A stretch of 64,000 bases of DNA from an uncultured bacterium (GCA_965368975.1 CBDUPA010000005.1:192001-256000); one strand, 5' to 3'; counted from the stretch's first letter, positions 1-64,000 are shown. The notes: a model not told the origin generated them from the sequence alone. Made by a program: numbers and translations.

Positions 1-488
1 TGGTCGTCGAGCACACCCCAGCGGGCGCCGCCGGTGACGAAGGCGAGGGCGTAGATCTTGGATTTCGGGTACTCGATGATGACCACCCGCTTGAAGGCCT
101 CGGCCTGGTCCTGCGATACGGCCTCCAGGATTCCCTTGGTGCCGGAGTACACCGAGCGAGCGACCGGGATACGGTCGATGATCCGCTCCATGATGTGCAG
201 CACGCGGCGCCCCAACACCTTGGTCGAGAGCCAGCCGAGGAACATCACGATCAGGAAGGTGAAGACCACTCCCAGGCCGACCGGTCGAAAGCCCAGCTCG
301 GTGTCGAGCCAGCGGATCACCGGCTCGAAAGTGCCGTCCATCAGCTGTAGCAGCTGTCGCAGCACGAAGATGGTCAGTGCCACCGGCGTCAGGACGAACA
401 GTCCAGCCAGTAGTACGCGCCGAAAACGGGCACGCCAGTTCAGCTTCTTGTGGGGTTCGAGACCGGCGGGGAGGGTGTGCAGCGTCAC
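1..488 (-). CDS. DUF502 family membrane protein (3' end runs off the window)
   Basis: Not in the ORF track. Manual translation from GTG at 488 gives ...RFRRVLLAGLFVLTPVALTIFVL...IDRIPVARSVYSGTKGILEA...FKRVVIIEYP...ALAFVT, typical of DUF502. Confidence 0.85.
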   Translation of the reverse strand, partial: MTLHTLPAGLEPHKKLNWRARFRRVLLAGLFVLTPVALTIFVLRQLLQLMDGTFEPVIRWLDTELGFRPVGLGVVFTFLIVMFLGWLSTKVLGRRVLHIMERIIDRIPVARSVYSGTKGILEAVSQDQAEAFKRVVIIEYPKSKIYALAFVTGGARWGVLDD

Positions 489-531
489 CCGTCTAGCGTA
501 TCAACAAACGCCTCAGCTGGCCTGTTCGAGT

Positions 532-1311
532 TCATTCCGGTTCGCTGAAGCGCTCGACCAGCGGTGGCAGCTCGATCTCGTCGACTGCGATGGCCTGCAG
601 GCGATCCTGGAACGTCTGGACGGCCGCGCCCAGGCGTAGCTCCTGCGTCCAGTCGCGGATCTCTTCGTTCAGTCGTTGCTGCCGCAGCACCTCGCGGATC
701 TGACCGCGCACGTCGTTGAGCTGCGGGACTTCGGCGCCGGCGGCTTCGAGCTGCGGCGTCAGCACACTGCGGTAGTAGGTGCGGATGTCGTCGGCATCGA
801 CAAAGACTCGCGGTCCGAGGCGTTCCTCGACGTAGATCAAGACCAGGAGTTGCCGCGTCACCAACTGCCGCAAGGCGTCCTCGTCGAGGTCGAGCTGTCG
901 CAGGTGGCGGCGGAAGGCCTCGCCGCTGTCGAAGCGTCCGCGGATCCGTTCGAACTCGGTCTCGATCGCCGCCAGCGGCAGTTCTTCGAAGCCGAAGCGC
1001 TCGACTTCCTGGAGTCGCAGGCGGTCGTCGATCAACTCCTGCAGTACGCGCTGGCGAAAGGCGGTCGCGTCTTCGTCGGCAGTTGGCTGCGCCAGTCCCA
1101 ACGCGATCGCGCGCTCGACGTCCGATACCAGGATCGGAGCCTCATTGACTGTGGCGACGATAGCGTCTTCGAGCTGCGTCTGAGCTGGTGGCACCTGAGC
1201 TGGCGGTTCCTGAGATGGCAGGCGCGTCGGGGTCACGGTGATGATCGTGAGTAGGAGGCAGAGCAGGAGCCAGGGTGAGCGGAGATGGGGGGAGGGCTTC
1301 GAATTCGACAT
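532..1311 (-). CDS. SurA N-terminal domain (periplasmic chaperone-like) protein
   Basis: Signal peptide followed by IVATVNEAPILVSDV...VLQELIDDRLRLQE, and a C-terminal W..ELR helix as in SurA/PrsA N-domains. Confidence 0.75.
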   Translation of the reverse strand: MSNSKPSPHLRSPWLLLCLLLTIITVTPTRLPSQEPPAQVPPAQTQLEDAIVATVNEAPILVSDVERAIALGLAQPTADEDATAFRQRVLQELIDDRLRLQEVERFGFEELPLAAIETEFERIRGRFDSGEAFRRHLRQLDLDEDALRQLVTRQLLVLIYVEERLGPRVFVDADDIRTYYRSVLTPQLEAAGAEVPQLNDVRGQIREVLRQQRLNEEIRDWTQELRLGAAVQTFQDRLQAIAVDEIELPPLVERFSEPE

Positions 1312-1320
1312 GTCTGTAGC

Positions 1321-2727
1321 CTATCGGATCCGAGGCTTGCCGGATCGTCGCCTGCGCACGATGGCCGTGACTGTGGCCGGTCCACGGCGGTGGATCCACC
1401 ACACCAAGGCGATCGCCACCGCTCCCAGGCCGGCACACAAGCCCCACCACAGTCCCTGCAGGCCGAGGCCAGCGGCGTTCCCCCAGCCCGGGAGCAGGCC
1501 AAAGGCCAGGAGGTAGCCGAGCGGCAGGCCGATCAGGTAGTGACCGAAGAAGTTGAAAACCGCCGCTGGTCGCGGCCGACCCATGCCCCGCAGTACTCCG
1601 CCACCGACCACCTGCGCGCCGTCGAAGACCTGCGACGCTGCCATCACCGGCAGCACTGCCGCGGACAGCGCTAGCACCGCGGGATCGTTGGTGAACAACG
1701 CCGACAGCGGTGTGCGCCAGGTGAGGAAGACGACCATCCAGCCGAGCATCACGCAGCTACTCAGACCCAGTGCGATCCACGCTGCCTGCTGCGCCCGGGC
1801 TGGATCGCCGCGCCCGAGCAGATTGCCGACGCGCGTTACGGCACCCATCGACAGGCCGAGTGGCATCATGAAGGCCAGGGCCGAGAAGTTGAGCACGATG
1901 GTGTGGGTTGCCAGCGAGGTCTCGCCCAGCAGGCCAGCGAGGAAGGTACTGAGGATGAAGGCCCACATTTCCAGGCCCAACTGCGCTGCGATTGGGGTAC
2001 CAAAGCTGGCGATGCGGCGCAGGCCGGTGAGATCGAAGGCGTTGCGGCTCCAGCCGGTCCAGGCGCCACGCTGCAGGCGTCGGCGGACGATGATCACGGC
2101 GAGGCCGACGAAGAGGAAGATCTGGGTCAAGGTCGTCGACAGGCTGGCGCCCGCGACACCCATGGCCGGGAAACCCAGGTTGCCGAAGATCAGCAGCCAG
2201 TTGGCCACCACGTTGATGCCATTGGCGGCCACCGCGATCCACATCGCCGGCCGCATCAAGGATCGTCCTTGCAGCCACTGGCGCAGCGCGATGAAGCCGA
2301 AGAAGAACGGCAATCCGGGCAATTGCAGCACCGTGTAGAGGTGGGCCGTGCGCGCCAGGTGTGGTTCCTGGCCCAGCGTCACCAGGATCGGCTGTGTCCA
2401 CAACCAGAGCAGGCCGATCGGAATCGCCACGGCGACCGAGATCACCAGGCCCTGTTGCAGGACCAGGCTCAGGGTGTGCCGGTCGCGCGCACCGTGCGCC
2501 TGGCTGACCAGTGGGTCCATGCCCATGGTCATGCCCAGGCCGATGATGATGCCGGCGATCATCCAGCCGCGTGCCAAGCCGGTCGAGGCGACCGCGTGCA
2601 CGCTCACTTGCCCGAGCATCAGCAGGTCGACCATCCACATGGCCATCGACGCCAGTTGTCCGAGGGTCACCGGTGTTGCCAGCCGCACCAGCGCCTGGAC
2701 GTCGCGGCGCAGCGCGGAGTCGACCAT
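1321..2727 (-). CDS. MATE family efflux transporter (NorM-like)
   Basis: About 12 hydrophobic segments; VDLLMLG, PLVSQAHGA, RVGNLLG, FDGAQVV..GVLRGMG motifs. Confidence 0.92.
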   Translation of the reverse strand: MVDSALRRDVQALVRLATPVTLGQLASMAMWMVDLLMLGQVSVHAVASTGLARGWMIAGIIIGLGMTMGMDPLVSQAHGARDRHTLSLVLQQGLVISVAVAIPIGLLWLWTQPILVTLGQEPHLARTAHLYTVLQLPGLPFFFGFIALRQWLQGRSLMRPAMWIAVAANGINVVANWLLIFGNLGFPAMGVAGASLSTTLTQIFLFVGLAVIIVRRRLQRGAWTGWSRNAFDLTGLRRIASFGTPIAAQLGLEMWAFILSTFLAGLLGETSLATHTIVLNFSALAFMMPLGLSMGAVTRVGNLLGRGDPARAQQAAWIALGLSSCVMLGWMVVFLTWRTPLSALFTNDPAVLALSAAVLPVMAASQVFDGAQVVGGGVLRGMGRPRPAAVFNFFGHYLIGLPLGYLLAFGLLPGWGNAAGLGLQGLWWGLCAGLGAVAIALVWWIHRRGPATVTAIVRRRRSGKPRIR

Positions 2728-2729
2728 GG

Positions 2730-3764
2730 CTAGTTTCGAGGTAGCAGGTGCCGGAGGAAGGTCTGCTGGGCTTCGCTGACGCGTGACAGCTGCTCCTCGG
2801 TCAAGCCTTGCAGGCCGTCGATGCGCGCCGCGTCCCAGCTCTCACTCGCGCCGGTGCCACGGGTACCTGGTTCCGGACAGAAGGTGGCGCCGAAGAGACT
2901 GGCACCCGACAGATCGGCGCCGGTGAGGTTGGCGCCGCGGAAGTCTGCGCCCTCGAGATCGGCGTGGTGGAACGACGCACCCCGCAAATCCGCGCCCTGG
3001 AAATGGGCATTGGACAGGTTTGCACCGTCGAAGCGGCTACCCCGCAGCTGAGCCTGGGCAAAGTGCGCGTCGCGCAGCAGGGCGTCACGGGCATCGAGGC
3101 CGTCGAGCGGCATGTGCTCGGCTTGCAAGCCGAGTAGCTCACGTCCTTCGAGGTTTCTGGCGTCGAGCAGCCGTTTGACCTCGCGCCGGTCCAGGTTGGA
3201 GACGATGTAGCGCTCTTCCTTCCACGGATCGGCGTGGTTGTGGTAGCCCGTCTCCGCTTCCCAATAGCCCAGCCGATCTTCAGCCAGCACCTCAATGTGC
3301 TCCAACCACTTGACGCTCTTGTAGAAGTAGCGCCCGGGCACAATCGTGCGTACCGGCCCGCCGTGGATCTCGCTCAGTGGCGCGCCGTCATAGCGGAAGG
3401 CGAGAAAGGCGCCGAGCTCCAGCGTATCGGCCAGGGGCAGCGACGTGCTGTGCCGGCGCTCCGAACGCGCCACGAAGGAGAGGAACTTCCCTTCCGCCAG
3501 CGGTGCACACGCTTGGAGCAACGGCGCCAGCGGCAGGCCGTCGAACGTCGCGTCGAGCTTGGACCAGCGGGTGACGCAGTGGATGTCGACCGTGAACTCT
3601 TGCTGTGGTTGTGCCAGCAGCTCGTCCAGGGTCCACGTCCGTGGCTGCGCCACCAGGCCGTCGATGGTGAGTGTCCAGGGAGCCCCATCCGCCCGCGGCG
3701 CTCGCTCCCCGACGATCGGCCACTTGCCCTCCGCCGCGAGGGCCTGGTGCGGCGGTAACCTCAC
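2730..3764 (-). CDS. Molybdopterin-dependent oxidoreductase (sulfite oxidase/MsrP fold) fused to C-terminal pentapeptide repeats
   Basis: DIHCVTRWS, HGGPVR.IVPGRYFYKSVKWL, GYWE..GYH motifs, then A(N/D)LxG repeats. Start reassigned to GTG 3764, overlapping the metK stop (GTGA). Confidence 0.85.
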   Translation of the reverse strand: MRLPPHQALAAEGKWPIVGERAPRADGAPWTLTIDGLVAQPRTWTLDELLAQPQQEFTVDIHCVTRWSKLDATFDGLPLAPLLQACAPLAEGKFLSFVARSERRHSTSLPLADTLELGAFLAFRYDGAPLSEIHGGPVRTIVPGRYFYKSVKWLEHIEVLAEDRLGYWEAETGYHNHADPWKEERYIVSNLDRREVKRLLDARNLEGRELLGLQAEHMPLDGLDARDALLRDAHFAQAQLRGSRFDGANLSNAHFQGADLRGASFHHADLEGADFRGANLTGADLSGASLFGATFCPEPGTRGTGASESWDAARIDGLQGLTEEQLSRVSEAQQTFLRHLLPRN

Positions 3765-4882
3765 ACGTCGGCGATCTTTTCCCACGGGAACAAGTCGCGG
3801 CCGTAGTGGCCGTAGGAGGCTGTCTGAAAGTACTTCCAGCCCTTGGGGTTGAACAGCTCCAGCTGGTCGATGATGGCGTTCGGCGACAGGTCTGGGAACT
3901 TCTGGTTGACCCAGTCCGAGACGTCCTTGCCGTCCTGGATCAGGGCCGAGACCATCTCGGGCTGATGCTTGCCAATACCGTAAGCCAAGCGTACCGTGCA
4001 CTCCTTGGCGCCGCCCACCTGGTGCTTGACCACCGTCTTGGCGATGTGTCGCGCCATGTAGGCTGCCGAGCGGTCGACCTTGGTGGCGTCCTTGCCGGAG
4101 TAAGCACCGCCGCCCACCGGCACCAGCGGACCGTACGCGTCGACCACGATCTTGCGACCGACCACGCCAGCGTCACCGACTGTACCGCCGATGACGAAGC
4201 GGCCGGTGCCGTTGATCGTCACCTTCGCGGGGTTGATGTCGCCGACCACCGGCTTGACCGCGCGCTCGAGCAGAGTCTTGACCACGTGCTCGCTGCTCAC
4301 CTCGTCGGCATGCTGGGCGGCTACGATGACACTGGAGACCGAGCCGTCGCGGTCGAGCGTCACCTGCGTCTTGTGATCGGCGCCGAGCCACGCGAGCCCG
4401 TCCTCGTCGACCTGCAAGTGGCGCAGGGCCAGTGCGATGTCGCGTGCCAGGCGCCACTCCTCGGGTACCATCTCCGCGTTCTCGTCGCTCGCGTAGCCGA
4501 CCATCACACCCTGATCCCCGGCGCCGCCGTGATCGGTGCCAGTACCGGCGCCCTCTGCGATGTCAGGGGACTGCGGCTGGATGTGATCGATGACGGTGAG
4601 GATGTCGGGATCGCCGTAGCCGATGTGCTTCCAGGTCTTGCGCGCCAGTTGCGTCACGCTCAGCTGCGCCCACACCTCGTCGGGGAGTTTCACCTCGCCG
4701 GAGACTACTAGCAGGTGATCCTTGGCCAGACACTCGATCGCCGTGCGCGTCTTGCGCCGCGTCGCCGCATCGCCGCACAGACGGAGGACTTCGTCGAGAA
4801 TGCAGTCCGCGACCTGGTCGCAGAATTTGTCGGGGTGGCCGGCGGACACGTGTTCCGCGGTCCTGGCAAAGGGATGACTCAT
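3761..4882 (-). CDS. metK: S-adenosylmethionine synthetase
   Basis: GHPDK, GAGDQG, GRKIVVDAYG, GGGAYSGKD.TKVDRS motifs; GGAGAG RBS upstream. Confidence 0.97.
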   Translation of the reverse strand: MSHPFARTAEHVSAGHPDKFCDQVADCILDEVLRLCGDAATRRKTRTAIECLAKDHLLVVSGEVKLPDEVWAQLSVTQLARKTWKHIGYGDPDILTVIDHIQPQSPDIAEGAGTGTDHGGAGDQGVMVGYASDENAEMVPEEWRLARDIALALRHLQVDEDGLAWLGADHKTQVTLDRDGSVSSVIVAAQHADEVSSEHVVKTLLERAVKPVVGDINPAKVTINGTGRFVIGGTVGDAGVVGRKIVVDAYGPLVPVGGGAYSGKDATKVDRSAAYMARHIAKTVVKHQVGGAKECTVRLAYGIGKHQPEMVSALIQDGKDVSDWVNQKFPDLSPNAIIDQLELFNPKGWKYFQTASYGHYGRDLFPWEKIADV

Positions 4883-4892
4883 TGTTCACTCT

Positions 4893-4926
4893 CCGTAAGG
4901 CAGCTAAGGCCGTGAGGCAGCTATGG
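4893..4926. repeat. 17-bp tandem direct repeat (2 copies) abutting the metK RBS
   Basis: ccgtaaggcagctaagg / ccgtgaggcagctatgg. Confidence 0.7.
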
Positions 4927-5137
4927 CAGAGCGACGGACCGTCAGTTGTGAGGGGTCCGTGGCTGTCGTGCAAGCATCATGAGAAAGTTGGATTCGGCTT
5001 GGGCCGAGGGTGATCCAGGCAGCGGATCGATGGAAAACGCCGGGCGATGGTAGCACAAGTCTCCGAGCCGGGGCGGTCGACGCGCTACAATCTGGGCATC
5101 GTGTGATTCTAGTGGATCCGCGATGTAGGGTAGCCCC

Positions 5138-5614
5138 ATGCAAGTGCGCAATGTCCACACCCGTCGCCTCGACGTGCCCGCTTCTGCCGTCGGTGAACTG
5201 CTCGATTCTGCTGGCTCCAGGAGCGACCGCTTGTGGCCACGCGGCTGGCCACGCATGAAGTTCGACCAGCCGCTCAGCGTCGGTGTGCGGGGTGGTCACG
5301 GGCCGATCCGCTACTTCGTCGAGGCCTACGAACCTGGGAAGAACGTGCGATTCCGTTTCACCGGCCCTCGCGGCTTCGATGGCTACCATTCGCTCGAGAT
5401 CGAGCTGGACGGCGACGGGGCCTGTGTTCTGCGGCACGTAATCGAGATGCGAGCACGGGGGATTGCGGTCGTCACATGGACGGTGGTCTTCGGTCCGTTG
5501 CACGATGCGCTGATCGAAGACCTGCTAGACCGAGCAGAGCACGAACTCGAACTGGGGACGCCGCGAACGCCTTGGAGCCCTTGGGTGCGGTTTCTGCGTT
5601 GGGTGCTGCGGTGA
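5138..5614 (+). CDS. SRPBCC/DUF2867-like protein
   Basis: GGHGPIRY.VEAYEPG..VRFRF, LRHVIEM, PLHDALIEDLLD pattern. Confidence 0.7.
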   Translation: MQVRNVHTRRLDVPASAVGELLDSAGSRSDRLWPRGWPRMKFDQPLSVGVRGGHGPIRYFVEAYEPGKNVRFRFTGPRGFDGYHSLEIELDGDGACVLRHVIEMRARGIAVVTWTVVFGPLHDALIEDLLDRAEHELELGTPRTPWSPWVRFLRWVLR

Positions 5615-5647
5615 ACTGCTATTCCTTGATGTAGCGGGAAACCGCAG

Positions 5648-5863
5648 TCACGCGATCTTGCGCAGGACGTTCGCTTTCTTGCTCTCGATCGACCGCAGCA
5701 TTTCTTGCAGCGCGTCGACTTTTTCCACCTCGAAGAAAGGTTCTCCGCACTGCTGGCAAACTCAGGCTGGGACACGATCCAGCGTGACATGGCAGCCTTC
5801 ACGATCGAAGTGAAACGGAGCAGTTGCCCACTTCATCTGACCTTTACAGTGGAGGCACGTCAT
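5648..5863 (-). pseudogene. YgiT-type zinc-finger protein (putative antitoxin) with internal TGA
   Basis: MTCLHCKG...LDRVPA*VCQQCGEPFFE...LRKIA; the TGA at 5762-5764 sits at the usual Trp of VPAWVC and splits the two CxxC pairs. Confidence 0.8.
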
Positions 5864-6040
5864 TCTGTTCTCCTTCTTCGGAAGCTGTCGACCCAGTCCA
5901 GATGGTTTGATGACCGAGACAACCTCTGAAGTCGTGATCATTCTGTCGGGGCGAGACATCTGCTGGATAGCGTGAGGCAGAAACAGGACGCGTCTTGTTG
6001 CCGTGGTTCTTACAAGCTCAAGAGTACTGGCTGAATTCAA
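5860..6040 (-). pseudogene. DUF4258 family (putative toxin) remnant with internal deletion/frameshift
   Basis: N-terminus RVLFLPHAIQQMSRPDRMITTSEV; C-terminus HLDWVDSFRRRRTE* lies in another frame; central part missing; ATGA overlap with the YgiT gene. Confidence 0.7.
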
Positions 6041-6205
6041 TATCTGGATCCTCGGTTTCAGGATAGCAGAGGTAGTAGTCGTCGAAACGACGTTGGTATC
6101 TATCTAGTGCGCCGGTAGGTGCCTGGTGCGAGGTCAAGAACGCCCCTGAAACCGCGAAGTACTACAATGACGCCACCTACTCACATCACAGTTGGAGGAG
6201 ACACC

Positions 6206-6391
6206 ATGAAGAAGTCCCGCACACTCCGCACCCTCGACATCGCCGAGCTGACCTGCGTCCACGGTGCCACCGAATCCGACAGCCTCGAAGACGCCACCCA
6301 GCCGCAAGCCAGCCACGCTCGCCCGCTGACCGGCTTCTATGACGAAGCTATGGTCAGCGGTATCGGCGGCCAGATGCGGCCGAAGACCTGA
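6206..6391 (+). CDS. 61-aa small protein with double-glycine-type leader (possible peptide precursor)
   Basis: GGAGGAG RBS 5 nt before ATG 6206, GC3-rich codons, leader LRTLDIAELTCVHGA. Confidence 0.6.
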   Translation: MKKSRTLRTLDIAELTCVHGATESDSLEDATQPQASHARPLTGFYDEAMVSGIGGQMRPKT

Positions 6392-6404
6392 GCCGAGCAC
6401 GACG

Positions 6405-7946
6405 ATGGAGCGCGTCCGGGAGATGGCCAGGCGGGCACCCGAGCGGACCCACGAGGGGCCGGCCCGGACGCGACTTGTTGGCCTGGATCACCGCTTGGAA
6501 AGGGAGGCTGCTAGTCCTCGCGGCCGCCTGGAGCGGGAAGTGGGCTCATCGGGTTCCAGCAGCGATACAGCCATCGACGGTGGCGATGCGTTGGCGCAAC
6601 GCCTGAGCCTGTCAGCCGGTGAGCCCTTGCCGGGAAGCGAACGCCGGCCGCTCGAAGCGCGCTTCGGCTACGATCTGAGCCGCATTCGCATTCACCGCGA
6701 CGAGCGCGCTGCGCGGCTGGCGGAGTCGGCGTATGCGCGCGCCTTCAACGCGGGGCGGCATCTGGTCTTTGGGCGCGGTGAGTTCCGGCCGCAGACCCTG
6801 GCGGGGCGTCAACTTGTTTCCCACGAGTTGGCGCACAGTGTTCAGCATACACGGGGTCAGGTACCGGCAGATACGTTGTTGCGCCAACCGCAGACGCGAC
6901 AACAATTGCTCAAGCGCCTGGCGCAGAAGGAAGTTGAGCTGGCCCAAGTGAAGGCGCGCGCGGCAGCGCTGAATCCTGTTGCCGGGCTGCGAGCACGCGG
7001 TACGGTCTCGACCGGCCTGGTCGGTGGGGTGATGTCGTCCGCCACGACCATGCTGAAACGGGCGATCCGAGTGCGCCAGAGCGGCAGTACGGTTCGGCTC
7101 GCGGCTCGGTTCCAGATCACCTTCTTGGGGCAGGGGGTCAAAGCTGGGCAGCAGCGAGCGCGGCAGGAGATTCCGCGCATTCAGCAAGCGATTCGTCGCA
7201 GCTGGACGGTGAAGATCACCAAGGGCGCTTACGCCGGCTATACCTTCATTCTCGCTCCGAGCATCACCTACCGCCCGCCGACGCAGAAACGGGACCAGAA
7301 TGCGTTCCAGATCCAAGTGCGGGCCAAGGACGATGGCAAGGGTTCGAGCGGGACCTGGTGGAATGGCGTCATCGATCTGAACCCCGTCCACCTGCAGGGA
7401 AGTCGTGTGGTCGTCGTGGCGCACGAGGTGGCGCATCTGTTCGGCGAGTTCGATGCCTACCTTAAGGTTGTCAACGCCAAGAAGAAGGTCAGCTGGGCGG
7501 TGGGTAGGCACGATCCCCAGAATCGACCGGATCTGGTCGGTTTGATCGATCCCGTCGGTTTGAAGAACCGGCTCGAGCGCAGAGAGATCACGCAGAAGGA
7601 GTACCAGCGCCAGACGGGCAGTACGCCGAAGGTGTGGGAAGAGGACGCCAGTCGCTACCTGGCCGCGTTAGGTGTCAAGCCCTTGGCCAAGCGTTTCCAG
7701 CAACAGGCGGCGCAGCAGCTACACTCGGATGTCGTGCAAGGAGTCGTGCCGGAGTTCGAGCGACGCCGCGACATGATCGAGGTGGGCACGAAGATGCAGA
7801 AGTTGGAGCAGCTACGCGCCAAGCGAGGCACCTACACGCGAGATCTGACTTGGCTGCAGACGGTCGAACGTGTCCTGCAGCTGGAGAAGGAAGTGAAGGC
7901 ACTGCGCCAGCAGATCAAGACGGCACCCAATGCCTCGTCACCTTGA
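6405..7946 (+). CDS. DUF4157 (eCIS core) protein with C-terminal zinc metallopeptidase domain
   Basis: LEARFGYDLSRIRIH...ARAF...HELAHSVQ, LLRQ junction, second motif HEVAHLFGEFDAY. Start codon uncertain. Confidence 0.85.
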   Translation: MERVREMARRAPERTHEGPARTRLVGLDHRLEREAASPRGRLEREVGSSGSSSDTAIDGGDALAQRLSLSAGEPLPGSERRPLEARFGYDLSRIRIHRDERAARLAESAYARAFNAGRHLVFGRGEFRPQTLAGRQLVSHELAHSVQHTRGQVPADTLLRQPQTRQQLLKRLAQKEVELAQVKARAAALNPVAGLRARGTVSTGLVGGVMSSATTMLKRAIRVRQSGSTVRLAARFQITFLGQGVKAGQQRARQEIPRIQQAIRRSWTVKITKGAYAGYTFILAPSITYRPPTQKRDQNAFQIQVRAKDDGKGSSGTWWNGVIDLNPVHLQGSRVVVVAHEVAHLFGEFDAYLKVVNAKKKVSWAVGRHDPQNRPDLVGLIDPVGLKNRLERREITQKEYQRQTGSTPKVWEEDASRYLAALGVKPLAKRFQQQAAQQLHSDVVQGVVPEFERRRDMIEVGTKMQKLEQLRAKRGTYTRDLTWLQTVERVLQLEKEVKALRQQIKTAPNASSP

Positions 7947-7969
7947 GGGTGCTCTCGGTACTTGTCAGC

Positions 7970-8764
7970 TCAAAAACAAGCCGCTGTCCGGAGTCCTTCT
8001 CGATTCGCTGTCGCCGCCGCGACACGCGGCATGGGGGCCAGCTCAAGCGACGGTACCAGCGCCAGTTCGAAGCTCAGTGGCAGGTCCGGGAACAACATGG
8101 CGGTGAACGGTTCAGGCCAGGCCTCGCCGCTGCGTAGCGGGAATGCGTCCATCAAGACACCGCTGTCCGCGACTTCGGCAGCCATCGGCCAGGCCTCGAC
8201 GCGTGGCATGTAGAAGGTCTCGACGCAGCGCAGCTTGCCACCCTTTTCGAAGTAGCTGCGGCGGCGCTGCTGGAAGTAGTCGACGGCGTTGCGCCAAGTG
8301 GGGAAGAGCGACGACAGGCCGACGCGTGGCGTTGCCTGGTGCGCGGCGACGTCGAGGCGGCCGGCGCGGCAGCGGACGTTCCAGGTCCACTGGTCGGCCT
8401 CCAGCTGACGTGACGGGCGGTCGAAGCGCAGCGCCGCCATTTCGGCTGGCTGGTGCGTGAGCAGGCGGGCGGCCGGTAACACCCAAAGTGGCACCAACAT
8501 GCGGCGAAAGTAGAGAGCGGGTTGGCCGTCGCCATCGAGCACCGCAGCGCCCAGGCTCAGCTGCGGGAACGTCAGCCGTACGAACGGCAGCACGCCGGGA
8601 CGGATGCCGTGGTGGTAGAACAGCAGGGCCGTCACCATGACTTCGCGCTGGCTGCCCAGTCGCAAGCAGTCATAGCGTAGGGGGTCGGGGGGAGCCGGTA
8701 GTTGCTCCGCGGGCAGTGCCCAGTTGAGCAGCAGACAATCTCGGACCAGGGTACGCAGGATCAT
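7970..8764 (-). CDS. DUF2071 (YqjF-like) family protein, divergent
   Basis: RDCLLLNWALP...LP.PL, TFPQLSL..AV.DG.GQPALYF pattern. Confidence 0.6.
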   Translation of the reverse strand: MILRTLVRDCLLLNWALPAEQLPAPPDPLRYDCLRLGSQREVMVTALLFYHHGIRPGVLPFVRLTFPQLSLGAAVLDGDGQPALYFRRMLVPLWVLPAARLLTHQPAEMAALRFDRPSRQLEADQWTWNVRCRAGRLDVAAHQATPRVGLSSLFPTWRNAVDYFQQRRRSYFEKGGKLRCVETFYMPRVEAWPMAAEVADSGVLMDAFPLRSGEAWPEPFTAMLFPDLPLSFELALVPSLELAPMPRVAAATANREGLRTAACF

Positions 8765-8975
8765 GGCTTCACGACGCTGTTGACGGTAGTACCGAGCAAA
8801 TCTGGACGCGATCAAGCTGCTGGAAGTCGTTCAAACCGTGGTAAGAAGTGGTCCAGGGCAAGAAGAGTCTGAGGTTTTCGAAGGCTCTGCCCATTGCAGA
8901 CAAACATATCCCGCGTGGCTCCAGGCTGCAAGCTGGTGCCGCGATCCCACATCGAGTCCATCTACGGAGGAATCC

Positions 8976-10706
8976 ATGTTGCGACAGAAGCTAGGCAATG
9001 CAATCGCCCTGGCACCTTTGGCCTTTCTACTACTGGTGGCTGGAGCGTGCGGGGGTGGCAGTGAAACCGAACCCGTGGCGCCGGCGACACCGGACGTCGT
9101 CGAGCTCAGTGACGACGCGCTGCTGGCCGCCGAGGCCATCACGCCGGAGACGATCGCCGAGGTGACGCAGTTCCTGGCCAGTGACGAGCTGGAAGGCCGT
9201 GCCCCGTCGAGCGGAGGAGACCGAGAGGCGCAGAACTACATCGCACAGCGCTTCGAGGCGCTCGGTCTGCAGCCGGCAGCGGCTGACGGTAGCTGGGTGC
9301 AACCGTTCGAGCTGGTCAGTATCACTGCTTCCGCTCCGGCTACCTGGGAGTTCCACCAGGGCGACCAGAGTCTGAGCTTCGCGCACTGGGACGAGTTCAT
9401 CGCCGCTAGTGGCGTGCAGAGCCCGACTTCCGAAATCGACAACGCCGAGGTGGTCTTCGTCGGCTACGGCATCCAGGCACCGGAGTATGAGTGGGACGAC
9501 TACAAGGGCCAGGACCTGAGCGGCAAGGTGCTGCTGATGATGAACAACGATCCGGATTGGGATCCGGAGCTGTTCGAGGGCAACCGGCGCCTGTACTACG
9601 GCCGCTGGAGTTACAAGTACGAGAGCGCGGGCATCCAGGGGGCCGCCGGTGCCATCATCATCCACACGCGCCCGTCGGCTGGCTATCCCTACCAGGTCGT
9701 CCAGCGCTCGTGGACCGGTCCGCAATTCGAGCTGCCGGCCGGCGACGAGCCGCGCACGCAGGTCGCCGCCTGGATGAGCTACGATGCCGCGACGCGTCTG
9801 GTTGCGGCCGCCGGGCACAGCTTGGAGCAGCTCGAGGAGCAGGCCCGCAGCCGCGACTTCCAGCCGGTGCCGCTCGGTCTCACCACTTCGCTGACGCTCA
9901 ACAATCAGATCGAGAAGACGCTCAGTGGCAACGTTCTCGGTTTGCTCGAAGGCAGTGATCCGGAACTCAAGGACGAGATCGTCGTGTTCACGAGCCATCA
10001 TGACCACCTGGGCGTCGGCGAGCCCAACGAGCAGGGCGACGCCATCCACAATGGTGCGCGCGACAACGCCGCTGGCATCGGCCAGCTGGTCGCCATCGCC
10101 GAGGCCGCGACGAAGTTGGCCGAGCGCCCGCGGCGCTCGATGCTCTTCCTGGCTGTCGGTGCTGAGGAGCAGGGGCTGCTGGGGTCCAAGTACTACGCGC
10201 AGAACCCCACCTTCCCGCCGGGCAAGTTCGCTGCCAATATCAACTTCGATGCTCCCGGCATCTGGGGCAAGACGCGTGACCTGCCGCTGATCGGCATGGG
10301 CAAGTCCGAACTCGACGCCATCGCCTCGCGCGTCGCCGAGCACCAGGGGCGCGTGGTGGTCGGAGATTCAGATCCGACGCAGGGTTCCTACTACCGTTCC
10401 GATCAGTTCAGCTTCGCCAAGATCGGTGTGCCGGCGCTCTACTTCGGTGAGGGTACCGAGCTGGTTGGTGCCGCGCCGGGTGAGGCGAAGGAGATGATCG
10501 AGGACTGGAACCTGACCCACTACCACCAGCCGTCGGACGAGTACACCGACGAATGGAACCTCGAAGGTGCCGCTCAGGACGCCCAGGCTGGCTTCTTCTG
10601 CGGCTGGATCGTGGCGCAGCAAGACGGCATGCCGTCGTGGAACGCTGGCGACGAGTTCGAGGCCACGCGCAAGGATGCGCTGGCCGCGGTCGCTGGCATG
10701 GACTGA
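8976..10706 (+). CDS. M28 family metallopeptidase with PA domain, probable lipoprotein
   Basis: GGAGG RBS; lipobox-like AGAC; SHHDHLG, NGARDNAAG, AEEQGLLGS, RSDQ, HYHQPSD motifs. Confidence 0.93.
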   Translation: MLRQKLGNAIALAPLAFLLLVAGACGGGSETEPVAPATPDVVELSDDALLAAEAITPETIAEVTQFLASDELEGRAPSSGGDREAQNYIAQRFEALGLQPAAADGSWVQPFELVSITASAPATWEFHQGDQSLSFAHWDEFIAASGVQSPTSEIDNAEVVFVGYGIQAPEYEWDDYKGQDLSGKVLLMMNNDPDWDPELFEGNRRLYYGRWSYKYESAGIQGAAGAIIIHTRPSAGYPYQVVQRSWTGPQFELPAGDEPRTQVAAWMSYDAATRLVAAAGHSLEQLEEQARSRDFQPVPLGLTTSLTLNNQIEKTLSGNVLGLLEGSDPELKDEIVVFTSHHDHLGVGEPNEQGDAIHNGARDNAAGIGQLVAIAEAATKLAERPRRSMLFLAVGAEEQGLLGSKYYAQNPTFPPGKFAANINFDAPGIWGKTRDLPLIGMGKSELDAIASRVAEHQGRVVVGDSDPTQGSYYRSDQFSFAKIGVPALYFGEGTELVGAAPGEAKEMIEDWNLTHYHQPSDEYTDEWNLEGAAQDAQAGFFCGWIVAQQDGMPSWNAGDEFEATRKDALAAVAGMD

Positions 10707-10730
10707 GGGCGGTAGGCAAGATCCAGATTC

Positions 10731-10766
10731 CGATTCTGGGTAGGGGCGGCCCCATGTGGCCGCCCT
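10731..10766 (+). repeat. GTAG-family REP-like palindrome between convergent genes
   Basis: gattctgg-GTAG-gggcggcc-ccatgt-ggccgccc. Confidence 0.75.
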
Positions 10767-10798
10767 CCCTGCGCCGACAGGCGCATCCGATTCCTACC

Positions 10799-13381
10799 TC
10801 AGGTCTCCGGCCCACGTTCCCGGTGCGTCAGGTGCAGCCATGCCGGCACCAGGGTGATTGCCACCAAAGCGCAGGCAAGCGCCCCCAGGATCGCGACGTA
10901 GCCGGTGGTGCGCAAGGCGGGGTAGTGGGACAGGGACATCGAGCCGAAGCCGACCAACGTCGACAGCGCGGCGGCCAGGATTGCCTTCCCGGTTTCCTGC
11001 AACCCGAGGGTCAGCTGCTCTCCGTCGCCACCGCGCTGTTCGATTTCGCGGTAGCGGTGGATGATGTGCAGGCCGTAGTCGACACCGATGCCGACAATCA
11101 TCGTGGTGACGAAGATGTTCATGAAGTTCATCTGTAGCCCGATCACGCTCATGGCGCCGAGCATCCAGAGAATGCCGATGCCCAGCGGTACCAGCGCCAG
11201 GACCATGTCCCGCAGACGCCGGAAGTCGAGCCAGATCAGCAGCGCGACGAGCGCGGTGCCGAGGCCACCGGCCAGGTAGGCGTCGTGCAACACCAGCACC
11301 TTGACGCGCTGGTTGACCACGTTGGTGCCTGCCAGCTGTACGTCCGGCCCCAGAGCTTCGGCGAGGGCCACGGCCTGCGGTGGTGGTTCGGCACGCCAGC
11401 GGTTGTCGGCCTGGTAGAGGCGTACGATGCCGCGCCAGTTGTCGCCGATCGGACGCAGGAAGGGCGAGAGCAGCGGCTGCATCAGCTCGGAGTTCGAGAG
11501 TTCATCGTAGGTCAGGGGACCTTGACGATCCAGGGCCCGCTGCAGCAGGTCGACACCGCGACGGAAGGGCACGGGGTTGATGCCCTCGGCACGGAACGTC
11601 AGCTCGATACGCTCGCGCAACGCCTCGCCGATGGGCTGACCTTCTTCTGCCCGCGAGCGCAGCCACTCCAGGTTGTCGGCCTGCCGTTCGGCGGACGGTA
11701 GCAGGGTGTGCGGGCCCTGGGTGCCGCTCAGCACACCCTCGGTGACCAGGGCCTGGGCCGCCTCCGCAGCCTGCGACGCGCGTTCGACCACCTCTTCCGG
11801 GCTGTCCCCGGAGATCACGAGCATGCTGTAGTCGAAGCCGGAACCGAAGTGACGCGCGACCTCCTGCGCTCCTTGCAGGCCGCGGTTGCCGCGCGGTCGC
11901 ATGGTCGAGATTGATGGTTCGAAACCGAGGTTGCTGAGCAGTAGCACGGCGACGATAGTCAACGCCAGACCGAGGGCCAGCACCACCTTGGCGTGGCGCA
12001 TCGAGGCGCGGATCAGGGCGTCGGTGCCGAAGTTGTGCAGGTAGAGGTTGGGCAGTGTCTTGTGCTTGCGGTGGCGTTCTTCGCCCCAGGCCAGCAGGGC
12101 CGGTAGCAGTAAGAGTACCGTCAGCATGCATAGCAAAATGCCGCCTGCGGTCAAGATGCCCATCTGGCGCAGGCCCGGGAAGCCGGTAGCCAGGAAGGCA
12201 CCGAAGGTCGCCGCCGTCGTCACCGCGCCGACCACCACCGCGCGACCGGACGAACCGCTCATTCGCTTGAGGGCTTCTGGGGGCTCGTTGCCCAGCTGCC
12301 GTTCTTCCACGTAGCGACCGTAGGAGACGATGACGAAGTCGATCCCCAGGCCGATCAGCAGTGCCGCGACACCGCTGGTCATCTGCGACAGATCGCCCAG
12401 CGCCACCTTGGCGAAACCGAAGGTGAGCACCAGGCCGCAGAACAGCGGTAGGAAGGCGTAGAGCAACGCACTCCAGCGACGGAAGGCGATGAGGAAGAGC
12501 AGCAGCACGCCGAGCACCGAGGTGACGGCGTTGCGAATGGCGTCGTTGGCGATGAACTTGGCGTCGTCGACGGTGGTCAGGTAGGAGCCACCGAGAAAGA
12601 CTTCGGGCGGCGTCACGACCTCCATATTCTCTGGCCCCGAGTCGCTCTGCAACTCGCTCCATTCTGCTTGTGCCGCCTCGATCTCGGTCTCGATCTCGGC
12701 CACCAGCGCGCGGATGAACTGCACTGCCTGCGGCGGCTGGGTCGGCCGGGCAAGCAGCAGGATCAGACGCCGATCCTTGGAGAGGTAGTAGCCACTGGTC
12801 CAGTCGACGGCCAGGGAGCCCCGTGAACCCTGCAGCCGATCGAGCAGGAGTTCGGAGACGCCGAAGGGATCGACCTTCAGCAGGTCCTTGAGCGCAATAC
12901 CCTGCGGTGTACCGAGCAAGCGCCGCAGTTCCTGAGCCCGTCGCTCGATACCCTCGTCGGTCAGCCGCTCGGCCAGCAGCTCGCGGCCGCTGTCGTCGAG
13001 AAAGAGGAGTGACGCCGGGAACAGCTCGCTGAGCAGCTGTTCGGGGGTCTCGATGCGGTAGTCGAGCCGGCCCAGACCCTCCAGTTTCTCCAGCCGCGGA
13101 CCGAGCAGGTCGACGAACTCCTGGTACGCCACCAGCGGTGCTCCCTCGGGTACGCGCACGCCGATCAGCAGGTAGTCGAGCGTACCGAACTCTTCGACCG
13201 TCTCACGGAATACCGCGACCGACGGATCGTCCGGCGGCAGCAGGTTGAGCATGTCGGTGTCGAAGCGGATGCGGGTGGCGGCGAAGATCGACAGCACGAC
13301 CAGCACCGCGAAGGTCAAGCACACCCCTTTGTAGTGGCGGCTGGCAAAAAGAGCGAGTGCGTGCAGGACGCGTCGATGCAT
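10799..13381 (-). CDS. MMPL/RND family transporter
   Basis: Two RND halves with GLGIDF and GIGVDYGLH; GAGGAG RBS before ATG 13381. The ORF-track N-terminal extension overlaps pgsA. Confidence 0.9.
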   Translation of the reverse strand: MHRRVLHALALFASRHYKGVCLTFAVLVVLSIFAATRIRFDTDMLNLLPPDDPSVAVFRETVEEFGTLDYLLIGVRVPEGAPLVAYQEFVDLLGPRLEKLEGLGRLDYRIETPEQLLSELFPASLLFLDDSGRELLAERLTDEGIERRAQELRRLLGTPQGIALKDLLKVDPFGVSELLLDRLQGSRGSLAVDWTSGYYLSKDRRLILLLARPTQPPQAVQFIRALVAEIETEIEAAQAEWSELQSDSGPENMEVVTPPEVFLGGSYLTTVDDAKFIANDAIRNAVTSVLGVLLLFLIAFRRWSALLYAFLPLFCGLVLTFGFAKVALGDLSQMTSGVAALLIGLGIDFVIVSYGRYVEERQLGNEPPEALKRMSGSSGRAVVVGAVTTAATFGAFLATGFPGLRQMGILTAGGILLCMLTVLLLLPALLAWGEERHRKHKTLPNLYLHNFGTDALIRASMRHAKVVLALGLALTIVAVLLLSNLGFEPSISTMRPRGNRGLQGAQEVARHFGSGFDYSMLVISGDSPEEVVERASQAAEAAQALVTEGVLSGTQGPHTLLPSAERQADNLEWLRSRAEEGQPIGEALRERIELTFRAEGINPVPFRRGVDLLQRALDRQGPLTYDELSNSELMQPLLSPFLRPIGDNWRGIVRLYQADNRWRAEPPPQAVALAEALGPDVQLAGTNVVNQRVKVLVLHDAYLAGGLGTALVALLIWLDFRRLRDMVLALVPLGIGILWMLGAMSVIGLQMNFMNIFVTTMIVGIGVDYGLHIIHRYREIEQRGGDGEQLTLGLQETGKAILAAALSTLVGFGSMSLSHYPALRTTGYVAILGALACALVAITLVPAWLHLTHRERGPET

Positions 13382-13443
13382 AGAGCAATCTCCTCGGACG
13401 GATTGAGTCTGGTGACGGGCGGCCAGCAGCCTCTGGCGGCGGC

Positions 13444-14052
13444 TCAGGACGTAGGCGCGTCGTCCCCGGGCGTGCCTTCCTCTATCTCGAGTGCCGGCTG
13501 GATCGGGGCGAGGACCAACCGGCGGAAGCGCAGGAAGTAGTCGATCCCCGAGTACACCGTCGCGACCAGCGCCAACCACAGTGCCCAGGACGCCAGGTCC
13601 AGGTTCTGTAGATTCTCGTGTAGCTGGTTGTGGAAGATGAGCAGCGAGATGGCGATCACCTGCGTCACCGTCTTGACCTTGCCCGACATACTCGCCGCGA
13701 TGACCACCCCTTGAGCCGCCGCCACACTGCGCAGGGCGCCAACCGCGAACTCACGGCTGACGATCAGCGCTACGATCCAGGCGGGCGTCAAGGTCGGGTT
13801 GACCTCTACCAGCGAGATGAACGCCGCCGAGGTCAAGATCTTGTCGGCGGCAGGGTCGAGCAGCTTGCCTAGCGCCGTGATCTGCTGGTTGCGGCGCGCC
13901 AGGTAGCCGTCGAGGAAGTCCGTCAAGGCTGCCAGCAGGAACACGGCAAGCCCATAGAACTCCTTGTTCTCGAACTTGGTGAGCAGGATGACAACCAGGA
14001 TCGGTGCCGCCAGAATGCGGCACATCGAGAGCACGTTTGGCGCGTTGACCAT
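13444..14052 (-). CDS. pgsA: CDP-diacylglycerol--glycerol-3-phosphate 3-phosphatidyltransferase
   Basis: TDFLDGYLARR...LGKLLDPAADK CDP-alcohol phosphotransferase motif; SREF; GKVKT. Confidence 0.92.
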   Translation of the reverse strand: MVNAPNVLSMCRILAAPILVVILLTKFENKEFYGLAVFLLAALTDFLDGYLARRNQQITALGKLLDPAADKILTSAAFISLVEVNPTLTPAWIVALIVSREFAVGALRSVAAAQGVVIAASMSGKVKTVTQVIAISLLIFHNQLHENLQNLDLASWALWLALVATVYSGIDYFLRFRRLVLAPIQPALEIEEGTPGDDAPTS

Positions 14053-14104
14053 CGGTAAGAAGGCTCGCTCGGGAAACTCAGGAATCAGGAGAGCCGGCGC
14101 TGCG

Positions 14105-14935
14105 TCAGCGCTGGCCGGGAGGATCGGACGTGATCAGGATGCGATTGTTGGCGTCGCGCACCAGGTAGACCTGTCCGCCGGTCGACGGCGCGCGGCTCTG
14201 TCCGCTCGTTGTCGCCGCACTGTCTGTGGCTGGTGCTGTGTCACTCGTTGTGGCGTCACCCGTCTCAGTCCCTGCCGTCGACCGCACTTGCGGCAGCGAC
14301 GTCAAGCCAGAGGGTGCGGAGAATGTCCCGCGTCCGGCGCGGCCCGCGGCGCCACCTGCGGTGGCAGCGTAGCCGGAACTCTCTCGATAGAGGGTCATCA
14401 CCTTGCGCACGTAATTGCGCGTCTCGCGGTAGGGCGGGATTCCCTGGTAGCGCAGTACCGCTGTCGGTCCCGCGTTGTACGCCGCCAGCGCCAGCTCCAG
14501 CTTGCCGAAGCGGTCGAGCAGGTAGCGCAGGTAGTCGGTGCCGCCGCGGATGTTCTCGTCGGCGTCGTAGGGGTCGCTGACGTTCAGCTCACCCGCCGTC
14601 GCCGGCATCAGCTGCATCAGGCCCATCGCACCTTTACCAGAGCGTGCGCGCACGTTGTACCCGGACTCGACCTGGATCACCGCCTGCACCAGGCGCGCGT
14701 GCAGTCCCTGGCGTGCCGCATGCTGCTCGATCAGGGAGCGCACGTACAGCTGAGGTGGCTGCCGCAGCTGGCTGGCGAGGCGTGTCTGGTGCTGCTGACG
14801 CGTCTCCTCGTAGATGAACGGGATGCCGTCTTCACCAATGCGAATGCGTACTTCCGCCAGGGCGTCGGTGCAAAGGCCGAAAGCCAGAAGCGCCAACACG
14901 AGCCGGCGCAGCGGGGTACTAAGTGCATGCAGCAT
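14105..14935 (-). CDS. Lytic transglycosylase (SLT domain)
   Basis: Signal peptide; [31 protein letters not shown] motifs; low-complexity tail. Confidence 0.92.
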
Positions 14936-15040
14936 GTCGTTGCGGCGACCGTGGGGGGATGCGGGCGTCCGGGCTTCAAAGCTTAGCAGATGCTGGCGCA
15001 GCTGTGTTGCCGGCTCCTTGCGCAGGAGCGTTCCGTCGAC

Positions 15041-16510
15041 TCAAGCGGTGGCTGGGCTCTCAACGGGGCTCTCGACGGGGGCCTTGCCGCCGTGATCTCC
15101 TGCGTGCGCCTCGAGGAACGTCTCCGGCTTGCTGAACACCTTGGCGATGTTCATGCCCTTGCGCACCGCTGACCAGCTCACCTTGCCGGTCGCCAGCGCT
15201 GCACCTAGCTGCAGGTACGTACGCGCCTTGCCGCGGTGGCGGTAGCGCACCTCCAGGATGTGACGCCACAGGCTGGAGTACTCCTCGTAGAAGTCTTCCA
15301 GGGACAACTTGGTCGGCAGGACGGTGTGGATGATGTCGAACATCTCCCAGTTGTGCGTGGTGACGTCGTGCTGGGCCTGGTCCCACAAGTCCGTGCCGGG
15401 CAGCGGCGTGAGGACAGAGAAGCCCGCGTTGTAGGCGCCGGTGTCGTCGATCCAGTCGCGCAGGCGGGCGAAGTCGTCACGGTCCCAGTTGGGGTCGACG
15501 ATGAAGTTCGGGGTATAGCCGACGCCCAGGTCGCGCAGGATTTCCAGGGCGCGACGGTTGTTGTCGACGGAGTTCTTCTTGTTGACGCGGCTCAAGCCTT
15601 CGTCGGTCACGGCTTCGACGCCGAGGAAGATCGACAGGTGGCCGCAGTCTTTCCACATCTCGATCAGTTCCGGGAACTTGCAGATGATGTCGGTGCGCGT
15701 CTGGACGGTGAAGTACTTCTTGATGCCGGCGGCCTTGATCTGCTTGGCCATCTCTTCGCCGCGTCGCACGTTCATCCAGAAGATGTCGTCGGTGATGAAG
15801 ACGTTCTCGGCCTCGATGTCCTGGAGCTCCCGCACCACGCGTTCCGGGGACTTCTCTCGGAACGTGCTCTCGTGGAACTTCCAGACGGAGCAGAAGTTGC
15901 ACTTGAAGGGGCAGCCGCGCGCGGTTTCCATGAGGGCCAGGGGCTTACGGAAGTTGATGTAGTAGTCGGGGGCGTAGTGGGAGATCAGGTGGCGCGCGGG
16001 CATGGGCAGGTCGTCGAGGTCACGGCGGGCTGGAGGTGGCCCCGTGGGAACGAACGTGCCGTCGACGTTGAGCAGCAGGCCGGGTGAGGTCTTGGGGTCG
16101 GCGCCACGATCGAGCGTGTCGACCAGCGGTGGCATGACTTCCTCACCGTCGCCGATCGCCACCGCGTCGACGGCAGGGTCGGCGAACCACTGGGGCTCTC
16201 GGGACGCGTCGTGGCCGCCGATCAGGACGAAGGCCTCCGGCAGCTCGCGTTTCACCCGGCGAGCCAACTTCAGGGTGCGGTAGCGCTCGGTGGTGAAATT
16301 GCACTGGAGCCCTACGAGGGCGGGCTCGAAGTCGCGGCACTGCGCCATGCCTGGTTCTTCCCCATCGAGACGCAGGTCGAAGATGCGGCATTCGTGGCCA
16401 TCATTCTCCAGGCCGCCGGCGATGCAGATGGGGCCCAGAGGCTCGACGAAGGTCAGCATCTCGAGGCCGAGAATGCCGCCGATCGGTGGCTTGACAAAGG
16501 CGACGCGCAT
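15041..16510 (-). CDS. Cobalamin-binding radical SAM methyltransferase (HpnR-like)
   Basis: EPLG N-terminus, GGHDAS, RGCPFKCNFC, VDPNWDRDDF, TPLPGT, FDIIHTVLPTKL, resembling the hopanoid C-3 methylase family. Confidence 0.88.
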   Translation of the reverse strand: MRVAFVKPPIGGILGLEMLTFVEPLGPICIAGGLENDGHECRIFDLRLDGEEPGMAQCRDFEPALVGLQCNFTTERYRTLKLARRVKRELPEAFVLIGGHDASREPQWFADPAVDAVAIGDGEEVMPPLVDTLDRGADPKTSPGLLLNVDGTFVPTGPPPARRDLDDLPMPARHLISHYAPDYYINFRKPLALMETARGCPFKCNFCSVWKFHESTFREKSPERVVRELQDIEAENVFITDDIFWMNVRRGEEMAKQIKAAGIKKYFTVQTRTDIICKFPELIEMWKDCGHLSIFLGVEAVTDEGLSRVNKKNSVDNNRRALEILRDLGVGYTPNFIVDPNWDRDDFARLRDWIDDTGAYNAGFSVLTPLPGTDLWDQAQHDVTTHNWEMFDIIHTVLPTKLSLEDFYEEYSSLWRHILEVRYRHRGKARTYLQLGAALATGKVSWSAVRKGMNIAKVFSKPETFLEAHAGDHGGKAPVESPVESPATA

Positions 16511-16685
16511 GGGAACCTCCCGAAGTGGTGGTCAAAGTAAGGATGTGCTCATCGTACACGACCGCGTATTGCCATGTTCCAAGGGTCACTGAACCGTTCT
16601 TGGAGGCGTTGTTCCTGGGCGATGCTGGGGTACACTGTCCGCTCCTTTTTCGGGCTGCGCTGCAGCCGGTGATCGAGTCCCATCG

Positions 16686-30541
<13,856 letters not shown>

Positions 30542-30542
<1 letters not shown>

Positions 30543-32104
30543 TGCCGTCAGAACCCGTGATCGTCGACGAGTACCCGCTGGCGTACGGCCAGCGCACCAT
30601 GTGGTTCGTGCAGCGCCTGGCACCCGACAGCGCCGCCTACAACGTGCTCGCCGCCTTCCGCGTCCGCGGCCAGCTCGATGTCGAGGCCTTCGTCGACGCC
30701 TGGCAGCGGTTGACCGATCGGCACGAAGCCCTGCGCACCACCTACCACGATGTCGATGGCGTGCCGGTGCAGCGCTTGCACGCACGCCTGCCGATCGAGT
30801 CGCAGGTGGTCGATGTGGTGGGGCAAGGGCAGGCGGAGGTGCAAGCCAAGGTCGCCGCCGACGCCCACCGTCCCTTCGACCTGCAGAGCGGCCCGATCGT
30901 GCGCCTGCGGCTCTACCGCTGTTCCGAAGCCGCCGACGAGCACGTCTTCCTGCTCGCCATCCACCACATCGCCATCGACGCTACCGCCCTCGGCTTCTTG
31001 CTCGGCGAGCTGGGCCGCGTCTACCCGGCCCTACGCGACGGCAAGGAACCGCCCGAGCTACCCGCTCTGCCCTGGAGCTTCGGGGACTTCGTCCATTGGC
31101 AGCTGGAGCGGCTGGAAGGTCCGGGCGGCGCTGAGCTGCGGCAGCGCTGGTACCGCCGTCTGAGTGCCTCGCCGCCGCAACTCAACCTGCCCTTCGACCG
31201 TCCGAGATCGACCGTCCAGACCTTTGGTGGCGCCATGCCGAGTGCCACCTACGCTCCGGACCTGGTCGAACGCCTGCGCGCCGTGGGGCAGAAGGTCGAT
31301 GTTCCTCTGCGCGCCGTCTTCCTGGCTGCCTTCCAGGCGCTGCTCTACCGCTACAGCGGCCAGACCGACATCCTCGTCGGCAGCCCCGTCAGCGGTCGCA
31401 CGCGTCCCGAGATGGACCGGCTCGTCGGCTTCTTCGTCAACACCATCGTCATCCGCGCCGATCTCAGCGCTGCCACCGCCGGTACCCTCACCTTCCGCGA
31501 CCTCCTGCGCCACGTCGGGGAGCGCTTCGCCGAAGCCGAGGCGGGCCAGGACTACCCGTTCACGCTCCTGGTCGAACAGCTACAACCGGACCGCAGTCAG
31601 GGGCAATCGCCGTTCTTCCAGGTGTTGTTTGTGTTGTATGGGGGGGAGCCGGTCGTCAAAGATGCCCCGGACCCGGGCCAATTGCAACGCATGATGCAGG
31701 GCGAGGGTGGCTCTCTGGCCACCGGCGACCTGCAACTCGAAGCCATGCCGGTCAAGGGCGAGTCGTCGATGCTCGACCTGAGCTTGTTGATGCACGCCAA
31801 CGAGACACCCGACGGCACCCGCGTCGACGCCAACTTCCAGTACAACACCCACCTCTTCGATGGTTCCACCATCGATACCCTGATGGCCGATTACCGCACG
31901 CTGCTCGAAGCCGTCGCGTCGAATGCCGACCGTCCCGTCGCCGGCCTGCCGGCCTCACTCGGCGTCGCGGAACGCAAGGTGTCGGAAGAAGCCGTGCAGC
32001 GGCTGTCGCAGGCGCAGACGGGAAAGCTCGATGACGTCCGGTCGCGGGCTCAAGAGCGTCTGCAACGTCGAGGGCAGAGAAGGGTTCGATGGAAGAAGGC
32101 GTAA
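30542..32104 (+). CDS. Stand-alone NRPS condensation domain protein
   Basis: PLAYGQRTMWF, RHEALRT, HHIAIDA, VGFFVNT; TGATG coupling to the NRPS. Confidence 0.92.
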
Positions 32105-32123
32105 GCTATATGAAGGGGGTTAT

Positions 32124-33791
32124 ATGAGGGTATTCATTTCTTATTGCAGGGAGGATAAGCGCGTTGCCGATGAAGTATATCTTGGCCTGAGAGACCGAGA
32201 CTTTCTTCCTTGGATGGATGAGCCTCCTGAACCTTACCACCTTGAGGGCATCAGACCCGGAGAGCATTGGAAGATTAGAATCGAGGAGCATTTGGGCCAG
32301 TCTGACTTGGCGATTGTTCTAGTATCATCCATGAGATATTTGAAAAAGAGGCGATATTTTAACAATGAAATGAAGTTGATTTCAGATATCCGGGACTCGA
32401 TGGCGGGGACCGAGATTTTTCTGGTACCGGTAGTGTTAGATGAGGCCCTCAATATCAATGAGGTTCGGTTTGGCCGATCAAATCTAGCCGATATTCACTA
32501 CGTCAGATACTACGCTGGGGGAGTCGGACTTTTATTAAGCGGTCTGGAAGCGCTCAGAGAGAGCATCCAGAATCCCTTCTCTGAGTCACCGTTTGAGACG
32601 AATGATGGCACTTGGCGTAGTAAAGAGCTTTCTGAGGAGGGGTGGGCGATTCTGTTCCCTGAGTCGGCAGGACCAGGCACAAGAGATGCGTTGAAGCCCT
32701 TGATGGATCATCGTAGAAATCAGGTTGGGCCTTTGTTCAGAGAGTTTGAGTACAAGATGGGGGAATCGGTTCAGCAGTTTTTGGGGCGGAATGGTGCTGG
32801 TGCAGGGGTTGTCAACCGAGCAATGATTCCTGCAAACATCCTGATCGTAGGTGACCCCGGGTGGACGGGTGACCCCACTTTGATACCATATGATTTTCAA
32901 ATAGACCTAGGAATACAGTTTTCTGTAGGCAGACTAGCACTGGAAAAAGATGAAGATTTCTCTGTATATGCAAGTAAGTTAGTCTCATATGAGCGCGCTC
33001 TTCCTCGTGAGCCTTTGAAGCTTGGGCTTTTTGCCCCAGTTCATCAAGGAGACATAGTAAGCAAGATCGTCTTGGAGAATCTTGCCAATCCCCTGAAGCT
33101 TGGCATCTCAGCCAGGATCGGACCTGAGAAGGTTGATGAAGTATTTGGCTCTGTGGCTACGAAGGAGCGGCTGACAAGGATGATTTCGAACGCTCAGGGG
33201 GTCATAGTCTCGATGTCACACGGGGTTTCAGGTCAGAGCAGACAGACAAGTTCAATTCTATGTGCAGACTGGGAAGGAGTTGGGACACCGCTTTGCGATC
33301 AAGATCTGTTCTCTGAGGGAGATGTCTGCTCATTGACAAAACGAGGGGAAAGGGATGGGATTAATGGTTCAGTTTTCGTTATGTTTGAGGCGTATGGTTG
33401 TGGAGGTCTCCAAACTAAGAGCAGTGCTCCTTATGTTTCGGCTCTCAGTAATAGCCTTCTTGCTTGCCCGGGGATCTCGACTTTGGCAGTAGTCGGACGG
33501 CTGAGCGAAGGATCGACGTGCACCTTCGATTGGTTCGGAAGAGGCGGAGATGTATGGACGTATGTAATGTTAGTTGATTCTCTGATGACAGGTGCAAAGG
33601 TAGGGGAATCGTTGTCTTTCCTACGGGAACGACAAAAAGTTCTTGCAGGCCAGATAGCTAGCTTGACTGACTCACAGTTGCTCCGATTAGCATATCCTAG
33701 CGGCACTGAACTCCTGCGGTTATGGGACGTTTACAGAGATGCACGTGGATTCGTTCTCTTGGGTGATCCAGCGACAAGACTGATGAGGTAG
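32124..33791 (+). CDS. TIR domain fused to peptidase C25 (gingipain/clan CD)-like domain
   Basis: MRVFISYCRED...WMD...YFNNE...LVPVVLD (TIR); GWAILFP, ILIVGDP, SVGRL, SHG, LCADW, LLGDPA (C25-like); GGGGG RBS before ATG 32124. Confidence 0.8.
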   Translation: MRVFISYCREDKRVADEVYLGLRDRDFLPWMDEPPEPYHLEGIRPGEHWKIRIEEHLGQSDLAIVLVSSMRYLKKRRYFNNEMKLISDIRDSMAGTEIFLVPVVLDEALNINEVRFGRSNLADIHYVRYYAGGVGLLLSGLEALRESIQNPFSESPFETNDGTWRSKELSEEGWAILFPESAGPGTRDALKPLMDHRRNQVGPLFREFEYKMGESVQQFLGRNGAGAGVVNRAMIPANILIVGDPGWTGDPTLIPYDFQIDLGIQFSVGRLALEKDEDFSVYASKLVSYERALPREPLKLGLFAPVHQGDIVSKIVLENLANPLKLGISARIGPEKVDEVFGSVATKERLTRMISNAQGVIVSMSHGVSGQSRQTSSILCADWEGVGTPLCDQDLFSEGDVCSLTKRGERDGINGSVFVMFEAYGCGGLQTKSSAPYVSALSNSLLACPGISTLAVVGRLSEGSTCTFDWFGRGGDVWTYVMLVDSLMTGAKVGESLSFLRERQKVLAGQIASLTDSQLLRLAYPSGTELLRLWDVYRDARGFVLLGDPATRLMR

Positions 33792-35129
33792 GCGATAGGC
33801 TGGATCTCCGAGGAGGATATAGTTCCTGGCATCTTCTAGCGCTAGCCACAGAGTGTCTTCATCTCTAGGCACTAACTGCGGCCCATTCTTTATTTTGCCG
33901 CCGTGTACTTCATTTATAAAAATACAGGCAAGTGCATTGTACCGAGCCTGGAAGTGCCTCATGGCATGGCCTGCCGGAGTGCCTGCTAGTAATTCATTAA
34001 TAACATTCGCGTAGGTTGCAATTTCGCTCGACGGATGCAGAAAGCTTATCGAAGTGTCCCATAACTGGCCAAGGTGCCCAATCACTGCAAGAGCTCCCCT
34101 GGACAGCGCGGTCTTCGCAAGAGCGGACAAGAAGCCTGATTGCGCGTTTTGTTGAGCTCTCTGGAGATTGCGATAATTGCTATGTTTCGGAGTGCCTGCA
34201 CCGCACGTTGTTAGAAGGAAGAGGATTAGTCCGTGCGCCAGTTCGGTAGGTAGATCATCTGATTGCAAGCAATGATCCAGATCTAGTGGCCAAGACATCC
34301 CGGGCCAGTCTTGGCATACAAAATCTCCTTGATGGGAGAACTGCTCGGGACGATCGATTGGAAAAGTAACACCATGGCCTGCAAGCAGGGCGATGTCGAG
34401 ACGTTCTCTCAGGGCAGCGATTAGGTTTTTCTTCGTGGCTGCATGACCGAAAAGCTTGACTATATTGCAGTCAACATCTACTCGACTTAGCTGATCTAGA
34501 ATGGGTGGAAAGAAATCATTATGGAGAACTTGGAGTGCTGGAGCTCCGTTGTGTTCGGCTGCGCAGAATAGTGTTTGGGCCCGGGTTCGTTCTTGCTGAT
34601 CTGAGACTGCCTTGAGAGCGTACTGGCGATAAGACTCAGCGTGATCGAAGTGAAGTCGACCTACAGCATAGGTAGCGGATAATTCTTGTTGTACGCTGAA
34701 TGATATCTCCTCTGGAGATCCTACAATCAAGATATAGTATGGCAACTTGAGAGGGTCTAGTGATCCTGCTCCGCACCCTAATCGATGAAGGAACTGGAAA
34801 GTTGAAGACTCTTGGAGTCCATCCTGAAAGGCGAGCTCTTTGTATAGATTGCCTGCTTCATCTTCTCTGCGATGCCTGAGAGGAGCCAGGGCTCTATATA
34901 TATCACTATCGGTTTCCTTTGGGAAGACTATGCACCAGCCGCTATCCTTGACCGTTGAGAGGTCTATGGGTTTAAGATGAGCTGTGGTTAGCCGGGGTGA
35001 ACTGGCAGCTTCTCGGGGTGATCGAAGGAGTCCTGTGTTCTCAGAAGCCCCTGGTTGGAGCGTGGCTCCAGAAGAGAAGTCAATCCCTATGGTTAGGGGC
35101 TCAGCCATCGTTTTGTGAAAAATTGTCAT
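33720..35129 (-). CDS. Peptidase C25-like protein, paralog of the neighbouring TIR fusion
   Basis: GWCIVFP, PYYILIVGSPEEI, YAVGRLHFD, GHG, CQDW, CGAGTP, LAVIGH, DARNYILLGDPA. Confidence 0.78.
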   Translation of the reverse strand: MTIFHKTMAEPLTIGIDFSSGATLQPGASENTGLLRSPREAASSPRLTTAHLKPIDLSTVKDSGWCIVFPKETDSDIYRALAPLRHRREDEAGNLYKELAFQDGLQESSTFQFLHRLGCGAGSLDPLKLPYYILIVGSPEEISFSVQQELSATYAVGRLHFDHAESYRQYALKAVSDQQERTRAQTLFCAAEHNGAPALQVLHNDFFPPILDQLSRVDVDCNIVKLFGHAATKKNLIAALRERLDIALLAGHGVTFPIDRPEQFSHQGDFVCQDWPGMSWPLDLDHCLQSDDLPTELAHGLILFLLTTCGAGTPKHSNYRNLQRAQQNAQSGFLSALAKTALSRGALAVIGHLGQLWDTSISFLHPSSEIATYANVINELLAGTPAGHAMRHFQARYNALACIFINEVHGGKIKNGPQLVPRDEDTLWLALEDARNYILLGDPAYRLPHQSCRWITQENESTCISVNVP

Positions 35130-35741
35130 CGTCTCGGGTTCTCGGCGAGGTGCTGTTTCTTCTTACAAACTTCCTGAGTGTTAGCAGGTCGAATCATGTG
35201 GGATCTTACATCATGCTGACCTCACAAGTGAGGAAAGTTGGCCGAGCCCATGAACCTGGGTGGAACCTGAATTGTGAAGAGGTTGAACTGTATGCATCCT
35301 GCTCCGCGGTTCCAAGCTCGCGTCTGGAGTTGGCGGCGTCACGAGTTGGAGATTCTGCGTCGCGTTTAAGGGTGTCCGATTTGTTAGTGCCGTAGAGGAG
35401 TTCTTGCTAGCATTATTCATGTTTGTCTGCAATTAGTTTCTTGAGATTGGATGTGGCTAAAGGGGATGCTCTGTCAAGAGTGTGATTAGGGCGATGTCCG
35501 TGTCTGCCGGCCGGAGAATATGACATGGTTCGACGGGGTGTGGCTATGGGGGCACGGAGAAGGTTAGCGGGAAACGCCGCTCGACCATCAGGAAGCCAAA
35601 CTTTCGGCGAGACCTGCCGCGGTGGAGCGGCTCTTGGAATCCATTCAAGACTCCAGCTTGCTGCAAAGATCCTCTCGCTGCGTCCTGAAAGCAGCCTACC
35701 CGGGGCTCGACGAGATGAGGTTACCGGGCTGACTTCCCGCC

Positions 35742-36527
35742 CTACGACGACGCCGACGCGTAAGCTCGCAATCCCCGGCGCCAGAACCAGAGCGTGAAGA
35801 GCGAGAAGGCCACGACGATGGCGAGGGCGTGCAGCAGCGTCCCGAGGGTCAGGCCGTCGAACAGGACGTGTGCCGGGATCGAGCCGAAGAAGGCCAGGGG
35901 TAGCACGGTGATCATGGCGATGCGTAGCCAGCTGCTGTAGATCTGGTGCGGCCGCTCGGCGAGGTCGCTGAGGCGCCAGGAGACTTCGTCCAGGCCGCGG
36001 CTGCTGTGCAGCCAGAAGACCGGGATGATGAAGATCATGCGGATCAGGTACTCGACGATGACACCGATCCCCAGGAAGCCGAAGTAGGTCATGATCGAGA
36101 CGGTGCCGAGCGGGTCCGGGTAGCGGCTCAGGGCCCAGGTCACCAGGCTTCCAGCCATCAGCATGTTGACGAACGAGTTGGCGGCGAAGTCGCGCAGGCT
36201 GAGCATGAACAGGGAACTCACCGGCCGCACCAGGTAGTAGTCCAGATCGCCGCGGTTGATGAAGATGGGCAGCCACCAGAGGTTGTTCGAGAACACCGCC
36301 ATGATTACGGCGTCGACCAGCAGCAGGCCGCAGATGAAGATGTAGACCTGGTCCAGCGTCCAGCCACCGAGGGCCGAGGTGTGCTGGTAGAGGATGGTGA
36401 AGAAGGCGAGGCTGATGCCGTAGTAGGCGAGATCCATGAAGATGCGGAAGAAGAAATCCATGCGGAATTCCAGGGCTCGGCTGAAGGAGAAGCGCAGGAA
36501 GCCGAGGTAGAGGTAGAAGTAACGCAT
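35742..36527 (-). CDS. ABC-2 type transporter permease (DUF990 family)
   Basis: GGWT..Q, INRGDLDYYLVRPV, LPLAF...PA motifs. Confidence 0.9.
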   Translation of the reverse strand: MRYFYLYLGFLRFSFSRALEFRMDFFFRIFMDLAYYGISLAFFTILYQHTSALGGWTLDQVYIFICGLLLVDAVIMAVFSNNLWWLPIFINRGDLDYYLVRPVSSLFMLSLRDFAANSFVNMLMAGSLVTWALSRYPDPLGTVSIMTYFGFLGIGVIVEYLIRMIFIIPVFWLHSSRGLDEVSWRLSDLAERPHQIYSSWLRIAMITVLPLAFFGSIPAHVLFDGLTLGTLLHALAIVVAFSLFTLWFWRRGLRAYASASS

Positions 36528-36531
36528 GGCT

Positions 36532-37374
36532 TCAGATCCCGACACCACTGTAGACGCGGTAGCCACGTTGCCAGACGCTGTGGCCGATCCACATCAGGAG
36601 CAGGCACCAGGCACTGCCGACGCCGAGAGCCTGCAGCCAGGCGGTGCCGTCGACCTCGCCCATCAGGGTGCGGACGGGGAAGGAGTAGAGGTAGGGGAAG
36701 GGTGTCCACTGCAGCACGTTCTGGGCCCAGGCGGGGAAGACGGCCAGGGGCAGGATCCGGCCGCCGAGCAGGTCAGAGCAGATATGCAGCATGAGGTTGA
36801 GGCTCCACACATTGTCGGCCCAGAAGGCGATGCCTTCGAGGGGCACGGCGAGCAGGAACCACAGCAGGTTGGCGAGGGCGACGGCGATGATTGTGCGCAC
36901 GAGGCCACCGGCGGTGATCTCCAGACTCTGCGAGAGTGTGCCGTCCGGCAGGGTGCCCTCCGCCAGCGTGAACAGGAGCAGGCTGATGGCGGTGAACAGG
37001 AGTAGCTGAATCGCCGCCGGTGCCAGGCGTGCCAGGTGCTGGGCGTACTTGAAGCCCCAATAGGACGCGGGGTAGACCAAGTAGCGGGTCAGGGAGCCTT
37101 CGTAGATGTCCTGGGACAGCCAGCTCTCGGTGCGCCCGCCGGCGACCATCTTGGCCAGGAGGATGACCAGCACGTAATAGAGCACCATACCTTCGAAGGT
37201 GAAGCCTTGGATTTGCTCGGCGCCGCTGGCGGCGAAGACAGCCTTCCAGACGAACCAGGCGAGCGTCAGCTCGACGACGAAGGTGACCAAGGCGTTGATC
37301 CAGAAGTCGACGCGGTAGCTCATCTGCGTGCGCGCTTCCAGGCTGAGCACTCGGCGGAAGAGCAACGGCGTCAA
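36532..37374 (-). CDS. ABC-2 type transporter permease (DUF990 family)
   Basis: YRVDF, DIYEGSL..YL..P, LGG.ILPL..FP.W, YSGVG motifs. Confidence 0.9.
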   Translation of the reverse strand: MTPLLFRRVLSLEARTQMSYRVDFWINALVTFVVELTLAWFVWKAVFAASGAEQIQGFTFEGMVLYYVLVILLAKMVAGGRTESWLSQDIYEGSLTRYLVYPASYWGFKYAQHLARLAPAAIQLLLFTAISLLLFTLAEGTLPDGTLSQSLEITAGGLVRTIIAVALANLLWFLLAVPLEGIAFWADNVWSLNLMLHICSDLLGGRILPLAVFPAWAQNVLQWTPFPYLYSFPVRTLMGEVDGTAWLQALGVGSAWCLLLMWIGHSVWQRGYRVYSGVGI

Positions 37375-38414
37375 GCTTCGCCCTCCTCTGGCTGCTGCTG
37401 GCGCGCGCGCAGCAGGCCCTCAATGATCGTGCCGACATCCTCTTCCTCGATCGCCAGGTCGACCACGGGGAAGCGCTGTAACAGCTCGGCAGCGGCGCGG
37501 GTGACGTCGGCGCGCGGGACTTCCAAGCGAACCTCAATGTCGGTACAGCTGAGCACGCGGCCCAGATCCTGGAGCTCGTCGTCGCGGGGGATCCGGCACG
37601 GAGTCTCGAGGCTGTCTCGCAGTGCTTCCGGCAGGACTCCTGGATCTAGGCGGGCGGTAATGATCTTGTGGCGCGCGAAGCGTTCGATCACCTGTTGTAG
37701 CGGGCCATCGTAGACCAGCTCGCCTTCGCGCAGGATCAGAATTCGTTCGCACAGGCGCTCGATGTCTTCCATGTAGTGGCTGGTCACCAGCATCGCTGGC
37801 TGATGCTCCTGCCGGTATTCGAGCAGGAACTCGCGCACCGCACGTTGTGCCGACAAGTCGAGACCGATGGTGGGTTCGTCCAGGTAGACGACGCGCGGCT
37901 GGTGCAACAGGGCGGCGATCAGCTCCATCTTCATGCGTTCGCCGAGCGATAGGCGGCGCAGTTGGATGTGTAGCTCGTTCTGGACCTCGAGCATCTCGGC
38001 CAGGGTGTGCAAGGTGTCGCGGAAGCGGGCGTCGGGGATGCGGTAGATCTCCTTCAGCAATAGGAAGGAGTCGGCGGCCGGCAGGTCCCACCACAGCTGC
38101 GCTTTCTGGCCCATGATCAGTGCGATCTGCCGGCGCATACGATCGTCGCGCTTCCACGGCACGTGACCCAGGACGCGTGCGTCGCCGCCGCTCGGGTGGA
38201 TGATGCCGGCCAGCATCTTGACCACCGTCGTCTTGCCGGCGCCATTGGCACCCAGCAGGCCGACGATCTCGCCTTCATCGACGCGGAAGCTCACGCCACG
38301 CACCGCTTCCTTGGCCACTTTCTCGCGCAGTAGCAGTGACTTGACGGAACCCCACAGGCCGGGCTGCTTGCGATGGACGTAAAAGGTCTTGCGCAGATCG
38401 GTGGCTTCGATCAC
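37371..38414 (-). CDS. ABC transporter ATP-binding protein
   Basis: GANGAGKT, LSLGERMK, LDEPTIGLD, TSHYMED motifs. Confidence 0.95.
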   Translation of the reverse strand: MIEATDLRKTFYVHRKQPGLWGSVKSLLLREKVAKEAVRGVSFRVDEGEIVGLLGANGAGKTTVVKMLAGIIHPSGGDARVLGHVPWKRDDRMRRQIALIMGQKAQLWWDLPAADSFLLLKEIYRIPDARFRDTLHTLAEMLEVQNELHIQLRRLSLGERMKMELIAALLHQPRVVYLDEPTIGLDLSAQRAVREFLLEYRQEHQPAMLVTSHYMEDIERLCERILILREGELVYDGPLQQVIERFARHKIITARLDPGVLPEALRDSLETPCRIPRDDELQDLGRVLSCTDIEVRLEVPRADVTRAAAELLQRFPVVDLAIEEEDVGTIIEGLLRARQQQPEEGEA

Positions 38415-40693
38415 GGGGCTGGTGTCCTCGGGGCTGGTGTCCTCGGGGCTGGTGTTCTAGGGGCTGGCTCGTCCACCGCGCGCAACGCTCCGCCCTCGGT
38501 CAGCTCATAGCTCGTACCGACGGCCACGTCGGTGAAGGTCTGGACGCCGCCGCCGGGCCAGCGCACTTCCAGGCTGTCGATCTTCTGCGCCTGGCCGACG
38601 CCGATCTCCTGGCGCAGGGGGGAGCCACCGAAGGAGCCGCCGGTGCCGACCAGCCGGTGCACGCTGCGCTGGCGTGCGCCGTCGCGGAAGGTGAGCGTGA
38701 GGCGAGCGCCGATGGCGGCCCGATTGCTGCGTTGGCCGTGCAGGCGCAGCTTGAGCCAATGATTCTTGAAGCCAGGGTTGCGGTAGAGCACGCTGGGGTA
38801 GTTGTCGCCCGGATAAGCGCCGCCCATCTGCTCGAAGACATCCTGGTCGCCATCTTCGTCGACGTCCGCGAAGGCGACGCCGTGGCCTTTCTGCAGGTGG
38901 CCGAAGCGGCCGGCGAAGGAGACGTCGACGAAGCGCTGACCGCCATCGTTGCGGTACATCAGGTTGGGCATCAAGGCCTCGAAGGGCGGCACGCCGGTGC
39001 CTAGGTAGACGTCGAGGAAGCCGTCGTTGTCGAGGTCACCGAAGTTGCTGCCCATCGGCAGAGCGGGTGCACCCAGGCCGAGTTGACGACTGATCTCGGT
39101 GAAGCGATGGCCGCCGGGGGCTTGTGGGTCGGCGCCGTCATTGCGATAGAGGCGCGGGTGAAAGCTGGTCACGGGGGCCTCGGTGGCGCTGGCGGCGAAG
39201 TAGAACCTCGCGATGTCGATCGTGCCGGCGTTGTAGTCGTTGACCCACAGGTCGAGGTCGCCGTCGTTGTCGTAGTCGAAGAACCAGGTGGCGAAGCTGC
39301 GGTCGCGCGGGGCATCGACACCGAGCTGGGGCGCGACATCGGTGAAGGTGCCGTTGCCGTTGTTGCGCCACAAGCGGTTGGGGCCCAGGTTGGAGGTGTA
39401 GAGGTCGGGGTCGCCATCGTCGTCGTAGTCGCCCCAGGCGACGCCCTTGGTCCAGTGCACCCCGTCGGCAACGCCAGCCTGGCGCGTGACGTCGGTAAAG
39501 CGCAGGCGGCCGGTCGCCGCGTCGAGATCGTTGCGGAAGAGCTGTGACGGATAGGCGCCGCCGTAGGGACCTTCATTGCCGATATAGAGGTCGAGGTCAC
39601 CGTCCAAGTCGTAATCGGCCCAGGCGGCGGTCTGCGTTGGGTAGGCGGGCGTGGCCAGGCCGGCTTCGGCGGTGACGTCGACGAAGTTGCCCGAGCCGCC
39701 ATTGAGCAGGAGCGAGTTGCGCATTTGGCCGTCGGCACCGAACCAGCCGCCGCGCAGCACCAGGATGTCGAGATCGCCATCGTTGTCGACATCGGCGTGC
39801 ACCATGTTGAGACCGCCCAGCTGGCCGTGCAGGCCGGCGGCTTCGGCACCTTCGGCGAAGTGGCCGCGGCCGTCGTTGACAAAGAAGCGCAGGTGGGAGC
39901 ACGGGTCGATCGCCGAGGTGACGACATCGAGATGACCGTCGCCGGTGAAGTCGTCGATCAGAGCACCGCCCGAGGTGTCGTTGATGTGCAGGCCGGCGTG
40001 ATGCGCCGTCTCGGCAAAGGCGGGGAAGCTTTCGCTCGACTGCAGGCGCCGCGGCGGAATGCGCAGCGCTGGCGGCAGCTCTGCTTGCGTGCCCAGCGTC
40101 ATGGCGGCGACGTTGAGCAGCCAGCGAGCCACGATGTGGCCCGGGATACCGGATAGTACTCCCGTGAAGGCGCGAACCGCCGCTTCCGAGCCGCGCCGGT
40201 CGACGTGCCGGCCGCCTTCGGAGATCGGGAAGATGCACATTTCCGGCGTGTGATGGCCGATGCAATTGCTCACTTCGCCCAAGCGCAGAGACGCCAGCCC
40301 GAGGTCCATCAGAATCTGCATCTGCAGCCGCACATCGAGGCGTGCCTGCGATGCCAGCTGCAGCGCCAGCTGCAGATTCTCCTGGGCCTCGGCGTTCTGG
40401 CCCAACCGCAGCTGTTCCAGGCCGAGTTTCTGCAGCCCGCGCGCCTGGGCGTCGGCGCCCTGGTCCGCGCGCTGCAGCCGCTGGCCCAGCTCGACGACGT
40501 GGCGGACTCCGTAGTATTCATTGTCGCTCTGGCGCAGCTGGTGGCACATCTCTAGAAACTCGCGCCGCGTCTGCTCGGGAGTTGTGGCGGCGGAAGCTGG
40601 TGCTGCTGTCAGCCATCCCCAGGGCAGCGCCAAGGTGCAGAGCACCGGGAGAAAGAGTCGCGGAGACGGTAAAGACATCGACGGCATTCTCAT
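38411..40693 (-). CDS. Secreted CRTAC1-family FG-GAP repeat / ASPIC-UnbV protein with TPR-like N-terminus
   Basis: Signal peptide; repeated D.D.DGD.D motifs; NHWL.LRL.G..SNR.AIGAR, G.G....ID.LEVRWP. Start codon uncertain. Confidence 0.9.
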   Translation of the reverse strand: MRMPSMSLPSPRLFLPVLCTLALPWGWLTAAPASAATTPEQTRREFLEMCHQLRQSDNEYYGVRHVVELGQRLQRADQGADAQARGLQKLGLEQLRLGQNAEAQENLQLALQLASQARLDVRLQMQILMDLGLASLRLGEVSNCIGHHTPEMCIFPISEGGRHVDRRGSEAAVRAFTGVLSGIPGHIVARWLLNVAAMTLGTQAELPPALRIPPRRLQSSESFPAFAETAHHAGLHINDTSGGALIDDFTGDGHLDVVTSAIDPCSHLRFFVNDGRGHFAEGAEAAGLHGQLGGLNMVHADVDNDGDLDILVLRGGWFGADGQMRNSLLLNGGSGNFVDVTAEAGLATPAYPTQTAAWADYDLDGDLDLYIGNEGPYGGAYPSQLFRNDLDAATGRLRFTDVTRQAGVADGVHWTKGVAWGDYDDDGDPDLYTSNLGPNRLWRNNGNGTFTDVAPQLGVDAPRDRSFATWFFDYDNDGDLDLWVNDYNAGTIDIARFYFAASATEAPVTSFHPRLYRNDGADPQAPGGHRFTEISRQLGLGAPALPMGSNFGDLDNDGFLDVYLGTGVPPFEALMPNLMYRNDGGQRFVDVSFAGRFGHLQKGHGVAFADVDEDGDQDVFEQMGGAYPGDNYPSVLYRNPGFKNHWLKLRLHGQRSNRAAIGARLTLTFRDGARQRSVHRLVGTGGSFGGSPLRQEIGVGQAQKIDSLEVRWPGGGVQTFTDVAVGTSYELTEGGALRAVDEPAPRTPAPRTPAPRTPAP
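38415..38467. repeat. 15-bp tandem repeat encoding (PAPRT)3 C-terminal tail
   Basis: ggggctggtgtcctc x2, ggggctggtgttcta, ggggctgg. Confidence 0.85.
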
Positions 40694-40891
40694 GCTGTGA
40701 GCATAACGTGCCGAACGCGCGAGCGGATGCGGTCGACGCAGGGACGTGGTTGGCGTTCCTGGGCACTTCGTGTATCCTGCCAACTCTGGCGGTGCAAGCT
40801 ACTTGCGAGGCAGGGCGACGGACGCTCCTGGCCGAACGCCAGCTCCATTGAGTTCCACTTTCGATTCGACCGGCGGAAGAAAACCGAGATC

Positions 40892-43414
40892 ATGAAGGCG
40901 CTATTGCTAGCTTGCAGCGCCGAGCAGGAGCGCACATTGCGGCCGGTGCTCGCGGCGCGTGGTTTGGAAGTCACGGCGGCAGCGGATCTGCAGGCGGCGC
41001 AAGCTGAATTGCAGCAGGCGTTATGCCGGCTGGTGCTGTGCGGTGAGGTCGATGAAGAGCAGCTCTTGCAGCTGCGCGCGCAGGCGCCGAGCGGCGAACG
41101 CCAGGTGCTGCTGGTCGACGACCCGCCGGGCAACGGTCAGGCGCGCGACACGGCGGAGTTGGAGCGTTTGCTGCGCGCCGGCGCCGACGACTTTCTGCTG
41201 CTACCGATGGAAGGCGAGGGCCTGACCCTGCGGCTGGCCGCGGCGCAGCGACGGCTGCAGACTCGTGGTCCAGCCAGTGCGCCACCCGAGCAGGTCGGCG
41301 GTGAGCTGCGGCGCTTGCTGACCGCACCGTACGAGGACTTCGGCGAGGGCGACCTGCCGTCCTGGGCTCTGCCGCTGCGCATGCTGATGCAGCAGCTCAA
41401 GGCGGTGCTGTGGACCACCGACCGCCGTCTACGCATCACCTCCGTCCATGGTTCGGGCATCGAAGCTCTGAGCATTCAGCCGCAGCGCGTGCTCAACAAG
41501 GGGGTGGTCGAAGCCTTCGGCCGCGATGCCACGAGCACGCTGCCTCTGCGTTTGCTACGCAAGGCGATGCGGGGCCAGTCGGTGACCTTCGAGGTCACCT
41601 GGGGTGAGTTCACCCTGGAGAACTACGTCGAGCCGCTGCGCGACAACGAGGGCCGTGTCGTCGGCTGCATCGGCGTCGCGGTCGACATCTCGCAGCGACG
41701 CCAGGCCGAGGAGGCACTGAGCCTGCAGGAAGCCTACTTCCAGCAGCTGTTCGAGAACTCGCCCCAGGGCATCGTCATCCTCGACGCCAAGGACCGCGTG
41801 GTCAACGTCAACAGCGGTTTCGAAGAGCTATTCGGGTACAGCAACGACGAGGTGCGCAGCCGCTCGCTCAACGCCGTCATTGTGCCGCGTGGCATGTACG
41901 ACGAAGCTTCCGCGCTGTCGGCGTCGGTGCTCGACCGCAAGATCATCCAGCAGGAGATCGTGCGCCGGCACAAGGACGGCCGCTTGATCGACGTCTCGGT
42001 GATTGGCTTCCCGATCAAGATTCACAAGCGCGTGGTCGGTGTCTTCGGTATCTACAACGACATCACCGAGCGCAAGCGGGCCGAGGAGCGACTGCGCCAC
42101 GATGCCATGCACGACTCGCTCACCGGCTTGCCCAACCGCAACCTGGTGCTCGACCGCTTGAAGCAGAGCCTGGCGCGCAATCGGCGCAATCCCGACTATC
42201 GCTTCGGCGTCTTGTTCATCGATCTCGATCGCTTCAAGATCGTCAACGATAGTCTGGGTCATGGTCTTGGCGACGAGTTGTTGATCCGCATCGCCAACCG
42301 CATTCGCAACGCGCTGCGTCCCGGCGACACGGTCGCGCGCGTCGGCGGCGACGAGTTCATCCTGCTGCTCGAGGACATTGCCGGTGTGCGCGAAGCGATC
42401 CGCGTTGCCGAGCGGGTGCAGCGCGAGCTGGCGGCGCCGTTCAACCTGGCCGGTCACGAGCTGTTCACCGGTGCCAGCATCGGGATCGTGCTCAGTGCGT
42501 CGAGCTATCAGCGGCCCGAGGACCTGATCCGCGACGCCGATATTGCGCTCTACAAGGCCAAGGCACGCGGTCGCGCCTGCCATGCTGTGTTCGACGCCCA
42601 GATGCACACCGTCGCTATGGACCGTCTGCGTCTCGAGACTGACCTGCGTCGGGCGCTCGAACGCCAGGAGTTCCGCCTGCGCTATCAGCCGATCGTGCAC
42701 CTGACCGACAAGCAGGGTAGCGCTGGCGGCATCGTGGCCTTCGAGGCGCTGCTGCGCTGGCAGCACCCGCAACGTGGCTTGCTGCTGCCCGGGCATTTCC
42801 TGGAGGCGGCCGAGGAAACCGGCTTGATCGTGCCCATCGGTCGCTTCGTGCTGGCTGAGGCTTGCCGTCAGTTGCAGCGCTTGCACCAGCAGCTGGGTGC
42901 CAACGACTTGGCGATCAGCGTCAACCTGTCGACCAAGCAGTTCTTGCAGGCCGATCTGCTCGACCTGATCGACAGCGCGCTCGAATCCGGTGAGCTCGAT
43001 CCGCGGCGCCTGCATTTGGAGATCACCGAGAGCGTCATCATGCACGACTCGGAGAACGCGGTTTCCACGCTCACCAAGCTTAAACAGCGTGGTATTGGGC
43101 TGTTTCTCGACGACTTCGGGACCGGCTACTCGTCGCTGAGCTATCTGCAGAATTTCCCGATCGACACGCTCAAGGTCGACCGTTCCTTCGTCTCGCGCCT
43201 GCATGACCGCGACGGCAAGCCCGAGATCGTCGGCGCTATCGTCAACCTGGCCCACAACCTCAAACTGGACGTGGTCGCCGAGGGCATCGAGACCTCCGAG
43301 CAGCTCTCGACGCTGCGCAACATGGGCTGCCAGTTTGGCCAGGGCCTGCTGATTTCCGAGCCGCTGGATGCCGCCGCCGCCGCCGCGCTGGTCCAGCGCA
43401 AGCCCACCTGGTAG
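40892..43414 (+). CDS. Diguanylate cyclase/phosphodiesterase (degenerate REC-PAS-PAS-GGDEF-EAL)
   Basis: AGADDFL, two PAS domains, HDSLTGLPNR, GGDEF, FEALLRW, DDFGTGYSSL. Confidence 0.95.
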   Translation: MKALLLACSAEQERTLRPVLAARGLEVTAAADLQAAQAELQQALCRLVLCGEVDEEQLLQLRAQAPSGERQVLLVDDPPGNGQARDTAELERLLRAGADDFLLLPMEGEGLTLRLAAAQRRLQTRGPASAPPEQVGGELRRLLTAPYEDFGEGDLPSWALPLRMLMQQLKAVLWTTDRRLRITSVHGSGIEALSIQPQRVLNKGVVEAFGRDATSTLPLRLLRKAMRGQSVTFEVTWGEFTLENYVEPLRDNEGRVVGCIGVAVDISQRRQAEEALSLQEAYFQQLFENSPQGIVILDAKDRVVNVNSGFEELFGYSNDEVRSRSLNAVIVPRGMYDEASALSASVLDRKIIQQEIVRRHKDGRLIDVSVIGFPIKIHKRVVGVFGIYNDITERKRAEERLRHDAMHDSLTGLPNRNLVLDRLKQSLARNRRNPDYRFGVLFIDLDRFKIVNDSLGHGLGDELLIRIANRIRNALRPGDTVARVGGDEFILLLEDIAGVREAIRVAERVQRELAAPFNLAGHELFTGASIGIVLSASSYQRPEDLIRDADIALYKAKARGRACHAVFDAQMHTVAMDRLRLETDLRRALERQEFRLRYQPIVHLTDKQGSAGGIVAFEALLRWQHPQRGLLLPGHFLEAAEETGLIVPIGRFVLAEACRQLQRLHQQLGANDLAISVNLSTKQFLQADLLDLIDSALESGELDPRRLHLEITESVIMHDSENAVSTLTKLKQRGIGLFLDDFGTGYSSLSYLQNFPIDTLKVDRSFVSRLHDRDGKPEIVGAIVNLAHNLKLDVVAEGIETSEQLSTLRNMGCQFGQGLLISEPLDAAAAAALVQRKPTW

Positions 43415-43431
43415 ACGCGGAGCCGCCTGCG

Positions 43432-43899
43432 ATGCCGCCGACGGAACCCACCGCCAGCGCTGCTTGCCACGCAAAGACCGTGTCCGAGGACGCGCGGCCG
43501 GGTGATGAGGCTGTTCGCATTGACGCTGCGATGCACGAACTGCGTGCCGGCGTGCGGCGCCAGCGGGCCGCGACCGCCGCGCTCGAAGCTGCCCGTCAGC
43601 AACTGCCACCGGGGGGTGGCGGTCTGAGCGTGATCGCCGAGCTGCGCGAGCCAGTGTGCACGTCCGGCATTCCGGTGTTCGGTCGTTTGCTGGTGCTGGC
43701 ACGCCGCGTCGTGCTCAAACTGTTCTTGGGCTGGTACCTGCGGCCGGTCCTGCAGCAACAAAGCCGCTTCAACCTGGCGCTGGCCCAGCATCTGGGTGCC
43801 CTGGTCGACGCCCAGCGAGCACTGCGCCGTGACCTGGAGGCGCTAGAAGAGGAGCTGCGGGACAGCGAGCCCGCGGCCGGAGTGGGTGAGTCGGAATGA
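43432..43899 (+). CDS. Hypothetical coiled-coil protein typical of glycosyltransferase loci
   Basis: LARRVVLKL..WYLRPVLQQQSRFN motif; ATGA-coupled to the next gene. Confidence 0.65.
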   Translation: MPPTEPTASAACHAKTVSEDARPGDEAVRIDAAMHELRAGVRRQRAATAALEAARQQLPPGGGGLSVIAELREPVCTSGIPVFGRLLVLARRVVLKLFLGWYLRPVLQQQSRFNLALAQHLGALVDAQRALRRDLEALEEELRDSEPAAGVGESE

Positions 43900-44999
43900 G
43901 CGACTCCCCACGGCGGGGACCCGTGCGCCTGGTGATCTGCAGCGCGCAGGTTCCGTTCAGTCGCGGTGGCAATGAAGTCCTGGTGGATACCCTGCACGAT
44001 CAGCTGCGCGCCCGCGGCTATGCCGTCGACGTCGTGCGCTTGCCGTTCAGCTGGTCGCCACGCCAGCAACTGCTGCAGAGCTGCCTCGCCTGGCGCCTGC
44101 TCGACCTGCGAACCGCCGAGGGCCAGCCGGTCGACCGGGTCATTGCCACGCGCTTCCCCTCCTATCTGATCCGCCACCCCGCCAAGGTGGTGTGGCTGGT
44201 ACACCAGTTTCGCCAGGCGTACGACCTGCGCGGCACCCACTACTCGGATGTCGGTGGTGCCGTCGATGACGAGGATCTGGTGGCGCGTATTCACGCGATG
44301 GACGGGCGCGGCTTGGGCGAGGCGCAGGCGGTGCACGCCATCTCGCAGAATGTCGCCGGTCGTCTGCGCCGCCACAACGGTCTGGAAGCGGGGGTGCTCT
44401 ATCCGCCGCCACCGCACGGTGACGCCTACCGTCAGGAGGGCTACGGTGACTACGTCCTCAGCGTTGGCCGGCTGGATCCGCTCAAGCGTGTCGATCTGTT
44501 GCTGCGTTCTCTGGCCGCGACCCGCGAGTCGTCCGGCGCGCGCGCGGTGATCGCGGGCGAAGGTGCCGCCGGTCCTGAGCTGCGGGCGCTGGCGTCCAAG
44601 CTCGGCCTCGACGGGCGCGTCGAGTGGCTGGGCCGGGTGAGCGACGAGCGCCTGCTCGACCTCTACGCCGGTGCTCGCGCCGTCTACTACGGGCCGTACG
44701 ACGAAGACTACGGCTACGTCACCGTCGAGGCGTTCAAGTGCGCGCGGCCAGTTCTCAGCTGGGAGGATGCCGGCGGCGTCCTCGAATTGGTCGACCATGG
44801 CGTCAACGGGTATGCCTGTGCCGCTGGCAAGGTCAAGGCCATGGCCCGCTGCCTCAACGATCTCTTCGCCGGTGACGAGCTGCCGCGACGCCTGGGCGAA
44901 GCCGGCCGCGAACGCGTGCGTGGCATCGGTTGGCCGGCGGTCATTGAGGGATTGACGGCAGGCTTGCCTGTGCCAGGCGCAGAGCGGGAAGGGGCCTGA
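43896..44999 (+). CDS. Glycosyltransferase family 4
   Basis: PFSRGGNE, VGRLDPLKR, EDYGYVTVEA, GGVLELV motifs. Confidence 0.92.
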   Translation: MSDSPRRGPVRLVICSAQVPFSRGGNEVLVDTLHDQLRARGYAVDVVRLPFSWSPRQQLLQSCLAWRLLDLRTAEGQPVDRVIATRFPSYLIRHPAKVVWLVHQFRQAYDLRGTHYSDVGGAVDDEDLVARIHAMDGRGLGEAQAVHAISQNVAGRLRRHNGLEAGVLYPPPPHGDAYRQEGYGDYVLSVGRLDPLKRVDLLLRSLAATRESSGARAVIAGEGAAGPELRALASKLGLDGRVEWLGRVSDERLLDLYAGARAVYYGPYDEDYGYVTVEAFKCARPVLSWEDAGGVLELVDHGVNGYACAAGKVKAMARCLNDLFAGDELPRRLGEAGRERVRGIGWPAVIEGLTAGLPVPGAEREGA

Positions 45000-45000
45000 C

Positions 45001-46452
45001 GTGAAGTGGGCCTGGTGCAGTCCGCTGCCGCCCGCCGGCTCCGGCATCGCTGACTACAACGCTGAGTTGCTGTCGGCGTTGCAGCCGGCCGTGCGAGGTG
45101 ACGGGGGCGATGTCGAAGTCCTGGACAACGCCGACTCCGACGCGCTGGCGGCCTTGCCGGCTCGTCTCGAACGCGGCGACTTCGACCTCGCCGTCTACCA
45201 CCTGGGCAATCATCCCGGCTACCACGCCGCGATCCTGCGCGCCGCCATGGTGCCGGTGAACCGGCAGCGCGGTGTCGCGGTGCTGCACGAGCCGATGCTG
45301 CACCACCTGCTGCGCGAGCCGCTCCTCGGCGGGGGTAAGGATGTTGCCTATCTCGACCTGATGGAGCAGGTCTACGGCCAGATCGGCCGTCATGTCGCTG
45401 AGCGCTTCCTGCAGGCCGACGGCTTGCCCGAGATGTGGGCTTTTGGCCTGTTCGAGCCGGTGGTCGATGTTTGCCGCGGTGTCGTGGTGTTCAATGAGCC
45501 GGCGCGGCAACGCGTGCTCGCCAGCCGTCCGGCGGCAGCCGTCGAGGTGGTGCCGCAGCACGTCGTGATCGAACCGGAACTGCTCGATGGAAGCGCGGAT
45601 CCCGCCGCGCTGCGCTCGTCTCTCGGTCTACCCACTGGCAACCACCTACCCGCCGAGGCCTTCGTCTTCGGCTGCTTTGGTCACCTGACGCTGCAGAAGC
45701 GCCTGCCGGCCATCGTCCGTACTTTCGCCAGTCTGCTCTCCGAGATGCCCCACGACGGGCCGCCCTTGCGTCTGTTGCTGGCTGGCCAACTGGCCGCCAA
45801 CGTCACCGCCGAGAGCCTGCTGGAGGAAGTTTCCGTGGCCCATCGCGAAGCCGTGCGCGCGGCCATGGTGGTGACTGGACGCCTGCCGATGGACGCCTTC
45901 CAGCGCGCGATGGCCGCTTGCGATGTGGCGCTCAATCTACGCTTCCCGAGTGGCGGCGAGACCTCGGCCACGCTGCTGCGCTTGCTGGCGCTGGGCAAAC
46001 CGACCCTGGTCACCGACGTCGGCTCCTTCGCCAGCCTGCCGCCAGACGTCGCTCTGCGTATCCCACCGGACGACAGCGAAGAGGCGCTGCTCTTGGCTTG
46101 TATGCGTCGCCTGGCCACAGATCCGCAACTGCGGTGCGACCTCGGCAATTCCGCGCGCCGCTTTGCTGTTACAGAGCACAGCATGGATGCCTCGATTCGT
46201 TCTTGGACGCGCGCCCTCACCCGCATCGCCGACGCCCGGCCCGCCCCCGTCGTCTCGGCTTCGGGAACTGCTCAGGCAAGCCTGCATCTCGACCTCGGCG
46301 CCCGTCTCGACGAGCTGGGGCTGGGCGATGACGAAGACTTGCTGCGGGCGGTCGCGCGGGCGACCGTCGAACTGGCTCTGGATCCGGCCTTCTCGCCGAA
46401 GCTCAGGGGCAGAACTCAGGCCCTGGCCGCCGGAGTACGCCATGGCCACTGA
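45001..46452 (+). CDS. Glycosyltransferase family 4
   Basis: SPLPP..SGIADY, YHLGN, FGHL..QKR, LRFPSGGETS motifs. Confidence 0.88.
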   Translation: MKWAWCSPLPPAGSGIADYNAELLSALQPAVRGDGGDVEVLDNADSDALAALPARLERGDFDLAVYHLGNHPGYHAAILRAAMVPVNRQRGVAVLHEPMLHHLLREPLLGGGKDVAYLDLMEQVYGQIGRHVAERFLQADGLPEMWAFGLFEPVVDVCRGVVVFNEPARQRVLASRPAAAVEVVPQHVVIEPELLDGSADPAALRSSLGLPTGNHLPAEAFVFGCFGHLTLQKRLPAIVRTFASLLSEMPHDGPPLRLLLAGQLAANVTAESLLEEVSVAHREAVRAAMVVTGRLPMDAFQRAMAACDVALNLRFPSGGETSATLLRLLALGKPTLVTDVGSFASLPPDVALRIPPDDSEEALLLACMRRLATDPQLRCDLGNSARRFAVTEHSMDASIRSWTRALTRIADARPAPVVSASGTAQASLHLDLGARLDELGLGDDEDLLRAVARATVELALDPAFSPKLRGRTQALAAGVRHGH

Positions 46453-47929
46453 CCGCGACCGTGACCCCCGACCCTCCGGCGAGGGCGAGCGCCCACCGTC
46501 GGTACGCCTCCGGCGGCCAGCCGGGGGAGCCGTGGGAATGGCGCCTCCGCTCGACTCAGCACCGGGAGCCTCGGAGGGCGCGCCCTCCCCGGGTGGCGCC
46601 GTCAAAGTCCGGGCGAGCGGGGCCGCCACTCGTCGCCGGCGCCCCTGGTTCCGTCTGCTGTTCATCGTCGCGCTGCTCGCGGCCTTGGCCGTGCACATCG
46701 TCCATCACTACGTGCCACGGGAGCGCGCCGCGATACCGGCGGCCGGTGACCTGCCGGCACGCCTGCTGGCCGAGGGGCAGTTCGACGCCGTCGTGTGGTT
46801 GCCCTATCCGCACCAGAACCTCGAAGCCGCGCTCGGCGACTCGCGTGTCGCCCTGCAGGAAGCTGCCCGCGCCGCCGGGCGGCCGGCGCCGCGCGTCCCG
46901 TCGTTCGGCCCGTTCCCGCTGCCGCCGTCGGAAGAACTCACCCTCGCTCTCGACGACGATGGCCGCCGTTTCCAGCTCGTCGCTCGCATCTACCCGGGCC
47001 TTGCCCTGGTCGCTCGCCTGGCGGGGCGCCTGGCGTCCAACCCGTGGCTCGAGGGTGGTCCCGTCGTGCTCGACGGGCAACCGGCGCAGGTACGCTGGCA
47101 GGACGGCCTGTGGATCGTCGCTTCCGATGCCCAGCCGGGCCCCGAAGACGCTGCCCCCTTGACCGCCGAAGAAGCCGGGCCGCTACGCCGCCCCTTGCTC
47201 GCTGCCCTGCGCCTGCGCCAAGCCACCGGTCCGCTGCCTGCCGGTCTCTACCCGCTGGAGCGTCGTCCGGAGCTGGGGCGTGCGGAAAAGGGGAAGGAGG
47301 CGGGGCCGCTCGTGCTGCGCCGCGCGGGCGTCGGAGCTGTCGAGCTGCCGCCCGAGAGCCGTCCCGAGACCTTGTGGCAGCCCTACCAGGCTCTGCTCGT
47401 CCTGCAATCCGAGACCGGCAGCACCGATGTTGCCGCCTTCCTTCTTTTCCGCGACACCGTTCCCTCCGGTCTGGTCACGGGCGCCACCGATCCGGCCAGC
47501 GCCGTCGGGGGCGACAAGCGCGGCTTCGCCCTGCTGCAAGCGCGCACCGGCCGCGACCTCACCCTCGGCGCTGTCGGCGTCTCGGCCCTGCTCGGCAAAG
47601 CTGGCTACAGTGGTCAAGCGTCCGGCTGGCGGGTGCAGGCCAACAACGAAGCCAACTTCCTGCGCGGTACCCTGCTCGTCCCGCGGCTGCAACAACTCGT
47701 CAACAGCACAGACGGTCCACGCGTCCGCTTCGCCTTCCTCCTCGATCCAGCCGCCGCCGACCCTGTTCTCGCCGACCTCGAAGCCGGCACCGAACGTCTG
47801 CTGATCAGCGACCTCTCCGAAGCCGCCCAGCTGCGCGCCCTGCGCCGCCTGCTGCAACAGCTCGATCACGCCGGCCGTATCCGCGTCACCGTTACCGAGC
47901 CGGCCGGATTCGAGCTGGTCGTGGAGTGA
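46442..47929 (+). CDS. Hypothetical membrane-anchored protein
   Basis: Long ORF with GC3 bias and one TM segment (LLFIVALLAALAV); start reassigned to ATG 46442. Confidence 0.65.
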   Translation: MATDRDRDPRPSGEGERPPSVRLRRPAGGAVGMAPPLDSAPGASEGAPSPGGAVKVRASGAATRRRRPWFRLLFIVALLAALAVHIVHHYVPRERAAIPAAGDLPARLLAEGQFDAVVWLPYPHQNLEAALGDSRVALQEAARAAGRPAPRVPSFGPFPLPPSEELTLALDDDGRRFQLVARIYPGLALVARLAGRLASNPWLEGGPVVLDGQPAQVRWQDGLWIVASDAQPGPEDAAPLTAEEAGPLRRPLLAALRLRQATGPLPAGLYPLERRPELGRAEKGKEAGPLVLRRAGVGAVELPPESRPETLWQPYQALLVLQSETGSTDVAAFLLFRDTVPSGLVTGATDPASAVGGDKRGFALLQARTGRDLTLGAVGVSALLGKAGYSGQASGWRVQANNEANFLRGTLLVPRLQQLVNSTDGPRVRFAFLLDPAAADPVLADLEAGTERLLISDLSEAAQLRALRRLLQQLDHAGRIRVTVTEPAGFELVVE

Positions 47930-47962
47930 TGGGTGGTGAGGTGCCGTGTGCGGGTGCGGAAA

Positions 47963-47992
47963 TTGACACCTCTCCCTCTCTTGCCGTAAGCT
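47963..47992 (+). promoter_or_regulatory. Putative sigma70 promoter of the yceD-rpmF-fab cluster
   Basis: TTGACA-18 nt-TAAGCT. Confidence 0.65.
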
Positions 47993-48025
47993 CACGACCT
48001 TGTCCGTGGGAGGGCTACGCAAATC

Positions 48026-48559
48026 ATGCTCGTTCGTTTCGAAGACATCCGCGAAGAGCCTTTCCAGTGGCAGGAAACCGTCGACATCTCGCCTGACTCC
48101 TTGGAGCAGCCCAACCTTCAGAGCCTGGGGCCGGTCTCGTGGCGCGGACGCGTCACGTACGCCGAGCCGGGTTTTCATCTCAGCGCACGTTTGCAGTACG
48201 AGCAGCAGCTGGAGTGCATCCGCTGTCTGCAGCCGGCGGTGCAAGAGGTGAATTCGGAGGTCGAGCTGATGATCTTCGCTCACGGGGACCAGCGGGGGGC
48301 CGGCGACTACGAATTGCAGGAACGCGACATGAGCATTGTCCACGTGACGGGCGAAACGCTGGATCTGGAGCCCATCTTGCGCGAGCAGATGCAGCTGAAT
48401 GTCCCCATGCGGGCGTTGTGCAAAGACGACTGCGCCGGGCTCTGTCCAGTGTGTGGCATCAACCGCAACGAAGCCTCCTGCGATTGCCAGAACGAAACCA
48501 CCGATCCCCGCTGGGCGGGGTTGCAAGCCTTGCGCGGCCAGCTCGGCGACGACGGATAG
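48026..48559 (+). CDS. yceD: DUF177/YceD family protein
   Basis: CIRCL, LC.DDC.GLCPVCG.N.N...C.C, DPRW..L; located upstream of rpmF. Confidence 0.92.
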   Translation: MLVRFEDIREEPFQWQETVDISPDSLEQPNLQSLGPVSWRGRVTYAEPGFHLSARLQYEQQLECIRCLQPAVQEVNSEVELMIFAHGDQRGAGDYELQERDMSIVHVTGETLDLEPILREQMQLNVPMRALCKDDCAGLCPVCGINRNEASCDCQNETTDPRWAGLQALRGQLGDDG

Positions 48560-48645
48560 CTAGACGATGAATAGCTAGAACGACCGGCCCTGTATGACCG
48601 CCATCCGACTGATCGCAGTAGAGACAATTCAACGAAGGAGCCGCC

Positions 48646-48831
48646 ATGGCCAACCCCAAGCGACGCCATTCCAAGTCCCGCCGTAACAAGCGCCGCGCGC
48701 ACGATGCTCTGACGCGTCCGACCGCCTCGACATGCGCAAACTGCGGCGAAGTCAAGTTACCGCACCGTGCCTGCCCGAGCTGCGGAGAATACCGTGGCCG
48801 TACCGTGATCGAGGTCGAGGATTCACTCTGA
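48646..48831 (+). CDS. rpmF: 50S ribosomal protein L32 (zinc-ribbon form)
   Basis: [19 protein letters not shown]...CANCG...[11 protein letters not shown]. Confidence 0.97.
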
Positions 48832-48872
48832 TCAGCGGCTAGCATGCTGACGCGGGATCCAGCCGAGCGGAC

Positions 48873-49940
48873 ATGCGTATTGCCGTAGATGCCATGGGCG
48901 GCGACGATGCACCCAGGGAGGTGGTCGCCGGTGCCTTTCAGGTCGCCACGCGCAATCGCATCTCGATCCTGCTGGTCGGCGACGAAGCCAAGGTCGGCCC
49001 AGAACTCGAGAAGCTCGGTGACCACGGCGGCCGCATCGTCATCCACCATGCCGAAGAGGTCGTGGGGATGGAAGACACCGCGACCGCGCCGATCCGCAAG
49101 AAGAAGCGGTCGTCGATTCGCCTGTGTGCCGAGCTGGTGCACCGCGGTGAGGCGCAGGCAATGGTGTCCGCCGGCAATACCGGCGCGGTGATGATCGCTG
49201 CCAAGATGATCATCGGCACGATTCCTGGAGTCGATCGGCCGGCGCTCGCCGCCGCTTTCCCCAATCCACGCGGTCGCACCGTGGTGCTGGACGTCGGAGC
49301 CAATGTCGAGACGCGGCCCGCCTACCTACGCCAATTCGCCGTCATGGGACACAGCTACGCCCAGGCGGTGCATCATCTGGAGACACCGCGTATCGGCTTG
49401 ATGTCGATCGGCGAAGAAGACAGCAAAGGAACCGACACCACCCGCGAGACCCTCCGCGTGCTCAAGACCACCGGCCTCAATTTCGTCGGCAACGTCGAGG
49501 GGCGGGACGTCTTCAACGGGGAAGTGGATGTCATCGTGTGCGATGGCTTTGTCGGCAACGTGCTACTCAAGAGTGCCGAGGCGATGGCGGAACAACTCAA
49601 ACGCATGCTCTACGAAGAACTCGACCGCAGCCCGCAGGCCCGGCTGGGCGCCAAGCTGGCGGGACCTGCCCTGCGTCGGCTGGCTCGCCGTACCGACTAT
49701 CGCGAGTACGGCGGCGCGCCGTTGCTAGGCCTGTGTGCCGGTTGCTTCATCGCTCACGGAAGTTCCAACGCGCGGGCGATTCAGAACTCGATCCTGCGCG
49801 CTGTCGAGTTCACGCAGGCGCGGGTACACGAGAAGATTCGCGACAAGGTCGCCGTGCTGCACGATCAGGAGGCACTGCTGCTCTCCTCGACCGAGGCGGG
49901 ACCGGATATGACTGAGCCCAAGGCGGAGAAGAAGACATGA
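48873..49940 (+). CDS. plsX: Phosphate acyltransferase PlsX
   Basis: IAVDAMGGD.AP, SAGNTGA, LDVGAN, CDGFVGN motifs. Confidence 0.97.
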   Translation: MRIAVDAMGGDDAPREVVAGAFQVATRNRISILLVGDEAKVGPELEKLGDHGGRIVIHHAEEVVGMEDTATAPIRKKKRSSIRLCAELVHRGEAQAMVSAGNTGAVMIAAKMIIGTIPGVDRPALAAAFPNPRGRTVVLDVGANVETRPAYLRQFAVMGHSYAQAVHHLETPRIGLMSIGEEDSKGTDTTRETLRVLKTTGLNFVGNVEGRDVFNGEVDVIVCDGFVGNVLLKSAEAMAEQLKRMLYEELDRSPQARLGAKLAGPALRRLARRTDYREYGGAPLLGLCAGCFIAHGSSNARAIQNSILRAVEFTQARVHEKIRDKVAVLHDQEALLLSSTEAGPDMTEPKAEKKT

Positions 49941-50896
49941 CAGCGATCGGATTCATTTTTCCCGGGCAAGGGTCCCAGAAGGTCGGCATGGGCCGCGACT
50001 GGGCCGAGGCCGTGCCGGAAGTGCGTCACACCTTCGAGGAGGCTGACGACGCGCTCGGGGTCCACCTCTCCCGCTTGTGCTGGGAAGGTCCCGAAGACGA
50101 GCTCAATCTGACCATCAACACGCAGCCGGCGCTACTCGCCTGCTCGATCGCCATTCTGCGCGTCGCACAAGCACAAGCCGATCTCGACGCCGTCGCGTTC
50201 GCTGGCCACAGCCTGGGTGAGTACTCGGCGCTGGTCGCCGCCGGCTCCCTCGACTTCGGCGACGCGCTGCGCCTGGTGCGCGAGCGCGGCCGTTTCATGC
50301 AGCAGGCGGTGCCGCTGGGCGAAGGCGCCATGGCGGCGATCATCGGCCTGAGCGTTGAGCACATCGTCGAGTTGACCGAGCAGGCCAAGCGCAATGGCGA
50401 GGTCTGTGGCTTGGCCAACCTCAATGGCGAGCTACAGACGGTGATTGCCGGGCACAGCCGGCCGATCGAGGAGACGGTGGGCCTGGCCAAGGCCGCCAAG
50501 GCCAAGAAGGCGGTGGTGCTGCCCGTATCGGCGCCCTTCCACTCGCCGCTCATGGCGCCGGCGCGCGAGCGCCTGACGCCGCTGCTTGGCGATACCGCAT
50601 TTCGCGCCCCGGGACAGCCCGTGGTCTGCAACGTCGACGCACGCCCGGTTACTGACGGGGATACCGCCCGTGATGCCCTGATTCGTCAAGTCGATGCACC
50701 CGTGCGCTGGGTCGAGTGCGCGACCTGTATGGCCGAAGAACTGGGCGTCGGTACCTTCCTGGAAATCGGCCCTGGCAAAGTGCTGACCGGAATGACCCGT
50801 CGTATCGTCGACGGTTCCTCGTGTACCAGCCTGCAGGATCCCAAGAGTCTGGACCGCTACCTGTCCAAGAGTGACGGCGGTTCGGGCGACGACTGA
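49937..50896 (+). CDS. fabD: Malonyl-CoA:ACP transacylase
   Basis: FPGQGSQ, GHSLGEY, VSAPFHS motifs. Confidence 0.97.
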   Translation: MTAIGFIFPGQGSQKVGMGRDWAEAVPEVRHTFEEADDALGVHLSRLCWEGPEDELNLTINTQPALLACSIAILRVAQAQADLDAVAFAGHSLGEYSALVAAGSLDFGDALRLVRERGRFMQQAVPLGEGAMAAIIGLSVEHIVELTEQAKRNGEVCGLANLNGELQTVIAGHSRPIEETVGLAKAAKAKKAVVLPVSAPFHSPLMAPARERLTPLLGDTAFRAPGQPVVCNVDARPVTDGDTARDALIRQVDAPVRWVECATCMAEELGVGTFLEIGPGKVLTGMTRRIVDGSSCTSLQDPKSLDRYLSKSDGGSGDD

Positions 50897-50909
50897 AGGA
50901 GAACACCGC

Positions 50910-51653
50910 ATGTTTCGATTGGACGGCAAGACGGCGCTGGTGACCGGCGCTTCCCAGGGGATTGGCGAGGCGATCGCGCGTCGACTGGCACAGCAAGGGG
51001 CGCGCGTCATCCTGGCAGCGCGCTCGGTCGACAAGCTGCAGGCCTTGCAGCAGGAACTCACCGACGCGGGAGCGCAAGCCACGGTACTGCCGCTCGATCT
51101 GTCGCAGGCGGCGGAGCTGGAGGCCCGCGTCAAGGAACTGCCGGAAGACTGGGCCAACATCGACATCCTGGTCAACAACGCTGGCATCACTGCCGACAAC
51201 CTGCTCGCACGCATGGGGCTCGATGACTGGCAGCGTGTGCTGGATACCAACCTCACCGGCACCTTCGCGCTGACCAAGTCGCAGGTACGCGGCATGATGC
51301 GTCGGCGCAGCGGCCGTATCATCAACATCTCGTCGGTGACCGGCCTGATGGGCAATCCCGGGCAGGCCAACTACGCCGCCGCCAAGGCCGGCCTGATCGG
51401 TTTCAGCAAGTCGCTGGCACGCGAATTGGGCAGCCGTGGTATTACCGTCAACGTCGTCGCTCCGGGTCTGATCGAGACGGCGATGACCGAAGGTTTGCCC
51501 GAGAAGGCACGCCAAGCGTTGACTGAGAACATCGTGGCCAAGCGCCTTGGCGATGTCGACGACATCGCTGCCGCCGTCGTTTACCTGGCCAGCGACGAAG
51601 CTGCCTACGTCACCGGTACCGTGCTCAACGTCTCTGGCGGCCTCTACATCTGA
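50910..51653 (+). CDS. fabG: 3-oxoacyl-ACP reductase
   Basis: TGASQGIG, NNAGIT.D, YAAAK; AAGGAG RBS. Confidence 0.97.
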   Translation: MFRLDGKTALVTGASQGIGEAIARRLAQQGARVILAARSVDKLQALQQELTDAGAQATVLPLDLSQAAELEARVKELPEDWANIDILVNNAGITADNLLARMGLDDWQRVLDTNLTGTFALTKSQVRGMMRRRSGRIINISSVTGLMGNPGQANYAAAKAGLIGFSKSLARELGSRGITVNVVAPGLIETAMTEGLPEKARQALTENIVAKRLGDVDDIAAAVVYLASDEAAYVTGTVLNVSGGLYI

Positions 51654-51997
51654 TCTCGTAGCCGCGGCCTGGGTGACCAAGAGTTGCGTCAGGCCACCGG
51701 TTCATGCGATGCTCTCGGCGGAACCGGAACCCGTCGAGCCAAAGCGATCGAACACCCGGACTCCTCGCCAGGATGTCCTCCGAAGAGGTTCGGTTCCGAA
51801 ACATCCAAAAAGCTCCGGGCTCGACTTCGACTTTGACCTCGGTGCGTGGTACCAACATCCTGGCGCCAGGCACCTACAAGGCTCGATCGTGTCGAACCCG
51901 ACTTCCTTGAGACCCGTAAATTCCAAAGACCCCCTAGGGACCCCGTTCTCGTACGGGCTCCGACGTACCCAGGGATAGAGACAGGAGGGACTTGCCC

Positions 51998-52243
51998 ATG
52001 TCTGCCGTTGCAAACAAGGTGAAGCAGATCATCGTCGACCAACTTGGTGTGGACGAAGACGAGGTGACCATGGACGCTAGCTTCACCGACGATCTCGGCG
52101 CCGACTCCCTCGACATCGTCGAGTTGGTCATGGCCTTCGAAGAAGAATTCAACATCGAGATCCCGGACGAAGAAGCCGAGAAGATCAGCCGCGTCAAGGA
52201 AGCCGTTTCGCACATCGAAGCGGCGGCGAAAGACGCCGAGTAA
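51998..52243 (+). CDS. acpP: Acyl carrier protein
   Basis: [20 protein letters not shown]; AGGAGG RBS. Confidence 0.98.
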
Positions 52244-52273
52244 TTCCTTCGGCTCCTGCGAGGACTCCCCAAG

Positions 52274-53539
52274 TTGAGCAGAAAGGTCATTGAGACGCGT
52301 CGGGTTGCCGTCACTGGTATCGGTCTGGTTTCCGCCCTCGGGGTGGGGACCGAGATCAACTGGCGGTACCTGCGCGAGGGTAAGAGCGGCGCCGCCCGGA
52401 TCGACCGCTTCGACCCCTCGGAGTTCACCTCACAAATCGCTGCCCAGGTTACCGATTTCGATCCGCTGGACTACCTGCCGAAGAAGGAGGTCAAGAAGAC
52501 CGACTCTTTCACGCAGTATGCCCTAGCGGCTTCGACCTTCGCCATTGAGGACAGCGGCCTGGTGATCGATGGCAGCAACGACGAACGCGTCGGTGTCATC
52601 ATCGGCTCCGGTATCGGCGGTTTGCCGCTGATCGAGGCGACGCACGAGGTGTACATGGAGCGAGGGCCGAGTCGGATCTCGCCCTTCTTCATTCCGGCGA
52701 TGATCTCCAACTTGGCGGCCGGCCAGGTGTCGATCCGCTTCGGGGCCAAAGGCCCGAACACGACGCCGTGCACCGCCTGTACCACCGGCTTGCACGCTGT
52801 CGGAGATGCCTTCCGGCAGATTCAGCTCGGCTATGCCGACGCCATGATCGCTGGCGGTGCCGAGGGGCAGATCACGCCTCTCGGCGTCGGTGGCTTCTGT
52901 GCGATGAAAGCCCTTACCACGCGCAACGACGAGCCGGCAAAGGCGTCGCGGCCGTGGGACAAAGATCGGGACGGTTTCTTGGTTGGCGAAGGTTCCGGCA
53001 TCTTGGTCTTGGAAGCTCTGGACCAAGCGCAGGCGCGCGGGGCCACCATCTACGCCGAGGTCGTCGGCTACGGCATGAGCGCCGATGCCTACCACATCTC
53101 GGCACCACATCCGGACGGCGATGGCGCCGCCCGCGTCATGGCGGCCGCGCTCAAGGACGCCGAACTGCCGCCCGAGAGCATCGGCTACGTCAACGCCCAC
53201 GGTACCTCGACTCCTCTAGGTGACCTCTCCGAAGTGCGGGCCGTGCGGCGAGTGTTCGGTGAGCATGCCGAGCGATTGGCGGTGTCCTCGACCAAGAGTT
53301 GCACGGGCCATATGTTGGGTGCAGCCGGCGGCTTCGAAGCCGGGGTGCTGGCGCTGGCGTTGCACGATCAGACCCTGCCGCCGACCATCAACCTGGACGA
53401 ACCCGGCGAAGAATGTGACTTGGATTTCGTACCCAACACCGCGCGTGTGGTGGAGGGTTTGGAATATGCCTTGACCAACAGCTTCGGTTTCGGCGGCACC
53501 AACGGTGCGCTGATTCTGAGGCGCTGGTCGGGCGCGTAA
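52274..53539 (+). CDS. fabF: 3-oxoacyl-ACP synthase II
   Basis: TACTTG, NAHGTST, GHMLGAAG, NSFGFGG motifs. Confidence 0.97.
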   Translation: MSRKVIETRRVAVTGIGLVSALGVGTEINWRYLREGKSGAARIDRFDPSEFTSQIAAQVTDFDPLDYLPKKEVKKTDSFTQYALAASTFAIEDSGLVIDGSNDERVGVIIGSGIGGLPLIEATHEVYMERGPSRISPFFIPAMISNLAAGQVSIRFGAKGPNTTPCTACTTGLHAVGDAFRQIQLGYADAMIAGGAEGQITPLGVGGFCAMKALTTRNDEPAKASRPWDKDRDGFLVGEGSGILVLEALDQAQARGATIYAEVVGYGMSADAYHISAPHPDGDGAARVMAAALKDAELPPESIGYVNAHGTSTPLGDLSEVRAVRRVFGEHAERLAVSSTKSCTGHMLGAAGGFEAGVLALALHDQTLPPTINLDEPGEECDLDFVPNTARVVEGLEYALTNSFGFGGTNGALILRRWSGA

Positions 53540-53554
53540 GCCGGTAACGGCTCG

Positions 53555-53579
53555 GTAGGGGCGTCGCTTCTGGCGCCTC
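53555..53579 (+). repeat. Possible degenerate GTAG REP-like hairpin
   Basis: GTAG-gggcgtc-gcttct-ggcgcctc between fabF and elp3; needs G-U pairs. Confidence 0.4.
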
Positions 53580-53610
53580 ACTCACCGTGCTCCGGTGAAG
53601 CAGTATCCCG

Positions 53611-55485
53611 ATGAATCGTCGGGGTACCGATTGCATGCGACGGTCTCCGTACCACTTCGAGCCCGCGGAACACCTGCCGCAACTGACGGCAGTGATCCGC
53701 GAGCTGGAGGCGCTGGAGGACGTGGCGCCTCGGGATCTGGACCGCATCCAGCGCCGTCATCCCAAGCGAGATGGCCGGGTGTTTTCCAAGAGCGAGATCA
53801 TCCGCGGCTACCGCTACTTGCAGCGCCAGCGAGGTCTCGACCCGGACGCCGGTCGTCTCGTCGAGCGCCTGCAGATGAAACCCGTGCGGACGCACAGCGG
53901 GGTGGCGCCGGTGACCGTGCTGACCAAACCGTATCCGTGTCCCGGGCGATGCATTTTCTGTCCCAACGACGTGCGCATGCCCAAGAGCTACCTGTCCAAC
54001 GAACCCGGAGCCCAACGAGCCGCCAGCCATGGATTCGACCCCTACCTACAGACCTACTTCCGGCTACGCAGCCTGCGCAACATGGGGCACCGCGTGGACA
54101 AGGTCGAGCTGATCGTGCTGGGTGGTACCTGGTCCTTCTATCCGGAGCCCTACCAAATCTGGTTCCTCAAGCGCTGCTTCGACGCTCTCAACGATTTCGC
54201 CGACCGTGACGGTCCGCGGGACGATCCCGACGCCCTGGCGCCGGACGACGCCGTGCCCTTCGACCAGCTCGACGAGATCGGCGTCGCCGCGCACGCCGAC
54301 CGTCTGGAGCGAAGCTACAACCAGGTGGTCAGCGAGCACCTGCAGCAGCATCTCGACGGTCGCCTGCTGCCTGACGACGAGCACGCCGACTGGAGCGATC
54401 TCGAGTCCGTCCAGCGCGTCAACGAGGGACAGAAGGTGCGCTGCGTCGGCCTGGTGCTCGAGACGCGGCCCGACCACATCAGCGAAGACGAAGTCATCCG
54501 GGTGCGCCGCCTGGGCGCCACCAAGGTCCAGATCGGTATCCAGAGCCTGAACGATGTCGTGCTCGCAGCCAATCGCCGAGGCCACGACGTCGCCGCCACG
54601 CGCCGCGCGTTCCGGCTGCTGCGCGCCATGGGCTTCAAGTTGCACGCGCACTGGATGCCCAACCTCTATGGCTCCAACCCGCAAGCCGACCTCGACGACT
54701 TCGAGCGCCTGTTCGGCGACCCTGACTTCTGTCCCGACGAACTCAAGCTCTACCCCTGCTCCCTGATCGAGAGCGCCGAGCTGATGGTGCAGTATCGGGC
54801 TGGTGCGTGGCGCCCGTATAGCGACGACGAACTGCTCGGTGTGGTCACGGGCTGTCTCGAGCGGACGCCGCCCTGGTGCCGGCTGACCCGCGTCATTCGC
54901 GACATCCCGTCGCAGGACATCGTGGTCGGCAACAAGCAGACCAACTTCCGCGAAGTTGCCGAGCGCGCCCTGGCCGAGCGGGGAGGCGGCAGTCGCGACA
55001 TCCGCAGCCGCGAGATTCGCCGCCGCCAGGTGAAAGACGACGAGCTGCACCTCGACGCGATCGAGTACACCAGCGCCGTTGGTCGCGAAGTCTTCCTACA
55101 GTTCATCACCGACGCCGACGAGATCGCCGGTTTCCTGCGGCTGTCGCTGCCTTCCGAGCCCGTCTTCCTGGACGAGATCGCCGACAGCGCGATGGTGCGT
55201 GAAGTGCACGTCTACGGTGCGCTGGCGGGCTTCCAGAGTGCGGGCGAGACGTCCCCATCTCACCCCAAGACCCAAGATCCCAGAACCCAGCACCCCGAGA
55301 TTCAACACCCCAAGACCCAGCATCGGGGCCTCGGTCGCCGTCTGCTCGACGAGGCCGCCCGCCGGGCCGTCGAGGCCGGCTTTCACGACCTCGCCGTCAT
55401 TTCCTCTGTCGGCACCCGTGACTACTACCGCCGCCAGGGCTTCACCGACGGTGAGCTCTACCAACACCTTTCGCTCGTCCACTGA
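53611..55485 (+). CDS. elp3: Elp3 tRNA uridine-34 carboxymethyltransferase (radical SAM + GNAT)
   Basis: KPVRT.SGVAPV, CPGRCIFCP, PKSY...EP, KVELIVLGGTW, ETRPD, RVIRDIP, REVHVYG, QHRGLG, VISSVGTR.YYR..GF. Start may be 53635. Confidence 0.93.
   Translation: MNRRGTDCMRRSPYHFEPAEHLPQLTAVIRELEALEDVAPRDLDRIQRRHPKRDGRVFSKSEIIRGYRYLQRQRGLDPDAGRLVERLQMKPVRTHSGVAPVTVLTKPYPCPGRCIFCPNDVRMPKSYLSNEPGAQRAASHGFDPYLQTYFRLRSLRNMGHRVDKVELIVLGGTWSFYPEPYQIWFLKRCFDALNDFADRDGPRDDPDALAPDDAVPFDQLDEIGVAAHADRLERSYNQVVSEHLQQHLDGRLLPDDEHADWSDLESVQRVNEGQKVRCVGLVLETRPDHISEDEVIRVRRLGATKVQIGIQSLNDVVLAANRRGHDVAATRRAFRLLRAMGFKLHAHWMPNLYGSNPQADLDDFERLFGDPDFCPDELKLYPCSLIESAELMVQYRAGAWRPYSDDELLGVVTGCLERTPPWCRLTRVIRDIPSQDIVVGNKQTNFREVAERALAERGGGSRDIRSREIRRRQVKDDELHLDAIEYTSAVGREVFLQFITDADEIAGFLRLSLPSEPVFLDEIADSAMVREVHVYGALAGFQSAGETSPSHPKTQDPRTQHPEIQHPKTQHRGLGRRLLDEAARRAVEAGFHDLAVISSVGTRDYYRRQGFTDGELYQHLSLVH
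55261..55320 (+). repeat. Degenerate 15-bp tandem repeat (4 copies) in elp3
   Basis: Encodes HPKTQ DPRTQ HPEIQ HPKTQ. Confidence 0.8.
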
Positions 55486-55494
55486 TCGCGCATT

Positions 55495-56442
55495 ATGAAA
55501 CGAACTCTCTTCTTGCTCACGCCGATCTTCCTGATCGTCATTGGCGTCTTCTACTACACGGCCTACCGCAAGACGCGCTCCCAGACCATCGTCTACCAGG
55601 CCCCCGGCGCCGACACTGTGCGCGTCGAGAAGGACCTGATCTACCTGCCGGTGGACGACGAGCGTCCGAATGGAGACACCGCTCGGGCCTTCGACCTGTA
55701 CCTGCCGCCGGAGCCGTCCGCGCAGCCGCTGCCGGTCGTCGTCCTGGTGCATCCGGACGGTCCCGCCAGCGTCATCGACAACTTCAAAGACTGGGGCCAG
55801 ATGACCTCGTGGGCCCGCACCTTCGCCGCCTCCGGCCTGGCTGCCGTCACCTTCAATCGGAGTTCCACCGAACTGCTGAAGGACATCGAAGTTGTCGCCG
55901 CCGAGGTCGAGGCGATGCTGGCCTACCTCCAGCAGCACGGCGAACGCCTCGGCATCGATCCACAGCGCATCGGCATCTGGGCCAACTCCTCGGCGCCGCC
56001 GTTCGCCCTGCGTGCCGTCCTGCGTGATCGTCCCGCAAACGTGCGCGCCATCGCCATCTACTACGGGGCCGTCAGTTTCGACGCCTTCCCGGCCGTGCAC
56101 ACGCGCGACGCCGAGCCGAGCCTGTGGCACGAATTCGATCTCGCCCGTCATCTCGGTGCATCGGGCCACCTGGACCCACCATCGACCGACGCTGAGAGCG
56201 GCCCCGTCCAAGATTTGCCCGCCATGCTCGTGGCGATCGCCGGCAAGGACACCCCCGAGCTGAACACCGCCCTCACCAACTTCATCGATGCCGCACGCGC
56301 CCACGGCGGCGACGTCACCGTACTCGAACATCCCGAAGGCGACCACGCCTTCGACCTGGGTAGCGATACCGACACGACGCGCAACATCGTGCGTCAGACC
56401 ATCGAGTTCTTCCAACATCACCTCACGGAGGCCCGAGGATGA
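55495..56442 (+). CDS. Alpha/beta hydrolase fold protein with N-terminal membrane anchor
   Basis: DLYLP, PVVVLVH, GIDPQRIGIWANS, GKD, HPEGDHAFD motifs. Confidence 0.82.
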   Translation: MKRTLFLLTPIFLIVIGVFYYTAYRKTRSQTIVYQAPGADTVRVEKDLIYLPVDDERPNGDTARAFDLYLPPEPSAQPLPVVVLVHPDGPASVIDNFKDWGQMTSWARTFAASGLAAVTFNRSSTELLKDIEVVAAEVEAMLAYLQQHGERLGIDPQRIGIWANSSAPPFALRAVLRDRPANVRAIAIYYGAVSFDAFPAVHTRDAEPSLWHEFDLARHLGASGHLDPPSTDAESGPVQDLPAMLVAIAGKDTPELNTALTNFIDAARAHGGDVTVLEHPEGDHAFDLGSDTDTTRNIVRQTIEFFQHHLTEARG

Positions 56443-59285
56443 GCTTCCAGACCCCGACTTTCGAGCCCGGAGACACCGTCTCCCACCGCCACAACCCAGA
56501 CCTCGGCCCCGGCCGCATCGTCAGCCTCGATCCGCGGCGCATCCAGGTCGAGTTCCCCGACGCGCGCAAGGTTCTGTTCATCTCCGCCGCCGCCGATGCC
56601 CTCGAAAGGCTGGAGCTACACGCCGGCGGTAAGGCGCGCTATCGCGTCACCGGCAAGAAAGTCGGCTTGGTCAAGCCGAGTGACGACGGCGAGCACTGGC
56701 ACCTGACTAACGGTGAGACCGTTCTCGCCTCCGAGTTGTTGCCGCTGCCGCAGCCGCCGTCACCGTTGGAGCGTCTGGCCTCCGGCAAGGTCGACGCCTT
56801 CGAAGACTTCCGCAACCGCCTCGACGCCCTGCGTCTGCTGCGCCTGCGCGAAGCTCAGGGCCTCGGCTCCTTCCTCGGTGGCCGTATCCGTCTCTTCCCG
56901 CACCAGCTCTACGTCGCCGAGAAAGCCTGCCACAGCGATCCCGTGCGCTGGCTGCTGGCCGACGAGGTCGGCCTCGGCAAGACCGTCGAAGCCTGCCTCA
57001 TTCTGCAGCGCCTGGTGCACACGGGGCGTGCCGGTAAGATCCTGGTGCTGGCGCCCGAAACCCTCACCGTGCAGTGGCTCGGCGAGCTGTGGCGCAAACA
57101 CCACCAGGTCTTCGCCCTGCTCGACCACAAGCGCCTCGCCGACGTCCACCGCGACTTCGGTCGTCGTCTCAACCCCTTCGAGGTCTACACCCGCGCCATC
57201 CTCAGCTTCGAGCTGCTACAAGAGCGGCCCAGCCTGGCACGCCAAGCCGTCGAGGCCGGCATCGACCTGCTCGTGGTCGACGAAGCCCACCACCTCAAGC
57301 GTCCGCCCAAGCACAGCGGCAACCTGCTCTATCGCGCTGTCCAGCGCATTACCAAGCAGGGCAATCACGTGCTGCTGCTCTCCGCCACACCGCTGGAAGA
57401 AGACGCCCACGGCTTCTTCCGCCTGCTGCAGATGCTGCGACCGGAAGAGTTCGCCGAGTCCTCCAGCTTCGAGAAGCGTCTGCGGGCACGGCGCCCCCTG
57501 CCGCCTTGCACCAGCGCTACCCGCCGCCGCGACATCGGCGGCCTGCCGCCGCGCAAGGCCTTCCCGGTCAACCTGCGCAAAGTCGACTGGGCCCCCTGGT
57601 CGCGCATCGAACTCGAACTCCGCCGCCTGACGGCACGCAGTCCCACGCAGCGCAAGCGCCGCCTCGAGCAGCTCGAGCGCTCCCTGTCCTCTCCGGCGTC
57701 CCTGCTCAACCTGTTGGACATCGAAGAGATCAAGGAACCGGTCGATCCGAAGGCCGAGGACGGCAAGAAGAACGGGGACAGCAAGAAGGTCGAAACGCCC
57801 GCGGAGGCGCCCGTCGCAGCAGCCGCACCGGCACCGCCGACCAAGCGCATCGGCAGACCCAAGGGCACGGCGATCGACGAAGAAGAGTACCCCGGCGAAG
57901 GCAAACCCCCGAGCCGTCGTGGCCGGGCCGCCCGCGGCCGTGGCCGCTGGCGCCGCCGCCGGGGCCGTGGAGAGGAGGGGGGCGTCAATCCGGTCGAGAT
58001 CGAGACCAAGGTCGCCGAACTGGCGCGTGACCTGCTCGACGACAACGACGCCGCCGATCCCGAAAAGGATCCCCGCCTCGCCTGGCTGCTCGAACAGCTG
58101 CCGCAGTGGCGCAAAGACGGCGACAAGGTCCTGCTTTTCGTCGCCTGGAAAGACAGCATGGACGCGCTCAAGAAGGCGATCGAGTGGCACGGCCAGACCC
58201 GCGTCAGCCTGTTTCACGAAGAGCTTTCCCCTGAGCGCCGCGACCTCGAAGTCGCGCAGTTCCGCCTGCCCGAAGGCCCCACCTTGCTGCTCTCCACCGA
58301 GTGTGGCGGCGAGGGTCGAAACTTCGAGTTCTGCCGCCGCCTGGTGCTCTACGATTTGCCCCTCGATCCCGCCAAAGTCGAGCAGCGCATCGGCCGTCTC
58401 GATCGCATCGGCCGTAAAGTGCCCACCGAGATCGTCTACTTCCGGCCACCCCGGGGCCTCGGCCGCGTCGCCGTCGAGTTGTACGAGAAACTCGGCGTCT
58501 TCCGCGAACCGCAAAGTGGCATGGTGCGCGAACTCGATCGCATCGCCGAGCGTCTGCGCGACATGGCTCTGGCCAAGCGTCCCCCCGAGCCCGACGCCTT
58601 TGACGATCTCCTCGACTCCGCACGAAAGAGCCGCAACCGCATCCGCCGTGCCGCCTACCACGAGCTGCACCGCGCTCCCTACCGCCGCCGCATGGCCAAG
58701 GACATCCTCCAGCGCGTGCCACCCGACCTCGACGAACTCAACGAAGACGTCGTCCTGCGCGCCGCCGCCCGCTTCGGCTTCAAGATCGAGGAACGTCGCG
58801 GCCCCCGCGCCAACTACATCGAACTAGGCTCCGAAGCCCTGGTCGACCGCCTCCCCGGCGTCAAACCCGGCTCCCGCTTCCTCGGCACCTTCGACCGCGA
58901 ATTCGCCGTCGAAGACGAAGGCATGGACTACTTCGCCTCCGGCCACCCCCTGGTCGAGGGTGTCCTCGCCGAACTCGAAGACGGTCCCCGCGGCCGCTCC
59001 GCGGTCTTCCGTCTGGACGGTGACGAAGAAACCTTCGGTCTGCTCGCCCTCTACAAGAAAGGCCCCGAGTTCGAGGCCGTCGCGGTCGATAGGGAAGGCA
59101 ACAAGCGTCCCGACCTGGTGCAGATCATCCTGGAAGGCGAACAGAAGGTCCATCGCGTCGATGCCCCCAAGTGGACCGGCCAAGCCGGCTGGAAGCCAAC
59201 CCTGGAGCGCATCGCCAAGTACCTGCCGCACGATCGTCCACAAGCGGTAGCGGCGTTCCGCGTCAAGAAGGTGACCGGGGACTGA
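56439..59285 (+). CDS. SNF2-family helicase, RapA/HepA-like
   Basis: LFPHQL, LLADEVGLGKTVEA, DEAHHL, LLSATP, GGEGRNFEF, EQRIGRLDRIG, HPLV motifs. Confidence 0.9.
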   Translation: MSFQTPTFEPGDTVSHRHNPDLGPGRIVSLDPRRIQVEFPDARKVLFISAAADALERLELHAGGKARYRVTGKKVGLVKPSDDGEHWHLTNGETVLASELLPLPQPPSPLERLASGKVDAFEDFRNRLDALRLLRLREAQGLGSFLGGRIRLFPHQLYVAEKACHSDPVRWLLADEVGLGKTVEACLILQRLVHTGRAGKILVLAPETLTVQWLGELWRKHHQVFALLDHKRLADVHRDFGRRLNPFEVYTRAILSFELLQERPSLARQAVEAGIDLLVVDEAHHLKRPPKHSGNLLYRAVQRITKQGNHVLLLSATPLEEDAHGFFRLLQMLRPEEFAESSSFEKRLRARRPLPPCTSATRRRDIGGLPPRKAFPVNLRKVDWAPWSRIELELRRLTARSPTQRKRRLEQLERSLSSPASLLNLLDIEEIKEPVDPKAEDGKKNGDSKKVETPAEAPVAAAAPAPPTKRIGRPKGTAIDEEEYPGEGKPPSRRGRAARGRGRWRRRRGRGEEGGVNPVEIETKVAELARDLLDDNDAADPEKDPRLAWLLEQLPQWRKDGDKVLLFVAWKDSMDALKKAIEWHGQTRVSLFHEELSPERRDLEVAQFRLPEGPTLLLSTECGGEGRNFEFCRRLVLYDLPLDPAKVEQRIGRLDRIGRKVPTEIVYFRPPRGLGRVAVELYEKLGVFREPQSGMVRELDRIAERLRDMALAKRPPEPDAFDDLLDSARKSRNRIRRAAYHELHRAPYRRRMAKDILQRVPPDLDELNEDVVLRAAARFGFKIEERRGPRANYIELGSEALVDRLPGVKPGSRFLGTFDREFAVEDEGMDYFASGHPLVEGVLAELEDGPRGRSAVFRLDGDEETFGLLALYKKGPEFEAVAVDREGNKRPDLVQIILEGEQKVHRVDAPKWTGQAGWKPTLERIAKYLPHDRPQAVAAFRVKKVTGD

Positions 59286-59295
59286 GAGCGTCCTG

Positions 59296-60081
59296 GTGGA
59301 CGAAAAAACGAGGCGCGCCCTCAACGCCATCAACCGCCACTTCTACCAGCACCACGCTGAGCGCTTCAGCGAGACTCGCTCGAAGCCTTGGCAAGGTTGG
59401 GATTACGTCGTGCGTCGCTTGCTGGAACGCTCGGTAGGGAAACCGGCGGAGCCTTTGCGCGTGCTGGACGTGGGCTGTGGCAACGGGCGGTTCGGGGAGC
59501 TACTGCACCAGAAGTTCCCGCGGGCCGTCGAGTACCTCGGCATTGACTCCAGCGCGCCGCTCCTGGAGCACGCGCGCGCGCGACTGCAGGGGCGAGGGGA
59601 CTGGGATGTCGAATTCGTCCAGCACGACTTCGTGGAAGCTGGGCTGGCAGAAGTGGTGGGCGAGCGATTCGACCTGGTGGTGCTGTTTGGCGTGCTGCAC
59701 CACATACCGGGTGCCGAGGTGCGACAGCGCTTGGTCGGAGAGTTATTGGGGAGCCTGGCGCCAGGTGGGGAGGTGGTGCTGTCGGTGTGGCGCTTTGCGG
59801 AGGACCCGCGGTATGAGCGTCGCGTGGTGAGCTGGGAGGAGCACAACGCGTGGGTGCGGGAGAGCGGGGTGGGCGTCGAGATGCTGGTGGATGCTGGGGA
59901 GGTCGAGGAGGGGGATGTGTTGCTGCGGTGGGGTGGGAGGGAGTCGAGTTGGTGGCGGTATTGTCATGCGGTGGGGGAGGGGGAGTTGGGGGAGCTGGTG
60001 AAGCGGGGTGGTGGGATTGTGGTGGAAGCGGGGGTGGGGGATGGGGGGAATGGGTACTGGTGGGTCAAGTTGGAGAGTTGA
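59296..60081 (+). CDS. Class I SAM-dependent methyltransferase, Trm9/ALKBH8-like
   Basis: FY...AERFSETR..PW, VLDVGCGNGR, VLHHIP, L.PGG...LSVW, RYCH. Confidence 0.8.
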   Translation: MDEKTRRALNAINRHFYQHHAERFSETRSKPWQGWDYVVRRLLERSVGKPAEPLRVLDVGCGNGRFGELLHQKFPRAVEYLGIDSSAPLLEHARARLQGRGDWDVEFVQHDFVEAGLAEVVGERFDLVVLFGVLHHIPGAEVRQRLVGELLGSLAPGGEVVLSVWRFAEDPRYERRVVSWEEHNAWVRESGVGVEMLVDAGEVEEGDVLLRWGGRESSWWRYCHAVGEGELGELVKRGGGIVVEAGVGDGGNGYWWVKLES

Positions 60082-60120
60082 TAGCGGTCAGAAGAGCGGT
60101 GCGAGGTCGGCTGGGGTGCC

Positions 60121-60168
60121 TTGACACCTCGGAGGTAGATGACAATACTGGTCTTACCCGCTTCTTAC
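60121..60168 (+). promoter_or_regulatory. Putative sigma70 promoter and operator of the TA pair
   Basis: TTGACA-17 nt-AATACT, followed by two TCTTAC boxes. Confidence 0.55.
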
Positions 60169-60200
60169 TGAGGGCTCAGCCCCTGACAGAGGACTCAACC

Positions 60201-60464
60201 ATGTCGAGCATACCCGCCACCACCCGACTCTCCACCAAAGGTCAACTCATCATCCCTAAAGACATCCGTGACCGCCACGGCTGGCGTGCCGGAAGTGCGT
60301 TGATCGTCGAAGACCGGGGCACAGAAGTCGTATTGCGGTCGCCTCTGGAGATCCCGGAAACGACCTTGGAAGACCTGGTGGGCTGTACCGGCTATTCCGG
60401 TCCAAGGCGCTCACTCGAAGAGATGGAAGAGGCGATCGCGAGGGGGGCGAGGGAGCGGAGATGA
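60201..60464 (+). CDS. AbrB/MazE/SpoVT family antitoxin (VapB-like)
   Basis: TRLSTKGQLIIPKDIR; AGAGGA RBS; ATGA overlap with the PIN gene. Confidence 0.9.
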   Translation: MSSIPATTRLSTKGQLIIPKDIRDRHGWRAGSALIVEDRGTEVVLRSPLEIPETTLEDLVGCTGYSGPRRSLEEMEEAIARGARERR

Positions 60465-60868
60465 TCGGGCTCGACACGAATGTCCTAGTGAGAATCGTGA
60501 CGCGTGATGATCCCGAACAGCTTCCTGCCGCTATGGCAGTCATGGAAGCTGCCCGGCTTCATGTCACCAAAACGGTGCTGCAAGAGCTGGAGTGGGTGCT
60601 GCGCTATAGCTACCGCCTCGGACGCGAAGAGATCAGCCGGGCCTTGGTGGGTTTGCTGGGACTACGGCGCCTGGAAGTGGAAGATCGGGAAGCAGTCGTC
60701 AGGGCATACCAGGGATACCAGGTCGGAATGGATTGGGCAGATGCACTCCACTTGGCTTCGAGACCAGCAGGTGGTTCGTTGAGCCGCTTTGCCACGTTCG
60801 ACCGAAAACTGGCCAAGACGGCGGAAGGTGTCGAGGCAATGCCAGAGGTCGAGCTGCTCGGAGCCTGA
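60461..60868 (+). CDS. vapC: PIN domain toxin
   Basis: LDTNVLVR, ELEWVL, DWADALH, TFDRKL motifs. Confidence 0.92.
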   Translation: MIGLDTNVLVRIVTRDDPEQLPAAMAVMEAARLHVTKTVLQELEWVLRYSYRLGREEISRALVGLLGLRRLEVEDREAVVRAYQGYQVGMDWADALHLASRPAGGSLSRFATFDRKLAKTAEGVEAMPEVELLGA

Positions 60869-60884
60869 TCGCCTCGGTGTTAGC

Positions 60885-62315
60885 TCATCCCGGCAGCTTT
60901 GACGCGTCCACATCCTCCGGCACCGCATCCCCTCGACCCTGCAACCACTTGCGGAACGTATCCTTGTCCAGCGCCTTCTCTAGCCCATCCAGGGGATCCG
61001 CCGTCCCGGCTTCGACGAGCTTCTTCAGGCTGTCATCCATCGCCACCATGCCGACCTTGCGGCCGCCGGAGATGACGTCGGGGATCTGGTGGGTCTTGCC
61101 TTCGCGGATGGCGGAGGAGAGGGCGGGGTTGCGCAGCAATACCTCGACGGCGGCGACGCGGCCTCCGCCTTTTCTGGGCAGGAGCTGCTGGGCGACGATG
61201 CCTTGGATGACGCTGGAGAGCACACCGCGGATCTCGTCGATGCGGCTGGCGGGGAAGACGCTGACGATACGGTCGACGGTCTTGGAGGCGGAGTTGGTGT
61301 GCAGGGTGCCGAAGACGAGGAGGCCGGTGTCGGCGGCGTTGAGGGCGATGCCGATGGTTTCGACGTCGCGCATTTCGCCGACCAGGACGGCGTCGGGGTC
61401 TTCACGTAGGGCCATTCTCAGGGCGTGGGAGAAGCTGGGAGCGTGAGCGCCGATCTCGCGGTGGCTGATGACGCTCTGCTGGTTCTGGTGCACGAACTCG
61501 ATGGGATCCTCGATGGTGATGAAGTGCATGGGACGCTTCTGGTTCATCTCGTGGATCATGGCGGCCAGGGTGGTGCTCTTGCCGGAGCCGGTGGGGCCGG
61601 TGACCAGGACCAAGCCTGAGTTCAGGCGGGTGAGTCTGCGCAGGACGCGCGGGAGCTTGAGATCATCGAGGGTGAGAATCTTGCTCGGGATGATGCGGAA
61701 GACGGCGCCCATGCCGCGCTCTTGCTGGAAGAGGTTGACGCGGAACCGGGCGAGGCCGGGGACCTCGTAGGCAAAGTCCATGTCGCCGGTGGCGCGGTAG
61801 CGCGACCACAGTTCCGGCGGCGTGACGGGGCGCATCAGGTTTTCGAAGTCGCGGTCGTCGAGCACACGGTAGCGGATGGGCTCGATACGACCGGAGAGGC
61901 GCAGCATGGGAGGACGGCCGGCGCTCAGGTGCAGATCGGAGGCGCCGCGGTCTTGCATCAGCTTGAGGAAGCGGTCGATGCGGTTGGTGCGGTGCTCGGT
62001 CTCGACGCTCACGGCGGCTGGCTGGGCTGCTTGTTGAGCTGGCGCCGCGGGTTGAGCTGGTGCCGCGGGCTGGGCCGGTGCTGGCTGAGCTGCGGCTGGC
62101 TGGGGTGCGGGCGAGACCGGTGGGGGCGTCGGCGCCGCGGGAGCGGGCGAAGCAGGGGATTGAGTCGCCGGTGCCTGGGGAGCTGCCGGTGCCTGGGGAG
62201 CTGCTGGGACCTGCGGCACTGCTGGTGCTGGGGGAGCCGGTTGGGTTGCAGCTGCGGGGGCCGTGTCGTCGGGTGGCAGGTCGATGACTCTTGGCGTCTG
62301 TGGGGTGTCGCTCAT
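60885..62315 (-). CDS. pilT: PilT/PilU family ATPase with Pro/Ala/Gln-rich N-terminal extension
   Basis: GASDLHL, RFRVN, GPTGSGKSTT, IEDPIEF, LREDPD..LVGEMRD, GTLHT motifs. Confidence 0.92.
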   Translation of the reverse strand: MSDTPQTPRVIDLPPDDTAPAAATQPAPPAPAVPQVPAAPQAPAAPQAPATQSPASPAPAAPTPPPVSPAPQPAAAQPAPAQPAAPAQPAAPAQQAAQPAAVSVETEHRTNRIDRFLKLMQDRGASDLHLSAGRPPMLRLSGRIEPIRYRVLDDRDFENLMRPVTPPELWSRYRATGDMDFAYEVPGLARFRVNLFQQERGMGAVFRIIPSKILTLDDLKLPRVLRRLTRLNSGLVLVTGPTGSGKSTTLAAMIHEMNQKRPMHFITIEDPIEFVHQNQQSVISHREIGAHAPSFSHALRMALREDPDAVLVGEMRDVETIGIALNAADTGLLVFGTLHTNSASKTVDRIVSVFPASRIDEIRGVLSSVIQGIVAQQLLPRKGGGRVAAVEVLLRNPALSSAIREGKTHQIPDVISGGRKVGMVAMDDSLKKLVEAGTADPLDGLEKALDKDTFRKWLQGRGDAVPEDVDASKLPG

Positions 62316-62325
62316 ATCTGGATGC

Positions 62326-64000
62326 TCATGCGTTGGGTTCCTGCTGGCTGAGGAAGCCGGGATCGCACATGGGGGCGAAGGTGGCGGGCTTGTCGGCAGC
62401 CTTCCAGGCGGTCTCGGGGGAAATCAAGTCGGCTTCGACAAGGTCCATGAGGCTCTGGTCGAGCATGCGCATGCCGATCTGGCGACCGATCTGCATCAGG
62501 CCGGGAAGCTGGAAGGTCTCGTCGCGGCGGATCGTCGAGCCGACGCTCATGGTGCCCTTGAGGACCTCGAAGGCGGCGACGCGGCCGTGGCCGCTCTTGT
62601 GCTGGAGCAGACGCTGGCAGACGATGTACTTGAGCGATTCGGACAGTGCCATGCGCACCTGGGCCTTCTCATCGGCCGGGAAGCTGTCGACCAGGCGATC
62701 GATGGTCTGGACGGCATTGGTGGTGTGCAGGGTGCCGATCATGAGGTGACCGGTCTCGGCGGCTTCGAGCGCCATGCGGATGGTGTCGGTGTCGCGCAGC
62801 TCGCCCACCACGATGATGTCCGGGTCTTCACGCAGGGCGGCGCGCAGGCCGCTGGCGAAGGCCTTGGTATCGCGGCCCACTTGACGCTGGTTGATCAAGG
62901 CCTGCTTGGGTGGATGGACGAACTCGATCGGGTCTTCCAGGCTGATCAGGTGCGACGGCTTGGTCTCGTTGATCAGGTTGATCAGCGCGGTGAGGGTGGT
63001 GCTCTTGCCGCAGCCGGAAGGGCCGGAGATGACGATGACGCCCTGGTGGAAGTCGAGCAGTTCCTTGAGCTGTTCGGGCAGGCCGAGTTCGGCGAAGCTG
63101 GGCGGTCGGTTGGGGATGACGCGGAAGGAGGCGCACAGGCCGAGACGTTGCTCGTAGGCGTTGGCGCGGTAGCGGCCGACTTCGGGGATGGCGTGGCAGA
63201 AGTCGAGGCCCTTCTCTTCCTCCAGGGTCGCCCACTGCTGGTCGTCGAGGGCAGCGCGCAGGTAGGCTGCGCTCTGTTCTGCGGTGATCGGCTTGAGGTG
63301 GTCGAGACGGTAGAGGACGCCGTCGCGGCGTACGACGGGCGGCTCGCCGACGCTGATGTGCAGGTCGGAGGCTTCCATGTCGCGGATTTGCACGAGCAGC
63401 CGGTCGAGCGGGTTGGAGAGCTTGCTAGTGTCGACCTTCGGGCCGCCTTCGCCTTCCTGGTGTGCGACCTGGAACAGCTCGTTCATGCCGCGTAGCACGT
63501 CGTTGGCGCGCAGGCGTACGTCGGCGTCGGGGTCGCGGTCGCGGACTTGCTTGAGGATGCTGAGCAGACGCCGGTCGTTGAACTTGGAGAACGCCTGCAG
63601 CACCTCCATGCGTACTTCCGGTCGCGGGTCGCGCAGCAGTTGGCTCAGCGGCTGCAATGACGAGACGGCGCCGATGTGGGCCAGCGCGTCGACGGCGGCC
63701 CAGCGGGTGTCTTCATCTTGCAGCATGCGCACCAGATGCGGCACGGCGCGCTCGTCCTTGAGGTTGCCGAGCACTTCACAAGCGGTGACGCGCAGCCACC
63801 AGTCCTTGTCTGCCAGCAGCTTGCAGAAGGGCTCGACGAGACGTTTGTCGTTGAAGCCTTCGGCCAGCATCAGCGCGGCGGTACGGATCTCGGGTGTCGG
63901 ATGGCCGAACAGCTTGACGGCGGCGCGCAGCACCGGCTCGCCGCCTTCGCGCAGGGCCTCGTGGATGCGCAGGCGTAGCCAGCCGGCCATCTTGTGGCCA
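62326..64000 (-). CDS. HEAT-repeat protein fused to PilT/PilU family ATPase (5' end beyond the window)
   Basis: HEAT-PBS-like repeats (L.DKDWWLRV.A, L.DP.PEVR) followed by ASDLHI, GPSGCGKSTT, LREDPD, GHL..GTLHT; frame open to the window edge. Confidence 0.9.
   Translation of the reverse strand, partial: GHKMAGWLRLRIHEALREGGEPVLRAAVKLFGHPTPEIRTAALMLAEGFNDKRLVEPFCKLLADKDWWLRVTACEVLGNLKDERAVPHLVRMLQDEDTRWAAVDALAHIGAVSSLQPLSQLLRDPRPEVRMEVLQAFSKFNDRRLLSILKQVRDRDPDADVRLRANDVLRGMNELFQVAHQEGEGGPKVDTSKLSNPLDRLLVQIRDMEASDLHISVGEPPVVRRDGVLYRLDHLKPITAEQSAAYLRAALDDQQWATLEEEKGLDFCHAIPEVGRYRANAYEQRLGLCASFRVIPNRPPSFAELGLPEQLKELLDFHQGVIVISGPSGCGKSTTLTALINLINETKPSHLISLEDPIEFVHPPKQALINQRQVGRDTKAFASGLRAALREDPDIIVVGELRDTDTIRMALEAAETGHLMIGTLHTTNAVQTIDRLVDSFPADEKAQVRMALSESLKYIVCQRLLQHKSGHGRVAAFEVLKGTMSVGSTIRRDETFQLPGLMQIGRQIGMRMLDQSLMDLVEADLISPETAWKAADKPATFAPMCDPGFLSQQEPNA

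Follow-up and report, generated by a model that had tools for sequence, protein, structure and literature searches.

Two genes that share one small island of low GC content, the first coding for a TIR domain joined to a protease fold and the second for a homologue of this fold, raise the question of what they do, and whether they do it together. TIR NADases and caspase-superfamily proteases are executioner types common to bacterial, plant and animal immunity; to our knowledge the wiring between TIR and caspase-type components is known for a few systems only, e.g. type IV Thoeris, Craspase and SAVED-CHAT. The DNA analysed here is a stretch of 64,000 nt from an uncultured bacterium (the window), and the earlier note on it had placed a low-GC island with two genes at positions 32124 to 35129. 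This is borne out: all 500-nt windows in 32000-35499 have a GC content of 0.478-0.510, against 0.65-0.73 upstream and 0.60-0.69 downstream.

The island measures ~3.4 kb (about 32105-35500) and lies between a gene with an NRPS condensation domain and an ABC-2 transporter operon. It is foreign, horizontally acquired DNA. In 30 related genomes no match is listed for the island stretch and both flanks match there; the ABC operon is kept in the searched relatives which are free of the island. Both genes share a GC content of ~0.49, about 20 points under the NRPS cluster, and this common composition, together with the missing island in the 30 searched relatives, suggests that they were acquired together. 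No tRNA was found within the 64-kb window, no direct repeat flanking the island, no Rfam match for the island and no integrase with it, and promoter-like and terminator-like sites occur there at chance level only.

Gene A (P0001; 32124..33791, plus strand, 555 aa) codes for a TIR domain, a disordered linker and a C25-like domain predicted to be catalytically dead. An SD-like site, GAAGGGGG (32112..32119, plus strand; read from the sequence), stands 4 nt ahead of its ATG, and a longer reading frame from 31923 would overlap the upstream NRPS gene. Gene B (P0002; 33720..35129, minus strand, 469 aa) is a free-standing C25-like protein and convergent to gene A. The tail-to-tail arrangement includes a 3'-end overlap of 72 nt (33720..33791), because gene B has an unconserved tail of 22 residues; the conserved ends of both genes abut at 33788/33789.

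The stop codon of the NRPS gene (32102-32104) lies only 20 nt ahead of the start of gene A, an ABC exporter follows the island, and the NCBI label of the relatives is just "C25 family cysteine peptidase". Taken alone, this could speak for an ordinary non-immune role, either as a peptidase of gingipain type in degradation or processing, or as an accessory of the NRPS cluster. However, the TIR fusion points elsewhere, the GC content is far below that of the NRPS cluster, the searched relatives keep the ABC operon in the absence of the island, and the neighbours of the family are STAND, CHAT and SIR2 genes instead of metabolic ones. Moreover, neither a signal peptide nor a secretion domain was seen by eye at the N-terminus of either protein, nor a secretion domain at the C-termini, and neither a pro-domain nor an Ig-like domain was seen in A or B, which look cytoplasmic. 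We give such a role almost no credence.

The two proteins align in BLASTP over 108 identities in 411 positions (26%, E 2e-35), and this alignment, which contains all motifs that had been read as evidence of homology (GW.I.FP, ILIVG.P, VGRL, HG, C.DW and DAR..LLGDPA), puts their paralogy far beyond chance. A clan-CD fold of the C25 type had likewise been proposed, and the structural model of gene B (AlphaFold, pLDDT 85.4, pTM 0.88) agrees with it. Foldseek relates this model to gingipain R with an E value of 3.5e-8, and superposition gives a VIA Z of 25.6 with RgpB (1cvr; rmsd 3.4 A over 308 residues) and 24.5 with Kgp, compared with just ~16 for separase and the Craspase CHAT. As modelled, gene B has the gingipain-type two-subdomain catalytic fold of clan CD. 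The C25-like body comprises residues 55-447 of B (33789..34967, minus strand) and residues 167-553 of A (32622..33782, plus strand), as delimited by alignments and HMM columns; the latter domain reaches a pLDDT mostly above 90 within a model of 82.2 overall (pTM 0.73).

The gingipains RgpB and Kgp of Porphyromonas gingivalis (MEROPS C25, clan CD) thus share with these proteins the two-subdomain alpha/beta catalytic fold (model residues 56-452), and with the family the His-Gly that follows a strand and, as the family consensus has it, the Cys behind the next strand. They differ in that the identity is only 11-14%, and the Pfam profile PF01364 (Peptidase_C25) gives 14.8 bits for A and 18.4 bits for B, both under the cut-off of 23 bits. 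In addition, A lacks the nucleophile and that of B is displaced, and the family stands in the context of conflict systems, not of secretion. The gingipain link emerged from structure-based searches only; a search of PDB sequences with the family profile or with P0123 alone returned no gingipain.

The N-terminal part of gene A (residues 3-128, 32130..32507, plus strand) is a TIR domain, which exceeds the cut-off of 28 for Pfam PF13676 (TIR_2) with 51.4 bits (E 1.8e-13). The Glu that had been noticed in the YFNNE motif, Glu82 (codon 32367-32369), is retained in nine out of nine N-terminal-TIR fusions, and gene A also keeps the other residues invariant across the TIR fusions. The nearest solved chains are TIR-APAZ proteins (E 3.5e-11), in which the counterpart of Glu82 is the KEL-motif Glu (Glu77, counted from the printed alignment), which we take to be the catalytic Glu of SPARTA. 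The TIR domain of gene A is thereby predicted to be a SPARTA-like NADase. It is followed by a low-confidence linker (residues 151-164, 32574..32615, plus strand; pLDDT below 50 in the model), a candidate cleavage or hinge region.

Gene A resembles SPARTA, the short prokaryotic Argonaute with TIR-APAZ, also in fusing its TIR to a non-catalytic regulatory domain. The NADase of SPARTA is switched on by assembly, and such a switch would be a natural analogy for the TIR of gene A. However, the partner domain is APAZ in SPARTA and a gingipain fold in gene A, and no Argonaute is present.

In the C25-like domain of gene A the catalytic His is kept, as His366 (33219-33221) sits at the SHG column of the family. 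The nucleophile column, by contrast, holds Ala423 (33390-33392), and the next Cys, Cys426 (33399-33401), comes three residues later. Judged from these columns the protease domain of gene A is catalytically dead, and we propose that a domain lacking its nucleophile would therefore be a regulatory or docking handle and not an enzyme.

The loss is not a private lesion of gene A. Among the nine N-terminal-TIR fusions Cys occupies the nucleophile column in P0201 alone, and the other eight have A, A, D, S, A, E, E and D in its place; three C-terminal-TIR fusions retain both His and Cys. Aligned in this way, the Cys loss is a lineage trait of the N-terminal-TIR fusions, and the new point is that it is systematic exactly where the TIR is fused N-terminally. 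Seven of these fusions form one clade (support 94 and 95). A constraint grouping gene A with this clade was not rejected (p-AU 0.687) and even improved the lnL by 6.33. In the free tree search gene A had come out apart from the other TIR fusions, with a very long branch of its own; we set this placement aside, given the better constrained tree. Within the same phylum, a match spanning both the TIR and the C25-like part was found in the source genome only, with no other N-terminal-TIR fusion among 400 other genomes sampled. A word-index search with gene A returned just itself and one other protein, and the remaining fusions were found only by exhaustive HMMER.

In gene B His252 (34374-34376) is kept at the SHG column, the nucleophile column holds Thr308 (34206-34208), and a Cys follows one residue later (Cys309, 34203-34205). 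A Cys in this +1 position also occurs in P0230, in domain 1 of P0130 and in L092. Whether a protein with such a displaced Cys would be an active protease is uncertain from the alignment. The Cys of the C.DW motif that A and B share is, by clan-CD homology and the family consensus, not the catalytic one; the nucleophile column is that of Ala423 and Thr308. Ahead of the C25-like body gene B carries a conserved peptide (residues 9-23, 35061..35105, minus strand; family motif FNGIDGxTGxYL) with invariant Gly15 and Gly21 and a strand at residues 15-17 in the model. A disordered segment follows (residues 28-50, pLDDT below 50), and residues 452-469 at the other end have a pLDDT below 50 as well. The peptide may be a pro-peptide or a licensing site.

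With the nucleophile column aberrant in A and B alike, one might suspect that the island is a foreign fragment in which both genes have drifted and which is inert today. No branches in the family tree are longer than those of the two proteins (A 2.65, B 1.73; median 0.81), the TIR of A scores about half of what the TIRs of its relatives reach, and the island is unique compared with 30 relatives. We consider decaying cargo improbable all the same, as both frames are intact (555 and 469 codons), B retains all 23-25 family-invariant residues, Glu82 and the other invariants of the TIR fusions are kept in A, the folds of both models are of high confidence, and the Cys loss belongs to the TIR-fusion lineage as a whole.

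Genes A and B are members of a large family, which comprises at least 336 representative clusters at E values up to 1e-30 and matched at least 536 stretches in a scan of species-representative genomes. Many relatives do pass the Pfam C25 profile, e.g. P0123 with 91.2 bits and P0047 with 36.7 bits. The family consensus reads SHG ... FxFACYGAGTP. In 268 family proteins with 279 domains, His stands at the SHG column in 267 domains and Cys at the nucleophile column in 229; at genome loci Cys is present in 85 out of 89 domains and at metagenome loci in 56 out of 64, so that Cys retention amounts to about 82-95% family-wide. The eleven two-domain proteins combine a live with a dead domain in five cases, two dead domains in another five and two live domains in one.

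The neighbourhood of the family members is informative. With HMMs built from Pfam-delimited segments, CHAT was found at 53 of 80 loci in other genomes, nSTAND1 at 34, SIR2 at 17 and TIR at four, and either CHAT or nSTAND1 lies near a family member at 57 of these loci. Fusion partners are TIR, nSTAND1, NB-ARC-TPR, CHAT, SIR2 and KAP, and further Trypsin_2, Endonuclease_NS, PLDc_2, HD-CE and Pkinase. The neighbours, together with the fusions to TIR, nucleases, trypsin, KAP and kinase domains, therefore mark the C25-like family as a conflict-system family, which also bears out the defence context that the earlier note had suggested looking for among homologs. In the literature searched, a gingipain-fold family tied to STAND, CHAT and SIR2 is not described as such; no papers were found there on gingipain-like proteins with TIR or on Peptidase_C25 in CHAT defence, nothing relevant on a C25 pseudoprotease in bacterial immunity, and no experiments on any family member.

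The source genome itself carries a third family copy, located between a TPR-CHAT and a TCAD7-CHAT gene. This copy is the nearest relative of gene B (39% identity, E 4e-89) and its sister in the tree (support 99). Genes A and B, on the other hand, are not sisters in the trees, which counts against their pairing; from this placement and their identity of 26% it follows that they are not a recent matched pair.

The association of the two proteins was addressed by complex prediction. The pair reached an ipSAE of 0.60 (runs 0.60, 0.66 and 0.56), the best control 0.00, and the runs had at least 73% of contacts in common with a partner pLDDT of at least 80. Of 157 solved complexes 116 attained the mark used, and of 215 mismatched pairs two did; values of 0.60 or below comprise 18 of those 157 solved complexes as well as both mismatches that passed. 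This prediction lends weak support to a hetero-association of A and B; as the chains are paralogues, a general tendency of the fold to dimerise may account for the pass. Of the proposal that the protease-fold domains oligomerise or cleave, the first part is thus weakly favoured, and the second does not hold for A, which cannot cleave because its nucleophile is replaced.

For the two-component module that had been proposed, the other loci inspected do not bear out a conserved pairing. At both of them (L092 and L094, each with an N-terminal-TIR fusion) no adjacent C25-like gene was found on contigs of just 2,884 and 3,743 nt; a RadC-like JAB gene and a histidine kinase are the neighbours there. 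A and B might accordingly be two independent single-gene modules on one island. The dead fold of A would then bind an invader protein or the product of a host protease and switch the TIR on, and B would be an orphan executioner protease which feeds in trans into the resident TPR-CHAT / C25-like / TCAD7-CHAT locus, beside whose CHAT genes its nearest relative resides. A sensor role of the dead fold would fit the STAND fusions, which carry the C25-like domain C-terminal to the NTPase, the usual sensor position, and whose C25-like domains are often without His or Cys (P0265 HG, P0189 NS, P0246 QS, P0141 LG, P0140 QP). However, the contigs in question are very short, A and B lie tail-to-tail with no spacer on a single 3.4-kb island of even GC content, and the complex prediction weakly supports their contact. 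We regard separate modules as unlikely, though worth keeping in mind.

The reading we prefer, tentatively and at somewhat less than an even chance, is that the dead domain serves as a regulatory handle which pairs with a live paralogue and gates the TIR NADase. The island, probably an uncharacterised bacterial immune module, would be a two-gene conflict module, probably against phages, built from the gingipain-fold protease family. Gene A would be the effector, its predicted NADase TIR held on a disordered linker by the C25-like domain. A live paralogue, either gene B or the resident third copy, would be the partner of the dead domain, in analogy to a pseudo-caspase with a caspase or to the single-chain C25-like proteins with one live and one dead domain. 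Upon an infection signal the live protease, probably licensed through the conserved N-terminal peptide by CHAT, the usual neighbour of the family, would cleave the linker of the TIR or bring about assembly, after which TIR domains would come together, degrade NAD+ and so stop the infected cell. From A-B binding and linker cleavage to NADase activity and the role in defence, we infer every step. Against this reading speak the TIR of gene A, which diverges more than any other of its class (51 bits versus 87-102 for the other fusions), contains inserted loops and is modelled with modest confidence (45-78), and the island, which holds no CHAT, STAND or SIR2 gene and is flanked by the NRPS gene and the ABC-2 transporter.

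A wider version of this gating can be imagined, where gingipain-fold proteins would make up a widespread, as yet unrecognised layer of immune protease cascades in bacteria (STAND sensor to CHAT protease to C25-like protease with variable cargo), the TIR fusions with a dead C25-like domain would be a pseudo-protease-gated NADase within it, and the island would be a minimal portable form with two genes. By analogy, TIR assembly and killing would hinge on pairing of the dead domain with a live paralogue, as in c-FLIP and caspase-8, or on cleavage of the linker. We find this version doubtful.

Live proteases with a paralogous dead domain are known from clan CD (caspase-8:c-FLIP, separase), much like the partnership proposed here. 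The caspase-8:c-FLIP complex, separase and SAVED-CHAT are all among the structural matches to the model of gene B; nevertheless, this is an analogy only, as their sequence relationship to A and B is no closer than clan level. A cascade from SAVED-CHAT to PCaspase is outlined in 10.1101/2024.10.24.620036.

The pair matches no named defence system in NCBIfam or PADLOC, in agreement with the first reading of the locus. PADLOC v2.0.0 gave for gene A weak matches in the TIR region only (best 1.5e-05, to Aga_TIR models) and none for gene B or the C25-like domain, and NCBIfam gave just a sub-threshold hit to Thoeris ThcB4 (16.9 bits versus 220).

A parallel in layout is type IV Thoeris (effector ThsE), where, as outlined in two reports (10.1101/2024.10.24.620036; 10.64898/2025.12.03.692087), a TIR protein makes N7-cADPR, which activates a caspase-like effector; the first of them assigns this effector to PF00656. 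Like the island, that system, so far as outlined there, brings together a TIR and a clan-CD protease at one compact locus, and abortive infection is the expected outcome. Gene A could correspondingly make an ADPR-derived messenger which activates B as a promiscuous caspase-like executioner. However, TIR and protease are separate in type IV Thoeris, as those outlines have it, and linked by a diffusible signal, whereas the TIR of the island is covalently joined to a dead protease fold, which a messenger would leave unexplained. The protease fold is C25-like, neither A nor B matches PF00656 at E values up to 1, no Thoeris model of NCBIfam or PADLOC was matched, and B has no extra ligand-binding domain and a displaced Cys. 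We rate signalling of this type as very unlikely.

In their main texts Kaur, Burroughs, Iyer and Aravind (2020, PMC7159879; 2021, PMC8195603) describe conflict systems with the same parts as the C25-like family, namely nSTAND1, CHAT, SIR2, TIR, TCAD7, KAP, trypsin and a NucA-type nuclease. As presented there, those systems and the family have in common variable effectors on a constant component and a proposed proteolytic release of the effectors. These main texts group the caspase-superfamily peptidases together, and the words "gingipain" and "C25" are absent from them. The locus core of these systems (a STAND, MoxR or GTPase NTPase, or CHAT) is missing from the island, but present in the family at large (57 of 80 loci) and beside the third copy of the source genome. 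We also considered EACC1 (Kaur et al. 2020) as the constant domain; it was rejected, as it is there a domain of a single transmembrane helix.

The locus draws attention to a family of gingipain fold, missing from PADLOC, whose members are tied to STAND, CHAT and SIR2 genes, and the nucleophile loss at the N-terminal-TIR fusions offers a testable hypothesis, the regulation of an NADase by a pseudo-protease. With two genes on 3.4 kb the island is a convenient experimental entry point. A tblastn search with the gene B protein against 50,697 phage records gave no match; six plasmid records match gene B, and on annotated plasmids a gene labelled as C25-family peptidase is accompanied by a CHAT gene and by an ATP-binding or WD40 gene.

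The two genes studied here lie where the GC content of the window drops to 0.48-0.51 (32.0-35.5 kb), compared with 0.65-0.73 upstream and 0.60-0.69 downstream, and ORF calling places two convergent ORFs in this island. Gene A (P0001; 32124..33791, + strand) encodes a protein of 555 aa and gene B (P0002; 33720..35129, - strand) one of 469 aa. The earlier note had described a low-GC island with two homologous proteins, one of them carrying an N-terminal TIR domain, and this description was borne out: besides the GC difference (0.60-0.73 over both flanks), every motif it listed is present in the alignment of A and B (108/411 identities, E 2e-35), which makes them paralogues, and TIR_2 matches A with 51.4 bits at a cut-off of 28. 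The kind of system is already known: bacterial conflict systems in which a TIR effector goes together with caspase-superfamily folds.

The note also assigned both proteins to the C25 fold. The Pfam profile Peptidase_C25 stays below its threshold in A and B (14.8 and 18.4 bits versus 23), but the AlphaFold model of B (pLDDT 85.4, pTM 0.88) agrees with the assignment. Its best structural match is gingipain R (Foldseek E 3.5e-8; VIA Z 25.6, rmsd 3.4 Å over 308 residues from model positions 56-452), gingipain K reaches Z 24.5, and separase and the Craspase CHAT protease come next at about Z 16. As a predicted structure, the model settles the gingipain-type fold of B. In the model of A (pLDDT 82.2) the C25-like domain is confident, the TIR domain is less so (pLDDT blocks 45-78), and a disordered linker is found at residues 151-164.

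A word-indexed search found at least 155 relatives of B, all unnamed or 'hypothetical', and a scan of species-representative genomes at least 536 relatives. With a threshold of E 1e-3 the exhaustive HMMER search with A returned 4,642 representative proteins, TIR-only matches included; at E 1e-30 there were 336. Plasmid-borne members are labelled 'C25 family cysteine peptidase' and nothing more by NCBI, and the ESM Atlas label is identical. Invariant in the family consensus are the His-Gly (SHG), the Cys of C.DW and the N-terminal peptide FNGIDGxTGxYL, which forms a short strand followed by a disordered stretch in the model of B; the clan-CD-type nucleophile motif FxFACYGAGTP comes right after a hydrophobic strand.

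Of the 279 domains (268 family proteins) that span profile positions 240-330 in full, 229 have Cys at the nucleophile column; the Cys of C.DW is conserved better (266/279). At genome loci 85 of 89 domains have the nucleophile Cys, at metagenome loci 56 of 64. Ser replaces it in 26 of the 279 domains, which could be a nucleophile swap rather than inactivation. Among the nine proteins with the domain order of A (A itself, six representatives from the HMMER search and two metagenomic ORFs) only P0201 has this Cys, while the remaining eight show Ala, Ala, Asp, Ser, Ala, Glu, Glu and Asp. One N-terminal-TIR fusion is without the His too, and the TIR Glu is kept in all nine. Three proteins of the opposite order, with a C-terminal TIR domain, keep His and Cys; their loci are of the canonical CHAT-SIR2 / nSTAND1 type. 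In the trees, seven of the N-terminal-TIR fusions group together as a clade (support 94 and 95*). A is placed on a very long branch in the free-search tree, and a tree constraining it to the fusion clade lies 6.33 log-likelihood units above that tree (p-AU 0.687). The simplest reading of these alignments and trees would be a common lineage whose protease fold turned pseudo-enzyme; because the N-terminal-TIR fusions would thus be a single lineage, the Cys losses in eight of nine should not be counted as nine independent events.

B is unusual as well: its nucleophile column is taken by Thr308, and a Cys follows one position later as Cys309, a pattern shared by P0230, domain 1 of P0130 and the fetched locus L092. 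Of eleven two-domain family proteins, five combine a live domain (with catalytic residues) and a dead one, five have two dead domains and one has two live domains. The island might also be decaying cargo, which we hold to be improbable, with Ala423 of A and Thr308 of B on one side and the conserved TIR Glu, Glu82 in A, on the other.

The best solved relatives of the fusion TIR profile are the TIR-APAZ chains of SPARTA systems (E 3.5e-11). The SPARTA TIR is an assembly-activated NADase, and the Glu of the fusion family aligns with the Glu of the KEL motif in these chains, which we take to be their catalytic Glu. We tentatively favour, with somewhat less than even confidence, that A is a TIR NADase gated via its dead gingipain-fold domain. 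This domain would act as a regulatory handle and pair with a live paralogue, which may be B or a third copy resident in the same genome; TIR domains would then associate, through a cut in the disordered linker or because assembly is induced, and NAD+ would be depleted. The third copy is encoded on another contig (G000:C24:28439-29827, equal to L172:9368-11002, - strand), has the canonical His/Cys pair and is the nearest relative of B (39% identity, E 4e-89; both trees make it the sister of B, support 99*). It is flanked by TPR-CHAT (L172:10981-14142) and TCAD7-CHAT (L172:7518-9371) genes.

Complex prediction for A(160-555) and B(52-452) gave an ipSAE of 0.60 (runs 0.60, 0.66 and 0.56) compared with 0.00 for three controls; the runs have at least 73% of contacts in common and partner pLDDT is at least 80. 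Of 157 solved complexes 116 reach the ipSAE mark, as do 2 of 215 mismatched pairs; scores of 0.60 or under belong to only 18 of these 157 complexes and to both passing mismatches. The prediction weakly suggests that A and B may associate, and the pass may mean generic fold dimerisation because the chains are paralogues. It counts against the pairing that neither of the two further N-terminal-TIR loci for which flanks are available (contigs of 2.9 and 3.7 kb) has a C25-like neighbour. A and B could instead be independent single-gene modules, the dead fold of A being a sensor, to which we give about one chance in four.

For the context survey, ORFs were called in 80 genome loci and searched with HMMs made from Pfam-delimited segments. 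Within the fetched flanks a CHAT-domain ORF was found at 53 loci, nSTAND1 at 34, SIR2 at 17 and TIR at 4, and CHAT or nSTAND1 at 57, all lower bounds because 11 loci span less than 9 kb. The typical layout is a same-strand CHAT-SIR2, nSTAND1-WD40 and C25-like gene, in this order, and two annotated plasmids show it as well. Single-chain fusions join the C25-like domain to NTPase/sensor modules (nSTAND1, NB-ARC-TPR, KAP NTPase), to effector-type domains (TIR, CHAT, CHAT-SIR2, Trypsin_2, Endonuclease_NS, PLDc_2, HD-CE) and to protein kinase, caspase C14 and ParA-like domains. In the favoured gating mechanism a CHAT protease, the usual neighbour, would probably license B via the conserved N-terminal peptide; the island itself has no CHAT or STAND gene. 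A Thoeris-IV-like signal from the TIR of A to B is unlikely, as neither protein matches PF00656, the caspase family to which the type IV effector is assigned.

The trio can be seen as a candidate for an unnamed immune system of wide distribution. It recurs on one strand in other genomes (L004:1290-9431; L006:391-10611; L018; L048; L189; L190), the middle gene being nSTAND1-WD40 or TPR and the C25-like gene often having variable C-terminal cargo (TIR, Endonuclease_NS, Trypsin_2, KAP and others). The main texts on STAND/CHAT conflict systems (Kaur et al., PMC7159879, PMC8195603) give the same parts list as the neighbours and fusions found here; 'gingipain' and 'C25' are absent from these main texts, and the supplementary source data may list such proteins under 'caspase'. 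EACC1 (PMC7159879) is described there as a transmembrane domain, whereas the C25-like family has another fold. In PADLOC (v2.0.0), proposed in the earlier note as a check on novelty, no model matches the C25-like domain in any family protein tried, and the best matches for the TIR are Argonaute-associated TIR models. No characterisation of the family or of the TIR plus dead-C25 arrangement was found in the literature searched. At four loci (L083, L145, L146, L152) C25-like genes stand in arrays of four in which live copies (HC, HC) occur together with dead ones (HS, HG), and these include a convergent pair that recalls the tail-to-tail layout of A and B.

Upstream of the island lies an NRPS gene of 4,618 residues (16686..30542), followed by a condensation domain encoded as a gene of its own (30542..32104). 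The ATG of gene A comes 20 nt after the stop of the latter and is preceded by the SD-like GAAGGGGG. A role as non-immune peptidase or NRPS accessory, for which this position might speak, is very improbable beside the CHAT and nSTAND1 neighbours of the family. No tRNA, flanking repeat, integrase or RNA family was found for the island, and among the matches listed from 30 related genomes (all but 33 weaker ones) none falls inside it, though both flanks match. On the other side it is bordered by an ABC-2 type transporter operon (35742-38414, - strand; two ABC2_membrane_6 permeases and an ATPase), which three related genomes without the island conserve with a DNA identity of about 70%, and then comes an FG-GAP / ASPIC-UnbV repeat protein of 790 residues with a C-terminal run of PAPRT repeats (38411-40783, - strand). 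Transcripts of the NRPS operon may run on into the island. The conserved protein ends of A and B meet at 33788/33789, and the 72-nt overlap of their 3' ends is due solely to an unconserved, low-confidence 22-residue tail of B. Full-length transcripts of A and B would be mutually antisense at 33720-33791, which could allow mutual regulation.

Follow-up and report, generated by a model that had tools for sequence, protein, structure and literature searches.

Gene content and layout of the locus

The region 53611-60081 of the window (the whole stretch of DNA analyzed, 64 kb long) contains four genes, all on the + strand, coding in order for Elp3, an alpha/beta-hydrolase, a RapA/HepA-like SNF2 ATPase and a Trm9/ALKBH8-like class I SAM methyltransferase. 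According to the ORF coordinates the genes are separated by 9, -4 and 10 nt, the negative value denoting an ATGA overlap between the hydrolase stop and the ATPase start. The spacing and common orientation are those given in an earlier interpretation of this DNA, made without database searches (hereafter the sequence-only reading). Upstream lies a plsX-fabD-fabG-acpP-fabF run, context only, in which acpP occupies positions 51992-52243 and the last gene, fabF, positions 52274-53539 (+ strand; Pfam ketoacyl-synt domains). The end of fabF is 71 nt from the Elp3 start, and no terminator-like site was found on the + strand of this interval. A MazE/AbrB-type antitoxin (60201-60464; Pfam MazE_antitoxin) and a PIN toxin (60461-60868; Pfam PIN) follow on the + strand, preceded by a promoter-like site at 60121-60149. 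The toxin-antitoxin pair (60201-60868) is the downstream boundary, and lies outside the feature.

The first gene (53611-55485, 624 aa) encodes a complete Elp3, a radical-SAM and GNAT/KAT protein of the family carboxymethylating tRNA U34, as the sequence-only reading had proposed. The product scores 451.6 bits against TIGR01211 (cut-off 350), residues 82-617 covering profile positions 50-517 of 522, and features the Pfam domains Radical_SAM, Radical_SAM_C and GNAT. Elp3 chains in the PDB are matched with E values ranging from 3e-94 to 1e-70, the archaeal MinElp3 at 3e-94 and the bacterial DmcElp3 at 5.7e-93. Catalytic motifs are intact: in the alignment the radical-SAM cysteines C110, C114 and C117 (CxxxCxxC) match those of M. 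infernus Elp3, and the acetyl-CoA motif (QHxGxG), QHRGLGRRL in the window, is aligned to QHMGYGRML. The radical-SAM plus KAT architecture is shared with the stand-alone Elp3 proteins of Dehalococcoides mccartyi and archaea, and no other Elongator subunit was seen within the 64-kb window. The protein is extended at its N-terminus by a basic stretch of about 100 aa and, in the comparison with M. infernus Elp3, has two insertions, at about 197-262 and 540-572. Such an N-terminal extension is described as absent from DmcElp3, and present in archaeal and eukaryotic Elp3 (PMC6367351).

The hydrolase (55495-56442, 315 aa) has weak Pfam matches only, to BD-FAE (29.8 bits) and Abhydrolase_3, and its translated N-terminus is hydrophobic (membrane anchor or signal). 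The ATPase (56439-59285, 948 aa) carries the Pfam domains SNF2-rel_dom, Helicase_C and RapA_C (34.2 bits, cut-off 26.8), and a low-complexity insertion rich in K, R and E. Among NCBIfam models RapA (NF003426) gives 361.3 bits, DpdE 233 and DrmD 210. The protein is called RapA-like because NF003426 stays below its cut-off of 576, and Pfam RapA_C is above its own.

Relationships and active site of the methyltransferase

The last gene (59296-60081, 261 aa) starts with GTG, a choice supported by the N-terminus of the product, which lines up with those of other family members. Pfam and NCBIfam searches return only generic methyltransferase domains, and generic or below-cut-off matches to CpaM, UbiG and BchM; neighbours in the ESM Atlas are unnamed methyltransferase clusters, and the JGI label TRM9 is attached to at least 5 of the 120 homologues listed. 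In the PDB the top sequence match is 5cm2_Z, the Trm9 of Y. lipolytica (YlTrm9; about 22% identity), found with the single sequence at 4.1e-9 as the best of 66 matches; its alignment spans residues 26-257, and is the only one extending past residue 201 among the 60 matches listed. The chain is again first with the family profile (1.4e-13; runner-up 6.4e-11). When the profile was restricted to the C-terminal 90 positions, corresponding to the lid region, Trm9 was not among the PDB matches (E <= 10). In Foldseek Trm9 ranks second, with the highest target-normalised TM-score among the hits listed (0.72), behind an uncharacterised Clostridium enzyme, and is not separable from other class I methyltransferases by this comparison.

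Among longer proteins the best named match is ALKBH8. Three ALKBH8 proteins were found with E values of 1.8e-15 to 2.7e-12 and query coverage of 87-92%; per-domain scores are 63-72 bits over profile positions 14-231, so that the alignment takes in the N-terminal helix and the lid besides the Rossmann core, whereas unrelated methyltransferases reach at most 55.8 bits against the family profile and align at about positions 49-166 only. The hhalign comparison of the family profile (A1) with mite ALKBH8 gave 98.8% probability and E 5.6e-17 over 197 columns and, on this evidence, the motifs of the last gene are homologous to those of Trm9/ALKBH8, rather than chance look-alikes. ALKBH8 methyltransferase domains and yeast Trm9 are, as judged from the alignments, the nearest relatives outside the family. 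The motifs quoted in the sequence-only reading are present, and the assignment drawn from them is supported.

Phylogenetic analysis only moderately resolves the family, on a small set in which Trm9/ALKBH8 is represented by three mite ALKBH8 sequences only, and the outgroups come solely from multi-domain proteins. The careful tree is supportive within this thin sampling: ALKBH8 groups with the family, alongside members P0125-P0127 (support 99/92). Fourteen of the 16 other methyltransferases make up one clade apart from the family and ALKBH8 (100/98); the remaining two fall within the family, on a weakly supported branch 2.73 long. In a quick tree the grouping of the family with ALKBH8, one long-branch outsider included, has an SH-aLRT of 82 only.

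Yeast Trm9 and the ALKBH8 methyltransferase domain of animals are tRNA (carboxymethyluridine34-5-O)-methyltransferases. The window protein shares with Trm9/ALKBH8 the class I SAM fold, the N-terminal helix Y...F.xTR, the D.GCGNG motif, the HH pair after beta4, the Trp after beta5, probably the C-terminal Asn, and a two-strand lid with the motifs D..L.W and R-Y-x-H, the Tyr of the latter being replaced by Cys in the bacterial family. In the AF2 model (pLDDT 92.9) the lid is placed between beta5 and the next helix, and corresponds to that described in the Trm9 paper. The bacterial proteins differ in being free-standing, about 240-300 aa long and devoid of RRM or AlkB domains, in a helical segment inserted before the lid (about residues 171-190 in the model), and in lacking an evident Trm112 partner.

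Residues were counted in 81 sequences, the window protein and those of 80 related loci. In ScTrm9 an Ala substitution at any one of eight residues confers resistance to zymocin (PMC4678810, Table 2). Six of these positions have invariant or near-invariant equivalents in the family (R29 = R28, D72 = D84, H116 = H136, W145 = W165, W168 = W212, R241 = R221). The N-terminal helix, which in ScTrm9 contributes the catalytic Arg as well as a Tyr and a Phe lying over SAM (PMC4678810), is represented by Y17, F24 and R28 (ScTrm9 Y18, F25 and R29), each found in 81/81 sequences, and spaced as in ALKBH8 according to both hhalign and hmmalign. Conservation of the SAM motif (D58, G60, C61 and G62 in 81/81, N63 in 80/81, G64 in 77/81) is partly by construction, since D.GCGNG motifs doubled as retrieval patterns for the 80 loci. 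The SAM-binding D84 is found in 79/81 sequences; in the HH pair (ScTrm9 H115, H116), H135 is found in 79/81 and H136 in 81/81; W165 and the lid residue R221 are invariant (81/81 each). W212 is present in 73/81 sequences and replaced by Phe in eight, its correspondence resting on hhalign and hmmalign alignments to ALKBH8, as phmmer placed it one gap away.

Near the C-terminus an N-x-aromatic motif has Asn in 69/81 and Ser in 10/81 sequences. The register is shifted by one relative to ALKBH8 and YlTrm9, where Asn is one residue ahead of an aromatic pair, rather than two ahead of the aromatic residue; the Asn of the family is probably the equivalent of ScTrm9 N271, which reads uracil. A marked change concerns ScTrm9 Tyr243. 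The corresponding position, 223, is Cys in 66 of the 81 sequences, Val in 10, Ala in four, Ser in one and Tyr in none; all three ALKBH8 proteins feature Tyr. In ScTrm9, Y243A leaves about 10% activity (PMC4678810), and contact with the substrate may therefore differ from that of Trm9. Tyr243 excepted, the residues found to be essential by mutagenesis of Trm9 appear to be kept.

Linkage to Elp3 and accessory genes in other genomes

The 80 related loci belong to at least seven phyla. Elp3 is found within 10 kb of the methyltransferase gene in 56 loci, being upstream and divergent in 55, at a distance of less than 400 nt in 37 of these; among the 62 loci with at least 2.5 kb of upstream DNA, 47 contain Elp3. 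No other neighbour family exceeds 11/80 loci. Elp3 is not found nearby in 15 loci having 10 kb on both sides, mostly from one Chloroflexota clade. Co-occurrence with elp3, a point on which the sequence-only reading had beforehand staked its proposal, is clear, at least 37 pairs being directly divergent. A similar association has been reported in Sulfolobus, where archaeal Trm9 is clustered with elp3 (PMC6144793, PMC5372719).

The family is large, clustering at 50% identity (E <= 1e-30) into about 1,900 groups, and is represented in Chloroflexota, Acidobacteriota, Myxococcota, several Patescibacteria lineages and further phyla; branching in the methyltransferase tree goes by phylum, and is not patchy. 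In one member (P0271) the protein also carries a fused SpoU RNA 2'-O-methyltransferase domain, and three members in Peregrinibacteria are fused to a WecG-type glycosyltransferase, the latter fusions not suggesting a tRNA role.

Homologues of the hydrolase were found in none of the 80 loci (tblastn, E <= 1e-5), and a homologue of the ATPase adjoins the methyltransferase/Elp3 pair in three (L003, L004, L067). On these counts the hydrolase is a passenger gene, and the ATPase either a passenger or a lineage-specific neighbour; the sequence-only reading had allowed for both being passengers.

Eukaryotic and archaeal Trm9 require Trm112. No Trm112p match was detected among 49 small intergenic ORFs and the larger genes scanned in the 64-kb window, in line with the absence noted in the sequence-only reading, and neither Trm112 nor any other small gene recurs as a neighbour in the 80 loci. 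F125, invariant in the family profile, is aligned with F116 of YlTrm9, a residue contacting Trm112.

A putative two-enzyme route to modified wobble uridine

The data argue with good probability for a bacterial Elongator-type wobble-uridine pathway cut down to two enzymes, one forming cm5U34 and the other mcm5U34. Elp3, as suggested by its family membership and by published work on the archaeal and Dehalococcoides enzymes, would use a SAM-derived radical and acetyl-CoA to carboxymethylate U34 at C5 in some tRNAs, yielding cm5U34. The methyltransferase, a putative member of the Trm9/ALKBH8 lineage, would then use SAM to O-methylate the carboxylate, giving mcm5U34 or a derivative, as predicted by homology, by conservation of the active site and by gene linkage. 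Eukaryotes and some archaea employ the corresponding two enzymes in succession on the tRNA wobble base. The sequence-only reading had the two consecutive steps encoded here, and both enzyme assignments hold (TIGR01211 for the first, 5cm2_Z and ALKBH8 for the second). The functional unit would be the Elp3-methyltransferase pair and not the four-gene run: elsewhere the partners are usually divergent, head-to-head, whereas in the window they are co-oriented, and the hydrolase and ATPase lie between them.

The product might be other than mcm5U: a true Trm9 relative working with Elp3 may, for instance, take as substrate another Elp3-dependent intermediate or a thiolated or ribose-methylated one, or work at some other position. 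This is rather unlikely, yet several features fit: the residue exchange at position 223, which would reflect an altered product, the extra helical segment ahead of the lid, the SpoU fusion, and the account given in reviews, according to which the intermediate used by Trm9 itself is not settled (PMC5699542). All other residues proposed to hold the carboxylate or uracil (R28, H135/H136, W165, R221 and the C-terminal Asn) are nevertheless kept. That the enzyme is an ordinary class I methyltransferase acting on a small molecule or a protein, generically similar to Trm9 and close to Elp3 by chance, would suit the generic profile matches, the unnamed ESM Atlas clusters and the failure of the C-terminal profile to reach Trm9, but is hard to reconcile with the adjacency of Elp3 in several phyla, unmatched by any other neighbour family, and with an ALKBH8 alignment extending beyond the Rossmann core; we regard it as improbable.

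Cooperation of all four genes in this lineage, with the hydrolase (acting, for instance, on a methyl ester) and the RapA-like ATPase as partners of Elp3 and Trm9, is similarly doubtful. The tight gaps and the ATGA overlap speak for it, as does the RapA-like gene residing beside the pair, in differing gene orders, in three distant relatives, in one of which (L004) the start of an alpha/beta hydrolase overlaps the methyltransferase stop. The L004 and window hydrolases are however unrelated in sequence (E = 17), a membrane anchor or signal is poorly suited to a cytoplasmic tRNA substrate, and both genes are rare or missing at the other loci. It is very improbable that the hydrolase, the ATPase and the methyltransferase form a system comparable to DISARM, BREX, Dpd or MADS, directed against phages or modifying DNA, with Elp3 as a bystander. 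PADLOC models for DpdE, DrmD and BrxH do match the ATPase (167-176 bits), and mad2 the window methyltransferase (P0004, 80 bits). The mad2 match is generic, because 14/14 further class I methyltransferases, three unrelated controls and three ALKBH8 among them, are matched as well (27-82 bits); the NCBIfam RapA score is above those of DpdE and DrmD, RapA_C passes its cut-off, and the scarcity of ATPase and hydrolase near the methyltransferase, like its tree ordered by phyla, also counts against a defence role.

CmoM of Gammaproteobacteria, converting cmo5U to the methyl ester mcmo5U, likewise performs a SAM-dependent carboxyl O-methylation on a wobble-uridine side chain. No CmoM model was found among the best 25 of 31 NCBIfam matches, those for CmoA and CmoB match weakly, with scores well short of the cut-offs, and the gene linked to the window methyltransferase is elp3, not cmoA or cmoB. 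Reviews (including PMC7663514) describe MnmE/MnmG, with MnmC, as the usual bacterial pathway to xm5U34, providing a C5 side chain on the wobble uridine. Target position and general purpose are alike in MnmE/MnmG and in the Elp3-methyltransferase pair; enzymes and chemistry are unrelated.

With about even odds, the Elp3-Trm9 module is a widespread, largely vertically inherited bacterial wobble-uridine pathway of the mcm5U type, operating without other Elongator subunits, perhaps free of Trm112, and maybe replacing MnmEG. Lineages in which such a module stands in for MnmEG may include reduced Patescibacteria. No account of a bacterial Trm9 came up in literature searches, and according to a review from 2020 there is no direct evidence of xcm5U in bacteria (PMC7663514). 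If the proposed two-enzyme pathway is true, the mcm5U branch would not be a speciality of archaea and eukaryotes. The gene pair, adjoining in many bacterial groups, predicts a tRNA modification that bacteria have so far not been shown to make.

The four-gene run and its surroundings

The ORFs encoding Elp3 (53611-55485), an alpha/beta-hydrolase (55495-56442), a RapA-like SNF2 ATPase (56439-59285) and a methyltransferase (59296-60081) are co-oriented and separated by gaps of 9, -4 and 10 nt. The ORF coordinates of the run (53611-60081) confirm the layout described in the sequence-only reading, and the Trm9-like motifs of its last gene are confirmed as well. A fatty-acid synthesis run (yceD, rpmF, plsX, fabD, fabG, acpP, fabF) lies upstream and ends 71 nt before Elp3; no terminator-like site was found on the + strand between fabF and Elp3. 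A promoter-like site is located at 60121-60149, downstream of the methyltransferase gene. The two genes that come directly after the latter (60201-60868) encode an antitoxin of the MazE/AbrB type and a toxin with a PIN domain, the stop codon of the one overlapping the start codon of the other. Further on, a tandem pair of T2SSE/PilB-type ATPases resides in convergent orientation on the - strand (60885-63990), and the second of them features N-terminal HEAT repeats.

The first gene had been taken for a complete Elp3, a view borne out by the TIGR01211 score (451.6 bits, cut-off 350), by structure matches to the M. infernus (3e-94), D. mccartyi (5.7e-93) and eukaryotic Elp3 proteins, and by the catalytic motifs, the radical-SAM cysteines and the QHxGxG acetyl-CoA motif being in place in the alignment to the archaeal enzyme. 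The protein differs from archaeal Elp3 by two insertions. Its N-terminal extension is about 100 aa long, and Arg and Lys together make up roughly a fifth of it on direct reading; a passage of PMC6367351 describes the basic N-terminus of Elp3, missing from the Dehalococcoides enzyme, as an aid to tRNA binding. The annotated start is supported, since alignments to the Elp3 of relatives begin at residue 9-16.

The window has a G+C content of about 65%, and neither tRNA genes nor Rfam RNAs were detected in its 64 kb. A low-G+C island (31923-35129; G+C 0.50-0.54 vs. about 0.65 elsewhere) hosts a TIR-domain protein of 622 aa (31923-33791), with an ORF of 469 aa, weakly matching Peptidase_C25, in convergent orientation to it. 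The island looks like an acquired, defence-type segment; PADLOC matches of the TIR protein are weak. The region 16686-32104 encodes a 4,618-aa non-ribosomal peptide synthetase in which Condensation, AMP-binding and PP-binding were each matched in four stretches; a further Condensation-domain protein, encoded separately, comes next. At 6339-7946, an eCIS core domain (PF13699) in a protein of 535 aa suggests a gene related to contractile injection systems.

Kinship of the methyltransferase

Pfam and NCBIfam assign only generic class I methyltransferase domains to the last gene, and ESM Atlas returned unnamed or generic methyltransferase clusters only; JGI automatic annotation gives TRM9 for at least 5 of the 120 homologues listed. 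The parallel with Trm9 and ALKBH8 drawn from motifs in the sequence-only reading is upheld by further comparisons. The best PDB sequence match is Y. lipolytica Trm9 (5cm2_Z, 4.1e-9), aligned over 26-257 and, among the 60 matches listed, the only one extending past residue 201. A family profile of 32 sequences again ranks 5cm2_Z first (1.4e-13; runner-up 6.4e-11). When longer relatives were sought, the single sequence gave 7 matches, ALKBH8 not among them, and the profile recovered three named mite ALKBH8 (E 1.8e-15 to 2.7e-12, query coverage 87-92%). These reach 63-72 bits and align across profile positions 14-231; other methyltransferases reach at most 55.8 bits, confined to positions about 49-166. 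Alignment of the profile to one ALKBH8 by hhalign gave a probability of 98.8% (E 5.6e-17, 197 columns).

The AlphaFold model (pLDDT 92.9) has strands 207-212 and 219-224 inserted between beta5 and the next helix, the same lid architecture as that published for Trm9 (a passage of PMC4678810). Trm9 ranks second in Foldseek, by which class I methyltransferases are poorly separated. With a profile restricted to the C-terminal 90 positions, built from the window and 40 of 78 usable sequences, Trm9 was not recovered from the PDB at E <= 10, and just six glycosidase matches at chance level came back; the similarity in the lid region thus rests on short motifs inside a longer significant alignment.

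A genome scan confirmed 435 relatives, and the best 80 loci were kept. Two of them with over-long ORF calls (L033 and L049) were left out of both the C-terminal profile and the family tree, the latter made of 79 sequences. Branching in the family tree tracks phylum: there are groups for Chloroflexota, for Acidobacteriota plus Myxococcota and for Patescibacteria, and the window methyltransferase is placed in the Acidobacteriota/Myxococcota part. Five loci titled 'uncultured Pseudomonadales' (L020, L028, L040, L050 and L065) have methyltransferases grouping with Patescibacteria and Patescibacteria-like neighbours, and their bin labels may be wrong. A quick tree of 61 rows brings together the family, ALKBH8 and one long-branch outsider (SH-aLRT 82). 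In a careful tree of 55 rows, obtained by removing six long rows, ALKBH8 groups with three divergent members of the family (support 99/92). Of the 16 other methyltransferases, 14 form one separate clade (100/98), and the remaining 2 attach within the family through a weakly supported branch of length 2.73. The trees fit an affinity to Trm9/ALKBH8, on a thin sampling with mite ALKBH8 as the only Trm9/ALKBH8 representatives.

In an exhaustive search of representatives, 1,876 clusters reached E <= 1e-30, and relaxing the threshold to E <= 1e-10 raised the number to 5,127. The best 150 representatives are all stand-alone proteins of 238-370 aa; no Elp3-methyltransferase fusion was found among them, nor among the 7 and 85 longer matches. 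Other fusions were observed. The retrieved protein P0271 (527 aa; a single cluster, one contig) combines a full family methyltransferase (315 bits) and a C-terminal SpoU-type RNA 2'-O-methyltransferase domain, which hints at an RNA substrate or could be a gene-calling artefact. In P0125-P0127 (484-494 aa), from Peregrinibacteria-type records, a divergent family methyltransferase is fused to a WecG/TagA-type glycosyltransferase domain; these are the family members nearest to ALKBH8 in the tree.

Conservation of active-site residues

According to a passage of PMC4678810, eight changes to Ala in yeast Trm9 (R29, D72, H116, W145, W168, R241, Y243 and N271) cause zymocin resistance and loss of activity. 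These residues were mapped through alignments to Y. lipolytica Trm9 and ALKBH8, and counted in 81 sequences (the window and the 80 loci). The counterparts of R29 (R28), H116 (H136), W145 (W165) and R241 (R221) are invariant (81/81), that of D72 (D84) is found in 79/81, that of W168 (W212) in 73/81, replaced by Phe in the other 8. The probable equivalent of N271, an Asn two residues ahead of a conserved aromatic, is present in 69/81. Y243 corresponds to C223, and the position is occupied by Cys (66), Val (10), Ala (4) or Ser (1), never by Tyr. H135, equivalent to H115 of yeast Trm9, is kept in 79/81; the same source reports that the H115A mutant stayed zymocin-sensitive. Y17 and F24, counterparts of the Tyr and Phe over SAM in the Trm9 model, are present in 81/81 each. 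The conservation of GCGNGR and HH is partly by construction, because both motifs served as retrieval patterns for the loci; the other mapped positions are independent of these patterns. All three ALKBH8 share with the bacterial family all mapped positions common to it, but carry Tyr where the family has Cys.

Linkage to Elp3 and competing readings

Elp3 was detected by tblastn in 56 of the 80 loci, and in 47 of the 62 having at least 2.5 kb upstream. It lies upstream and on the opposite strand in 55 loci, less than 400 nt apart in 37 of these; some larger distances are overestimated, only the C-terminal part of Elp3 being aligned. Elp3 is missing from fifteen loci that extend 10 kb to either side, and these mostly belong to one Chloroflexota clade. 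When all ORFs were clustered, every other family was limited to 11 of the 80 loci or fewer. No conserved third gene was found beside the pair in the loci, neither Trm112 nor a thiolation enzyme; the neighbours scanned are unrelated housekeeping genes (DUF427, SDR, galactokinase, DHODH-VKOR, VIT1 and others), each limited to related genomes.

The interposed genes, earlier regarded as possible passengers or partners, are treated here as passengers; the counts favour this side of the alternative. The hydrolase, with weak BD-FAE and Abhydrolase_3 matches and a hydrophobic N-terminus, has homologues in 0/80 loci. RapA is the best NCBIfam model for the SNF2 ATPase, yet under the cut-off, and a homologue adjoins the pair in 3/80 loci (L003, 4931-7351; L004, 11507-14401; L067, about 10723-14571), distant relatives with about 50% identity. 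There the gene is convergent with the methyltransferase, an order and orientation unlike those of the window; this repeated adjacency is seen in one lineage. As in the window, alpha/beta hydrolases that are unrelated (Abhydrolase_6, dienelactone hydrolase) are immediate neighbours of the methyltransferase or of Elp3 in L004 (10807-11472, overlapping the methyltransferase stop), L064 (6390-7208) and L071 (7000-8094). By a rough estimate, hydrolases occur beside the pair in other genomes about as often as expected by chance. The hydrolase as a conserved partner was rejected, those of the window and L004 being unrelated in sequence.

The linkage counts (56/80 vs. at most 11) contradict the idea of a generic methyltransferase that lies next to Elp3 by coincidence, and the co-occurrence with elp3 called for in the sequence-only reading is found. 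A role in defence, raised by PADLOC matches, was rejected: mad2 is generic, as each of the 14 further class I methyltransferases compared with it gave a match, unrelated controls included. A Trm9-like enzyme with a somewhat different product is a live alternative, favoured by the Tyr-to-Cys change at the position of Y243. Sequence homology, a conserved active site and the strong linkage of the two genes support the reading as an Elp3 plus Trm9-like wobble pathway, in which, as predicted from sequence, Elp3 would make cm5U34 and the methyltransferase would convert it to mcm5U34.

A passage of a 2017 review states that bacterial genes resembling eukaryotic Trm112-dependent methyltransferases are not detectable (PMC5372719). 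One of a 2020 review places Elp3 in one bacterial clade, direct evidence of xcm5U derivatives in bacteria being lacking (PMC7663514), and a 2026 paper reports Elp3 in 'numerous bacteria' (PMC13315578). Passages of PMC6144793 and PMC5372719 mention that the Elp3 and Trm9 genes lie clustered in the archaeon Sulfolobus. No description of a bacterial Trm9 was found in the literature searches. A conserved Trm9-like partner of Elp3 leads to a testable prediction, namely that bacterial tRNA contains mcm5U or one of its derivatives. The two proteins would provide simple stand-alone enzymes to study both steps without Elongator, and possibly without Trm112. The methyltransferase is also a candidate client of uncharacterised bacterial Trm112 homologues, and the finding bears on whether the Elongator-type pathway is older than the split of the domains.
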